DNA of 64,000 nucleotides. Source: Podarcis gaigeae (taxonomy: Eukaryota). The notes under the pieces were generated by a model, which was given only the letters and a program-made list of their open reading frames with translations, had not been told where the DNA came from and did not search any database. A program made the translations under genes and the position numbers. The DNA lies in the NCBI GenBank assembly GCA_964106915.2, contig OZ066920.1. One strand, written 5' to 3'. Of the stretch, positions 1-64,000 are shown piece by piece. Position 1 is the stretch's first letter, and each line of letters begins with the position of its first letter.

Positions 1-436
1 TTCAGAAGCAAAGGGACTCATATCAAGGCCTGAATCTGTGGCCTCTCTGAGCACCTTCCTCAGTGGCAATCTCAGGTAGTTTGTCCTTTTCCACTGACTC
101 CACTTGAGTCTCAGTCATCCTAAGCATCAGTGGCCTATTCCTTCGAGGATGTCTCATCTAGTACTATTTCTGGTATGAAAACATGATGGGTCACAACACA
201 TACGGTCCAAGCTGAACCAGACTTGTGACATCAGCACCCCATTTTGGAAGCCGCTGGAGTCTGTTCCCATTGAGAGACGTTTTGTTCGGGACTTTATTTT
301 AATGTCATATAGTAGTAGTTTGCAGAAAACAACTTCTAGGGAGCACCTGATGTTACAGTACATACGATGTCGGCAGTGTTTACATACATACTTACATACA
401 TACTGTAAATGATTAAAAAGGATGTGAAATGACCAT

Positions 437-852
437 GTTGTTGTTGTTGTTTAGTCATTTAGTTGGGTCCAACTCTTTGTGACCCCATGGACCAGAGCAC
501 GCCAGGCACTCCTGTCTTCCACTGCCTCCCGCAGTTTGGTCAAACTCATGTTTGTATCTTCGAGAACACTATCCAACCATCCTGTCCTCTGTCGTCCCCT
601 TCTCCTTGTGCCCTCCATCTTTCCCAACATCAGGGTCTTTTCCAGGGAGTCTTCTCTTCTCATGAGGTGGCCAGAGTCTTGGAGCCTCAGCTTCAGGATC
701 TGTCCTTCCAGTGAGCACTCAGGGCTGATTTCCTTAAGAATGAAGAGGTTTGATTTTCTTGCAGTCCATGGGACTCTCAAGAATCTCCTCCAGCACCATA
801 ATTCAAAAGCATCAATTCTTCAGTGATCAGCCTTCTTTATGGGCCAGCTCTC
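437..852 (-). mobile_element. BovB (RTE-clade) LINE, 5'-truncated
   Basis: ORF 451-780 with RVPWTAR...LEKTLMLGK; (CAA)n tail; TSD gaaatgaccat at 426-436 and 853-863. Confidence 0.92.
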
Positions 853-1138
853 GAAATGACCATAATATATATTTAAAAATCATACACACACCACTGTTTT
901 GCTTAATTCAGTAACTTAAAATGCAGCATTTCCACCTTGGGCATAGACATTTGCTGAAATAAGTAAAATAAATTTCTTATATTGTATAATCTACCTGTAC
1001 TGTTAACAATGCTGCCATTGATTTTTTTAGTCTGCAAACGCTCTGTGGTTGTCAGGTCTGATGCTGAATGGATTGCAGTTCTTCATACATCAGTGCCCCC
1101 TCTTCTGTAGCGAACATGATTTCAGCAATGAACTAGTC

Positions 1139-1141
<3 letters not shown>

Positions 1142-1171
<30 letters not shown>
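1142..1171. repeat. (CA)n microsatellite
   Basis: direct reading. Confidence 0.95.
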
Positions 1172-1173
<2 letters not shown>

Positions 1174-2891
1174 TCCCCTTGGAGAGATGTTCTAATTGTG
1201 AACTGTTCTCATGAAGCATGGAAGAATTTTCATAAAACAGAGGAAAATTAAATGCCATGATTAATTTATATGGATTCATAGACTACACAGTCACGAAATG
1301 TTACAGATATCAGCTACTTTGGCCTCCAATATGAAATGGGTCATAAGCTTTCCTAAAGATCAAGGGCACAGACCATTAAGGTACAATTTCATAGTTTTGT
1401 AAAGTCCTGTTGGAATCAATGGTAGTTAAGTGCAGGGAATTATGGATAAGATTGCACGGCACAGATACACATACTTAAGTGCCCTTGTTTTTATGAATGC
1501 AGCTGTATTGTACTGCAGCCAATGGTTCCAATCCAACTGCATGCACAAGGAACAGCTGTGGCCATACAAGTGTAGCCTTTTTTTTTTAAAAAAAAGCTGA
1601 AACCTTGCAAATCAGCATTTTGGTGGAGAAGAGGTAACACATCAAGGGGACGTAATTTAGCCTTCTCCCCCTTCAAAACAGCCAATCAGCTGGATTTCAA
1701 CATTGTTAAAAGGATATGTCCCAGCTGTTGTATCGAGAATGGGAATTATGGCCTGCAGCACCCATTTACCTAGAATTTCCCATCAAGTTCAAGACCAATG
1801 CAACAGCAAGATGAACTCAAAAGGAATAAATGAAAAAGAACAGAAGGGTTTGAAAGGAAAGGGATGGGCTGGGTTAAACTTAAGCAAAATGAAAACCTTG
1901 CTCTAATGGGTGTTGGAAGGGTAATAATGTTACTGCTTCTCAGAGGCAAGAACATTGCAAAGAAGCAAGAAGCATCAGAGATCAAAGCAATTTAGCATCT
2001 CCCCTCCTCACTGCAAATCACTTGAATTGGAGAGCCTTGGTCACAAAATCATTCCTATTTTCAAGGTAGACCCATCAGTCACAATGGAGCCCCCCTCTTC
2101 CTTCACAGAAAATTCATTATATGGCAAGCTGTTTTGTTTTAGCAAGTCTGGTGGGTTTTTTAAAAATGTCTGAACCACCACGGTGCGATGAAGCACTTCA
2201 GGATGTCTCTGCTTCTGTTTGGGACACTTGGGACAGATCCCCTTTTGTCCAAATCTTTTGTGAATCTCTAGTATCTTTCCTAATTTTCCCAAACTGGTTA
2301 CATGCAGTGTGCTACAAAAGGGCAGCTGCTTTCTACTTGAATTTCCAGCGTAATGAATTTGTTCTGTGATTTAAGAAGATGCCTTTACTTTTTTTAAAAT
2401 AGATCCCTGGTACTTTTGGATCATGTTCTGTAAAATGTGTTGTGTTCCAAACAGTCTCTGTTCTTAATTCCCCGCCTCCTCGCCATGGCAACTCGGAGTC
2501 CCTCCTACGTTTGTTGATAGCAATGACTGTTTGAGTTAGAAAGTCATTTCTGAAGCAGATGGAGTGTGCTAGGTGCTAAACTGGCGCTGAATAATCCAGC
2601 AATAAAGTAGACATCAGGTATCCATTGTGGCATTTGTCCTCGGTTCAGGATTTAGCCTGCATTTCACAGTTCAGATTTAGCACCTTAAGGGAGTATCACC
2701 TTGTTTGTTCAAATAAGAAACAGCCACTGTTTTTCCCAAAAATGTTTTGACTGTGAACAGCATGGGTAGTGTGACTGGGAGGGTAGGGAGGAGCGGTGGA
2801 ATACCATTCCAAAATGCATTTTCCACAGCTCCCCCCTCCCATGTTACATGTTGTGGTTCCTGCCTGTAACTCACAACTTGAGTTGGATGTA

Positions 2892-3117
2892 CAGTGGTAC
2901 CTCGGGTTAAGTACTTAACTCGTTCCGGAGGTCGGTACTTAAGCTGAAACTGTTCTTAACCTGAAGCACCACTTTAGCTAATGGGGCCTCCTGCTGCTGC
3001 CGTGCTGCTGGAGCATGATTTCTGTTCTCATCCTGAAGCAAAGTTCTTAACCTGAAGCACTATTTTTGGGTTAGTGGAGTCTGTAACCTGAAGCGTATGT
3101 AACCCGAGGTACCACTG
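2892..3117. mobile_element. Tc1/mariner (Tigger-like) MITE
   Basis: TIR CAGTGGTACCTCGGGTT...AACCCGAGGTACCACTG; TA on both flanks. Confidence 0.9.
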
Positions 3118-3173
3118 TATTAAATAGTTTGAGGGTGGTGGTTCACTCACTTTGATTGTATTATAAAGTATTT

Positions 3174-3388
3174 GAGGTGTGTGGAATGTTAGGGGAGGGA
3201 TAGTACCTCTGGTGGGGGCTCATGTTGTGGTCCTTCTGGGGTAGCTTTTCCACCTTTGGTCCCCACCCTACACCCAGCTCTCATTCGTAGAAGCTGTCAT
3301 CGTGTGATACAGCTTTGTCAGGCTGGCTAAACCAGGTGAAGGTAGACCATGGGTCTCAAATCCTCAGTGAGTTAGGGAGTTCTCCTGC
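3174..3388 (+). mobile_element. 5' part of a non-autonomous retroposon with a decayed HDV-like ribozyme head
   Basis: reverse complement of 5718-5733 plus 5973-6166; keeps GGCTAAACCAGGTGA; has internal deletions. Confidence 0.65.
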
Positions 3389-3468
3389 CAATGTTATTTT
3401 GCACTATGTCAGACACCTTGGGCATGCACAAAATCTACATCTACAGAACAGTTGAATGAGTTCGAAGT

Positions 3469-3909
3469 AAGGAGGGCAACCAAAATGGTCAAAGGCCTGG
3501 AAACGATGCCTTGTGAGGAACGGCTAAGGGAGCTGGGCATGTTTAGCCTGGAGAAGAGGAGGTTAAGGGGTGATATGATAGCCATGTTCAAATATATAAA
3601 AGGATGTCACATAGAGGAGGGAGAAAGGTTGTTTTCTGCTGCTCCAGAGAAGCGGACACGGAGCAATGGTTCCAAACTACAAGAAAGAAGATTCCACCTA
3701 AACATTAGGAAGAACTTCCTGACAGTAAGGGCTGTTCGACAGTGGAATTTGCTGCCAAGGAGTGTGGTGGAGTCTCCTTCTTTGGAGGTCTTTAAGCAGA
3801 GGCTTGACAACCATATGTCAGGAGTGCTCTGATGGTGTTTCCTGCTTGGCAGGGGGTTGGACTCGATGGCCCTTGTGGTCTCTTCCAACTCTATGATTCT
3901 ATGATTCTA
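3469..3909 (+). mobile_element. CR1 LINE 3' end (young)
   Basis: ORF ...[16 protein letters not shown]...; terminal (ATTCTATG)n. Confidence 0.92.
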
Positions 3910-5235
3910 AAAATGATGATTAAAAAAAAATCATCTGGGAAATCAACTGTAACCACCATCACCACCACCACCAGAAGTCAAATCCCCAATGGTGGTATAG
4001 CGGTGTTGTGTTTTCCTGAAAGTAGTGGTTTTCAACACTGAAGGTTGCTGGTCCCACCAATGGAAATTCTAATGAGAAACTGGCCTTTAGCAGGAGGCTC
4101 AGAAGGACAGGGAGGAGAGAGGAGGAGACGTATGCAGCTCTGGGGAAACCCTGGGGAAACCTACCCATGAGCAGTTTGAAAACTGGTTCATGAAGTGGTG
4201 CATATGTATCTTATGTTTTTCCATGCATCAGGCAGTGGAACATGGTGAAGAGTTCCTGGACACAGGGGAATTAATATTGTTTGGTCTTCTTAAAATACAA
4301 CTGCAATTTCCACATGCTTCCCAGCTAATTTGTCTTTGGTTCCAAATCTTGCAGTCAAGAATGCAAAAATTCATTTTTTCCACCTACAGACCACCTCTGC
4401 GACCATGATTCTGTCATTTGATGGGGGAAGGACTGGGATTAAAATATATGCTAAAAATTAATCCCCTTCATCTCACAACTTTCTTCTGTTATATTTAATG
4501 TGATCCCACCTCCTTTCCAAGTAAAAGAGTCAAGAAGTATCACAACTCAATTTACTTTTCAAGTTATGCTATGCTTGAAAATATCAAATTATACTGTGAA
4601 AGATATTGTATTTAATTTTTTTTGCTGTGAAAGAATTTATAGAAGCAATTTCTGGTAGAACTGTTGAAGCATTTGTTTTTCATTGTCACCCTAGTTTACA
4701 TTGTTCTTGGTTTTTCTCTCTCTTTTCCTGTTCAGGCTCTGATCTGGGTCACTAACTACTTTTATAGATCAAATGTGCATGTAATATCATCTTCTGGATC
4801 AGAGACCTTTATGCTTCAGGTTTTTCTCGTCGTTTCTGTTTCCCGTTCTCACCTTTGCTCCTTAAACACCTAAGTATCATTTTGCGGTTTCAAATCTGCA
4901 TTTGGTTTTTTGTTCCCAGGCATCATTTGGGAGCTCAAAAAACAAGTCAGGTTTCTTGTGACCTTCTTCTCAGTTCAATGATTTCTTCTTCTCAATGATT
5001 TTCCGTGCTGGTTGTGCCAGCATTATTCAGTACCATCCTGTTCTTAGCAACATTACATTTTGTGATTTGGTCTTTTTATTGTTGTTGTTGTTGGCACCTG
5101 TCTATCTCTAGAGACAATGGAGTGCATTTCCAGGGGTGAAGTCAGACTGCTGAAGAATCATAGCACCTTCTGTGGCTGCAGTGACTAGTAACTCATAAAT
5201 GCTGCCTCCCACATTGTTTTGGCTGCGTGACCTCT

Positions 5236-5447
5236 GAGAGCCAGTGTGGTGTAGTGGTTAAGAGCGGTAGACTCGTAATCTGGGGAACCGGGTTCGCGTC
5301 TCCGCCCCTCCACATCCTCTGAAGTCTCTCAGCCCCACTCACCTCACAGAGTGTTTGTTGTGGGGGAGGAAGGGAAAGGAGAATGTTAGCCACTTTGAGA
5401 CTCCTTCGGGTAGTGACAAAGCGGGATATCAAATCCAAACTCTTCTT
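5236..5447 (+). mobile_element. Squam3-type tRNA-derived SINE
   Basis: GAGAGCCAGTGTGGTGTAGTGGTTAAG head with A/B boxes; CTT tail. Confidence 0.8.
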
Positions 5448-5733
5448 CTGAGGCAAAAGCCTGGGCTGTGTATATGTCTGCCCAGATGACAAGACCCCCC
5501 TCTCAGCCTTGCTGATGTGGTCCAAAGGAAAGCCTTTCTTATGAAGACAGCGGAAGTTTAGGATCAGAGTTGCGCTCTCCTAGATGGGCTACCTTTCCAG
5601 GTAGACGAGCCCCATCTGCCCCTCACTTCCCTCTACAGCACATGCAGAAACAGCCTTCTTGCCCATTGGACCCACTATCGGTCTCATCCACTCAATCTGC
5701 AAGAGCCTTTCTTTGCATGCAGGTGAAGTCCTT

Positions 5734-5942
5734 GAGAGCCAGTGTGGTGTAGTGGTTAAGAGTGATAGACTCGTAATCTGGGGAACCGGGTTCGCGTCTC
5801 CGCTCCTCCACTTGCAGCTGCTGGGTGACCTTGGGCCAGTCACACTTCTCTGAAGTAGGAAGGGAAAGGAGAATGTTAGCCGCTTTGAGACTCCTTCGGG
5901 TAGTATCAAATCCAAACTCCTCCTCTTCTTCTTCTTCTTCTT

Positions 5943-5972
<30 letters not shown>
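5734..5972 (+). mobile_element. Squam3-type SINE with long (CTT)n tail
   Basis: same head as the 5236 copy; CORE-like GTGACCTTGGGCCAGTCAC. Confidence 0.8.
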
Positions 5973-5973
<1 letters not shown>

Positions 5974-7236
5974 ACTTACTGAGGGTTTAAGACCCATCAG
6001 CTGCCCTTACCTGATTTAGCCAACCAGCCAAAATCATTTCCTGGGCGTGTGGCCGCTTTCGCATTCTGACAGCTCCTAGGAGCCACAGGTGAGAGCTGAG
6101 TTCAGGGTGAGGACTAAAGGTGGACAGATTACCCAAGAAGCAGCATGACATGTCCCCCACCACCCCTGTCCTTTTTTTATGCATAGTTTAATTCGGATTT
6201 CAGAATCTGTCCCCCCCCCCCGTTCACTGTTGTGCATATTTGTGTTGCATGCATGTATGTGTGCATGCTTGAAAAATATTGGCATTATCTGTAATAATTT
6301 TCATTTTTAAGAGTATTACAGGAATTATTTGAGTTTGGGTTTTTTGTACATTTATCGATTTCACCCATACAAATAACAGAATTTAAAACATAAATAATAT
6401 TCTGAGCACAATTGAAATAAAAACTCACTTCCAAAGATTATTAGGCACAGCAAAAACAACACAATAATTACTCTCTGCAAAGTACAGTGGAAACACGATA
6501 AATGCCACTGTTCTTCTGGATGTTACTACAGCAGAAATAAACAATGAGTTCCACAAAGTAGCATACTGAGATGGTGGCATTACAATCACCCGTTTTCTTC
6601 TTCACATTTATGACAAAATCAAGCCATTCTGATCCAAAACTCTCTTTTTAGACCCCGCCCCAAGCCAATTTTGTCTGCTTTTCCACGAAAAGGTTTAAAA
6701 AGCTTTTTAAAAAAACAACAGCTCTATACCCAGGAGTCAGTGCACTTGCTGCTTGTTCTCTTATCCTGGCTTTTGTTATGAACAATGGCATTTAACGTTT
6801 CTGCATCCCGGCCAAATTAGTATTGCTTTTCAGTCAGAGGTTGCAAAAATCTTTTAAAGTTAAAAATACCAATTTTCCCCATAAGGCACCCAAATCACAA
6901 TCCTTACCTTTATTGATAAACTCTGGATGAGAAGTCAGGGGGGCTAGCAGTGAAATACCAGACATTAAAGTTCCCTTTCTATCTTTCCAAATTATTAACA
7001 CAAACTTATGTTTCAAATAAGGCAGTTCCCATATTGCATATACTTGTGCTGATAGTTGCAACTCATCTGCTGTTGGGGGTTGGGGAATGCATGCATAGCC
7101 ATCAAAATTCTGGAAGAAGAGATGCTGTGTTGGGCCCTTCGGGGATATTAGATGCAGGAGGAAATATACTAGCATACTGTTATCAGTTCATTTTATTTGT
7201 ACAGACTTTAAAGGTTATTTTTTTGGGGGGGATATT

Positions 7237-7551
7237 CTAGGACTTGCCGATCAGAAGGTCAGCGGTTCGGATCCCCGCGACGGGGTGAGCTCCCGTTGCT
7301 CGGTCCCTGCTCCTGCCAACCTAGCAGTTCAAAAGCACATCAAAGTGCAAGTAGATAAATAGGTACCGCTCCGGCGGGAAGGTAAACGGTGTTTCCGTAC
7401 GCTGCTCTGGTTTGCCAGAAGCAGCTTAGTCATGCTGGCCACATCTCCCGGAAGCTGTATGCCGGCTCACTCAGCCAATAAAGCGAGATGAGCACCGCAA
7501 CCCCAGAGTCGGTCACGACTGGGCCTAATGGTCAGGGGTCCCTTTACCTTT
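7237..7551 (+). mobile_element. Sauria SINE (5'-truncated)
   Basis: matches the other copies in the window; ACCTTT tail. Confidence 0.9.
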
Positions 7552-10287
7552 GCTTTAATGCTCATGACACAGTTTTCACTAGAAAATCATTTTGGATCGT
7601 TTTCTGATTCTAATTTTTTTTGAAGGGCATAATATTTTCTGATGAATGCATGTGTCGTGGATACCACTGATCCATTTTTATTCTGTGGAAAGGAAGTTCC
7701 CAATCATTTAGAATTTTTTTTTTGGGGGGGGGAGCCATTAGAATCATTATAAGTTATTATAACACCATCAGTGTACATGGCACTTTCAAGAAAAACATCA
7801 CTGCCATCCCCGCAAAAACCAGCTCTGATGAGCTAACAAATTTCAACTGTAGGAAAGAAAACATAGAAGGAAATGAGAGATTAAGGCTGGTCTCCAAGGG
7901 GACAAGCCATTGCCTTCATAGAAGAGGAAGGGTTTTGTTGTGAAGGCAATTGAAGGAAGAGAGAAAAATTGCTCCAAGTAAGTGTTCTGGAAGAGAGCAT
8001 TGGGAAAAGGAAGGGATAGCATGCAGGAGGCTTGAGGACAATAAAGAGTAGTAGAACTGGAATACGGTGGGCAGTCATGGAAAAAGTAATCTTCCACTAG
8101 TGAATTGATGTTGCTGTCACGTCATCACTTGGCTAATCTTGCCATGGTTTTGTACTAATTCTACTCACTTTGTATTCTTGTACAGTTCCTTCTCCATTCC
8201 AAGGAAAGCTGCCCCTTCATATTATCAAGAGAAGGAAAAGCAGTGTCTTGACTAATCATCTAAAATTAACTACATAGCGGGGAGCTGTCTCTTTAATGTA
8301 GCAAACGAAGGCATAATGAGATCTGCTGTTGGAACTAGACAAATTTCAAACTGGAACAGGCCACACATTATTCATGGTGAGGGCTATTAGTCATTCGAGC
8401 AACGTATCTTGGGACATGATGATGGTTGAGAAATGAGTAATCAATGGATTCTAGGCCTAATTCTCAATGAGGTAGTAAACCTGTATCTATGCTGTGCAAC
8501 TTCCGTTTGCAGGTGTTGGCTGGCAGGAATGAATGCTCTTCCATGCAAAATAATTCCCCACATATGTCAGCTAGAATGTCAAAGGCCAAGATTCCCATCT
8601 AACCTTTCTTTTGGCATGCAAGCTTTTTCTGTGTAGATTTTTATTTTTATTTTGTATGGAGAAGCATTGAACTTGCAGGTAGTACAATCTGAGGGTAGTG
8701 CAGCCAAAAGATGGCTGGGTGAGAACATTTTAAAAGCTTTGTTCTGGATTATCTAGAAACGATGGGTCTCCTTTGATGAGAACAGAAAGTGTCATGGGTG
8801 AATTGGCTCATAGGGACACAGGACATTTTCTGCAGAGCATATTAGGGCCATTTGACTTCAGGAGGATATGTTTGTACCACTCCCTTTGCTCCAGCAATTA
8901 TTATTTTTTTGGGGGGGGGTTAAAATTTATACCCAGCCCTTCAGTTCTAATTAGCATTTCCAGGAGAGCTTACAACAGGCAATGCAAAATTTCCAAGAAT
9001 ATAATGCAGCAGATGAGTTAGTTTTAGATGATTAATAAAAACACTGCTTTTCCTTCTCTTGATTATCTGAAGGGACATAATCAAATGAATAACTTTAACA
9101 AGGGTTAAAAGGAAGTCTTGTCCCAGTCCAGTCATTCCCCCTACCTCCACCCCTGCCGATAATCTGGGGCACCATGTAAATGACAGTGATGTTATGGCAT
9201 TTAGTGTTCTTGTCAGAGAAGCATTAGGGTTGCTGCTTCTTTTTTGTCCTGATCAGTGGGTGCCACGCTGTAACTGTGACTCATGCTTTCCTTTCTGGCT
9301 CAGGACATGTGGTCAGGGCCTGCAGAGCACACGCTGCAAAAGGCACTCTATTTGTAGAAAATATAAAGCACAAGGAGCTGAAAGCATGCATGCAAAGACA
9401 ATTAACATTTTAGTTTACCTATTTAAAAACACGATGACACTATGGCTGAGAACAGGCATGCAACAGAATGAAGTAGTGTAGCCTTGAGCTGATAGAATCG
9501 ACTGCAGGTCAGGAGTGCCATTTTTTTAATGCTCTCATGTAAACATTATTATTATTATTATTATTTAAAAAAACATTCCTTCAAATAGAAAATCAACACG
9601 TCAGGGAGTTTACATACTGATTTTCTCCCTGCTGTGCTAGTTACCTGCTTGCAGAAAGTTATTTTTGCTTGTATTTGTACTTAGAGAAGCATCTAAATAG
9701 GTAATCCCTCACCTGCAGTTTGAAACCCTCTTTTCCACTTCCAAATTCTGCTGCCTTCTTCTGTGGCATCTGCCTCTAGTCTTAGATGCCATGCTGTATC
9801 CTGACAGCAGGCTACCCTTCCAATGGACGCTCACAACCTGATTTTGCATGTTCACAATTCCTTGCCATTCTGATATCTCCTGAGAGTGCATTTCAGGTAG
9901 TTTCGCTCTACCACACCTGATCCAGTTTCTCTATACTTCAAGCTCTTCTTGCCTTTATTTTTTGAGAAAAGCGTGCTCGTGGAGTAATTTATTTATTTAT
10001 TATTATTTTTTGCAGCCAGTGGTGTTTGTGTGGCTATTAGGAATATAGGAAGCTTTTTTTTATCAAGTCAGCCTCATTGGTCCACCTCTATTGTTTACAA
10101 TGACTGGCTGTTCAGGTTTTTGGACATACTCTTGTCCCATCTCTACCTGGATGTGCCAGGAACTGAATCTGAAACCTGCTCTTCATTCAAAGCTGCATTC
10201 TCTGTCACTGGCTACAGACTCCCCCTAAAAGATTCTGCAGGCTGCCAAGTTTACTGAGAGTTAGGCAGGTGACCAATTAATAACAAT

Positions 10288-10898
10288 AATAGAATTGTAG
10301 TGTTGGAATACTACAATGCTACCTGCAATAAAGGAATATCTTCTTTCTTTGGCGATCACTTGTAGCCGAGTAAGATTGTCTTCCATAAACATGGTTTTAA
10401 CCATGAGTCCGTAAGTGACTGTGGAGGCCGATACTGGATCCACACGTCCTTCCACAGTGGGGACATTGGTTTCCAGGCGGGAGTTGATCACAGTGTAGAT
10501 TTGCCAAGCGTGCCTTCCTCTTAGCACATTTCTCCCTTGCATCCTGAGTTTGAGTGTCTTCAAAGCCCATGACACCTTTGGTAAAGGCTGTTCTCCAACT
10601 GGAGCGCTCGCAGGCCAGTGTTTCCCAGTTGTCAGTGTTTATACCACATTTTTTTAGATTTGCCTTGAGACAGTCTTTAAACCTCTTTGTTTACCACCAG
10701 CATTACGCTTTCCATTTTAAAGTTTGGAATAGAGTAGTTCCTTTGGAAGACAGTCCCACTCGATGGATCATCACCTTGTCGTGGTGAGTGGACTTGCATG
10801 TTCCTCTGACCCTTGCGAGCAAAAGGAATATGCAACTGCCCCATACAGGGATTGAACCTGCAACTTTGGGGTTATCAGCACCACACTCCAACCAACTG
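10288..10898 (-). mobile_element. tRNA(Ile-like)-headed, CR1-tailed SINE split by an RTE insertion
   Basis: minus-strand AGTTGGTTGGAGTGTGGTGCTGATAAC...GGTTCAATCCC head at about 10838-10898; tail TTCCAACACTACAATTCTA near 10290-10308. Confidence 0.6.
10340..10821 (-). mobile_element. RTE-clade LINE 3' end (not BovB) with extra 5' segment
   Basis: frameshifted translation LPKELLYSKL-NGKRNAGG / KRFKDCLKANLKKCGINTDNWETLACERSSWR; TSD aaaggaatat at 10330-10339 and 10822-10831. Confidence 0.8.
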
Positions 10899-12244
10899 GT
10901 GCTGTGATGCATTCTAGTCCCTAGGAACAAAGCAGTATATACAAGTGGGGTGGCAGAGACACAACTTGGACAAGGATAGGCATTAGGTGTGCAATATTGG
11001 CAGTTATAAATGCAACGTCTTTTTTTTTTAATTAATAATTAATCCCTTCTCCCCACGGCACATCCTCACCCCGCAAGGTGGTAGATGAATCAGTTAGATA
11101 TGAAAGCAGGAGCCCAGGCAGAGTGGTAGATTTGAAGTTCTTGTTGTACCTTTGCCTGCAGTATAGTAAATTGGGGTGGCAGGGGAGGAGGAAAGTGGAA
11201 GCATGAATCTCACCGTGCCAAATTTTGCCAAAGTCTGAGGGTATTACCTCACAGGGAGAAAAGCACATAACTGGAAGACTACACTAGGTGTACAACTGAT
11301 TATTTCTAGCACTAGGAAAGGTCCATGGTGGTTAGGTATAGTTTACTTAAATGTTTCTCTTAACTAAAATTGTCTCTGGGGTCATTTCCACATTTGGCTG
11401 TGGTCCAGTTTTGCATACTGTCCCCATGGTGTCTGCATCAAATTGGTATTTTCCCATTTAATCCACAGAACATTCAGTAAGTGGGGAAAATCCCACAGAA
11501 ATGGGGGGGGGGGGAGAAGGGTGTCATTTTGATGAGGGACAGTGTTATATGGATGCTGCAAACACACACACACAAAGTTTCATGCATGAGCCGCACCCGA
11601 GCGTTCAATAAACTGCCAAGTTGAAGCCCACTAGTTATTTAGCAAGTTATGATGCAGAATGCACACTTTCCGACTTTTTAATTTTCTTCTATACACAACT
11701 AGAAGCCTCCTTGAAGGGTGGGAAATGACTTATACAAAATCCGAGAGACTGTACACTTTTGTGGCGTGTGCTTTAATGAAATGGAAAGGCATGTCACAGG
11801 CGTACTACTCCTCCTTCCCCCCCCCCCACCAATTGAGGCATGCCGCAGCCTTGGGGCCTTGTCGCAGCTGTTAATCCAGCTTGTGATATGCATTTCACTT
11901 CTGCAAAGAGACATGCCAGGAAATACTGCAGCTCTAATTGCACAGTGTTAGAGTGCATGGAACATATTATATTTATTGGGTTATAGTTCTTCCTTGATAT
12001 TAATAGTCAAAAACAGGGCTGACAAATGGAGGCAAGCGCTGAGATAATAAAACCTCTTACTAGTATTGACGCCATCCTGCTGACTGCCACAGTGCTTTTC
12101 CAGGAACACGTTACAGCTCAATTCAGCTAGCCCCAGAATTCATCACTTGTTGAGGAATAATAATAATAATAATAGGATACTGTAGAAAACGTGATTGTGC
12201 TTATTATCTTTTATTCAAGCTAGAGCCTTGTCTCCGTGTGTAGG

Positions 12245-12600
12245 CTTGTTGTTGTTGTTTAGTCATTTCCGACTCTTCGTGACCCCATGGACCAGAGCAC
12301 GCCAGGCACTCCTGTCTTCCATTGCCTCCCGCAGTTTGGTCAAACTCATGTTTGCAGCTTCGAGAACACTGTCCAACCATCTCGTCCTCTGTCGTCCCCT
12401 TCTCCTTGTGCCCTCCATCTTTCCCAACATCAAGGTCTTTTCCAGGGAGTCTTCTCTTCTCATGAGGTGGCCAAAGTACTGGAGCCTCAGCTTCAGGATC
12501 TGTCCTTCCAGTGAGCACTCAGGGCTCATTTCCTTAAGAATGGATAGGTTTGATCTTCTTGCAGTCCATGGGACTCTCAAGAGTTTCCTCCAGTACCAAA
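12245..12600 (-). mobile_element. BovB LINE 3' fragment
   Basis: ORF 12263-12580; (CAA)n tail; TSD tgtgtagg. Confidence 0.92.
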
Positions 12601-13599
12601 TGTGTAGGGTTAATGTGGCTTTAAAATGTAAAATGAAAAAAGATTCACTAAATCACAGGGCAGGTAGTTAGCTAATAGATATAGTTAATGTGATAAAATC
12701 GTTGAGAAGGTGAATAAATTAAATGAAGTCAGGTATTCCAAGTGGGGGAGGGAATGGCTCTCAGTGGTAGTCCCAGATGCACATAACCCACCAGAATCAC
12801 CAACCAACCCAAGGACATAGTGTTGCTCTCCTCTGTTATGAGTCCCGTGGCAAAGCCTTTGAGAAAGTGGTTGGCTGTGGAAGTGGAATGGGAGGAGATG
12901 GAGAGTTGGAACTGAATGACCTATGAATGGGTTATTATTGCAGGGCCATTGTGTTTTCCCTGGTCTGAGTCTACCCACCACCCAACATTTCCATATCACC
13001 CCATGTTTTCTTACCCTTCATCCACTTCCCACTCAGTTACCGTTTCATAGCCTATTTGCACTCCCTGCCTTACTCATGAGGTTTTCTTTTTTAAATGGTC
13101 ATAGATTCATGGACTTCCCCAAACAAGTCATTTTTGTTGTCTTCATTTCCTCATCTGTGTTGGGCGATAATATAGTGACCTAGTTCTCAGGAGCTATAGG
13201 AGGAGAAACAAGGTTTTTTTTTGTTTTGTTTTAAAGGAGATGACCAACTTGGTTTGGGAATGGGTGGTTTTTTTTAACAGATTTTTTACCATTTAGATTT
13301 TTCTCGTTTCTTGCTGTGAGGAAGCAGGATAGGGAATTGAGGTACAGGGATGGAAGAGCAAATGATACGATGAGGTCCTGTTAGACTTGCATCAGGAAGG
13401 ACTGGATTCCAGTATGAACATTGCTCATGGTTTGGCCTTGGGCAAATCTCTTGCCTTGGTTCCCCATGGGTAGATGAAGATAATAGTTGCCTTGGTAGAT
13501 CAGGCTATGACAGTATTTTGTTTTTGACAGTGGTTACTCAAATGCCTTCTACAAGGAAGGCACAATGGTGGAGGTTGAAATATTAGAAACAGACAGATC

Positions 13600-13920
13600 T
13601 TTCATTTATCTGCTATGGCTAATGGCCATGGATAAACATACCCTCCATAAATTTGTCTAATAATTTTTCAGCAGCTGCCTACATTAAAAAAAAAAATCTA
13701 CAATCACATTTTGTAGTCATGAATTACGTGTAAATTATGAGCTGCATGAAGTAATAGCTCTTTTTGTCAGACCTAAAGTTGTCAGTCCACCTTCATTGGG
13801 TAGTTTGGGTAGTATAAGTCAGGGAGAACATTTTCATTCACAATATTCATGCCCCTTGTTTTCCTCTGGAAGCTGGAAAACTTCACTAGGGAAAATGCTC
13901 CTACTCCGTGATTATTTTAG
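13600..13920 (-). mobile_element. Old CR1 fragment (boundaries approximate)
   Basis: ccctccataaatttgtctaa and nearby motifs resemble a CR1 3' region. Confidence 0.45.
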
Positions 13921-14324
13921 TTGACCTTTTCCATATTTATTGCAGCCATTTTGAGATTGGAATAATCTAGTGATGGATTGTTTTGAGGCTAAAACTGTTG
14001 AAGATTTGGAGGCAAATTGTCAAACATCATTTCGTGTCACGCTTTTATCTTTTCATTGTTGTATCTCATTTTCTTACTTGTTTATTTTAGTAAGCAGTGC
14101 TTAGTATTTGTACAGAACAGCAGCCTATAAAAGTTAAAAGAGAAAGCCCACAAGCGCACATACAGAGGTCAGCTCAGGAGGTTTCTGCTGACAGGGACAA
14201 CCTTCCTGTTCTTTTGATGCATTTTATGTGATGTATATATTATTCAGAGGCCTCTAATATGTGGTCAATATCAGTCTCTGATTGGTGATTGGTATTGTTA
14301 CTCCTGTCTGTAAAATCAGCCCAG

Positions 14325-14325
<1 letters not shown>

Positions 14326-14355
<30 letters not shown>
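14326..14355. repeat. (ATTG)n microsatellite at an L2 tail
   Basis: direct reading. Confidence 0.9.
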
Positions 14356-14356
<1 letters not shown>

Positions 14357-15012
14357 TCAACTTATTCACTGCCCTATACCTGAAGGTCTCAGGGCAGTTC
14401 ACAACAAGACGGCAACATATAAAATCAAACCCAAAGCAGTAACCCAGAAACTCCCCCCCCCCACAAGCCACATTCTAAAAGGTTGTTGGATGTCAATAAG
14501 ATCAACCAAAAGGTAAAGGTAAAGGGACCCCTGACCATTAGGTCCAGTCGTGGCCGACTCTGGGGTTCCGGTACTCATCTCGCTTTATTGGCCAAGGGAG
14601 TCGGCCTACAGCTTCTAGGCCATGTGGCCAGCATGACTAAGCCGAACCAGAGCAGCGCATGGAAATGCCGTTTACCTTCCCCCCAGAGTGGTACCTATTT
14701 ATCTACTTGCACTTTGACGTGCTTTCGAACTGCTAGGTTGGCAGGAGCAGGGACCGAACAACGGGAGCTCACCAAAGGCCTGGTTACAAAGGAACGCTTT
14801 TGCTTGGCTCCTAAAGGTGTATAATGAAAGCGCCAGGTGAACTTCCCTGGGGAGAGCATTCCATAGATGGGGAGCCACTGCAGAGAAGGCCTGTTCTCGT
14901 GTTGCCACCCTCCGGACCTCTCAAGGAGGAGGCACACGAAGAAGGGCCTCAGATGATGAACACAGAGTCTGGGTCAGTTTATATGGGAAGAGTCGGTCCT
15001 TGAGATATTGCG
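14356..15012 (-). mobile_element. L2 LINE 3' end, interrupted by a Sauria SINE
   Basis: ORF ATREQAFSAVAPHLWNALP, an L2 C-terminal motif. Confidence 0.75.
14509..14773 (-). mobile_element. Sauria SINE (5'-truncated) nested in L2
   Basis: AAAGGTAAAGG tail; accaaa(a)gg duplicated at the flanks. Confidence 0.9.
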
Positions 15013-15335
15013 GTCCATTATAATAAGGCTTGCATTCTTAGTGCCAAACACACAGTTCCCACACTGTTGTTTATTGTGAATACAGGGGGGCAGTTTGCAG
15101 TGGAGAATTGGTGGGTGAAGGAATGGGTAAGCAGCCCATTCAGGCTCACCGGTTACCCTCTGCCTTGGAGACATGGAGGGAAGGGAATTCCACCCTTGCT
15201 TCATAATGTATAGTTCCACCCTTACTGACATTGTTGGGAGCTCATACAGAGATGAATACTCAGACAAATGACTTCATTCTCCTTTGTGGCTGCACGGTTT
15301 TATAAAGCATGTTCTCCAATAAATGAGAGCATGTG

Positions 15336-16151
15336 TTGCAGTGTGGGCCACCAGGCCAGGCCTCTTGTTGCCAGGCAGGTTAATAGTTGTTGCCTGGCAT
15401 CATTATTGGGTAACCGGGTTGCTGGGGCAAATTGTATGTTGCAAATTGGGTGGGTGGGACCATAGTCTTTAAATATTGGTGCACTCTGGTTTCTCTTTCT
15501 CTTTGCAGAGTGCATCGGATCACCCGCCCGCCCGCCCTCTTTTCCGGTTGACCTTGCTTTGCCTGTCATGGGGTCGTCTGCCTTGGCGCAGGGGCCTAGT
15601 AGGAATTTTGCCATTTGGTGATTGGCTGTGCCATTTGGTTTTTGCCTACTACTCAGCAATTCGTCACAACTTGTAAGGTTGTGGTTAGGCATTGGTTATA
15701 ATATGCTGGTGGTGGAGGGGTCAGGTTAGGCCGTGCCTGCCCCTCCTGTTGCGCTGAAGGGAATTCCGTTAAAGGAATCCTGGGGCTTGCCATGATTTCG
15801 TCCAATCCCTGTCATGGAACCAGGGCTGCCCAATCCCTGTCATGGGAATCCTTGTCATAGGACCGGGCCGGCAAGCTTTCGGGGAGTTGCTGGGGTGAGC
15901 GGCGTGGGTCCGACGCTTAGCTCAAATGATCCCCAAGTTAGACTTTCCCTTCTACTGGCTACCGATCGGACCTCGGGATGTCAGTTCTGTCCCAGGCGGG
16001 GGGACAGATAGTCATAACCAATGTCTAAACAACCACTCACTGATTTTGTATTTAATAAAGTTGTGGCCAAAATAGTGCCCAAAAACCAAAACTAAATTAC
16101 GTGTTATGTGTGAAGTTATTTGAGGGGTGGCCTGGGGACCTACACACGCAA
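15336..16151 (+). mobile_element. CpG-rich terminal-repeat-like element (DIRS/Ngaro-type or LTR candidate)
   Basis: TTGC...GCAA imperfect inverted ends; no TSD; AATAAA at 16054; CCCGCCCGCCCGCCC; sharp compositional boundaries. Confidence 0.5.
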
Positions 16152-16213
16152 AGAGAGGAAAGTTTTCCAGGTTGCAACTTGACAAACTCGTTCATTTGCT
16201 TAAAAAGAAGATA

Positions 16214-16455
16214 CAGTGGTACCTCGGGTTACATACGCTTCAGGTTATATACGCTTCAAGTTACAGACTCCGCTAACCCAGAAATAGCAGCTCAGGTTAA
16301 GAACTTTGCTTCAGGATGAGAACAGAAATTGCGTGGCGGCAGCGCAGAAGCAGTGGGAGGCCTCATTAGCTAAAGTGGTGCTTCAGGTTAAGAACAGTTT
16401 CAAGTTAAGAACGGACCTCCGGAACGAATTAAGTACGTAACCAGAGGTACCACTG
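16214..16455. mobile_element. Tigger-like MITE
   Basis: CAGTGGTACCTC TIRs; TA TSD. Confidence 0.9.
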
Positions 16456-17012
16456 TAATGGGTGGGTGTGGGCATTGTACAGCTATATCAGTTCATCCGT
16501 GTTGGAGGAAATCACAGATAAGGAAATGCCACTAACTCTCTCAAAACCTATATATCAAAAAATCTTCATAGATTTAAAATTGACAGAGAGAAATACTGTT
16601 TCATTCAGCGCGCAAGTCACCACATTTTTCGTTATTTTGCAAAAGATAGTAGCATAAATGGATATAGAAGAGGATCGTATTAAATTAACGAAGCACAGGT
16701 CCATCAATACTGATCAGCTGAGATGCATTAACCGTTAACATGGGGATGCATCTCTGTTCTTAAGGTGTCTCCACTCGCCAGTTCTCTTATTTTCTGGAAA
16801 CTGAGAGCAAACTACGGGAGGCGCATTGACTTGTAATTGTTTAATGGCTTCTTGAGTGTTGCCAGCCTGACTCCTAGGCTCATGCTGAGAAGCAGCTCTG
16901 AGAAAGTGGCTCATCATGGAATTAAGCGTAAGATTGCAGCTTTTCATGCCCCTGCACGCTGACCCATATCTGCGCAATTGCAAAACTACAAAGGTACAGG
17001 AGCTATGACTTA

Positions 17013-17275
17013 CCATATTTTTCGCTCTATAAGGCGCACCAGAGCGCAAGACGCACCTAGTTTTTGGAGGAGGTAAACAAGAAAAAAATATATATTCTGA
17101 ATCTCAGAAGCCAGAATAGCAAGAGGCATCGCTACGCAGTGAAAGCAGTAATCCCTCTTACTCTTCTGGCTTCTGGGATAGCTGTGCAGCCTGCATTCGC
17201 TCCATAAGACGCGCACACATTTCCCCTTACTTTTTAGGAGGAAAAAAAATGAGTCTTATAGAGCAAAAAATACGG
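17013..17275. mobile_element. Tc2/mariner-type MITE
   Basis: TIR CCATATTTTTCGCTCTATAAG...CTTATAGAGCAAAAAATACGG; TA TSD. Confidence 0.85.
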
Positions 17276-17921
17276 TACTCTGTATATGGTCCTTTTCTGA
17301 GGAATACTATGGGAGTAAAAAAGAAGAGCAAGATGGTTTGTTTGTTTTTAATCCCTCCAAAGATCTCTTATGCGGACCATTGCCCTGGTCCTATCAGCCG
17401 CCACCAGTGTGGTAGAGTGAGAGTGGGAAATATTTGGCATTGTTCACTTAATTAAATACGTTTTGATTAGTCATCACTATTCAAATTCAAATTCAAAATC
17501 CTTTATTAGGCATAGTCATCACTATTAAGAGCACACAGAGTTCCTATTAGTGTTCTTTAGACATAGGCGACATTTTTTCCCGTGGTTCATTTGGAATATG
17601 ACGATGAAATGTGATCTAATTTGAACAGTAATTGTTTGCGTTAGATGTTGTACCAGTACGAATTATCTTTTGTGAATAAGAGTACAAAGTGCGGCGGAAT
17701 CTCTTTGAGCATCTTACGACCTTGGTTCTCTCTAGAACTGAATGTTGTCAGATTTCTGCTGCAAAATGAAAAGCATTATAAATGCTTGTTGTACACCCAG
17801 TGCTAGGGATGGAAATTTATCTCTTCCCCCTCTCCCCTTTTTTGCACATTGAGATAAGTAGACCAGAGGAAACATCTCATTAGCTACATCAATTCTGCTG
17901 CATTAGAGAAATACTTTGCAC

Positions 17922-18059
17922 CAGGGCTTTTTTTCCAACCAGAACTCAGCAGAACTCAGTTCTGGCACCTCTCAGGTGGGTGCCATTGCCATTCTAAGAG
18001 AACAAGGGAGGTGTTCATTCTGAGTTCCAGCACCTCTTTTTTCTAGAAAAACAGCACTG
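17922..18059. mobile_element. hAT MITE
   Basis: CAGGGCT...AGCACTG ends; 8-bp TSD ctttgcac. Confidence 0.88.
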
Positions 18060-18658
18060 CTTTGCACACAGCTAAAGAACTGTGGCCTATCTTGCCTGGC
18101 ACAGAGGAAAAAAGGAAGTAAAAATGGGAAGATAAATAAAGTGATACCCATATTAACTTTCCATTGCTCTAAGAGGCATAGTATACCTCTAGTTCCAGTC
18201 CTGGTTGCTCCTGCTATTAAGGTGGGATGCATTTTATAAACAAACAAATAAATACATTTACTGGTGTTTGTGGATGTGGGCTTTTGCTCTGGCATACAGT
18301 ACTGTCTTGTCACACTGCAGAAAGCAAAAGTTATTTCTATATTATTAACAGACGTGAGAACGTAGTATATCTAAAGCTACTTCAGGAAATAATAATGAGA
18401 AATTTATAGGGTGCTGTCTTTCAGAAGTTGTTGTGATTGCTTTTATGTTTGCTGTGGGCCTTATGTAAGACTCACCCATCCCCCTTCGCGCTATACTCCA
18501 GACTGGCATAGCACAGTGGCTAAAAAACAGAGCTACAAATCAGGAAGTCCCTGAATCTTGCATCTGCCGTGATTTTACTATGTAGCCTCTCAAACCACTC
18601 TTTCAGACTACCCTCTGCCCCTCCCCACCTGATGATCAGTGTGGTGCAGTGGTTAGAG

Positions 18659-18911
18659 CATGGGTAGGCAAACTAAGGCCCGGGGGCCAGATCCGGCCCA
18701 ATCGCCTTCTAAATCCAGCCTGCGGACGGTCCAGGAATCAGCGTGTTTCTACATGAGTAGAATGTGTCCTTTTATTTAAAATGCATCTCTGGGTTATTTG
18801 GGGGGCATAGGAATTTGTTCATCCCCTACCAAAAAAAAATATAGTCTGGCTCCTCACAAGGTCTGAGGGACAGTGGACTGGCCCCCTGATGAAAATGTTT
18901 GCTGACCCCTG
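18659..18911. mobile_element. hAT (Charlie-like) MITE inserted in an older tRNA-SINE head (about 18635-18962)
   Basis: CATGGGTAGGCAAAC...GTTTGCTGACCCCTG; 8-bp TSD ggttagag. Confidence 0.88.
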
Positions 18912-19033
18912 GGTTAGAGTGTTGGACTAAGACCTGGGAGATCAGAGTTCAGATCCCCACTTGATTTACCTTGGAACCTGTGTCTTAACTAAATCAAGTG
19001 ACAAGGCACTTTGTTTATTTATTTATTTATGTT

Positions 19034-19378
19034 GCGGGTGGCGCTGTGGGTTAAACCACAGAGCCTAGGGCTTGCCGATCGGAAGGTCGGCGGTTCGAAT
19101 CCCTGCGATGGGGTGAGCTCCTGTTGCTCGGTCCCTGCTTCTGCCAACCTAGCAGTTTGAAAGCACGTCAAAGTGCAAGTAGATAAATAGGTACCGCTCC
19201 AGCGGGAAGGTAAACGGCGTTTCCGTTTCACCAGAAGCGGCTTAGTCATGCTGGCCACATGACCTGGAGAAACTGTCTGCGGACAAAACGCCAGCTCCCT
19301 CGGCTAGTAAAGAGAGATGGGCGCCGCAACCCCAGAGTCGTTCGCGACTGGACTTAACTGTCAGGGGTCCTTTACCTT
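19034..19378 (+). mobile_element. Sauria SINE
   Basis: GCGGGTGGCGCTGTGGGTTAAACC head; TTTACCTTT tail. Confidence 0.9.
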
Positions 19379-19421
19379 TTTTGAGTTACTTTATGATCTC
19401 CGTTTAGCAGCCAGTGGCTCT

Positions 19422-19555
19422 TTTGACAGTGGAATTTGCTGCCAAGGAATGTGGTGGAGTCTCCTTCTTTGGAGGTCTTTAAGCAGAGGCTTGACAACCA
19501 TATGTCAGGAGTGCTCTGATGGTGTTTCCTGCTTGGCAGGGGGTTGGACTCGATG
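19422..19555 (+). mobile_element. Internal fragment of the young CR1 family
   Basis: near-identical to about 3736-3868 but lacks the terminal repeat. Confidence 0.88.
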
Positions 19556-20113
19556 ACTGTCCTTTGATGTCTGCAGCACTGGGTGATGGTTCCCTTGCAC
19601 AGAAGAGCTATAGTAGAGCTAACACTTCTGACAGAACTTCAATGTCTTCCTCACATTCAGTGCTTCCCAATGGAGGCAGTTCACACATCCAGCTGCCATC
19701 CGTCAAGTGCTGAACCACCAACCAAAGGATGAGAAACCCAGTGAGATAATACATGTATAGACTAGTTTCTCCCAAAATTCACATTAAGGAGGTGACTTTC
19801 AGTAGCAATGACCCCACACTAGAATACTTTGCATTATGAATAATGGAAGATACAACTTTTGTAATTACTCAGTAGCTATGACTTGGATCTCAGGTGTTTT
19901 CTCTGTGTATGTAAAAGGGTGGTGCTTGGCAATGCCCCCCTGCCAATATATACCCACACCAGCAGCTGTTGGCAGGGTGGTGTTCTCTGAATGTCCAGCT
20001 CCTGCATTACAGGGAGGGGTGAGGCAGTGGCGAGGTCAGTGTGGTGCAAACACACTGGCAGGAGTGCATGGTTAGCTCCATTGGTGCTTTTGCACTATGC
20101 TGACTTTGCTGCT

Positions 20114-20116
<3 letters not shown>

Positions 20117-20154
<38 letters not shown>
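20117..20154. repeat. (AC)n microsatellite
   Basis: direct reading. Confidence 0.95.
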
Positions 20155-20156
<2 letters not shown>

Positions 20157-20921
20157 CTCTCCCTGTAAGCAGCAGTAACAAAGGTGGCAGGCAGTCAGGT
20201 GAGCACCGCTACCCTCCCCTGCTGACTGCTCCTGCCTCACACCGTTCCCAAGTTTGTGTGTTTTCAGTTCTGCTTCCTGTATGTGGAGTTGGTTGACTTC
20301 TTCCTTATTTAACACAGGCACAAGCTTAATTGGCTGGAGCATGCACACACAAAAATCTGCACAGTTATTCACACCCAAGTACATTTCCTGTGCTTATGTG
20401 TTATATATTGGATGGGTCTGCCTATATTGAGGCTTTCAGCTTAACTATGTGCAATCCACACCTTTCTTTTCTGTGTTTCCTTGCCTGCAATGGAATTGAT
20501 AAAATAATTGACTCCCTGTGTGTATATGTGACCTTTAAGTTAATTGCTTGTCAGCCCTGCAAGAATGCAACATTTATTTATATAGATATTGCCTGCGATT
20601 TGGATGGGGGTGGGCGGTTGATCTATCTATCTTTGCAGTGATAGACTTGGCTTTGGGCAGCTATTCAGCATAAAAAGACCAATGGTCTTCGCCAGCAGAT
20701 GCCCCTATATCATCATTATTGCATAACTGCTCCAGCACAGCCTTGCACAAGTGTCAGGTTACTTTATAAAATGGGTTCTGTAAGTGTAATTCTCTTTAGT
20801 TCATCAAGTTCTCTGATTTCCAAGTGTATTTTTAATAAGAAAAGTCCAGAATAGATAGTTGATCTCATTGTCATTTAGAGTGAACTGTAGCTTTATAAGG
20901 TTGTCTATTTACTTTATTTAG

Positions 20922-20982
20922 GGTCAAGTTATGTTCAGAAATGGAGAGAGGATGGGGACAATCAAATTTACACAGTTCCAAG
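20922..20982 (+). CDS. GABBR2: GABA-B receptor 2 coding exon (probable exon 8; [20 protein letters not shown], phase 0-1)
   Basis: tttatttAG acceptor and GTaggt donor; 61 nt; matches recalled human [20 protein letters not shown]; not in the ORF track. Confidence 0.95.
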
Positions 20983-22089
20983 GTAGGTGACAGATATTTA
21001 TTTATCCATTTGCATTTATATTATTGCGGTTTGTAAAGCATGCAAATATGAGATGCATTTGTCCTAATAGCCACTTTGCACTGTATAGTAGGTTGAAAGG
21101 AAATTAACTGAATATGTGGTAATAAAACGTGGCAGAATGCCCAGAAATAATGGGTTCTCCTTTTTGTCAGTGGGGCGGGGGAATGCATTGTGTGAAACTC
21201 TCTCTACTCTCTCTCTCTACAAAGAAGGCTGGCCTTCTTTGCTTACAAAAATACATGGCAACCTACATGTGATCTGGCATACAGAGTGGATAAGTGTGCT
21301 GAAAATGTATTTTATAGAAATAACATGTGCTAACCTCTTGTCCCGCCTGAAAAGTGAGACATATTTAGAACTTAGAAAATGAGAGCTACTGCTCTAATAA
21401 GTCATTTTCTACTGGCTTACTTTCCTTAAAGAAATAAAAAAATAAAATTTAAAATATATTTTGAAACCTAATCATTGATGAGGAATTACAACAGTGCAGT
21501 GACTTGGGTTAGTTCCAGGCGTACAGCTTAACTCCTCCCTTGTAGAGAGGGTTTTCATGCTCCAGACTTGATCAGCCAGCTTCCTCATGTCTTCCCTGTT
21601 AAGCTATATATTCCTTGAAACATTTCATAACATTTGGATTATTGGGGGGAAAAACACTTTTTTTCCTTACATTCTCACACCATGTTTAAAAGATCGTACT
21701 GAAGGGTTTTTTATGATCAGATCATTAGGGCTGTCAGTTGATTACATAACCTTTAGTTGCCTGAGAACACAATCCTATGCATGGTTCCTTAAAACTAATT
21801 CAAACTAATTTGCTCTCTCTCTTTTGCTCTCTCGCTCTCATACACACTTCCCTCTGAAAGAAAATATCAAAGGCCAAACAAAACAAAACTTAGACCATTG
21901 CATTTGGGACCCACATCAATTGGGATGTGGAACTAAGTGCTTGTCCTCACTTCTGCCTGGAAGCATGGGTCTGAGGGGTTTTCCCCCTTTCCTGCTCCTT
22001 TCCCGCTGTTTAGCGATAGATAGGAACAAATGGCAATCTGGAGAAAACCTGAATTGCTGTCTCCTCTGATAAAGCACCAAAGAATGGTT

Positions 22090-22880
22090 TTCCCCAGGGG
22101 GAAGCAGCAGGCAAGATGAAGTATGGATAACCCCTGAGAGTGTTTTGGATGCAGGGAGTGTGGCTCTACTAGTCCTCCTGGAGTTCTTGGTGGTTTTCAG
22201 TACCATCTACCATGGTTTCCTTCTTGATTTCCTGGCTGGGTTGGGCCTTGTGGAAATTGTATTTCGGGGGATCTGGTCTTGTATGTTGGACTGTGTCCAG
22301 AAAGTGGTTCTGAGTTCTGCTGTTTGACACCAGAGGCTTGGCTTGTGGTATGCAACAGGGTTCTGTTCTGTCCCCAGTGCTGTTTAACATCCACACAATA
22401 TATACTGGGAGATGGCATTCAGAGTTTTGGAGTTAAGAACTGCCAGTATGCTGACGACGTTTGGCTCTATTGCTCCTTGTGCAAAGATAAAAGTTGATAC
22501 CCTTGAATGTTGCCGGGTGGAGTGGATGAGAGTGAATAAGATGAGAATAAATCCAGGCATGGCAGGTTTGGTGTTGTCTTGGGAACTGAGATTCAGCATG
22601 TTCTGGAAATCGCTTAGGTGTGTTTCTTGATCCTGTGTTGTCCCTGGATTCTCAGGTTGTGGCAGTGGCAAGGTGTGTTTCTGCAGTTACATCTGGTGCA
22701 CCAGCTGTGACCTTTCCCAAGTCAATCTTCTCCATGTTACCCACAACACACTCCACACAGGGCTACCCTTGAGGAGCAACCACAAGCTTCAGTTGGTGCA
22801 AAACCAGTGCATGATATCAAGGTAATGCATCGCTGATACTGAAAGATCCCTATTTTCCCCTCTCTGCTCAGTTCAAAGAT
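22090..22880 (+). mobile_element. Decayed L2 reverse-transcriptase region (boundaries approximate)
   Basis: ALLVLLEFLVVFSTIYHG (compare LLDLSAAFDTIDH) and QYADD motifs; frameshifted. Confidence 0.7.
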
Positions 22881-24140
22881 CTCATATGAGGAGCAGGTCT
22901 AAGAGGAGGATCAGTCCTGAAGCAAAAGATCTACTGTAGTATACATATAATCTTCAGTCGGAAGCAATTGTTTTCAAACCTACTGACTGCCCCTCTTTCA
23001 TGGAAATATGCAGTTGTGCTCATGGCATCCCCGTGAATTTCTGCTGCACTTGCTGTTCCCTGGATCATGGCCAAAGGCTATGATTTAATTGAGTCCCACA
23101 TCACATCTGCACTTCTCAGCTATCAGAAAATGGAAATACTTGCACTCACAGATCCATGTCTTTTAGAGGTGACAATGGTATATGATTGCATGCACGCTTC
23201 ATTGTTAAGTTTGTGGTTGGTTAGAGGTTACTGTATTTTACTTAGGCCTTTCTGACTTCACTAGGCTTCGCAAATTCCTTTATTTTTTTATCATGGCAAT
23301 TTGAAAATCCTTCTTTGCTGGAATGTCAATGGCTTGGCTGGGGTGGAGGGAATTTCATATGGTAAGTGCCTGGTAGGAACAATTTTAAGTACCATTGTAT
23401 CTCTGCTACCTATTATCTGTTTCTAGTGGGACTTTGTCACAAAGATGTGGTTGTTGCAGTTCCATTGCAATTTCACGTGTAACAAAATGTATAGTTCAGC
23501 TTTTGCTTTCTAAATGAAATCTTTTGAAAAAGCATGCATTGTTTGAAATCTTTGGAGCTCACTTATCTTCTTTGCTAGTATATCCACCATGTTAAAATCT
23601 GCACCAAGACGTTCATTCCTCCCTCTTTTTACATCGCTAACAATTTCTTCCTTGAAGCTTTTTTTTAAAGCCAGTTTTCCTTCTGGGCCTACAGCCAAGT
23701 TGATAGGGATGTATGAAAATATTGTGAATGGGCTTTGATTAGTGCTAGTTAAAACCCAAAAGATTTGGAAGAGTTTTATGTAGATTCTGCCTGGAGGAAA
23801 TTGAGTACTATTTCTGTGCATGGAAAATAATTAGGTAGAAAGGATGGGTGACTGTTTCACACGTACATGAATATCCACTTGCTTTCTTTACAAGTGACTG
23901 GCAGCTCAGTATGTGAAGCCACTCCATTTAAAAACAATGTCATTGAGGTGACATGAAAGTTCGTTTTGCAGTGCTAAATCAGTGATAGCCAATGCCCCAA
24001 GACACCGCTCGTCATTGTGAACTAGCCCTTAATTGCTCCATCTTTTTCACTAGCTCTAGGTATATGTAGTTTGCAGATCAGGAAAAAAAGCACGAGTCCT
24101 TATTCAGACGATTTGGAGAAACTTGATTTTATTCCAGCTA

Positions 24141-24347
24141 CAGCGGACGCTTGGGTTGCGAACGTGATCTGTGTGGGATGCACGTTCGCAACCTGAAGCA
24201 CTGCGTCTGCACATGCGCATGGTGTGATTCAGTGCTTCTGCACATGCGTGGCCCCCGGAAGTAACCCGTTCCGGTACTTCCAGGTTTTGGCGAGTCCATA
24301 ACCCGAAAAAATGCAACCTGAAGCATGTGTAGCCTGAGGTATGACTG
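24141..24347. mobile_element. Tigger-like MITE (CAGTCATACCTC family)
   Basis: ends GAGGTATGACTG; TA flanks; related to the 43153 copy. Confidence 0.8.
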
Positions 24348-24829
24348 TAATTGAAAAATTTGTACAGACATGCTATAGCTTGCTCTTGTTAGTTATTTTC
24401 TACTTTTTACATCTCTCATTGCTTCCCTACAATAAATGCCTCCAAGGCACTCACTGGCTCAAATACTATTTTTTTTTCTTTAGCAAGTTGGAAATCAGGA
24501 GAAAAATCTGTTCATTTCCCTGAGTTCTTCCATCATTACATATTGATCACAATCCAGCACAAAGTTAGAAATGCATAAGCTCTTTGAAATAAATTGAATT
24601 AAGTGTTCATTTGTGCTAGATTGTGGCTAATGTACTAAAGCTCACTGCAGTCTATGCCTTCACAATGTAAGTACAACATACTGCCTTTACTACATTATAA
24701 TAAATATATAGGACAAAAGCTAAAATACATGTACTGCCTACTGATTTGAGTAGGGCTCTTCGCATGCTTAACTTTCTCTGCACTTTCCTTCAGATTTCAT
24801 GTCTTGCGAAAACTCTTTCTGTATTGTGC

Positions 24830-25060
24830 TACCTGCTGAAGGCATGGCTGCCATGGAACCCTCTGAGTTGCAAAACACAAAAATACATAACATAATAACA
24901 AACAAAACACACACACACAGCCACACAGCTTGAGGCCACGAATTGTTTAATTAGCCAAAGGCCTGGGAGAGCATTCCACAAATGGGGAGCCAACGCAGAA
25001 AATGCCTGTTTGTATGTTGCCACCCTCTGGGCTTCTCGTGGAGGGGGCACACAAAGAAGG
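24830..25060 (-). mobile_element. L2 3' end
   Basis: ATYKQAFSALAPHLWNALP motif. Confidence 0.7.
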
Positions 25061-26649
25061 GGTGGGATCCAGTGTTTCTGGCCCCTACTCTTCCCACTTA
25101 AACTTTACAACTAGGTAGGAGCAGGTTGTTTATTTTTATTAAATAAATAAAAAAGTATAATTCTGTTTGAGAAGTCACTGCCTTGAAACACTAGGTTTTG
25201 CTAAACAGAGAAATGACCACACACACACCATTAACTTGCTATTTTCTGTTGTGTGCGATGGTGGCATTTTTTTTTTAAATTTTTGTAGCATTGAGCATTT
25301 TAATAGCGAACTGAAAAAATTAAGACTTGTGTTGCTTCTCATTGTGTAAATATGGACTCCCTATGCAGAGCCGTGAGAGGGGAGCCTTTCCTGTCATTTT
25401 GACTGTTCAAAAGGTCAGCATAAAAAATGTTCTCATACAAAGCAGTTCTTGTCTGACTTTGCTAATGTGACATTTGAAGCAAGGTTGTGACAGTGTGATG
25501 TGACAGCAGGCTAACATTGTCTAGCATTAACAAATAGCATGAGGTCTGGCTGTGAGAAGGAAGCCATTTGCAGACCAGTCAGTCTCATCCAAATGTCAAG
25601 GGGAAGAAAAAAGCTCATCCTAATATATGCGTACTTCAAACGAAGCCCTTTGAGCCACAACCCAATTGATATGGGATTCTCCCTTTAGTAGAAGTAAACT
25701 AGTTTGGATTCAGATGCATGTGCTTCTGCCATGCCTTGAGTTAAAAAGCCACACACTCTTCCTTTTATTTACATGTGGTCAAGTCCTGTTTTAACATGTG
25801 CATGTCTAGCTGCAGCATTATGGGCTGATTGCATGGGAGCAGTTACTGTAACAGCGTGTCAATTATCATTCCGGAACTGGTGACTACATATACTTCTCCT
25901 GTATTTGAGAGGTCAACCAAGCCTCCAAGTGACCAACCTGGAGGTTGTGTAGATGTTGTGATTGTAGCTGCAAGGCTGAGCAGCAGACCCTTCTAAGGCA
26001 TATATTGGATCTTGGCCCACCAGCCTCTCCTAAACTTTTTTCCCTCCGGGCCATGCTTTCAGAATAAATATTTGCTTGCACTGCAACAATTTTTTATTAA
26101 TAAGAAATACATTGAAAAACATAAAGACACAACTCCTAGCAGTGCTTGATTAATAACATAGAACACAGCTACCTTATAATATGATCATGGGACATCCAGA
26201 AAGTATAAAACAGTGCAGCTACTACATAACAACATGCATCATTCCCAAAATATAATATTGATTGCCTTAGAATCTTCCTTCCATGCTTGCCATCCTCTCC
26301 TGCCACACCTGCGTGGCACACCTTTGAGAACCACTTGATTACTGCTTCCTCTTTCCTATTTAATGTGTCGTATATCATGGTTAAAAACTAGGGGTGCGCA
26401 CCCATCAGCATGGTTCTTTTTACATTGTTACTGCTTTTAATTTGTTCTCGTTGTTGCTTTTTTATGTGCTCTTGCGTTAAGTATTATCAGTTGAGGTTTC
26501 ATTGATGTATTTATTTGATTCCGATTGCTACTTGTACATTGGTTGCCTCGGGTACTTATTGAGAAAGGGAAGGGAGTAAAATTGAATGAATGAAACATCA
26601 TTGTCAACTCTTTATGGCATCAGGGGCCATAAGAGAGATAAAGAGACTA

Positions 26650-26651
<2 letters not shown>

Positions 26652-26701
<50 letters not shown>
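26652..26701. repeat. (TTG)n microsatellite
   Basis: direct reading; explains the poly-Leu ORF. Confidence 0.95.
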
Positions 26702-26906
26702 ATATTTATTTATACCCTGCCTTTTCCCCCTGACAGGGACTCAAGGTGGCTTACATATAAAACAGGAACAGCTAAAAGCATAACAACCTGTTGAATGTAT
26801 GCCATATGCTTATTTTTACATTTGTGCTCCTTATAGTCCCCAAAAACTTCAGAGTCTTGAGTTGCCTCTTCCTGTCAGAGACCACCTAGTGGATGTTTTC
26901 TGTAGA

Positions 26907-27239
26907 GTAAAGGTAAAGGGGCCCCTGACCATTAGGTCCAGTCGTGACCAACTCTGGGGTTGCGGCGCTCATCTCACTTTACTGGCTGAGGGAGCCAGCA
27001 TACAGCATGACTAAGCCACTTCTGGCGAACCAGAGCAGCGCACGGAAACGCCGTTTACCTTCCTGCTGGAGCAGTACCTATTTATCTACTTGAACTTTGA
27101 CAAGCTTTCAAACTGCTAGGTTGGCAGGAGCAGGGACCGAGGAACGGGAACTCACCCCGTCTCGGGGATTCAAACCGCTGACCTTCTGAGTGGCAAGCCC
27201 TAGGCTCTGTGGTTTAACCCACAGCGCCACCCCCGTCCC
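26907..27239 (-). mobile_element. Sauria SINE with internal deletion
   Basis: head and tail both present; degenerate TSD ttttc(t/a)gtag. Confidence 0.9.
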
Positions 27240-27564
27240 TTTTTTCAGTAGTGTAACACTTCCTTATATCCCATAGATTTTCTGTAGTATGGTGGTTGCC
27301 CTCCTTCACCTTTGCCCTTATTTTCCCTCCCTCGCTCTCTCCTGGCTCAGCGCTGTGCTTACTCATCCTTCAAATTTCATCTGTTCTCTCTTTCTATATC
27401 CCTGGGACCTCCCTGTGCTTGTTCCTACACCTTGTGTTTTACGCAGATGCAGTGTGTCTTGGGAATCTTCCAGCATCACTGCCGTCCTGTTGCATCACTT
27501 CTTGTTGGTCTGAATAAGCAGCCTCTGCATTCTTCCAACACTTAAACCTACCTTCTTCTTGGAA

Positions 27565-27948
27565 AGGAGCTGGGCATGTTTAGCCTGGAGAAGAGGAGGT
27601 TAAGGGGTGATATGATAGCCATGTTCAAATATATAAAAGGATGTCACATAGAGGAGGGAGAAAGGTTGTTTTCTGCTGCTCCAGAGAAGCAGACACGGAG
27701 CAATGGATCCAAACTACAAGAAAGAAGATTCCACCTAAACATTAGGAAGAACTTCCTGACAGTAAGAGCTGTTCAACAGTGGAATTTGCTGCCAAGGAGT
27801 GTGGTGGAGTCTCCTTCTTTGGAGGTCTTTAAGCAGAGGCTTGACAACCATATGTCAGGAGTGCTCTGATGGTGTTTCCTGCTTGGCAGGGGGTTGGACT
27901 CGATGGCCCTTGTGGTCTCTTCCAACTCTATGATTCTATCATTCTATG
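27565..27948 (+). mobile_element. CR1 LINE 3' end (young)
   Basis: ORF 27576-27869 nearly identical to the 3469 copy; ATTCTAT tail. Confidence 0.92.
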
Positions 27949-29356
27949 AAGAAAATATAGCTTAGCTACCTAGTCTCTAAAAAAAGAAATCTAAATCGGG
28001 GACCAAGTGTCAACAGATAGATTTCCAGCTAACAGACCAATAAATGAGAATGACTTCTGTGCAATCTAGTCAGTGGAAGACGTTTGATCTAAGAATTTTT
28101 CTTCTTCTTAATTTTTCTGTGCTTTCAGTTAAGAAATAAACTACATGTACAGTTACTGTGTCTGTATTCGCAACCGCATGAGGTCCTGGCTGTTGCTTTG
28201 TGAATTTTGAACTGCTTCCGTTTGAGCTCAAGTATCCATTGCATCTAATATGTTACAGCCAGAAATAGGAGAGAGAGAAAATCATTGGCGCTGGCATAGC
28301 ATTTTTACGTATCATGGGGACCAGATGGCTAGGGTTTTTCTAGCTGCATATATCCAAATACTCGCATTGTTTCAAAAGATTAGGGTGAAGTTTTCAGGCT
28401 GTATAAATAGTTCCTGGGGATAGTAATTATAGCTGGTATCCCCATAAACTTGGAAGTCCCTCAATATATTTCTTAGCAGGGCTCTTGTGTTGGGGTTTAC
28501 TCAGCAGAAACCTCCAGCTGGAACGCAACCATACTTTAAATGGCCTGTCAGACTGAATTTATTCGTAGAATTGGCTTTAGGCTCTTTGTACTAGGCAAAA
28601 CTCTGGCCTTCTCTAAATGCATGTTGTTGACCTGCAGAAATCCACTTCCTGACTCCTCTAGCTATCCTACAGGAGTCAGCACTATGCGGGACAGTTCTTA
28701 CTTCCGTTGTGTTGCATGTCAACACTGTACAAGGAGCCACAAAGACTGTTATAACTGGAGAAATTTAGCAAAGAGAGAAAAGGCTTGGTACTTAACATAA
28801 AGGGTGATAGGAAGAAGATTTCATTGTTGAAGCTACCAAGTATTAAAGCATTCAGTGTCCATTAAACTGGATCCTGATTAGAGGAGAGTCCTGCTATCAG
28901 AATATATTCCACCAGTTTGAGTTAATACTATTCATGATCAGCAGCATATTGTGACAGTTCATTAAGACCCTTTCCGCCCCCCCCCCCATGCTCCAAATAG
29001 TTCATAATTTAATTACAGTAGTTTTCCTTCAGTCAACATATTTACAATAGTTACTAAGATGAAGCAAGCTTTGTCTCTATCAATTTAATTTCTTCTCTTT
29101 CTTTCTCTCAGGCATCTGACTAGGGAGCAATTCATGTAGAAATAGCTAGAACTAGCAAATTTATTAACATTTCAGGACCAGCTGACATTCATTCTTTTCT
29201 TCAAGTGTAGTGCCAGCCGGCATAGAAGTGCCCGAAAAATTCTCTTATCTAGTAAAACTTGTCATGAATATTAGCTTCATAATAGTTTGGTTCCAAGAAG
29301 ATACCACAGGGATGGGTGGATAAAGAAGATTATGTATGGTCTATGTACCTTTTGAA

Positions 29357-29701
29357 GGGACGCGGATGGCACTGTGGGCTAAACCACAGAGCCTAGCACT
29401 TGCCGATCAGAAGGTTGGCGGTTCAAATCCCAACAATGGGGTGAGCTCCTGTTGCTCGGTCCCTGCTCCTGCCAACCTAGCAGTTCGAAAGCACGTCAAA
29501 GTGCAAGTAGATAAATAGGTAACGCTCCGGCGGGAAGGTAAACTGCGTTTCCGTGCGCTGCTCTGGTTGGCCAGAAGCGGCTTAGTCATGCTGGCCACAT
29601 GACCCAGAAGCTGTACGCTGGCTCCCTCAGCCAATAAAGCGAGATGAGCGCCGCAACCCCAGAGTCGGCCACGACTGGACCTAATGGTCAGGGGTCCCTT
29701 T
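29357..29701 (+). mobile_element. Sauria SINE, full length
   Basis: GGGACGCGG head; TSD ccttttgaa; followed by (CA)n at 29715-29748. Confidence 0.92.
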
Positions 29702-29712
29702 CCTTTTGAAAG

Positions 29713-29749
<37 letters not shown>

Positions 29750-30255
29750 AAACTACTGCAGTTGCTGCATAGTTTGAAAGGCAAAGTAGGGCTTTCTAAC
29801 AATGAAGTGGCATGAACAGGCAAAATAGAGGCAATTTTAAATCCCCATGGTTGGTAGTTAGGGACCCTCCCCTATCTTAAGCACATGTTGTAGTCTCTAC
29901 GTATTAATATTAAATCTCTTCCACTGAAACCAAGTGGTCTGGATCTTGCTCAGCTATTAACCATTGAGTTAGACTTCCAGGAAATGTGATAAATAGAATG
30001 AAGTAGCTCAGGCTGAAAGAACAGATGTTTGGATGCTATGCAAATTAAATGCTCAACTATTAAAATATATTTAGATGTCCAAAGAGATGGCCAAGTGGGA
30101 ATCTATGGCTGTATTTTTTATATATTTAAAAAAAAAATCTATTCCCCAGAAGCTCTACCAAATTTAATAATTGTAAGAGGGGAAAAATAGTACTCTCAAA
30201 ACATGTTTGACAAAGCGCCTTTAACTGCATATATCTCTTTGGATTGTGTGTGTAA

Positions 30256-30581
30256 TGTTATTGGCATTGTCTGTCTCGAGAGACAATGGAGCGCACCTCT
30301 GGGGGTGAAGTCAAACCTCTTTGTTCGCAGCACTAAGGTGACCTCTCTGGGGCACAAGCCTGGGCAGTGTGTATGGAGGTCCTGGGCTGCCCAGATGAGA
30401 AGACCTTCTCCCCTCTTGGCCTCACTGATGTGGTCCAAAGGAAAGCACAGCAATATGTTTGGCATCAGCTTGGTCATAGGAGTTGCTGGAAGGAAGCATA
30501 CAAGGCACCACCCAACTGTCTTAGGGACTCCAGTCCAGATTTGTGTAGGGTTTACTCCTTAGCCTTTTCTTTTCCCGAAGA
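30256..30581 (-). mobile_element. 3' portion of the ribozyme-headed retroposon family
   Basis: aligns with 5095-5545 (gagacaatggag..ggggtgaagtca..gatgtggtccaaaggaaagc). Confidence 0.7.
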
Positions 30582-31069
30582 TGTAGTGCCCTAGTCACAT
30601 TCACAAACATAATGTGCTGTATTAACTAGGTAGCACCAACTACTATAAAGCTCTGTGTGTACATGCAGGAATCCACACAAACATGTAAATGAAACGAAGG
30701 AGAATTTTGTTTGTTCCAAATTTTTAAGTGAACAGACCTAATTTCCACCTCTCCGAGCACTATGCAGATTGGAATAAAAGTATATTTTGGATTTCACACC
30801 TCTCCGAATTTTGCGATACAGTTCTTGGCTGCAAAGTTGTACCAAAATGAGTTTAGAATATGTATTATTTAGGGTAAATATGTTTAGTAATATGCATATT
30901 GAGGTATCATGCGTAAATACTGTAATAAAATACATTTTTAAATACACACTTAAGTGTGAGTGTGTGAACACGCATGCCTACTGATACTCTGTCCTCCATC
31001 AGGGTAAAATATACTCCCAATTCCATGGCTACAGCCTGCAAAATTTATACCCCCCTCAAAGGCAAATTG

Positions 31070-31340
31070 ACAATAAGAAGAGCCCTGCTAGATCAAATCA
31101 AACACCCACCTCTTTCCTACAGTTGACAACCAGGTGTCTATGGGAAGCCCACAAGCAAGACCTGAGGTTCTATAGCCCCCTCCCATTGCTGTTCACCTAG
31201 AAGCTAACGTTCAGAGGCATACAGGTCCTGGTGCTGAAGGTAGTATAAAGTCATAATAGCTAGTGTCCTTTTGCAGCCTTATCCTCCATGAATTTGTATA
31301 ATTATCTTACAGAGCTGCCCAAGTTGGCGGCCCTCACCAA
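31070..31340 (-). mobile_element. Old CR1 3' UTR fragment (boundaries approximate)
   Basis: aagaagagccctgctagatca and tcctccatgaatttgt motifs. Confidence 0.5.
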
Positions 31341-32830
31341 TCCCTGCTTTAGACTATGAAAAAGGTTGCTGGAGTAATAAAGGGTTTTAATGCCCCTTTT
31401 AAAATGTGTTTGGGAGGTGAGTTGCTGTTGTTAATATTAAGTATTTTGTGTTTTTATGTTGTAGAAGCCCTGAGACCTGTGGGTATAGGGCGACATAAAA
31501 AATTAGTAAATAATACATAATTTTAATGGGGACACTGGGGGGAAAAATCCTCATTGGCCTCTGTTCCATTTCTTCCCATTCATCTTGCACTTTTCCCATA
31601 GCCCCACATTCTACCTTTTGTATAGTCTTCCACAGGAAGCAGCGTGTAACATTCTCCTCCCTCCCTCCCTGGACCATCTGGTCTTTTACTGAGAGAGAAC
31701 ATCTGGCACTGGGTGGGATAGATGGGTCAAGTCAGCCCAATAGGTTCAGCTGGAGCCAGGAGTTCTCTCTGACTTGGTAACTAAGCCAATGGGCTTGTCC
31801 CTTTTCAGCCATGTGACTGTACGAAGCAAACATTCCCTTTTAGAATTGATAGCTGTCCGATTAGGTAGATCAGATTTAATCAACAGCTGCAAGTGGTACT
31901 TAAGAAAATAATCACAGCAAAGTGGGTCAGCGGAATTCGGAAGTGAGTCAGGCCTTTGGGAATCTTGCCCAGTCATTTGTTTTAATGAATACCCAAGGTT
32001 TTAAAGCCAGCTTACCAGTTTTAATCAGTGGCAACCCATACTGTGCTGAAGTACCCAAGTATATGCAAAAATTACCATGAACCAGTAGTTCATAGAGGTA
32101 GGCTCTTTGACTGCAAGTTGTAATGGTTTTCCTTTGTGGTCTGATCCTATGAGGTTCACGGCCTCATATCTTTTAAAAGAAGCAATAAATTTTTTATTAT
32201 TTGGATCACATTGCGAAGTGCTTACTTGTGTACGCATTTTTTATATCATTATTTGTCTTGTTCCCATTCTGCATATGATAAATAATAAAGGATTATGGGG
32301 AAAGTAGTTTAACAGGGGTGGGAAAATGACTTTAGAGGGACATATTTGTGCATATGCTTTTCTCTCGCATTGAAATCTGGGGAATGCAAAAAAACAAAAA
32401 AAACCACACCCTAAAATTGTCCTATCAAAATACAAAGTGAGCCTTAGTTACTACTAGGATGGACAGGTGTCTAGGTATCTGTCGAAATGTCCAGAATTTC
32501 TCTCTCCCTTTTTTTCCCTTTTTTCTTTTGGTACATTCCAGAACATTCATCAAAACTGAAGCGGCTATTGATTTTGGCAAACTGATATTCAGTTAAGGTA
32601 GATAAAAGATGAATGAAAAATTGGGTCCTGTTAATTACCGTATATACCAAAATGTATTTGTTTATTCCGTATAAAAAGTGTTGCCTTGCGGTACTTTTAT
32701 GGTTAATTTAAATTTATGAGACTATATACATCGTAATTGAGCCAGGGCTCAACCCTGTAACTTGTTTTCGTTCTCATTTTTCGACTTAGAATATACAACA
32801 CATGCATTAAGAATAAATATTTATCTAGCT

Positions 32831-33559
32831 GTTGTTGTTTAGTCATTTAGTCGTGTCCGATTCTTCGTGACCCCATGGACCAGAGCACACCAGGCACTCC
32901 TGTTTTCCACTGCCTCCCGTAGTTTGGTCAAATTCATGCTGGTAGCTTCGAGAACACTGTCCAACCATCTCGTCCTCTGTCGTACCCTTCTCCTTGTGCC
33001 CTCCATCTTTCCCAACATCAAGGTCTTTTCCAGGGAGTCTTCTCTTCTCATGAGGTGGCCAAAGTATTGGAGCCTCAGCTTCACGATCTGTCCTTCCAGT
33101 GAGCACTCAGGGCTGATTTCCTTAAGAACTGATAGGTTTGATCTTCTTGCAGTCCATGGGACTCTCAAGAGTTTCCTCCAGCACCATAATTCAAAAGCAT
33201 CAATTATTCGGTGATCAGCCTTCTTTATGGTCCAGCTCTCACTTCCATACATCACTACTAGGAAAACCATAGCTTTAACTATACGGACCTTTGTCGGCAA
33301 GGTGATGTCTCTGCTTTTTAAGATGCTGTCTAGGTTTGTCATTGCTTTTCTCCCAAGAAGCAGGCGTCTTTTAATTTCATGGCTGCTGTCATCATCTGCA
33401 GTGATCATGGAGCCCAAGAGAGTGAAATCTCTCCCTCCCTCCATTTCTTCCCCTTCTATTTGCCAGGAGGTGATGGAACCAGTGGCCATGATCTTGGTTT
33501 CTTTGATGTTGAGCTTCAGACCATATTTTGCACTCTCCTTTTTCACCCTCATTAAGAGG
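32831..33559 (-). mobile_element. BovB LINE 3' fragment with an open 237-aa RT C-terminal ORF
   Basis: ORF 32839-33552; TSD ttatctagct; (CAA)n tail. Confidence 0.95.
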
Positions 33560-33759
33560 TTATCTAGCTACCACACTTGCTAACCACAATTTTCCTCTTA
33601 AATATAATTCTTGAGTTTGAACTGCAAAAAGTCGATTTCCACCATTGCCACTCCCGTGCAGCTGAGATAAGGACTTTGGGCTTTCTGTACAAAAGGACTA
33701 TGGGTCATGGGGCCCCTTTTTAATTATTTAGAATTTACATGCTAGTTATAGATAATATG

Positions 33760-34112
33760 GGGACACAGGTGGTGCTGTGGGTTAAACCACAGAGCCTGGG
33801 ACTTGCCGATCAGAAGGTTGGCGGTTCGAATCCCCGTGATGGGGTGAGCTCCCATTGCTCAGTCCCTGCTCCTGCCTACCTAGCAGTTCGAAAGCACGTC
33901 AAAGTGCAAGTAGATAAATGGGTACCACTCCAGTGGGAAGGTAACGGGCTTTCCGTGTGCTGCTCTGGTTCGCCAGAAGCGGCTTAGTCATGCTGGCCAC
34001 ATGACCCGGAAGCTGTACGCCGGCTCCCTCGGCCAGTAAAGCGAGATGAGCGCCGCAACCCCAGAGTCGGTCACAACTGGACCTAATGGTCAGGGATCCC
34101 TTTACCTTTACC
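33760..34112 (+). mobile_element. Sauria SINE, full length
   Basis: 13-bp TSD tatagataatatg. Confidence 0.93.
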
Positions 34113-35029
34113 TATAGATAATATGAGGCTGTATCCATCTATTTGGCAGTATATGTCTCTTTGAATGTCAGCATGATGTGCATAAAGGCAAAACTGAAGA
34201 TGTCATCCAGTGTATCATGAGTTTAACATGGTTTGTTCTTTCTGGTATGCATTAATGAAGCAGATGGCTATCTTGGAAAGCCTGTTACAAGAAGAACACA
34301 AATTAAGGGTTCTTCGATTAAGTTATGATTGCGTTGACTATGAAATTTTAATTAATAAATTCCAGGGTATAGTATCCAAATAATGCTATGTGCTTGTTTG
34401 AAGTGGAAGGTAGATAATTAAAATGCATATTACGGTATTTAGATTTTGGATCATGCAATTTTGCATTTAAGTAAACAGATATAATTGCAAACGGACTAAC
34501 AAGTGGAAAAAAGGTTTCTGTAAGGAAAAGAAGGAGGCCCACAGTGCCAGATTAATGTTGTTAGATTTCTTTTATTCAGAATTGATGGCAGTCTTCCACG
34601 AAAGCAATATTTATGAAGGGAAGCTCTAAGTTTGATTCTAGTGCATACCAATCCACATTTTGCCACAACTAGTTATACATAACTGCCTGTGAACCTAACC
34701 TGGATCAAAAAATTACTGTGACCTGGTTCTGCTCCTCCATCTTCAATCGTCTCTTGGTCCTGGGAGACAGTGGAGTGGGGGGGGGGGCAAGAGGAGAAGG
34801 TGTGGAAATCCTTGATTCTCCACCAGCCTGACCTCTCTCTCCTTCCTCCTTGCACCTGTTCTTGGCTCTCCAATCCTGTAGCTTCTTCTATCTCTGACTC
34901 TCATCTCCTGGCTGTTTCAGGCTCCCCCAGATCACTCATCCCTTCTTCAAAGTCAGTCTCCAACCCCAACCCCTCTATGGGTGCTCACTCATCAGTACCC
35001 AGTACCCACTACCACACGCCAGTCCCCAG

Positions 35030-35890
35030 CCAGTCCCTGATAATACTTCTGTTAATGCAGCCTAGAATAGTTAGCCTTTTTTGCTGCTGCATCATACTGT
35101 TGACTCGTGCTAAGCTTGTGGTCTACTAAGACCTCCTCGTTCTGTTTCACATGTACTACTGGCAATCCATGTGCCCCCCATCTTATATTTGTGCAGCTAG
35201 TTTTTTTCTGCCTAAGTGCAGAACCTTAAATTTGTCCCTACTAAATTTCATTTGGTCCAGTTCTGCAATCTGTTAAGGTGATTTTGAATCCCGATTTTGT
35301 CTTCTGCGACATTAGCTACTTCTCTCACTTTGGTGTCATCTGCAAATGCAATGGGCATCACCTCAATTCCTTCATCCAAGTTGTTTATAAAAATATTGAA
35401 CAGCTAAGGGCCTAGCACAAAACCCTGTGGCACACCACTTGCCACGTTTTTCCAGGATGATGAGGAACCATTAGTGAGCACTCTGGGTTTTGTCAGTCAA
35501 TCATCTACCAATCCACTAACAGTTACCTCATTCAGTCCACATTTTACCAGCTTCTCCACACGTATATAAAGGGGGACTTCGTCAAAAGCCTTACTGAAAT
35601 CAATATATACTATGTTCACAGCATTCCCCTGAACCACCAAAAGACAGAGAGAGATTTGTCTTGCATGGCTTGTTTCTGAGAAATGCATGCTGGGTTTTAG
35701 AAATCACAGCATCCTTTTCTAAGTGCTCACATACTGACCATTTAATTATTGGTTCTGGTATCTAAATAAAGCTGACCAGTCGCTAGTTATATGGGTCTTC
35801 TCCCCCCCCCTTTTTGAAGATGGATACAGCTTTTACCCACCTCCAATTTGCAGGGACCTCACCTGTTCTCCAAGAATTCTCAAAGATTAT
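35030..35890 (-). mobile_element. Old CR1 RT region
   Basis: GNAVNIVYIDFSKAFDEVP in ORF 35497-35688. Confidence 0.8.
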
Positions 35891-37741
35891 AGACAGAGGC
35901 TCTGATTTTTCTTATTAAAATATTTACAATATGCTACATGCACTGAGGGCACTGTGGCTTGTATATTATTCTGCACTAGTCTACAATGCAAATTCTCCTT
36001 CCTTTCCCTTCCCTGTGTGACCCCAAAATCTGTTCCTAGGGCTTGTCCAACTCCCTGGAGCAGATTTTGAGGGTGCAAGGGGGACAGGAAGGGAAAGTTC
36101 AGTCACGCAACCAGAACTCAGCAGCACATGTGGAATGGTTTGTGTGTTCTCATGGAAAATTAATTAAAATGCATTAATATAATTCTGCACCCAGGTATTT
36201 AAAAATATCCATTGCATGTTCCTGCTAGGGTGAACCGTCAAGTTCACAATGTGAAAATCTGAATTATATATTTGGACTCTCATTGAAATGTACATCTGAG
36301 TGCTAATACCATCTGTCTGCATTGCATTTTTTTTCAATGGGATGGCATTCCGATGTTCTTCCAAATGCTTAAACAAGCTGTTGAAAATAAATTTCTCTTT
36401 AAGCACATCTGCTCGATTTGAGTATGCATTCTGGGGTGGTCTTAAATGGGGATTGTGGGCATTTAGAAATTTTACAAATTCTAAACAGACAGCCTATATT
36501 GCCAAAAAAAAAAAAAATCCTGATAAACAAGACTTGACATGTTGTTGGCTGCTTTAATTTGATGTGTCACCTTCTCCACTGCAAATAAGTGCCAAAAAGA
36601 TTCATAACATGAATCTAAGCACATTAAGACACACACATACTTACAACACTTTTTAAAGTCTCTGTAGTTTTATTTTTAATGTATCTGTGCTGGCATTCAT
36701 TTACTTCCAGCAAAGGGGGGTACCAGATACTTACATCCTGCACCGTGCAACTTAGAGTTTAAAAATAATATTCTAATTATTATTTTCAAAATCCACAAAA
36801 AAGCAAATATTTCACTGGCCATCGCTGGGCCGTTAAAGACATTGGAACATTATATGTGAGTCAAACCTAAGAATATTCGAACAACAAGTTATAATCAAGC
36901 TTGGCAAGGTATCCTTTCCTTATATTATATAATATATCTTACTTGCAGGCAAGCATCCTGGCGTTTTCTGACAGGCTGATGATCAGAATTAAATATGGGT
37001 CGCTCTAGGCAATTAGCTTTACAGTTGAGTGCTGAGTGTTCCAAACAAAAAAGCATTTTTGTGAACTGTAAAACTTTTTCATCTCTGTTCTACGTACAAA
37101 TGTAAGCTGCAGGAAACAGTCTGAAGATACTTCACTACCTGAATGATTTTCTTCCTATATTTTAGTGAATTTTATATGATTACTAATGACTAATAAATAG
37201 TATTTATACTGGGAACATTGCGTTCATCTAGTCCTACTGCAGACTGTGAAAAGTAAGGGGTTTGTGAGCTGAAGAGATTCCATATAGCTAGGAATGGGAG
37301 AGTCACAACTATATGTCAGGAGTCAACATAGCAACACACACAAAATAGATCACAGAAACATAAAATGTACGGTAGGAGTGTGGGAAGCCGCCTCATATCG
37401 ACTCAGACCATTGGCCCATCTGGTTGGGATTGTCTCTACTGACTGGTCACCACTCCCCAGAGACTCTTTCTTCGCTCCACTTGTCGGTGCCAGGGATTGA
37501 AACTAGTTTTGAAATTGAAACCAGTTTTATTATTTATACCCTGCCCATCTGGCCCTGATGTACTGATAGCACCCCTGTTATGTGCTCCTTACAAAATACA
37601 GGGAAAATACTCCTGAGCACGCAGTCTGGACTTGGTAGGCAATCCCTGACGTATTGCCTGGTCAGTTTCATGTGGTGGAAGACCTGCAGGTATAGGACAG
37701 TATACATACTTAATAAATATCATCATCATTATCAAAGAGAG

Positions 37742-38039
37742 TGAAATATACTCGGAGTTGAGAGTGGATTTCATGCTCTTTATTCAGCTCATAGTGGTGA
37801 GGAGGAATGGAAGTTCCCCCAGAATGTCTGCTTTATATACATTATTTACACAATGGGCCTCACGTGATTGGCTAATTCCGGGATTCTCCTGTAGGCCAAT
37901 CAGGTTGTGGATTCACTTCCACCTGCAGCTGGATTGGGTGGCTCCTGTGGACCAATCAGACTGCTGCATTCTGAATCCTATTGTTCTTGGACCAATCAGA
38001 CTGCTGCATTTAGGTTCCTATTCAACTCAGTACATAACA
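37742..38039 (-). mobile_element. Solo LTR (298 bp)
   Basis: TG...CA ends; 5-bp TSD gagag; minus-strand TATATAAA and AATAAA; CCAAT repeats. Confidence 0.9.
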
Positions 38040-38389
38040 GAGAGTGAACAAAGAAGCTTTTCTTCCTTCTTCACCAGAGGTGAAGGGATATGAACTGAGT
38101 CTAGGAATACAATTCTGTGGTCTTAACCCATTCATGCATTAACTATCCCTAAGCTTGCTGGTTTTATTTTATTGCAACTTCCTACATCTTTGGTGAATTA
38201 ATTAATAGGGAGAGCAATGGAAGTGGGGATTTTGTTGTGTTTCATTCTGACTTTGGACAGGGAGAAGGGAGGTGTTCTGTTTAGCCTCCCACATCCCAAA
38301 TATTTATTTTCTACCCAAGCCCTTCTTGCAAGAGGGGCTGGACCTGATAGGTTGCCATAGTGGATACCTTGAGGAAGATGTCAGCCCAA

Positions 38390-38700
38390 TGATTGGCTTC
38401 AGCGAAAAGGTGGATTTCATGCTAGGAAGTGATAGAAAAGGAATTGAAAACAAAAGACAGTATCACAATGCTGTTATTCACAACCATAATTGGAATTCAG
38501 TGTACAGTTCTAGCTGCCTGACCTCATAAAGGCTATATTGCAGAGCTCAAAAAGGTTCTGAAAAGTTTGATCAAGAGATGGAACAACCCCCCTCTGATGA
38601 AATATTACAACATTTGGGGATTTTTAGTTTTGAGTATAGATCAGTAAGGGGGTAACATGATAGAGGTATATACAATTATGCATAGTGTAGAGAAAGTGGA
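38390..38700 (+). mobile_element. Old CR1 fragment (boundaries approximate)
   Basis: decayed similarity to the CR1 C-terminal region. Confidence 0.5.
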
Positions 38701-39512
38701 CACCTAAGTCCTTATGCTTCTGTTCTGAGAAGCATTTTAACTGCTAGATGATGGCCTGGCCCAACTATTTTTTAGATAATTCATTTTTGCAGCAAATACA
38801 CTTCAAGGTCCTGAACCACTATCTAGTGCAGAGTCAAGACAGACCCTTAAAATAATAGAGGGTATCCATTTATCCTTTAGGTAACAAAAATTGGGTGTGT
38901 GTGTGTGGTCTTTCCCATTATATGGAGGATCAGAGGAGATGACATTTGCAACTCTCCCTTCTTGCCTGTTAACTGAAGTGCTGGAAAGAGGCTGTTTTGT
39001 TTCTGATTTTTTTTATTGTAATTACTTAATCTTCTAGGCTAAGGCCAGAAATAGTTATGCAGTGGAATATTTCTGCCTTCTGCTGCTCATCTATCAAACA
39101 CCCTCTCATAACTAATCCTTTTGATCACAAGAATCTTCTCTTCTAAATCCGTTATTTAATCTTTGTTGCCAGTGGGAAATCAACAATGGCTGAGTTGGTG
39201 CTGGAGCGGGTGGGGAAGTAGTTAATTTTATTTACAGGCGAAAAGAGCTGCGTTGTATAGAGCTATTGAATTGTGTAAAAGATGTGATCTGGATGAGATA
39301 AGTTTGTGATTTCAATGTCATGCTTTCCCATTTTTCATTAGTTTTTTTTTAAAAAAATGATCATAAAAAAATTAAAAAATGGATCAGTGTTGCTTCAAAA
39401 TTAATATGTACAAAACTTTTCCTTAGATCTGGTGCATAGGTCTAGGTTTCTTAGGTCTAGAACTAGGGTAGTTTATGACATTGATCCAAATAATAATAGA
39501 GAAAATACTTTG

Positions 39513-39960
39513 GTTGCAAACTGCAGTTTTCTTTGGCTATTGTAGTCATTCCCCATATCAATAACAAAGATCATGCTCTGTGAAATTCTATATTCCTTGC
39601 TTAGGTGTTATTTAATGTAGGATTTTTAGATGGTAGCATGAAAAGGTGTGTTGTTGTTTTGTAGGGCTGACAGTGTTTTCTAACATTAAAGTTGACCAAT
39701 GCTGTTTTCAGAGAGCTCTTGAACAAGATGTTGCGCATTGATGTTCCAAAATGGTCAAATAATGCCAGAAGAATAGTTGTTTCTGAGTGGCCTGTTAGTT
39801 TATGACAAAGCTATTTGTATCCAAGTGTGTCTGCCTAGTTTCTTGGGGTAGCTTGGTATGAAATCCCCAACAGTTTAGTAATGAGAACGGGGTACATAAC
39901 TCAGCAGTGCTTTGGAACGGAGAATGACTACAGCAGCCAAAGAAAACTGCAGTTTGCAAC
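39513..39960. repeat. 42-bp inverted repeat pair (39513-39554 and 39919-39960)
   Basis: GTTGCAAACTGCAGTTTTCTTTGGCT..TGTAGTCATTC.CC and its reverse complement; 3 mismatches. Confidence 0.9.
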
Positions 39961-41092
39961 AAGATGAAGAAACAGCCCATTTGCCACTTTTGTGGAATTG
40001 CTCACTAAAATGCCTTCCTTTTTAAGGGAAAGTGACCTTGTCTGCAAGTTAAAGGCTAAAATGTATGAGGATGCATATTGCTATGCCCACCCTGGTTCGC
40101 CAAGAAGTGAGAAGTTCCAGGGGCACAGCGCTTAACCCTGGTTCAGTTTTCCCTTTGAAGGAGGTTACTGGACGTTTATGGCACTTTTAAATATTTGAGC
40201 TTATTTACAGACTTAGAATAAGTGGAGGAACAGTTTAACCTTCCAACAGGCAGCCATATCCACTGCCCAACATCAGATCTGCGGGTGGGAAAGAAGGCTC
40301 TTTCTCTGGGTTGCAGAGCCCAGGAAGTCAACTCTGTGTCGTACTTGAAAGCTGTGGTCTGTTCCTTTGCTTCCTTTCACAAACACTTAAATTGCATTGT
40401 CCTTAATGGGGTGGGGTAAGTCCGGTTAACCCACATTCAGAAGACTTAAGTGAGGTCATGCTATAGAAAAAAATCTCCCTGTCAAAATATATATATATAC
40501 CTGGCAACATTGTCGTGGAGTATCAAAGAACATTTGCAATGAGTCTGCACCCACTAATTCTCTCCTATCTAAGCTAACATGGTGAGCAAATGGTCTCTGA
40601 AAATTCCCCACTCAATTTGCAAGAAGAAAAATGAGGGTTATAATTTCAACGAATTTCTCTGGGGGAAGGGTAAATTCTCAACAGTTTCTCAAGGGTAGAG
40701 CACAGCTTCTCTCTTCCCTGGTTGTTTTTGGTTTTGCAGCTGGCGCAAGGCCCCAAATTTGTTGACCCAAAAGTTGGTGAGCTTTTTTTCCTCTCCCCAA
40801 AAACACCCCCCCAAAAAACACGTGTTTTTTTTATTGACTTGCATAAGATCCAGGACAAAGTGCCTGGATTCCCCTGGGTCAATTCCACCTTTGAAATCAC
40901 AGTAATTTCTGGGGAAATCTGGACATTTGGCAGCCCTAGGGTATGGGGATGGCAACCACCCCACTACCAATGGTGAATATTTAGAGAATTCCTGAAAAGT
41001 AGCCTTCTTCCAGGGAGGTGAGAGAAAGGAAACTGCTTTGAGGTTGTTATTGGTTTTACAATGAAGCACTGTATAATTTTAATGAAATAAAC

Positions 41093-41229
41093 TAGGCATC
41101 CCCAAACCCAGCCCTCCAGATTTTTTTGGGACTACAATTCCCATCATCCCTGACCACTGGTCCTGTTAGCTAGGGATGATGGGAGTTGTAGTTCCAAAAC
41201 ATCGAGAGGGCCGAGTTTGGGGGTACCTG
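41093..41229. mobile_element. Palindromic hAT MITE (URR1-like)
   Basis: GACTACAATTCCCATCATCCC arms; 8-bp TSD aaataaac. Confidence 0.88.
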
Positions 41230-42802
41230 AAATAAACAAACATACAAACAAAAATCATACATTCTCTCTAAAGCGAAATCATGAGAAACAACACTATTAA
41301 AGACAGAAAACTCTATAGACAGCAGACCTTCAGGGTATATCTGTTGAGATCAGTATCACTGAAATAAATATGTCAGTGACACTGAATGTTGAAATAGGGA
41401 ACTAAAACTATTACAGCCTGCTATATCCTGAACTTTACAAATACCACTGTATCCTCGAAGGCTGGTCAGTTGCTAGTCTTTTCCACTCATATTAATGGAA
41501 AACTAAAAAATATATTTCAATAGGCCTGCAGATTTATTCTGCAAGCAGTTCCACTTCTTACGTAGGCAGCATGCCCAACAATCTTTAGGATACTAAAGAC
41601 CTGACCCCTCCAGAAATTGGATTTTGTGTGTGTGTGTGTTTGTGTGCTTTGCTAGAGATCTGTGAATTCTCATAGGAAGCTATAGCTCTTTCCCCAAGTT
41701 CTTCAGGAAGAAGGATTGATGCTTAAACCATTCTAGAATTTGTAGCTCCATGAGGGGAATAGGGGTCTCCTAACAATGTCCAGCACCCATAACAAATTGC
41801 TGTTCCAATGATCCTTTGGCAGACGCCATGACTATTTAAAGTGGCCTCAGTGTGTCATCAGAACCCAGACTCATGGTTTGTTTGTGTTTTGGAAATTTCA
41901 GTTCCAGGATTGCTGGCATATCTGTGTGTGACTTAACAGGTTGACACAAGTGGGGGAACTTACAATTTTCCATATGAGAATAATGTGCAGGTTTTTTTTC
42001 CTCTCATTGAAAAGCCCCCCGAGTCTGATAGTGAATCTACAATAGGCAGTAGAAATACTTTTACCAGCAGACATGGAGTCTTCAGTTACAAAGAAGGGTT
42101 CCGTATTTCTGATCATTGTGTAATTAGTTGCAGCCATTATTCTTAGTTTAGAATCCATTATATTGGTGTTTAATTAGATCTAATGGGAAGTGTTTTCCAT
42201 AAAGGAAAACAATGATTTGTAATATCTTGCTTATGTGGTAAAATTTATTATAAGGTTGTTAACAACATTTCAAACAATACGGTGCAAGTAAAGGGTTAGC
42301 TGTGAACCAAAGTGACTTTTGTTCTTTCCTGGAGGGAAATGTTAGAAGGATGCATTGTTTTATCAAAGGCAGACTAGCAGGCTGCAAAGTGTCAGTTAAA
42401 CTGTCACTGTAGCCTATTGTCAACAAGGGGTGGCTATGCTTGGGGCAGTTGCGGGTTTTATATTCAGAATCAAAGGCATCAAGGGGGTGTTTGGTTTTGA
42501 TTGGTCATTTAATGGATGTTCTGCCTCATCCTATTGGCTCAAAATTATTATAGGCAAATAAGAGGGTGGATTGTCACCATAGCTGCAGTCCTGAGAGGAA
42601 GTGAAGACCAAGTTGAAGACGATGTGTAATTTCCTCTGGAGTGTAGTGAGATCTGTGCTAACTGGGGAAACAAAGTGACACAGTAATTGGCAAGGTATTG
42701 GTTAGAGAATGGAACTATAACCTCCTGAAAGCGACAATAACCAGTGCTATTTGAAGTGAAACCACAAACCTTATGCGTAAACAAAGGTTGCACTCTATTA
42801 AC

Positions 42803-43039
42803 ACCTCTAGTTACAAACTTAATTCATTCCGGAGGTCTGTTCTTAACCTGAAACCGTTCTTAACTTGAGGCGCGCTTTTGCCAATGGGGCCTCTTGCTGC
42901 TGCTGCTGCGCCGCCGACACATGATTTCCATTCTCATCCTGGGGCAAAGTTCTCAACTCGAGGTAACTCTTCCAGGTTAGCAGAGATTGTAACCTGAAGC
43001 ATTTGCAACCTGAGGTGTTTGTAACTCGAGGTACCACTG
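42803..43039. mobile_element. Tigger-like MITE with eroded left TIR
   Basis: ends GAGGTACCACTG-TA; body matches the 2892 family. Confidence 0.85.
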
Positions 43040-43152
43040 TATTGCGAAAAAAGCTTCAATAACTGAATAATGCCTCCTTTATAACTCAGATGCTCTGTGG
43101 TCCATTTTGCCTGTTTTGTCCCTTGTTATAGCTACTGAAAGATGAACTGGTA

Positions 43153-43291
43153 CAGTCATACCTCATGTTACGTCCGCTTCATGTTACGTTCTTTCAGGAT
43201 ACGTCCTGCGGTGACCCGGAAGTACCAGAAAGGATTACTTCCGGGTTTCGCCGTTTGCGCATGCGCAGACGCGCACAATGAGGTACTACTG
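43153..43291. mobile_element. Tigger-like MITE (short)
   Basis: CAGTCATACCTCAT...ATGAGGTACTACTG; TA flanks. Confidence 0.8.
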
Positions 43292-43383
43292 TATAGGAAA
43301 ACAAAATGGTTTTGAGTTATTTGTTGGTAGTGAAGACAAAGTGAAAAAAGAGGGTCAAAGGGTTTAAAAAGTGGCTGAATACC

Positions 43384-43436
43384 AATAAAATAAAATAAAA
43401 TAAAATAAAATAAAATAAAATAAAATAAAATAAAAT
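43384..43436. repeat. (TAAAA)n microsatellite
   Basis: direct reading. Confidence 0.95.
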
Positions 43437-44516
43437 GCCAATCTAAGGGGGCGGGACCTTCTAGGCCATAAAGGGAATCGGTAGCTGCGGGGTGGGGGGC
43501 ATGTGTTAACAAAAACCAGGCCTGAGCTGCCATAATCTGAAAGAATATCTCTCTTTTGTGGGCTATAACTCTGGTCCATTATGTTGACCAGCTGTTTGAT
43601 GCTGACATGATGTCCCACCCAAATAGAGGACAGCCTGTTGACCCAACTTAGCAGAATGGCAACACAAGCTGTAAGACTCTTGGTGTTCCATACTTGCACT
43701 CCTCCCAGAAGTGGCAGGAAGGTGCAGGAACATTTGGGCCTAATTTTTCCTATTGAAATCAATGGGACATTTCAGTTAAAAAAACCAACAACAAAAACCA
43801 CAGAGCTTTCCCCTAAAATGTTAAGCTGATACATTTTGTTATTGTCTTTCTTCACTTTATCATGACTGACAGCTTTACCATCTTTATCTAGTAACTGGCT
43901 CACTGGAATAACTTTTATTTCCTCTCGATATGCCTAAACATTTCTTATCTCTGCTGGCCACAGATGTCTCACTGATATTTTTAGCTCTTCTTATCAGTTG
44001 TCTGGCAGGTAGGAAGTGCAATTTTTACCCAATTTTATCATACATTTTATCTCTCTCCCTTTGTAGTAGTATTTATAGGTTACTTAGCTATTTTGTTTCT
44101 TAGTCAGTGTGAATAAAAGCACCAAGGTTTTTTAAACCTCAGTTTAATTATCCTGAGGGAAAATTCACAGCCCTGCAGAGGAGCTGAAAGCTTCCAGATG
44201 CTGTTACATGCACCTTGATTTGCCACATTTCCCACCAGAAATTGTTCTTGTTCTTGGTTGCATAACAATCCCAGCTGATATATTATTCCCTGCAACTTTA
44301 CAGGAAGTATCTACTAGTATAATAGCCTATAACTCCGGAAGCAAGATAGGGATATGCCAAAATAAGGGAAATAGAGGAGGAGAGATTAAGTTAGAATTGG
44401 AATCCCAGGGAGCGGGGAAGTGAACCAAGAGGTGATTTCCCCCCCTCTTCATGGTATGCACCCCTCCCTATCTATATAGCAACAAATGCCCATGTTCAGA
44501 TCCTTTGCAAGCCCCA

Positions 44517-44882
44517 TGAAATATACTCAGAGTCAAGAGTGGATTTCATGCTCTTTATTCAGCTCATAGTGCTAAGGAGGAATGAAAGTCCCCTCAAAGT
44601 ATCTGCTTTATATACATTATTTACACAATGGGCTGCACGTGATTGGCTAATTCTGGAATTCTCCTGTAGGCCAATCAGGTTGGGGATTCACTTCCATCTG
44701 GAGCTGGATTGGGTGGCTCCTGCAGACCAATCATACTGCTGCATTGTTCTAGGACCAATCAGACTGCTGCATTCTGAATCCTATTGTTCTAGGACCAATC
44801 AGACTGCTGCATTTTGGATCCTATTGTTCTAGGACCAATCAGACTGCTGCATTTTGGATCCTATTCACCTTAGTACATAACA
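44517..44882 (-). mobile_element. Solo LTR (366 bp), same family as 37742
   Basis: TG...CA ends; 5-bp TSD cccca; expanded 40-bp CCAAT repeat. Confidence 0.9.
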
Positions 44883-47052
44883 CCCCAGTTCCAGACTCAA
44901 GTCCTAAACAGAAGCACTCCTATCAGGGGTTTGGAATACAGCGACTGTGAAATTTTGTTACAGGTTCCCACTTGTTTCTTTATACTCCAGCTCCTCGCAG
45001 CTCCAGCTCTGGACAGCCAGACAGCAACTTCAACCCCCCTGTTTTCAACTTAAATCTCCCTTCCTGTCTTGCTGCTTCACAGACTTCTCATGACTGATAA
45101 ATGCTATCTCTCCGCAAATGAAAACGAAGTACAGCCTCCCTATTTTACCTGCGCAATTTACTGTTGTGAGCATGCCTCTTCATTGGAGAAAGGGATGCCC
45201 TGAGCAGTGATTCATCCAGAAGGGCAGTGGGCAGCCTCCACTGGGTAATTCTGCCTCATTGGAAGTGACAGAATGTATCAGAACTTACCCTGTTGAGGTC
45301 ATTTTGGAGAAGGCAAGGCAAGAGCAGTTAAGAGTCACAAAGACACAACAGGCAGCCTTCCTTGTGGGTGGATTCTTTGGGCTCACTGTACCCATTTAAG
45401 CAATTAAATGTATTATCACAGCACCTTTCTCTTACTGCACACCAGCATGAATACTTGGGAATGAATGTTGTATCCACACTACAGACGTTCTGTGCCACTA
45501 AAAATATTAAGAACTGAGATCTGACGAGGCGACAAGAATTCTGCAGATTCCTAGACCAAAAGCAACTTACAACCAAACAAATAGACAATAAACACTGTGA
45601 TCCAGATTCAAAGTGTTGCTAGATATCTGGTATTCCAAACCTTCAGGAATGGCCTCCAGCACAGTACAATAAGCTCTAGTCACCAGGGGTTTACAGAGTT
45701 GTGAATATGGAGGTCTTGTCATGTTTGTGCCTTATATAACCAACATGTTTAAGTCTAATTGTTGCATGAAAGGGGTTAAGACCATAAAGTAAGTTGCCCC
45801 GTCAGGCTTACCTCACCTTGGAAGGAACTACTGATTTCTCCCAGTCTACCTGAGAAGCTCAGTGTATAAAGACGTCTGAGCTGATTGCTCCAAGCTCAGA
45901 CTGCATGGCTCTAACAAGCCTCCCTTTTAGTTCCTATACCAATAATTTAGGAACATTCACCACTGTAACTAAGCCAAGTTTCACTGCTCGTGCAACCTTT
46001 TCTGGATGTTCTATGGAAAGCATGAATCTGGCCTTTGGAGAGTAAGTAAACCATTTTAACATACCAAACATAGTCCTTTTTCTATGCCAGGGGAATAAAA
46101 TGTAGAAGGAGATATTTTTGAGGGCTAACAGCCTATATTTCCATGCTTTACTTTGCTGCATATGTCGTGATTTTAAATCTCTGGTGGAGTACTCACACCA
46201 GAGTACTTGCTCCAAACCTGGATCTTGGCATCCAGGGAATTTTCCTTTATATACTGTACATACTTTTTCCTTACCACCAGCAATGCACTCAGAAGTACTT
46301 ATACACACTGAACAAATCCCAGGTAAACTGGGTTCCTAGTTCTGTGGCTTAGGAACTAGATGTCAGAATCAAAACCCTTGGCTAGATCAATTTAGCCATG
46401 TAGTTTTAGTGCCTTGTGGTTTTAGTACAGTTGTTGCCTGACTAGCTGTGATGACAGTTCCTGGCAAGCCTACATAGGCTTGCATTAGAGCTTTTCAGAT
46501 GGTGGCCTATTACTTTAGCTTTAGGCTGTTCTTGGGGTTTTGCTTGTTCTTTATTCCTCCGTCACTTTAGAATCCTGCCTCTTTGCTTGCTTAGCCCTTC
46601 TTGGAGATTTGAAATGGTTGTCAGGACTACTGCTTGACTTGCTTGCATGTTGAATTTTCTTGTAATGGTTTGGGAACCCACACTGTTTTGGGGTTTCCTT
46701 CTGGAGTGCACTCCAGCCATTGGTTTTCAGGACAAGTTTGTCAGTGTTCCCCTGAGACTTGAAGAAATATTAATTAAGAGCCAGAAGAATTTTAAATAAC
46801 ATTGGGAGTAGCGTAATACAGTATAAGCTTGCAGTTCTTTGAATTGCAGTAACTGCTCAATATTGTTACCAGCGTTGCTTTAAAATTTTGCCACAACTCT
46901 AGCTCCATTTAGCTTCTCTGAGTCATTTCATATGCTACCTCGATGGCAGGTACAGCAACAATGCGAGAGACAGAAAGGTAAATATAGCAGCTATTAGAAA
47001 TGAAGAATATGTGAGCTGACATAAACAATCCCATTTGTTTGTTTCTCCACAG

Positions 47053-47133
47053 ACAAAAAGGAAGTGAAGGTGGGAGAATATAATGCTATACTTGATTCAC
47101 TGGAAATGATTAACAACACCATCAAATTCCACG
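47053..47133 (+). CDS. GABBR2: GABBR2 exon (probable exon 9; [27 protein letters not shown], phase 1-1)
   Basis: ctccacAG / GTaagg; 81 nt; in frame with both neighbours; resembles human [27 protein letters not shown]. Confidence 0.95.
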
Positions 47134-47729
47134 GTAAGGCAGGAATATTGAAGAGAGCGAAGGAATGATACCCTAGCTTTCTGTATAATTTTTATGTCAC
47201 ATGGAATGCAGCAAACAGAAATGTTTCACTACTGCCACAGAGTAAAACTGGCTCAATAATGTAGTATTTAGACTGTGCCGCTTCAGACTGCAGGTTAGTA
47301 TGCGTGGAATATTTTGTAATGATCCCACATTTAAAGGAAAAGTTCTTTAGTACATCAGGCATAGGCCTCCCCACGAGAGAGAGGCATGCTGGGAGCTTCT
47401 TATGTAGAGGAACATTCAAATTTATGGCATCTATAGGCTGAAGTGGTACAGTCCGGAATCTACCACCCCATTCTGTGCAACCAGCAAACCAGCCCTTAGG
47501 TACTTTCAGAGAATCCAGTCCAATAGACGCTGAGTAAATCCATATCTGTGCGTAGCACTTGTGCTTAGGTTCAAAATCCTTATCACAAAACTATTACTCT
47601 TGCAAAATATGCATTCACCAGACTCCCAGCTCCGCCCCCCCACTCTCATCTCCCCCCACTGCGGGGGGGGGCCTAGTTTTAATCAGCTGTAAAGGGAAGC
47701 ATCAAGGGGGCATGATGTTAGGTGTATAC

Positions 47730-47865
47730 CAGGCTTCCTCTACCTCGGCCCTCCAGATGTTTTTGGCCTATAACTCCCATGATCCCTAGCTAGCAGGACC
47801 AGTGGGCAGGGATGATGGGAATTGTAGTTCCAAAACATCTGGAGGGCCGAGGCTGAGGAAGCCTG
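47730..47865. mobile_element. Palindromic hAT MITE (URR1-like)
   Basis: CAGGCTTCCTC...GAGGAAGCCTG; 8-bp TSD gtgtatac. Confidence 0.9.
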
Positions 47866-48551
47866 GTGTATACTCACAAGCTCATTTATATTAAACACTC
47901 AGCATTTAAAAGAGTTCACTTACATTATCTTGCTGGTTATATCCTGGTTATGATGTACAAAGCCCTATACAGCTTGGGTCCAGGCTGACTGAAGGACCTG
48001 CCCGACTTTGAGCTCAGCCCCACCACACGACACAGGTATGTTTGGTGAGGTCTGTGGAACTCCCTTCCACAGGGGAGGCAGGTCTGGCCGCCTCTGCTTT
48101 CCTTCCTTGTTCAGACAAACCCGGGGGTCACTCGTCTGTTGGGGCAGAGTTTCCTGAAAGTAAGTGTTTGTGCTCTCCGCTCCTTTTTAAACAGTTTTTG
48201 TTGTTTTCCGTGTTGGTTTCAGTGGGAGTTACTTGTCTCATTCTTAATTATTTATATCAATTGTGTGTGTTTTAGGCTGTGTTTGTTTTAATTCATTCTA
48301 TGAGCTGCCTTGGGTCCTGGCTGGGAGAAAGGTGGGATGTAGACAGAAAAAAATATATAGCAATATTTAAAGGGTTGCCCCACATGGGGTAGGTGTATGT
48401 TAACATTTTACCCATCCACCCACGTTTCAGATGGAAAAAATTTAAACCAAAAAAATAGTGGGTTGCCTATGTCACACTTGAGTCCATGGCAGAGAGCAGA
48501 TTTGAACTGGTGCCCTCCTAGTTCACAGGAAAGCATTTTAGCCACTAACAC

Positions 48552-49022
48552 CATAGCTGTCAACTTACAGATTTGAAAATAAGGGACCAGCAGCCTCGAA
48601 AATAAAAGATCAGCAGCCAAAATAAGGGATTTTAGTCAGCCAGCAGCCAAACGAAGCCTCAAGTGGTGGTTCCCACAGCGCAGCAACCCGGCAAAGGGGA
48701 TGCAGCAAGGAAAACCACCGTCACTTCTCCACTGGGAAGCGCTGAGCAAAGGCGAGTCCCCAGGCAATGCAGCCGATTTGATTGGCACAAGGCATGCAAG
48801 CTCCACCCCCCAGTCATTCTTAGACTCCTTATTGGGTGAGCAATGCAGCCAAGCAACACAGTTGGAGCCTCCCTTCTCCCTGGCCGGCAGGGAGGGAGGG
48901 AGAGGAGCTGCTTCCTTTGAAACCCAGGAAATTTACGGGACATCATCAATCCAGGACAGCAGCGGGAAACGGCGCTAGGATATGGGAGTTTCCCACCAAA
49001 TAAGGGACGGTTGACAGCTATA
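48552..49022. mobile_element. Non-autonomous hAT element
   Basis: TIR CATAGCTGTCAAC / GTTGACAGCTATA; 8-bp TSD actaacac. Confidence 0.9.
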
Positions 49023-49278
49023 ACTAACACCAGCCTGTGAGAGAAGGCTCCTGTGTGGTTCCTGATGGTTGCACAGAAACTAGATTGTGTGCAGCTTCTT
49101 CTGCTATAGCAGCACTATGGGAGGAGCAGTACTGCCATAACCTCTTTCCTATTTAAATACTAATGATGCGTCAGGCATTGAAATTTGTCCTTTGAGGGTC
49201 CGGCCCTACCATGCAAAAATGGTGTACAGCTTTCGCTGTCATTTCATCCATGCTATCTACTATTTCCTTAGACTAAAT

Positions 49279-49557
49279 CAGGCACATCCAACAGGTAGAT
49301 CGTGAGCTCCCGGTAGATCACTGAATGTCTGCGGTAGATCACTGGTAGATCACTGGCTCCCCAAAGAAGCTCAACAAGTCTGTCTCCCCAAAGAAAAGCT
49401 CAACATCTTTGCCCTGAACTCCTAAAAAACTGGGCTTTCCTCCTCCCCAAAAATACCTCAAACAATTGGACCTGAACCCCTCAAAACAGGGGGTAGAACA
49501 CTACCATTTTTAAACTCTGTGAGTAGATCACAGTCTCTTGGGAGTTGGCCACCCCTG
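49279..49557. mobile_element. hAT (Charlie-like) MITE
   Basis: CAGG...CCTG ends; GGTAGATC subrepeats; TSD gactaaat. Confidence 0.88.
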
Positions 49558-50070
49558 GACTAAATAAAGTAATCATTTGAACCATGACTTTTACCGAGTA
49601 AGGTTTTTATTTAAAAGCCATGGCAGTTGTCATTCTCTGGAATAATTTAAAAAATGAAATACATATATGTCCGCAAGCAACCGAGAATATTTAGGTCATT
49701 TCTCAGTGGTTGAGCACATACATGTATTTCGTATATTTCCCATGTTCCGCCTCTAGGAACTAGAAGGAACTAGTTCCTTCTCTAGTTGAAGGATTCGAGG
49801 TGGTGATACTCCTGCTGTCCTGCTGAGCTGTATCTTTTCTGCACATAAGTAATGTGGAGCAGAATATGTGTTGCTATACTTCATATTGTTTTGTAAAGCC
49901 TGCAAGTACATCACTTTGGTAGATAAAGGTAACTTTAAAGGACCTCAGTAAAATTAATTTATAGAAATCAAATGGCAATAGGGTTTGGTTTTGCTGTTGT
50001 TATTATTGGCTTTGGTTTATTTGTCACAAGGGTATAATGTTGACTCTTTCTTTTCTTGCCGACATTTCAG

Positions 50071-50221
50071 GGAAAGAACCACCTAAGGACAGAACAATCA
50101 TCCAAAAGCAACTTCGCAAGATCTCCCTGCCTCTTTACAGTATTCTTTCAGCACTCACGATCCTGGGAATGATAATGGCCAGTGCTTTTTTGTTCTTTAA
50201 CATCAAAAACCGGAATCAGAA
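50071..50221 (+). CDS. GABBR2: GABBR2 exon (probable exon 10; linker plus TM1, [11 protein letters not shown]...[10 protein letters not shown])
   Basis: atttcAG / GTaagc; 151 nt; ORF 50037-50225 contains [34 protein letters not shown]. Confidence 0.97.
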
Positions 50222-51425
50222 GTAAGCAGCTACATATTGCCCTGTTCCTTTCCCCCTCTCCATTGTCTCTCTTGTGAGTCCTTTTAATTAGGACAATTGT
50301 CATTAAGAGATCACGTGGTCGGTATTTACAAAGTTAACTGGAATGATCCATTCAAAGTTACTCACTACTTAAGACTGCAGTATATTGCATTTCCAGGGGA
50401 GGCTGTCTAACTGAACTCTGCGGGACTTACTTTCAAGTAAACATGCAGTTGATCGGAGTGGGTGTCTTTTTTATTTCAGAGGAAGAACTAAGCACATACT
50501 TAAATCTCTTCCTACAAAACTGATGTATCATAGAAGCGCTTACCTTTGTTTGGATCATGCCCAATTTTATTTTATTTTATTTTAAAAATTCTGCTTAATT
50601 GATGTTACTGTACAATATCTTTGTGTTGGAACGTTTTATTAAATCCTTTTATTCTGTTAGATCAAAATTAGTGTTTTCCACTGTGTATTATTAGCATAAT
50701 CCCCAGTTAATTAAACCACTGTGTAACATAAGGAGTTGCTTTAGTGAAGGAGATCAAAGACATTTAACCATAATAATGCTCATCTAAACTTATTTATAAA
50801 GCAGCACAGAGATTTGCAGATTTCTACAATTCTGCACATAAAGCTGCTTCAGTTATCTTGCCTAAGATGGTTCATTCTTAAGTTTCACCCAGAACAGAGC
50901 CATTCAGGTGTGCTGAAATAGGGCACCCAGCACCTGCAAATCACTTAGGGGCTATCCAGCCCTTGGTATTTTTCTTTTCTGATTTTATTTTGTGTGTGCA
51001 TGGGTCTTTCCATCCACCAACATCATTTTCTTTTTCCAAATTTGTTTCTCATGGGGCATACATTTCAATCTCAGTGTATAAGCCTGAGTTCCCAGTCTAT
51101 GAATGAACATAAAGTCTTCTAAATGAATAATAGAAAACATACACAGTTTTTAGAAACAACTGGTTAATTTTGTTTACATGTGACTGTTTATTTGACATTT
51201 GGTGACTATGGGTTACACATATTCTCATGTTGCTGATATTCAGCTTTAATACAATGTATTTATGTTCATTTTTGTTCTCATTGATCTCCCTTTGGGGGAG
51301 GGTATCTCCTCCACCCTGATTCTGTTTTTGTCCTCCCAGCTTTCTTGTCCCAGGCAGCTATGAAATGAACTACATAAGAGTGTTACAGGACTGGATTTCA
51401 TAGTGGTGGTCATTGTTGCCACATC

Positions 51426-51869
51426 TGTTAGGATCGTTCTACACTCGTGTAGGACCCTGGTAGAGACACATGCCCGACTGGCATGTTCTCTCCCTCCTGG
51501 TCGATCGTTCGGGAGCTTCAAAAGCTTTCTTCAGTCCGAACATCACAGCAACTGATACCAAAAGGCATTAGCACGCTTAGGATCTTACAGAGTATTGGCG
51601 GTTCGCGTAACAGACTCAATAGCTCAGCATGTTGGCTAAACTACGTTTATTTACATATAATACACTCGGAGTATTCTGACTTAGCTCCTTCCTCTTTCTC
51701 ATCAGACAGCAAAGAGAAAAAGAAAAAAGGACAATAGTCCCACTTCACGGAACACAGCAACAAAAAATGTCCTGTCTCCGTCACTTCCCACTCTGTGGAA
51801 TGAAAACATACACCGTCATGTGATAGACAACAATCTCATGACTGCAAACACGGAGCAAGAATCCTAACA
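51426..51869 (-). mobile_element. 3' LTR of a truncated LTR retrotransposon
   Basis: TGTTAGGAT...ATCCTAACA; minus-strand AATAAA at 51646-51651; preceded on the minus strand by purine tract GGGGGAGGA (51870-51878); no TSD. Confidence 0.8.
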
Positions 51870-52153
51870 TCCTCCCCCAATTCATGAACCGTGTTGTAGT
51901 CATCATTGTAACTGAAACAAACATACAGATGTCATACACGTAGTATACCCCTGCATCACCCGTTCCACCCTTGGAACTACCTGCAACTAGACTAGCCTTG
52001 GGCCTTACCATCTTGCACTTCTGACTAGTCTTGGCATCCTAGCTTTCCTGACTATCAAGAAGTTTCACACCTGGCTAGCAGCTCAACACAGGTCTTAGAA
52101 CCCGAAGTCTTGGGTTGCTTTCTCATGACTGTCTTCCGGTCTTCTCTCCACAG

Positions 52154-52286
52154 GTTGATAAAGATGTCCAGTCCCTACATGAACAACCTCATAATTCTTG
52201 GAGGGATGCTCTCCTATGCATCGATATTCCTTTTTGGCCTTGATGGATCTTTTGTCTCCGAAAAGACGTTTGAGACGCTTTGTACC
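52154..52286 (+). CDS. GABBR2: GABBR2 exon (probable exon 11; ICL1-TM2-ECL1, [44 protein letters not shown])
   Basis: ctccacAG / GTaagt; 133 nt; lies within ORF 52110-52421. Confidence 0.97.
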
Positions 52287-52543
52287 GTAAGTCACTCTGA
52301 AACGTTTGGTACTGTTAATCTGCACAAAATAGGCTTTCGGTCTTGGGAGGAAATGGGATTCTTTTTGGGCCAGTCAGCCACAACATTGAGAATATGGAGC
52401 ACCTGCATGAGTTTTCAGTGAATGTTTAAACTCACAGTCTTGAAGTTTAGGTGTAGTATTTAGGGAGGGAAGGATCCTGTGTCAAGAAGACGGTAAGCAG
52501 ATGTTTTCTCCAAGAAATGTTTCTGTGCAGCAATGATCTAAGT

Positions 52544-52751
52544 CGGGCATGTCCAAAGTCTGTTTTTGGGGCCTAATTCTGCCCACAGGATGGTTAATCT
52601 GGCCCCTGTGACAGTTTATTTCCTGGGGTAATATCCTAAAAAAATCCTCAACAAGTTCAATCTTTAAAAAAGGTCAACAACTTTGGTCGGCCCTCACGGC
52701 CCTTCACTTCATCAAATCTGGCCCTTTTTGAAAAAAGTTTGGACACCCCTG
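52544..52751. mobile_element. hAT MITE
   Basis: CGGGCATGTCCAAA / TTTGGACACCCCTG; TSD atctaagt. Confidence 0.88.
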
Positions 52752-53516
52752 ATCTAAGTAATCTCACATTCTGCTCAAGCTTTCTCATATTGAGGAAGGG
52801 AAGTTGGCTAAACATTTGATTGAGCAGAAAGCTGATGTGACCCTGACAAGCTTGCTTCAGATTTTCGTTTTCTGACCCCTTTCAACCTGGCCTAGTTTCA
52901 GGATGTGTGCGAATATAATGGGCCCAGAGGTATAAGAAGTTCAGGGTATGTCTTTATCTCCATGTCCTGTCTCTTAGTCCTGTCACTGGCTTGATATGGT
53001 AGATCAATGCATTTTGGTGAAAATCTGGAGTATGACTCCAAAGTATGTTGTTGGGTAAATCTGTCTTATTAAGATAAGCCACCATTAAGACCAAATATAA
53101 TTGCTGCATTTTGAAATTTGATTACTTTATAGCAATCAGTGTCTAATTAAGGACAACTGGTCAATTCAATATTGCTAATATATTGCACATCAACCTACAG
53201 TCGAAAGAGGAAATGGCCGACAACTTGAAATTTCAGCCACAATACCTGCCTTAAGACCAACTTGAAAGCAGTGGACTAGCTTTTTAAGTTTCAAATAACT
53301 CTTTGTCAGAGTCTTAAGAAGTAATGACTCCTCTCCTTTTTATGAATCTAAAAGCCAGTCTCTAGCACTAATCAGAACTCATTGGTCCCTTGTAAGACAG
53401 ACAGCAGAAGTAAAGAAAAATGTGATTTTAGCAAAATTGAGGAATGGAGAATTTGCTAAATATAGAGCCATATCACCTAGTAGTTGTGGGGCATGGTTTC
53501 TTCCCACACCAAAATA

Positions 53517-53758
53517 CAGTGGTACCTCGGGTTACATACGCTTCAGGTTACATACGCTTCAGGTTACACACTCTTCTAACCCAGAAATAGTGCTTCAGGT
53601 TAAGAACTTTGCTTCAGGATAAGAACAGAAATCAGGCTCCGGCGGCGTGGCAGCAGCAGGAGGCCCCATTAGCTAAAGTGGTGCTTCAAGTTAAGAACAG
53701 TTTCAGGTTAAGAACGGACCTCCAGAACGAATTAAGTACTTAACCTGAGGTACCACTG
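53517..53758. mobile_element. Tigger-like MITE
   Basis: CAGTGGTACCTC TIRs; TA TSD. Confidence 0.9.
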
Positions 53759-54585
53759 TAATGTCTTGAAACTTTGCACTTTGTCTAAGTAAACTGAGAG
53801 TCCTTTTATGGTGGGGGTGACATTGCCTGAGGAATGTTTCCTAAGTTACTTATGGGGGGGGGTCCTGGAAGATATTAGTATATCATAGGCCATATATAAT
53901 CTAGGGACTTGAGTGATCAGGAACAAAGTGGAGGAGGGAAAATGAAGGGCATCATTTAAAAGCATGGGAAATATGAGAAGACTGTCTAAATTGACAGAAT
54001 ATTCAGTCCATGGCTCCTCTGTTAGTATATATTAGCAAACTATGCTTGACTTTAATGTATACATATGCCTTAAGTATCTTTTTATAAAATCTTTCAAACC
54101 AATTCGGTGGGTGGAAATACATTAAGTGCAAAGTTTAAAAGTTGGCACAGTTAAAGTGCCTATGAAATGCTAGCATCCAAATGTCAAAACAAAGCAATTA
54201 ATGCCCTCAATGACCACAACCCTATACTCAGCGTGGCATGAAATTCCAAAAGGAACTGAGGACTCTACATATTTGAAAGAGGACACCTTCCTAACCATCA
54301 GGAGAATGTGGAAATATTAAGTATGCTTTATATTTGTGGGTAGGAGAGAGGACATTAGATATCATATATTCATATAATATAATTTGTGGGCTTTAAATAT
54401 GGCATACTGAATTAATGGTTTTTATAACTTCTAGTTTGGGTGCATATTTAAATGGTAGCTGCTGAATATCCAATTTGCATTCTCTTGCTTTTGGGTACTG
54501 GTCATTAAATTTTTTTCTTAACTTTAATATTAGTTCTGTACTTGAAGGAGAAGTTGTGTTTTTTTGAGGGTTGCTGTTGATTATA

Positions 54586-54794
54586 CAGTGGTACCTCAGG
54601 TTAAGTACTTAATTCGTTCCGGAGGTCCGTTCTTAACCTGAAGCACTACTTTAGCTAATGGGGCCTCCTCATGCTGCTGCGCCACCGGAGCACGATTTCT
54701 GTTCTCATCCTGAAGCAAAGCTCTTAACCCGAGGTACTATTTCTGGGTTAGCGGAGTCTGTAACCTGAAGCGTATGTAACCCGAGGTACCACTG
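54586..54794. mobile_element. Tigger-like MITE, inverted relative to the 53517 copy
   Basis: same TIRs. Confidence 0.9.
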
Positions 54795-55934
54795 CACATG
54801 AACAACACTTGATATATCTGCCTTTGCAAAGCAATGTCTATTGAGATATTTGGTCATATTATGACTCTCTCAGCTGAAAACGCCCTGTATAGCTAGGGTT
54901 ATAATGGCAATCATTATAACAAGACGACTTGGTTTCTTTGTACAGCTCTTCCGCTGTTTGAACAGCACAATACAAAACATTTAACATTCCTCAGAAGACA
55001 TAGCCCAACCACTAAAATCTTATTTGGCTTTTGTGCATATCTTTGCAGTTATAAGTACTAGAAGCTTGTTCTTTTCTTTTCTCTTTTGAGATGAAACTTG
55101 AGATCCCCAGGAAGCTCAATTCTGTGCTCTTTCTACAGCTCTGGAAAACAGCAGTATGCCCACAACAATGCTTATTTGTTTGTCTTTGTCCCCTACTGTA
55201 TCATGCTTAGCCTCACATCCTTCATAAATAAGCATTCGGTGGTTATTGTTAATGTATTCTGTCTTGGATTATACATTACAGCAGGCATGCATTAAGGAGA
55301 AGAGCCTGCTAATCTTGTATGGCCGTCCATTGAATTCCCAATAAAACTCTTTTTGCTTCCTTGCCATCACTGGTGGCCTACCTTTGAGTTGATGGTTCTC
55401 GCATTCTGTAAGCTTCCTTTGCGCCAATCAGGTACAGCCTCATTGGGAGTGGAGGGAATGAAGTAGCTTTGTGAATTAAACAGGCTTTAATGCTGCAACC
55501 AGAACCAGAGATGGAATTGTAGTCGTACCCATCTTTTGTGTGTGTCTTCTGCCCTGCTTCTACTTCCCCTCAACTCAGGAGGCTCCTGTGTTCAAGGGAT
55601 GATATACTGGGAAATTACAACATGTTTCCTTCTAAGCAACCCCAATGCTATCATTTGGAAATCAGTGTTTTAATTCTGTCGTAAGGGTCTGATATAATTC
55701 AAGGAGAAAGAGACAGATGTTCATTCAACCTGGCATGGCAATGACCAATCTAAAGCATCTATCCTCGTGATGAAGAGAACTTTCTCTTCTAGTTGAAAAA
55801 GTAGCGGCTGCCATGGAGCCACCATGTTGAGTGCTCACTCAGGAGCAACTTATGCTTGAGGCAGAGAAGGAGACAACCAAATTTTCATGGCTTATTTAAT
55901 CCTGTTGGGTTTAGGAATGGTTTTTGAGTACGTT

Positions 55935-56333
55935 TCTGAGCACAATTCAAAGTGATGGTGCTGACCTTTAAAGCCCTAAATGGACTCAACCCAGTATACC
56001 TGAAGGAGCGTCTCCACCCCCATCATTCACTGTGATCCAGCGCCGAGGGCCTTCTGGCTGGTTCCTCACTGCGAGAAGCGAGGTTACAGGGAACCAGGCA
56101 GAGGGCCTTCTCTGTAGTGGTGCCCACTCTGTGGCACACCCTTCCATCAGATGTCAAGGAAATAAACAACTATCTGACTTTTAGAAGAAGGCAGCCCTGT
56201 TTAGGGAAGTTTTTAGTGTTTAAAGTTTTATTCTTTTTTTAATGTTTTGTTGAAAGCCTCCCAGAGTGGCTGGGGAAACCCAGCCAGATGGGCAGGGTAG
56301 AAATATCATCATCATCATCATCATCATCATCAT
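55935..56333 (+). mobile_element. L2 LINE 3' end with (ATC)n tail
   Basis: QFKVMVLTFKALNG and RAFSVVVPTLW motifs; CCAGAGTGGCTGGGG...GATGGGCAGGGTA terminus. Confidence 0.8.
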
Positions 56334-58159
56334 TATGTGTACACAGTTTGACATTTTGCTGTGTCCCTGCAAATGCTTACATCCTCACTATCACCAACTC
56401 ACCAGTTTGTAATGCAATCTACTCTTAGGCCGTGTGTCAAAAACATGGCAGATTCTGGAAGGAATGACAAGACTGATTCAACAGGCAAATGTCCCAAGTC
56501 CAGTATCTCAACACACTGCTGTAATTGAGCCTTTAACCGGATGCAGGGTTATAGCTTTGGAGTAAGAAGAGATTTCCAAATATGATACTGTTTTCAAAAT
56601 CATCGGATTGAACTGAAGTTGCCAAATAACAGAGCACCCAGTCAAACTCTAGTTGCATCCAGTTAGTCAATCTTAACAACCAGATGTCACAGATGGGGAT
56701 GTGCATATCTCCTCTGAGGTTCACTCAATAAATTGTTTTCTTTCATCCAATGATATTGTGATCATAACTTAGTATTATTATTAATAAGGAGCTCTGTTAC
56801 GTGAGATGAAATTGATCTATTGAGGCTGCAGTCTAGCTGCACTTATTTAGGAATAAGCCCCAATGAACATAGTAGGCGACTTACTTTTGCAGGGAAACAC
56901 GTAGGGGACGGTTTTGCTGTTTGTAAGGTTAAATATTGTTTCTGCCACATGACTTCCTGGCTTCTTTTCTTTTCCCCCACCCTCTTTAGGCACCGACTGT
57001 GATGTTTGGAATTCCCTTCCAGACATTTTACAGTTATTTCAAGCACCAAGAAAGAATCAGTGTTTTATAACCCCAATCCTTACTTTTAATACAGTATTGT
57101 ATTTTGCAATTACAATAGCATAGGCCAAATTCAAAGAGGAAATAAATGTTGGGACTGTAAACGCCTAAGTAAATCATGTAGAAATAAATATTTCAGCCAG
57201 TTTTAAAATACGTGAGTGCATAATGTTGGCTTTGGTGAAGACACCCCTTTCTCATGATTGAAGAGTTTGTTTTTATTAACCCAGTTAAGATTGTGCTTAT
57301 GTCTGACTCTTACTGTTTAATTCTAATATTCGTCTGATGCCTAGTTTTTCTACTTGGAACAATAGAGTTGCCTGTGGTGATTTGCCTTGTGAAAAGTGGA
57401 ATGCAAAAAACTGCAGCATAAATGCTATTGATGCAGAGGTTTTGTGTGTGTGTGTTTTTTTAAAAAAAACTGCATCATCAACATTGCCAGCTGAACACTC
57501 TGTCCCACATTCAAAATCTCTAGGACAAAAAAAGGATACAATTTTTCATTGCCTTAGATTTCCGTCCTTCCCCTTGTCTGAAGCGGTCTCTCTCTCTCGT
57601 ATAACTCTTCTTTAGCACCATTTCATTTTATCTTTGTAAAGCATTTACAAATCTCTATGAAATCAGTAGAAGTTGAGGGAGCGCTCTTATGCACCAAAAG
57701 CTGGTGTGAAGTAAGCCGGGTGTAAGTTAAGCCAGCGCACAGTTACACCAGATCCAAATCCCATTCAGCAGTGGGGCTGTTACTCCTGGTCTGCCTAAGC
57801 CTGGAAGAGGGAAAAGAAGTATTTAAAATAATGTTAGGTTGTCAGGTCACATGACATAGTTGAAGGGGCACCTAATCTCTGCTTTCTAGTCCTGCCCCAC
57901 CACATCCCTGGAATGCTCCCTTCTGGGGAGTTACAGCAAACGCTGGCTTAACTTTGACTGAGCTGTTCTTGGGTTAGATAACACTGGGTTGTATACATTT
58001 CCTACAAAAGAGACACAAAACTTTTGATTCCTGAGTATGCTAAAGCTATCCAATATTAAATGGTTGAGTTGGAGTTCCAGGTTGCTCATCTTGGTGGATC
58101 TTGCCATAAGACTTCTCCTAAGGGTTTATACTTCTGCTCTTTTCATTTTAGTAGAACAT

Positions 58160-58665
58160 GTTGTTGTTGTTTCGTTGTTTAATCGTGTCTGACTTTTCGT
58201 GACCCAATGGACCAGAGCACACCAGGCACTCCTGTCTTCCACTGCCTCCCACAGTTTGGTCAAACTCATGCTGGTAGCTTCTAGAACACTGTCCAGCCAT
58301 CTCGTCCTGTCATCCCCTTCTCCTTGTGCCCTCCATCTTTCCCAACATCAGGGTCTTTTCCAGGGAGTCTTCTCTTCTCATGAGGTGGCCAAAGCACTGG
58401 AGTCTCAGCTTCAGGATCTGTCCTTCCAGTGAGCACTCAGGGCTGATTTCCTTAAGAATGGATAGATTTGATCTTCTTGCAGTCCATGGGACTCTCAAGA
58501 GTCTCCTCCAGCACCATAATTCAAAAGCATCAATTCTTCGGCGATCAGCCTTCTTTATGGTCCAGCTCTCACTTCCATACATCACTACTGGGAAAACCAT
58601 AGCTTTAACTATACGGACCTTTGTTGGCAAGGTGATGTCTCTGCTTTTTTTTTGGCTTTTTTTTT
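58160..58665 (-). mobile_element. BovB LINE 3' fragment
   Basis: ORF 58310-58630; (CAA)n tail; TSD ttttagtagaacat. Confidence 0.92.
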
Positions 58666-59050
58666 TTTAGTAGAACATAGGAACGCCCTAACCTTCCTCA
58701 CTGGATTGCAACCCAACTCCTACTTTAAAAGATACATTTATTTATTACATTTTTATGCTCCCTGCCATGAATATCAAAACGTATCCATTATTTCCTCTAC
58801 GAGTTTGCAACTCTCATTACACTTGGTTCATAGTTGTTTTTCTGCAGTCGTGAAAGTTTTTAACCTTGTTTGAAAGGAAAGCTGCCGGTTTTCCTATTTG
58901 AGAACTGTGGGCTTGGTGCTTAAAACCCTAAAACTGATATAAAGGAGTTATTCTTTTTTCCCTTAGTCTAACCCAAATGTATAAAGTTTTGTTAATAAAG
59001 TCAGATATGGGGAGGAAAAAAACTGATTTTTTTTTATTCGTTTGTTTCAG

Positions 59051-59158
59051 GTCCGGACATGGATACTGACAGTGGGCTACACAACTGCATTTGGTGCAAT
59101 GTTTGCAAAAACATGGAGAGTCCATGCAATATTCAAAAATGTAAAAATGAAGAAAAAG
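59051..59158 (+). CDS. GABBR2: GABBR2 exon (probable exon 12; TM3-ICL2, [36 protein letters not shown])
   Basis: tgtttcAG / GTgagt; 108 nt; class C GPCR TM3 motif AKTWRVH; not in the ORF track. Confidence 0.97.
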
Positions 59159-59569
59159 GTGAGTCTTTTTTTTTAGAAAAATCATATTTTCTTTCTCTCC
59201 TCTAGCCTTTTAGCTGATGATAGAAACACTGTATTGAAAACCTAGTAGGTGCATGCAGGATGTTTACATATTAAGAATTTCTATCATCTCAGACTGATAG
59301 CAAGACTGACAGCAAGATTCTGAGACCATGCAGATCAAATATTTAATAGAGAGTGGAATATTTACAGAGAATATCTAAAAGAACATTGTAAAAACCTAAA
59401 TTCTTTGGCAGGCCTGGATTGACCTCTGCAAGAAATAAGAGAATTTTACAAAATTAACACAACTGAACAACCTAGGACAGATAAAGTTAAGTGTGCAGCT
59501 AAACAATGTAACTTAGGAATCACAATGGGGGGATTGGAAGTCATGTTGGAATTTGTTATGTGTGAAATC

Positions 59570-59614
<45 letters not shown>

Positions 59615-59675
59615 TTATTACTTATACCCTGCCCATCTGGCTGGGTTTGCCCAGCCACTCTGGGCAGCTTCCAAC
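59570..59675 (-). mobile_element. Short L2 3' terminus with (AAT)n microsatellite
   Basis: reverse complement of the 56255-56300 terminus. Confidence 0.75.
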
Positions 59676-61204
59676 AAGTGATTAATTTTTTATTTTAATT
59701 TTTTCGTAATGAGTCTTGATTTTGGATTGCCTTTTGTTGATTGTGTTGTATTTTTTTGTTCGGTATTTGTTTTGTTTTGTTTTTAAAAACAATAAAGCAT
59801 TACACAAAGAATTAATATCTCTGTGTTGCCTGTTTTCTTACTGGCAACTGTGCTGTGAAAGTTCATGGATTAGAAACTGTCATATTGAGTGGCACTTAGC
59901 TTGGGGTAATAAGTATGATTTGGGGATGTTTTGTGATGGTGCTTTGATACTGTTCATCCGCCTAGGTCCTAGTGGAATATTGTATGAACATTTGTTGTTC
60001 TGCTGCAGGTGCCCGGTCCAATGATGCTCCATTGAATTGGGATCAACTTGATATTATCAATATTATTGGTTGAATTCTGATATTTTATCCATATGTGTTC
60101 TGCCTTTGGGTTGATATCAATAGTTAGTTCATAGATGGAGAAGCCAATTGTGTTATGTGCCACTGTAGTGCAGAGGTAGTTGGTTTGGATGTGATGTGCA
60201 ATTGTGATAGATTCTGAATTTTAAATAACTTGTTCTGCCAGTATGGGTAAAATATATGACTGCTGCTGTGCAGTTTGGTCCTGGGCATGTTGCCATTGTC
60301 CTCATTTTATGTAATCTAGCTGTCAGTCTACTCTGGGGCAAATCCTGATCTATGGATTGCCAACAGCCTTTGTCTCCTTTCATTTCACTTGTTGGCACTG
60401 CTTTTGTTGTCATGCATGGCACTGAGAAGATTTGGCCCTTAGCCAAAAAAGGAGGCTGTCAGTGTCCTTGCCAGGTCACAGGTTGAGGGACTGTAAATTC
60501 CATCTCTGGTGGGTTGAATTGCTAGAAGCAGCCAAAATTGTGGAAATTTTAGAGAAGCGAGCAAGCAGCATTTCCTGGCCTTCCTGTAACATTCACCATA
60601 TGCAGGTGGTTCACGTATGTCCAGGATTAAGTGTATATTGTGATGATGACATAGGATGTCCTACCACAGCAGAGGCATTTTCTGTTTGTTAAAATAAATT
60701 TATTTCTTGTACATTCACATTGCGCTGAGATCCTATATCAGTCCAAGATCTACCAGGTGTAAAATGAAGAGTAGACTGCTAGTAAATTTGAATGCCTGAT
60801 ATGTTGCAAAAAACTCAAGAAGCACAGCAAGGAGAAACAGTTTCTTGCTGTTGTGTCCTGACAATACATAAATTTGCTGGTTCAGACACAACGAGGCAGA
60901 CGTTCACTCCAGCTGGATGTTGTTGTTTTTTTTTGTGCAGTTCCCTGCACAAGCAAGAACAAGTTTTGGAGTTTATGTTTGTAGATCTGGGGTTGTCAGC
61001 CCGGTCCCCACCACCCACTAGTGGGCGTTTCAGAATTCTAGGTGAGCCGCAGGGGGTTCTATGGCACAAGCTGAATCCTCCTTCCATTGAGCACTGGTGG
61101 GTGGTAAGGAAATTTTATCATCAAGAAAGATGCGTTAGTGGGCGGTAGGCATAAAAAGTTTCACTACCCCTGGTGTAGATCATTCTCCTTATGAAGAAAG
61201 AGTA

Positions 61205-61558
61205 AAGTAAAGGTAAAGGGACCCCTGACCATTAGGTCCAGTCGTGATCGACTCTGGGGTTGCGGCACTCGTCTCGCTTTATTGGCCTGGAAGCTGGCAT
61301 ACAGCTTCTGGGTCATGTGGTCAGCATGACTAAGCCGCTTCTGGCAAACTGGAGCAGCGCACAGAAACGCCGTTTCCCTTCCCACCAGAGCAGTACCTAT
61401 TTATCTACTTGCACTTTGACGTGTTTTCGAACTGCTAGGTTGGCAGGAGCAGGGACCGAGCAATGGGAACTCACCCTGTCACGGGGATTCGAACCGCCGA
61501 CCTTCTGATTGGCAAGTCCTAGGCTCTGTGGTTTAACCCACAACGCCACCCGCGTCCC
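61205..61558 (-). mobile_element. Sauria SINE, full length
   Basis: TSD tta(t/g)gaagaaagagta. Confidence 0.92.
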
Positions 61559-62084
61559 TTAGGAAGAAAGAGTACTGTATTGTAAAACTTTCTGATGTGA
61601 TTATGTGTGTATCAGCTTCCGAGGTTCCCCTTCTAAGCTTACTCTTCTTTTAGTGCCTCACAGACAGAGCCAGTTATCTCAAGTGGACAGCTAGGTGCCT
61701 ACATCCTGCTTCTTTCCCCTGGAATCAAGAAGGGAGGGGAGGCAAAGGGATATTCTCTTTAAATCCGCTATTCTACTTTCCCTCACCCTAGTCACCGAAG
61801 AACATGAGAAGGGCCCTCTTGCAATTCAGTGAATCACAGGAGGAAACGATCACAGGGATGGGAACCTGTGGTTTTCCAGGTGTTGTTGAACTTAAACCTC
61901 TTCATCCTTCCTGGGTGTTGACTATGCTGGCTGGAGCTGATGAAATATGGGAGTCTATTACCATCTGGAGAGCCATTGGTTTGCCTTACCTTCTCTATTC
62001 CAGTTTTCCTTTAATTCTGAAGTTTTTTAAATGTGAAATTGTAATTGTAAACTGCTCTAAGCCTTAGGAATGCATGGGATAGAA

Positions 62085-62251
62085 CAGGGATCTCCAACCG
62101 GTCGATCGCGATCTGTGGTCGATCACGGTCGATCATGTGATTCCTGATCGATTGCCAAAAAAAGCTCAACAACTTTGGTCAATCCAGTGGGTAGACCAGT
62201 TTATTTATAGTGGGAGTAGATTGCTGTCTCTTGAAAGTTGGATAGTGCCTG
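62085..62251. mobile_element. hAT MITE
   Basis: CAGGGATCTCCAAC / GTTGGATAGTGCCTG; TSD gg(a/g)tagaa. Confidence 0.75.
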
Positions 62252-62381
62252 GGGTAGAAGCATAAACAAAATTGGGATTCACCTGTTCTGTTGCAGGTAT
62301 CCCCATCAAACCTTGACCTATCTCGAGGCCTCCAAGATTTTTTTTCATAGAAACTACAGTTGCTGTGTGATCCTGGGTGCA

Positions 62382-62750
62382 GGTGGTGTTGTGGTCTAAA
62401 CCTCTGAGCCTCTTAGGCTTGCTGTTTGGAAGGTCGGCGGTTTGAATCTGCATAGCTCCTGTTGCTGTGTCCCAGCTTCTGCCAACCTAGCAGTTCAAAA
62501 GCACATCAGTGCAAATAGATAAATAGGTACCACTGCACTGGGAAGGTAAATGGCGTTTTCATGCGCTCTGGCTTCCGTCACAGTCCTCCGTGTACCAGTA
62601 GCGGTTTAGCCCTGCTGGCCACATGACCCGGAAAGCTGTCTGTGGACAAACGCCAGCTCCCTTGGCCTGTAAAGCAAGATGAGTGCCACACCCCATATTC
62701 GCCTTTGACTGGACTTAACCATCCCGGGGTCTTTTTCCTTTACCATTTTA
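62382..62750 (+). mobile_element. Sauria SINE, diverged subfamily
   Basis: TSD cctgggtgca; diagnostic body. Confidence 0.85.
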
Positions 62751-64000
62751 CCTGGGTGCACTCACTGCATATGGACTGGAGGATATAGTAGCTCTGTGCA
62801 ATAAGACTCCAGGATCGGTTTGCAGGAAGCAATCAATGGCATGAAACTAGGCATGGGGTCTGTAAGCAGATGCCAGGAACTAGCAAAACAATTGGACTCT
62901 GTTCCAGACATCCAATGGATAGCCTGAAAGCTAATCAGATAAATTCACATTACTAGTGGATTGGAACTAACATGGTTCACTCATCTGTATTAATTTGACA
63001 TTTGGCCTGTGCTGACTGTTGTACTCAAAGGTTAACTGCCAGTGGTTTCAGTGGGACTGAATTTAAGATTGCAGCCCCAAAAGATTTATTAGCACTATGA
63101 AGCCAATCACTTTTATTCTTAATAATAATATTGGATGTTTTCATAGTTCTTTCTGATCTACTAAATAAATAAACAGGGAAATGGGGTGTTTTGCAGAGGT
63201 AAAAATCTTCATGCTAAATAAAATGAGCACCACCAAGTGCACTATTAAGAGACCATCTGCTGAAAATGAACCAACATATGGCGATTTGCATTTCAATTTT
63301 TTCTAGCATTGTAGCTTACTTCAAAATAAGAAAAAAATAGAAACCTGCTTAAAATTATAATGAGGGAATTAGTAGTATATTAGCTGATTTTTCATAGCAA
63401 ATCTGCCCTGTAGTGTATTGGGTTTGATATTATACAGCTTAGTTAGTGAAATTTGTATTTTAGTTAAAGGAGCAATGAGGAGGATAAAGTTTCTTTATTT
63501 TATGTCATAATCTGTTTATAGAGGTTGTCAACATGTGAATAAGAAGGATAAAATGGGTTGGAGCCAGATTGACACTGGATCCGCACCTACCAGGGAGTAA
63601 GTCCCATTGAAGAGAAGCAGAATTTGTTTGGCGTTGTAGCCCTGATTCATTAAAAGCAGCCCTTTGATCACCAATTTGCTGGCAAGAATGCAAGAGGCCA
63701 ATTAAGTAGGCTCCACTGTGGCAGTGCTAAGCAAAGGGTGAAACTGCCACAGTGTAAGGGTGGCACACAGGTGGAAATTATTCCATGGGAAATTAAACAG
63801 AGATAAACAGCACACTTCTTATGTGAAAATATTTCATTTTGGATACAAGTCCAGACTGTTAGCTGCATGTAGGTGGCGTCGAAACCAATAGGGCAAGTTA
63901 GTCATGACCTCATCCTATTTATGCCAATATGAACAAAGTACAACTAATTTAAACCAAATTCTAAACAGGCTTATTTAGGAGCATGACATTTTCTTCTTTG

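Follow-up and report, generated by a model that had tools for sequence, protein, structure and literature searches.

A repeat in the Podarcis gaigeae genome, termed copy 1, probably represents a high-copy retroposon without an open reading frame, whose RTE-derived head carries a predicted HDV-like ribozyme with a 19-nt hairpin in L3 and whose enzyme is likely to be borrowed. The predicted HDV-type fold is real at the level of the family. Copy 1 itself is a decayed member; it lies in the window, the whole stretch of 64,000 nucleotides that was analysed (contig OZ066920.1 of assembly GCA_964106915.2), together with two partial copies of the same family. Coordinates are collected in Table 1.

Table 1. 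Elements of the family in the window and the parts of the predicted ribozyme in copy 1
Feature	Position	Strand	Remarks
Copy 1, decayed ORF-less RTE-derived retroposon	5080..6166	-	head homologous to L001/L002 5' ends
P1 5' strand, copy 1	6160..6166	-	6/7 match
J1/2 remnant, copy 1	6094..6159	-	outer 5' arm of the long L001/L002 hairpin (P1.2-like) missing here
P2 5' strand and U6085	6085..6093	-	U6085 able to pair with A6015 or to lengthen P3
P3 5' strand, GGC	6082..6084	-	
Extended L3	6054..6081	-	start of L3, inserted hairpin, then one G
L3 hairpin, 19 nt	6055..6073	-	5/6 pairs in copy 1; 6/6 with the majority letter at 6058
P3 3' strand, GCC	6051..6053	-	
P1 3' strand	6043..6050	-	G6046 is an insertion specific to copy 1
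P1.1 3' strand	6041..6042	-	AG in copy 1 (broken), GG in intact relatives
P4	6021..6036	-	6036-6032 with 6025-6021; in copy 1, four G-U and one A-U
J4/2 with putative catalytic C6019	6016..6020	-	
P2 3' strand	6006..6013	-	7/8 pairs in copy 1; the majority letter at 6008 makes it 8/8
3' terminal motif and (CAA)5 tail	5079..5125	-	also in copy 3; resembles RTE 3' ends weakly
SINE insertion 1, tRNA-type, (TCT)16 tail	5733..5972	+	antisense to copy 1
SINE insertion 2, tRNA-type, same family as insertion 1	5235..5449	+	antisense to copy 1
Candidate target-site duplication	5' copy 6168..6180; 3' copy 5079-5070	-	A-rich imperfect repeat
Copy 2, head with full-length 5' end	3175..3374	+	P1 5' strand where the family has it; deletions have destroyed the P3/L3/P1' core
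Copy 3, 3' part of the same ORF-less family	30256..30580	-	includes about 115 nt that copy 1 lacks

The fold of copy 1

An earlier note on this DNA had proposed an HDV-type double pseudoknot on the minus strand of copy 1. All the motifs that it listed are present at their coordinates, and position 6019 is indeed a C. In HDV numbering, 6081-6079 are taken by us as the equivalents of U20, C21 and C22, and 6076 as that of G25.

A relaxed HDV descriptor that accepts copy 1 also matches 27 of 100 dinucleotide-shuffled windows (mean 0.33 matches), and a strict descriptor, matched by 4 of 100 shuffled windows, rejects it. Taken alone, the fold of copy 1 does not exceed chance. A search of the whole window against Rfam at the gathering threshold gave no match, and at loose E-values L001/L002, the intact relatives described below, and copy 1 gave only 3 and 2 unrelated chance matches. 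Both the shuffled matches and the empty Rfam search are what would favour an over-reading of the sequence, in which the fold consists of chance pairings in a decayed repeat. This explanation is highly improbable: the relatives and the majority letters of related genomes restore every helix, and P1 and P4 show two-sided changes.

The description of copy 1 as decayed is borne out. P1.1 is broken, P1 is bulged, P2 and the L3 hairpin each have a mismatch and 32 nt of J1/2 are gone. In addition, a competing hairpin is favoured in its P3-L3 segment (-11.4 versus -4.3 kcal/mol). As a ribozyme, copy 1 is very likely dead.

Intact relatives

Relatives were sought with a pattern that fixed the inner part of P2, P3, the start of L3 and J4/2, and two metagenome loci were returned. 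Both L001 and L002 are intact full-length LINEs with a single open reading frame, of 1109 and 1096 amino acids, that displays RVT_1 and endonuclease domains (APE + RT). They are 52% identical to each other. Their assignment to the RTE type is based on these domains and on an N-terminal likeness to AviRTE, judged by eye; the nearest named homologues of the L002 protein are unannotated lancelet and catfish proteins. A second retroelement with RT-like open reading frames, presumably DIRS-like, adjoins the RTE of L002 on the opposite strand, and the 3' terminal motif of the L002 RTE is duplicated (L002 positions 1-3740 and 7970-8010).

With BLAST within the loci searched, the head of copy 1 matches L001 at 74% over 187 nt (E=3e-28) and L002 at 70% over 129 nt (E=2e-14), with a further stretch of 64% over 92 nt downstream. 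Judged by these alignments, the homology of the head to the intact relatives is far beyond chance. It extends from G1 on along the 5' ends of L001 and L002 and supports an RTE-type origin of the head.

Other searches added one locus. Pattern scans of genome and viral contigs for further relatives returned no loci, and two short-motif scans of viral contigs returned 40 and 9 loci, none of which (0 of 49) extends over the fold. A protein scan of viral contigs found nothing, and one of genome contigs found a single locus, L003, which is without its 5' end. BLAST against phage and plasmid sequences gave no match.

All helices of the HDV double pseudoknot can be formed in L001 and L002, which supports the fold as first proposed. 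Because the search pattern fixed them, the conservation of P3, the start of L3, the inner part of P2 and J4/2 is by construction. P1 forms with 7/7 pairs in both loci, an exact upstream complement being present to the 7 nt that follow P3 at the homologous place, and its second pair is changed on both sides (G-C in L002, U-A in L001). P4 forms with 5/5 pairs in both, four G-C and one G-U, and its second pair likewise shows a two-sided change, C-G versus G-C. P2 has 8/8 pairs in L002 and 8/8 in L001 with a 1-nt bulge in P2'; the L001 head fails the strict HDV descriptor. P3 has 3/3 pairs in all three cores (fixed by the pattern for L001 and L002). Neither P2 nor P3 displays a two-sided change.

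A GG that can form P1.1 directly follows P1' in both loci. The next bases in L001 are GCAA, which is also the sequence in HDV. The earlier note had taken 6041-6040 as the P1.1 partner in copy 1. This needs correction to 6042-6041; G6046 is an insertion. The partner is GG in L001, in L002 and in 8 of the 14 loose-end rows listed from related genomes (3 of the 4 largest).

In all three cores L3 starts with U-C-C-N-N-G and continues with two bases, the hairpin and a single G. The equivalent of G25 is kept in all three though the pattern left it free; the C of J4/2 was fixed. The usual L3 of HDV-like ribozymes is about 7-8 nt; with 26-28 nt and a hairpin in 3/3 cores, the family departs from this short-L3 feature. 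In L001 and L002 the hairpin has 5/5 aligned pairs; two of the changes seen are one-sided, giving G-U, and none is two-sided. The insert, which was first noticed in copy 1, is present in copy 1, L001 and L002 and is a trait of the family.

Of the 111 cells of a four-row alignment, 94.6% are paired, whereas sliding the partners lowers this to 29-43%. The covariation score of this alignment, which has few rows and a misaligned copy 2 core, was reached by 2 of 500 shuffles. For L001 and L002, folding predicts P3 together with the L3 hairpin and leaves C21 and C22 unpaired at 0.95-0.98; in energy, the P3-L3 segment is no better than its shuffles, of which 72 and 180 of 200 fold as well. Searches of the two heads against Rfam gave no HDV-family match even at E<=5.

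When the segment is folded by itself, a shifted register has the minimum energy in L001 as well as in L002. Here U6085 would pair with A6050, P3 would be longer, P1 would have 6 bp and L3 would be a 7-nt bulge on an uninterrupted P3-hairpin helix, an arrangement compatible with cleavage. The standard HDV-like P3 is 3 bp. Against the shifted register, copy 2, L001, L002 and the loose-end rows listed retain the U at P1 position 7, and a standard P1 has 6 or 7 bp according to the text available for PMC4908430. The shifted register is thus considered a rather unlikely form of the fold, and the positions in Table 1 follow the register with a 3-bp P3.

Copies in related genomes

Contigs from 4 of 20 listed runs of related genomes were aligned to positions 5977-6240 at 80% likeness; the aligned contigs are biased toward copy 1. 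In each of the four runs, 1233-1629 contigs match the head of copy 1, and the head is therefore a high-copy repeat.

The majority letters mend the defects of copy 1 in several helices. The letter at 6008 mends the P2 mismatch (88-95% of depth) and that at 6058 the mismatch in the L3 hairpin (88-93%), and P4 is mended by the letters at 6023 (58-69%), 6034 (61-87%) and 6033 (43-62%). The competing hairpin is abolished by the majority letter at 6075 (99%). No alternative letter is found at 6019 and at 6076-6093 among the rows listed, in contigs that are biased toward copy 1.

In P4, the pair of 6034 with 6023 is A-U in copy 1 and G-C by majority letters; this two-sided difference may be due to chance or may be a subfamily mark. 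Contig depth at 6067-6111, which spans P2, P3 and L3, is more than tenfold that of the neighbouring head, and core conservation or the identity threshold may explain it.

Altered letters make up 27-49% of depth at the CpG sites 6054/6055 and 6060/6061, which means that most copies decay freely. In three of the four runs, contigs bridge the 5' junction of copy 1 into the same flank. The insertion of copy 1 is therefore common to those organisms.

The 5' end and J1/2

G1 had been placed at 6166 in the earlier note. This position is not colinear with the family, in which G1 lies 32 alignment columns further 5', an offset seen for the G1 of copy 2, L001 and L002. In each of the four runs, 40-46 contigs part from copy 1 at 6162 and share at least 30 nt onward, the 30 letters compared ending short of the family G1, and the sequence beyond 6162 in the related-genome contigs matches that of copy 2 and L001. 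Because other copies extend at least 30 nt 5' of 6162, copy 1 is considered to have lost 32 nt of J1/2, which makes the place of its G1 uncertain. Its GGGGTG may be the true P1 strand with a 32-nt deletion behind it, or it may belong to J1/2 of a 5'-truncated copy and merely resemble P1. The 5' ends of the family thus do extend beyond G1 where G1 is set at 6166, an outcome that counts against the position given in the earlier note and not against the fold. Homology among copy 2, L001 and L002 starts at the family G1, as judged by eye in the alignment.

The P1 5' strand is found at position 78 in L001 and is doubled in L002, with identical copies at 3884 and 3893 that are 9 nt apart (3884-3899). 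A second GGGGTGT within J1/2 is seen both in L002 and in the loose-end rows at 6162 from related genomes. The first repeat is the likely cut site, because the compensatory P1 change of L001 is tracked by the first repeat only and the second is paired in the predicted J1/2 hairpin of L002. J1/2 as a whole is predicted to form one long hairpin in L001 and L002 (z -1.0 and -2.05), with a folding energy for which 28 and 8 of 200 shuffles, respectively, are as good.

The ORF-less family and its 3' end

Copy 1 without its two SINE insertions comes to about 632 nt. The length of about 640 nt proposed earlier therefore stands for copy 1. It does not stand for the family, whose length is about 780 nt or more, because copy 3 carries about 115 nt absent from copy 1 (junction placed by eye). 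The ORF-less 3' part is common to copies 1 and 3, the two copies in the window that have it. A search with tblastn and RTE proteins gave no match inside copies 1 and 3, as expected of an element described as having no open reading frame. The reported lack of a Pol III head also agrees with the data: a tRNA gene search of the element found none, and the head matches LINE 5' ends from its first bases. The (CAA)n tail is present as (CAA)5 at 5093-5079. The score of the candidate target-site duplication is equalled by 2203 of 20000 random 25-mers from the window (11%), so that the duplication is plausible, not significant.

The two SINE insertions in copy 1 belong to one tRNA-type family; they are 283 bp apart, are both antisense and differ in their internal deletions. 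With respect to the GABA-B receptor subunit 2 (GABBR2) exon found on the plus strand at about 52140-52283, copy 2 is the sole head in the same orientation, and its ribozyme core is deleted; copies 1 and 3 are antisense. So few copies give no basis for an orientation bias.

Copy 1 might be a one-off, an autonomous RTE that was internally deleted, in which case there would be no non-autonomous family and nothing borrowed. Two or more deletions, of 32 nt and about 115 nt, are indeed private to it, and the related-genome contigs cover only the head, a part common to autonomous and non-autonomous elements. However, copy 3 independently joins non-coding sequence to the same tail, with no match to RTE proteins, and the open reading frames of L001 and L002 stop about 30-40 nt before the tail. 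A one-off deletion is improbable, and slightly more so than a fold that does not cleave, which is discussed below. A non-autonomous family remains the favoured reading.

A short terminal motif of the copy 1 tail is shared with RTE 3' ends, as judged by eye. In the comparison of this tail with RTE 3' ends, 12 of 500 shuffles were as good for L001, a weak likeness, and 298 and 318 of 500 for L002 and L003; the likeness to L002 is not measurable. Two fragments in the window were also considered as partner and are unsupported, an RTE 3' fragment at about 10340-10750 (92 of 500 shuffles as good) and a BovB-like fragment at about 32.8 kb (86 of 500). By tail comparison, no partner LINE was identified among L001-L003 and these two window fragments. 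Motif searches in the supplement text of PMC5786205 and PMC4844689 matched no named family; the picture supplements of PMC5786205 could name it.

Other repeats in the window

The fragment at about 10340-10750 is the 3' part of a non-BovB RTE-type LINE on the minus strand, with 45% identity to the end of the L001 open reading frame and a different tail. BovB-like LINE 3' fragments are found at 438-852, 12246-12598, 32830-33567 and 58159-58670. They are mutually 91-94% identical and have CAA tails. Young LINE 3' fragments, which we take to be CR1-like, are present at 3526-3909, 19422-19555 and 27563-27946 and are 98-99% identical.

One SINE family has eight copies, at 7237-7557, 14508-14773, 19033-19380, 26893-27241, 29355-29708, 33760-34124, 61202-61560 and 62378-62748; one copy examined ends in ACCTTT repeats (Sauria-type). 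Both the CAA and the ACCTTT types of repeat tail are described in the text available for PMC13295347. Together, the BovB-like fragments and these SINEs would be in keeping with lizard DNA. A repeat of about 300 bp has two copies, at 37742-38039 and 44517-44882, and in the second a 40-bp unit is present three times.

Proposed mechanism

By analogy with the ribozymes of R2, L1Tc and RTE, the active ancestor probably cut its own RNA 5' of G1. Such cleavage would release the element from read-through transcripts and take over the role of a Pol III head. An RTE protein, acting in trans, would recognise the 3' end and the (CAA)n tail, and target-primed reverse transcription would insert the copies. 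The L3 hairpin would lie 3' of the equivalents of U20, C21, C22 and G25 and would be stacked on P3, a placement that would direct it away from the active site. As C21 and C22 are free in the predicted folds, the hairpin would not block P1.1. In copy 1, one change creates the competing hairpin. The short L3 is the only feature of an RTE-type HDV ribozyme that the element fails; in this model it would otherwise work like one.

A different function for the fold has precedents. It may be conserved with little or no cleavage and serve in translation initiation, in protein binding or as an internal Pol II promoter, in which case the L3 hairpin would mark a ribozyme whose role has changed. In L1Tc the same 77 nt are both promoter and ribozyme (PMC3383444), HDV-like folds have been proposed as IRES (PMC6765202) and some well-folded R2 ribozymes are without cleavage (PMC3774820), as far as the available texts go. 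As L3 is described as part of the catalytic core (PMC4908430, in the text available), a 19-nt insert could also impair the core. Nevertheless, the residues for the chemistry are all kept, namely the C of J4/2, the U and G of L3 and P1.1, and the L3 G was free in the search pattern. P1 covaries exactly at the first bases of the element, which would be needless for a promoter. A fold that does not cleave is therefore an unlikely alternative to a self-cleaving head.

A more far-reaching proposal is put forward tentatively, as one that may well prove wrong. The family may represent an active, predicted subtype of HDV-like ribozyme, so far undescribed, with a 19-nt hairpin in the catalytic L3. An RTE lineage found in distant animals, with thousands of copies in lizards, would have this subtype as its standard 5' end. 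The hairpin would serve as an arm for docking or switching, with either the RTE protein or J1/2 as its partner, and the subtype would be missed by models with a short L3.

Comparison with known systems

HDV-like ribozymes at the 5' ends of RTE, R2, R4, Baggins and L1Tc LINEs were reportedly described by Ruminski in 2011. They have the same helix order as the family described here (P1-P2-P3-P1.1-P4), the C of J4/2 and the U and G of L3, as well as the same position at the 5' end and a long J1/2. They differ in their short L3, whereas that of the present family has 26-28 nt with a hairpin, a form for which the literature search found no cleavage assay. The presence of such ribozymes at LINE 5' ends, including those of RTE, is also documented in the parts available of PMC5786205 and PMC6765202, and the available text of PMC3774820 describes the L3 G as important for HDV-like ribozymes and notes that dead or silent folds exist. 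The drz-Agam-2 ribozymes have a P1.2 domain, and a structured J1/2 is likewise predicted in L001 and L002; the peripheral domains of drz-Agam-2 are in J1/2, whereas the insert here is in L3 (PMC4908430, available text).

R2 SIDEs, NARTc, RIME and SIDER are likewise ORF-less, have a ribozyme and not a Pol III head, and borrow the enzyme of a parent LINE, as is proposed here (PMC3414825 and PMC4035085, in the parts available). The ribozyme heads of NARTc and SIDER are supported by assays, according to the available text of PMC4035085. Unlike these elements, the present family has an RTE-type parent, a vertebrate host, dispersed insertion and the L3 hairpin. RTESINE1/2, WALLSI3, MAR4_MD, RTE-N2_Lch and Bov-A keep the RTE 5' end, have no open reading frame and end in a microsatellite tail, as does the family described here, and the kept 5' end of such bipartite non-autonomous RTE elements has already been linked to a ribozyme (PMC5786205, available text). 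They differ from the family described here, whose 3' end can be traced to an RTE only weakly.

A ribozyme head combined with a borrowed LINE enzyme is thus already known for R2 SIDEs, NARTc/SIDER and bipartite RTE elements, and the L3 hairpin is the sole candidate novelty. No description of an L3 hairpin in HDV-like ribozymes was found in the literature; Ruminski 2011 and Webb and Luptak 2011 may show one. The available texts of PMC4870747 and PMC10879173 give no limits on L3 length.

Significance

The life cycle proposed here, with its ribozyme head and borrowed LINE enzyme, is known from other elements, and copy 1 is a fossil. If the proposal is true, an HDV-type ribozyme heads a high-copy repeat of an amniote genome. 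L3 belongs to the catalytic core of HDV according to the available text of PMC4908430, and the peripheral domains described in the texts available are in J1/2 and P4. If the L3 hairpin is natural and conserved, the core tolerates a new arm, a finding that would help both to engineer ribozymes and to design search descriptors. Even L001 and L002, the intact relatives, are missed by the Rfam models. If an active L3-hairpin subtype does exist, models with a short L3 would miss a class of ribozymes, and the ribozymes of vertebrate genomes would be undercounted.
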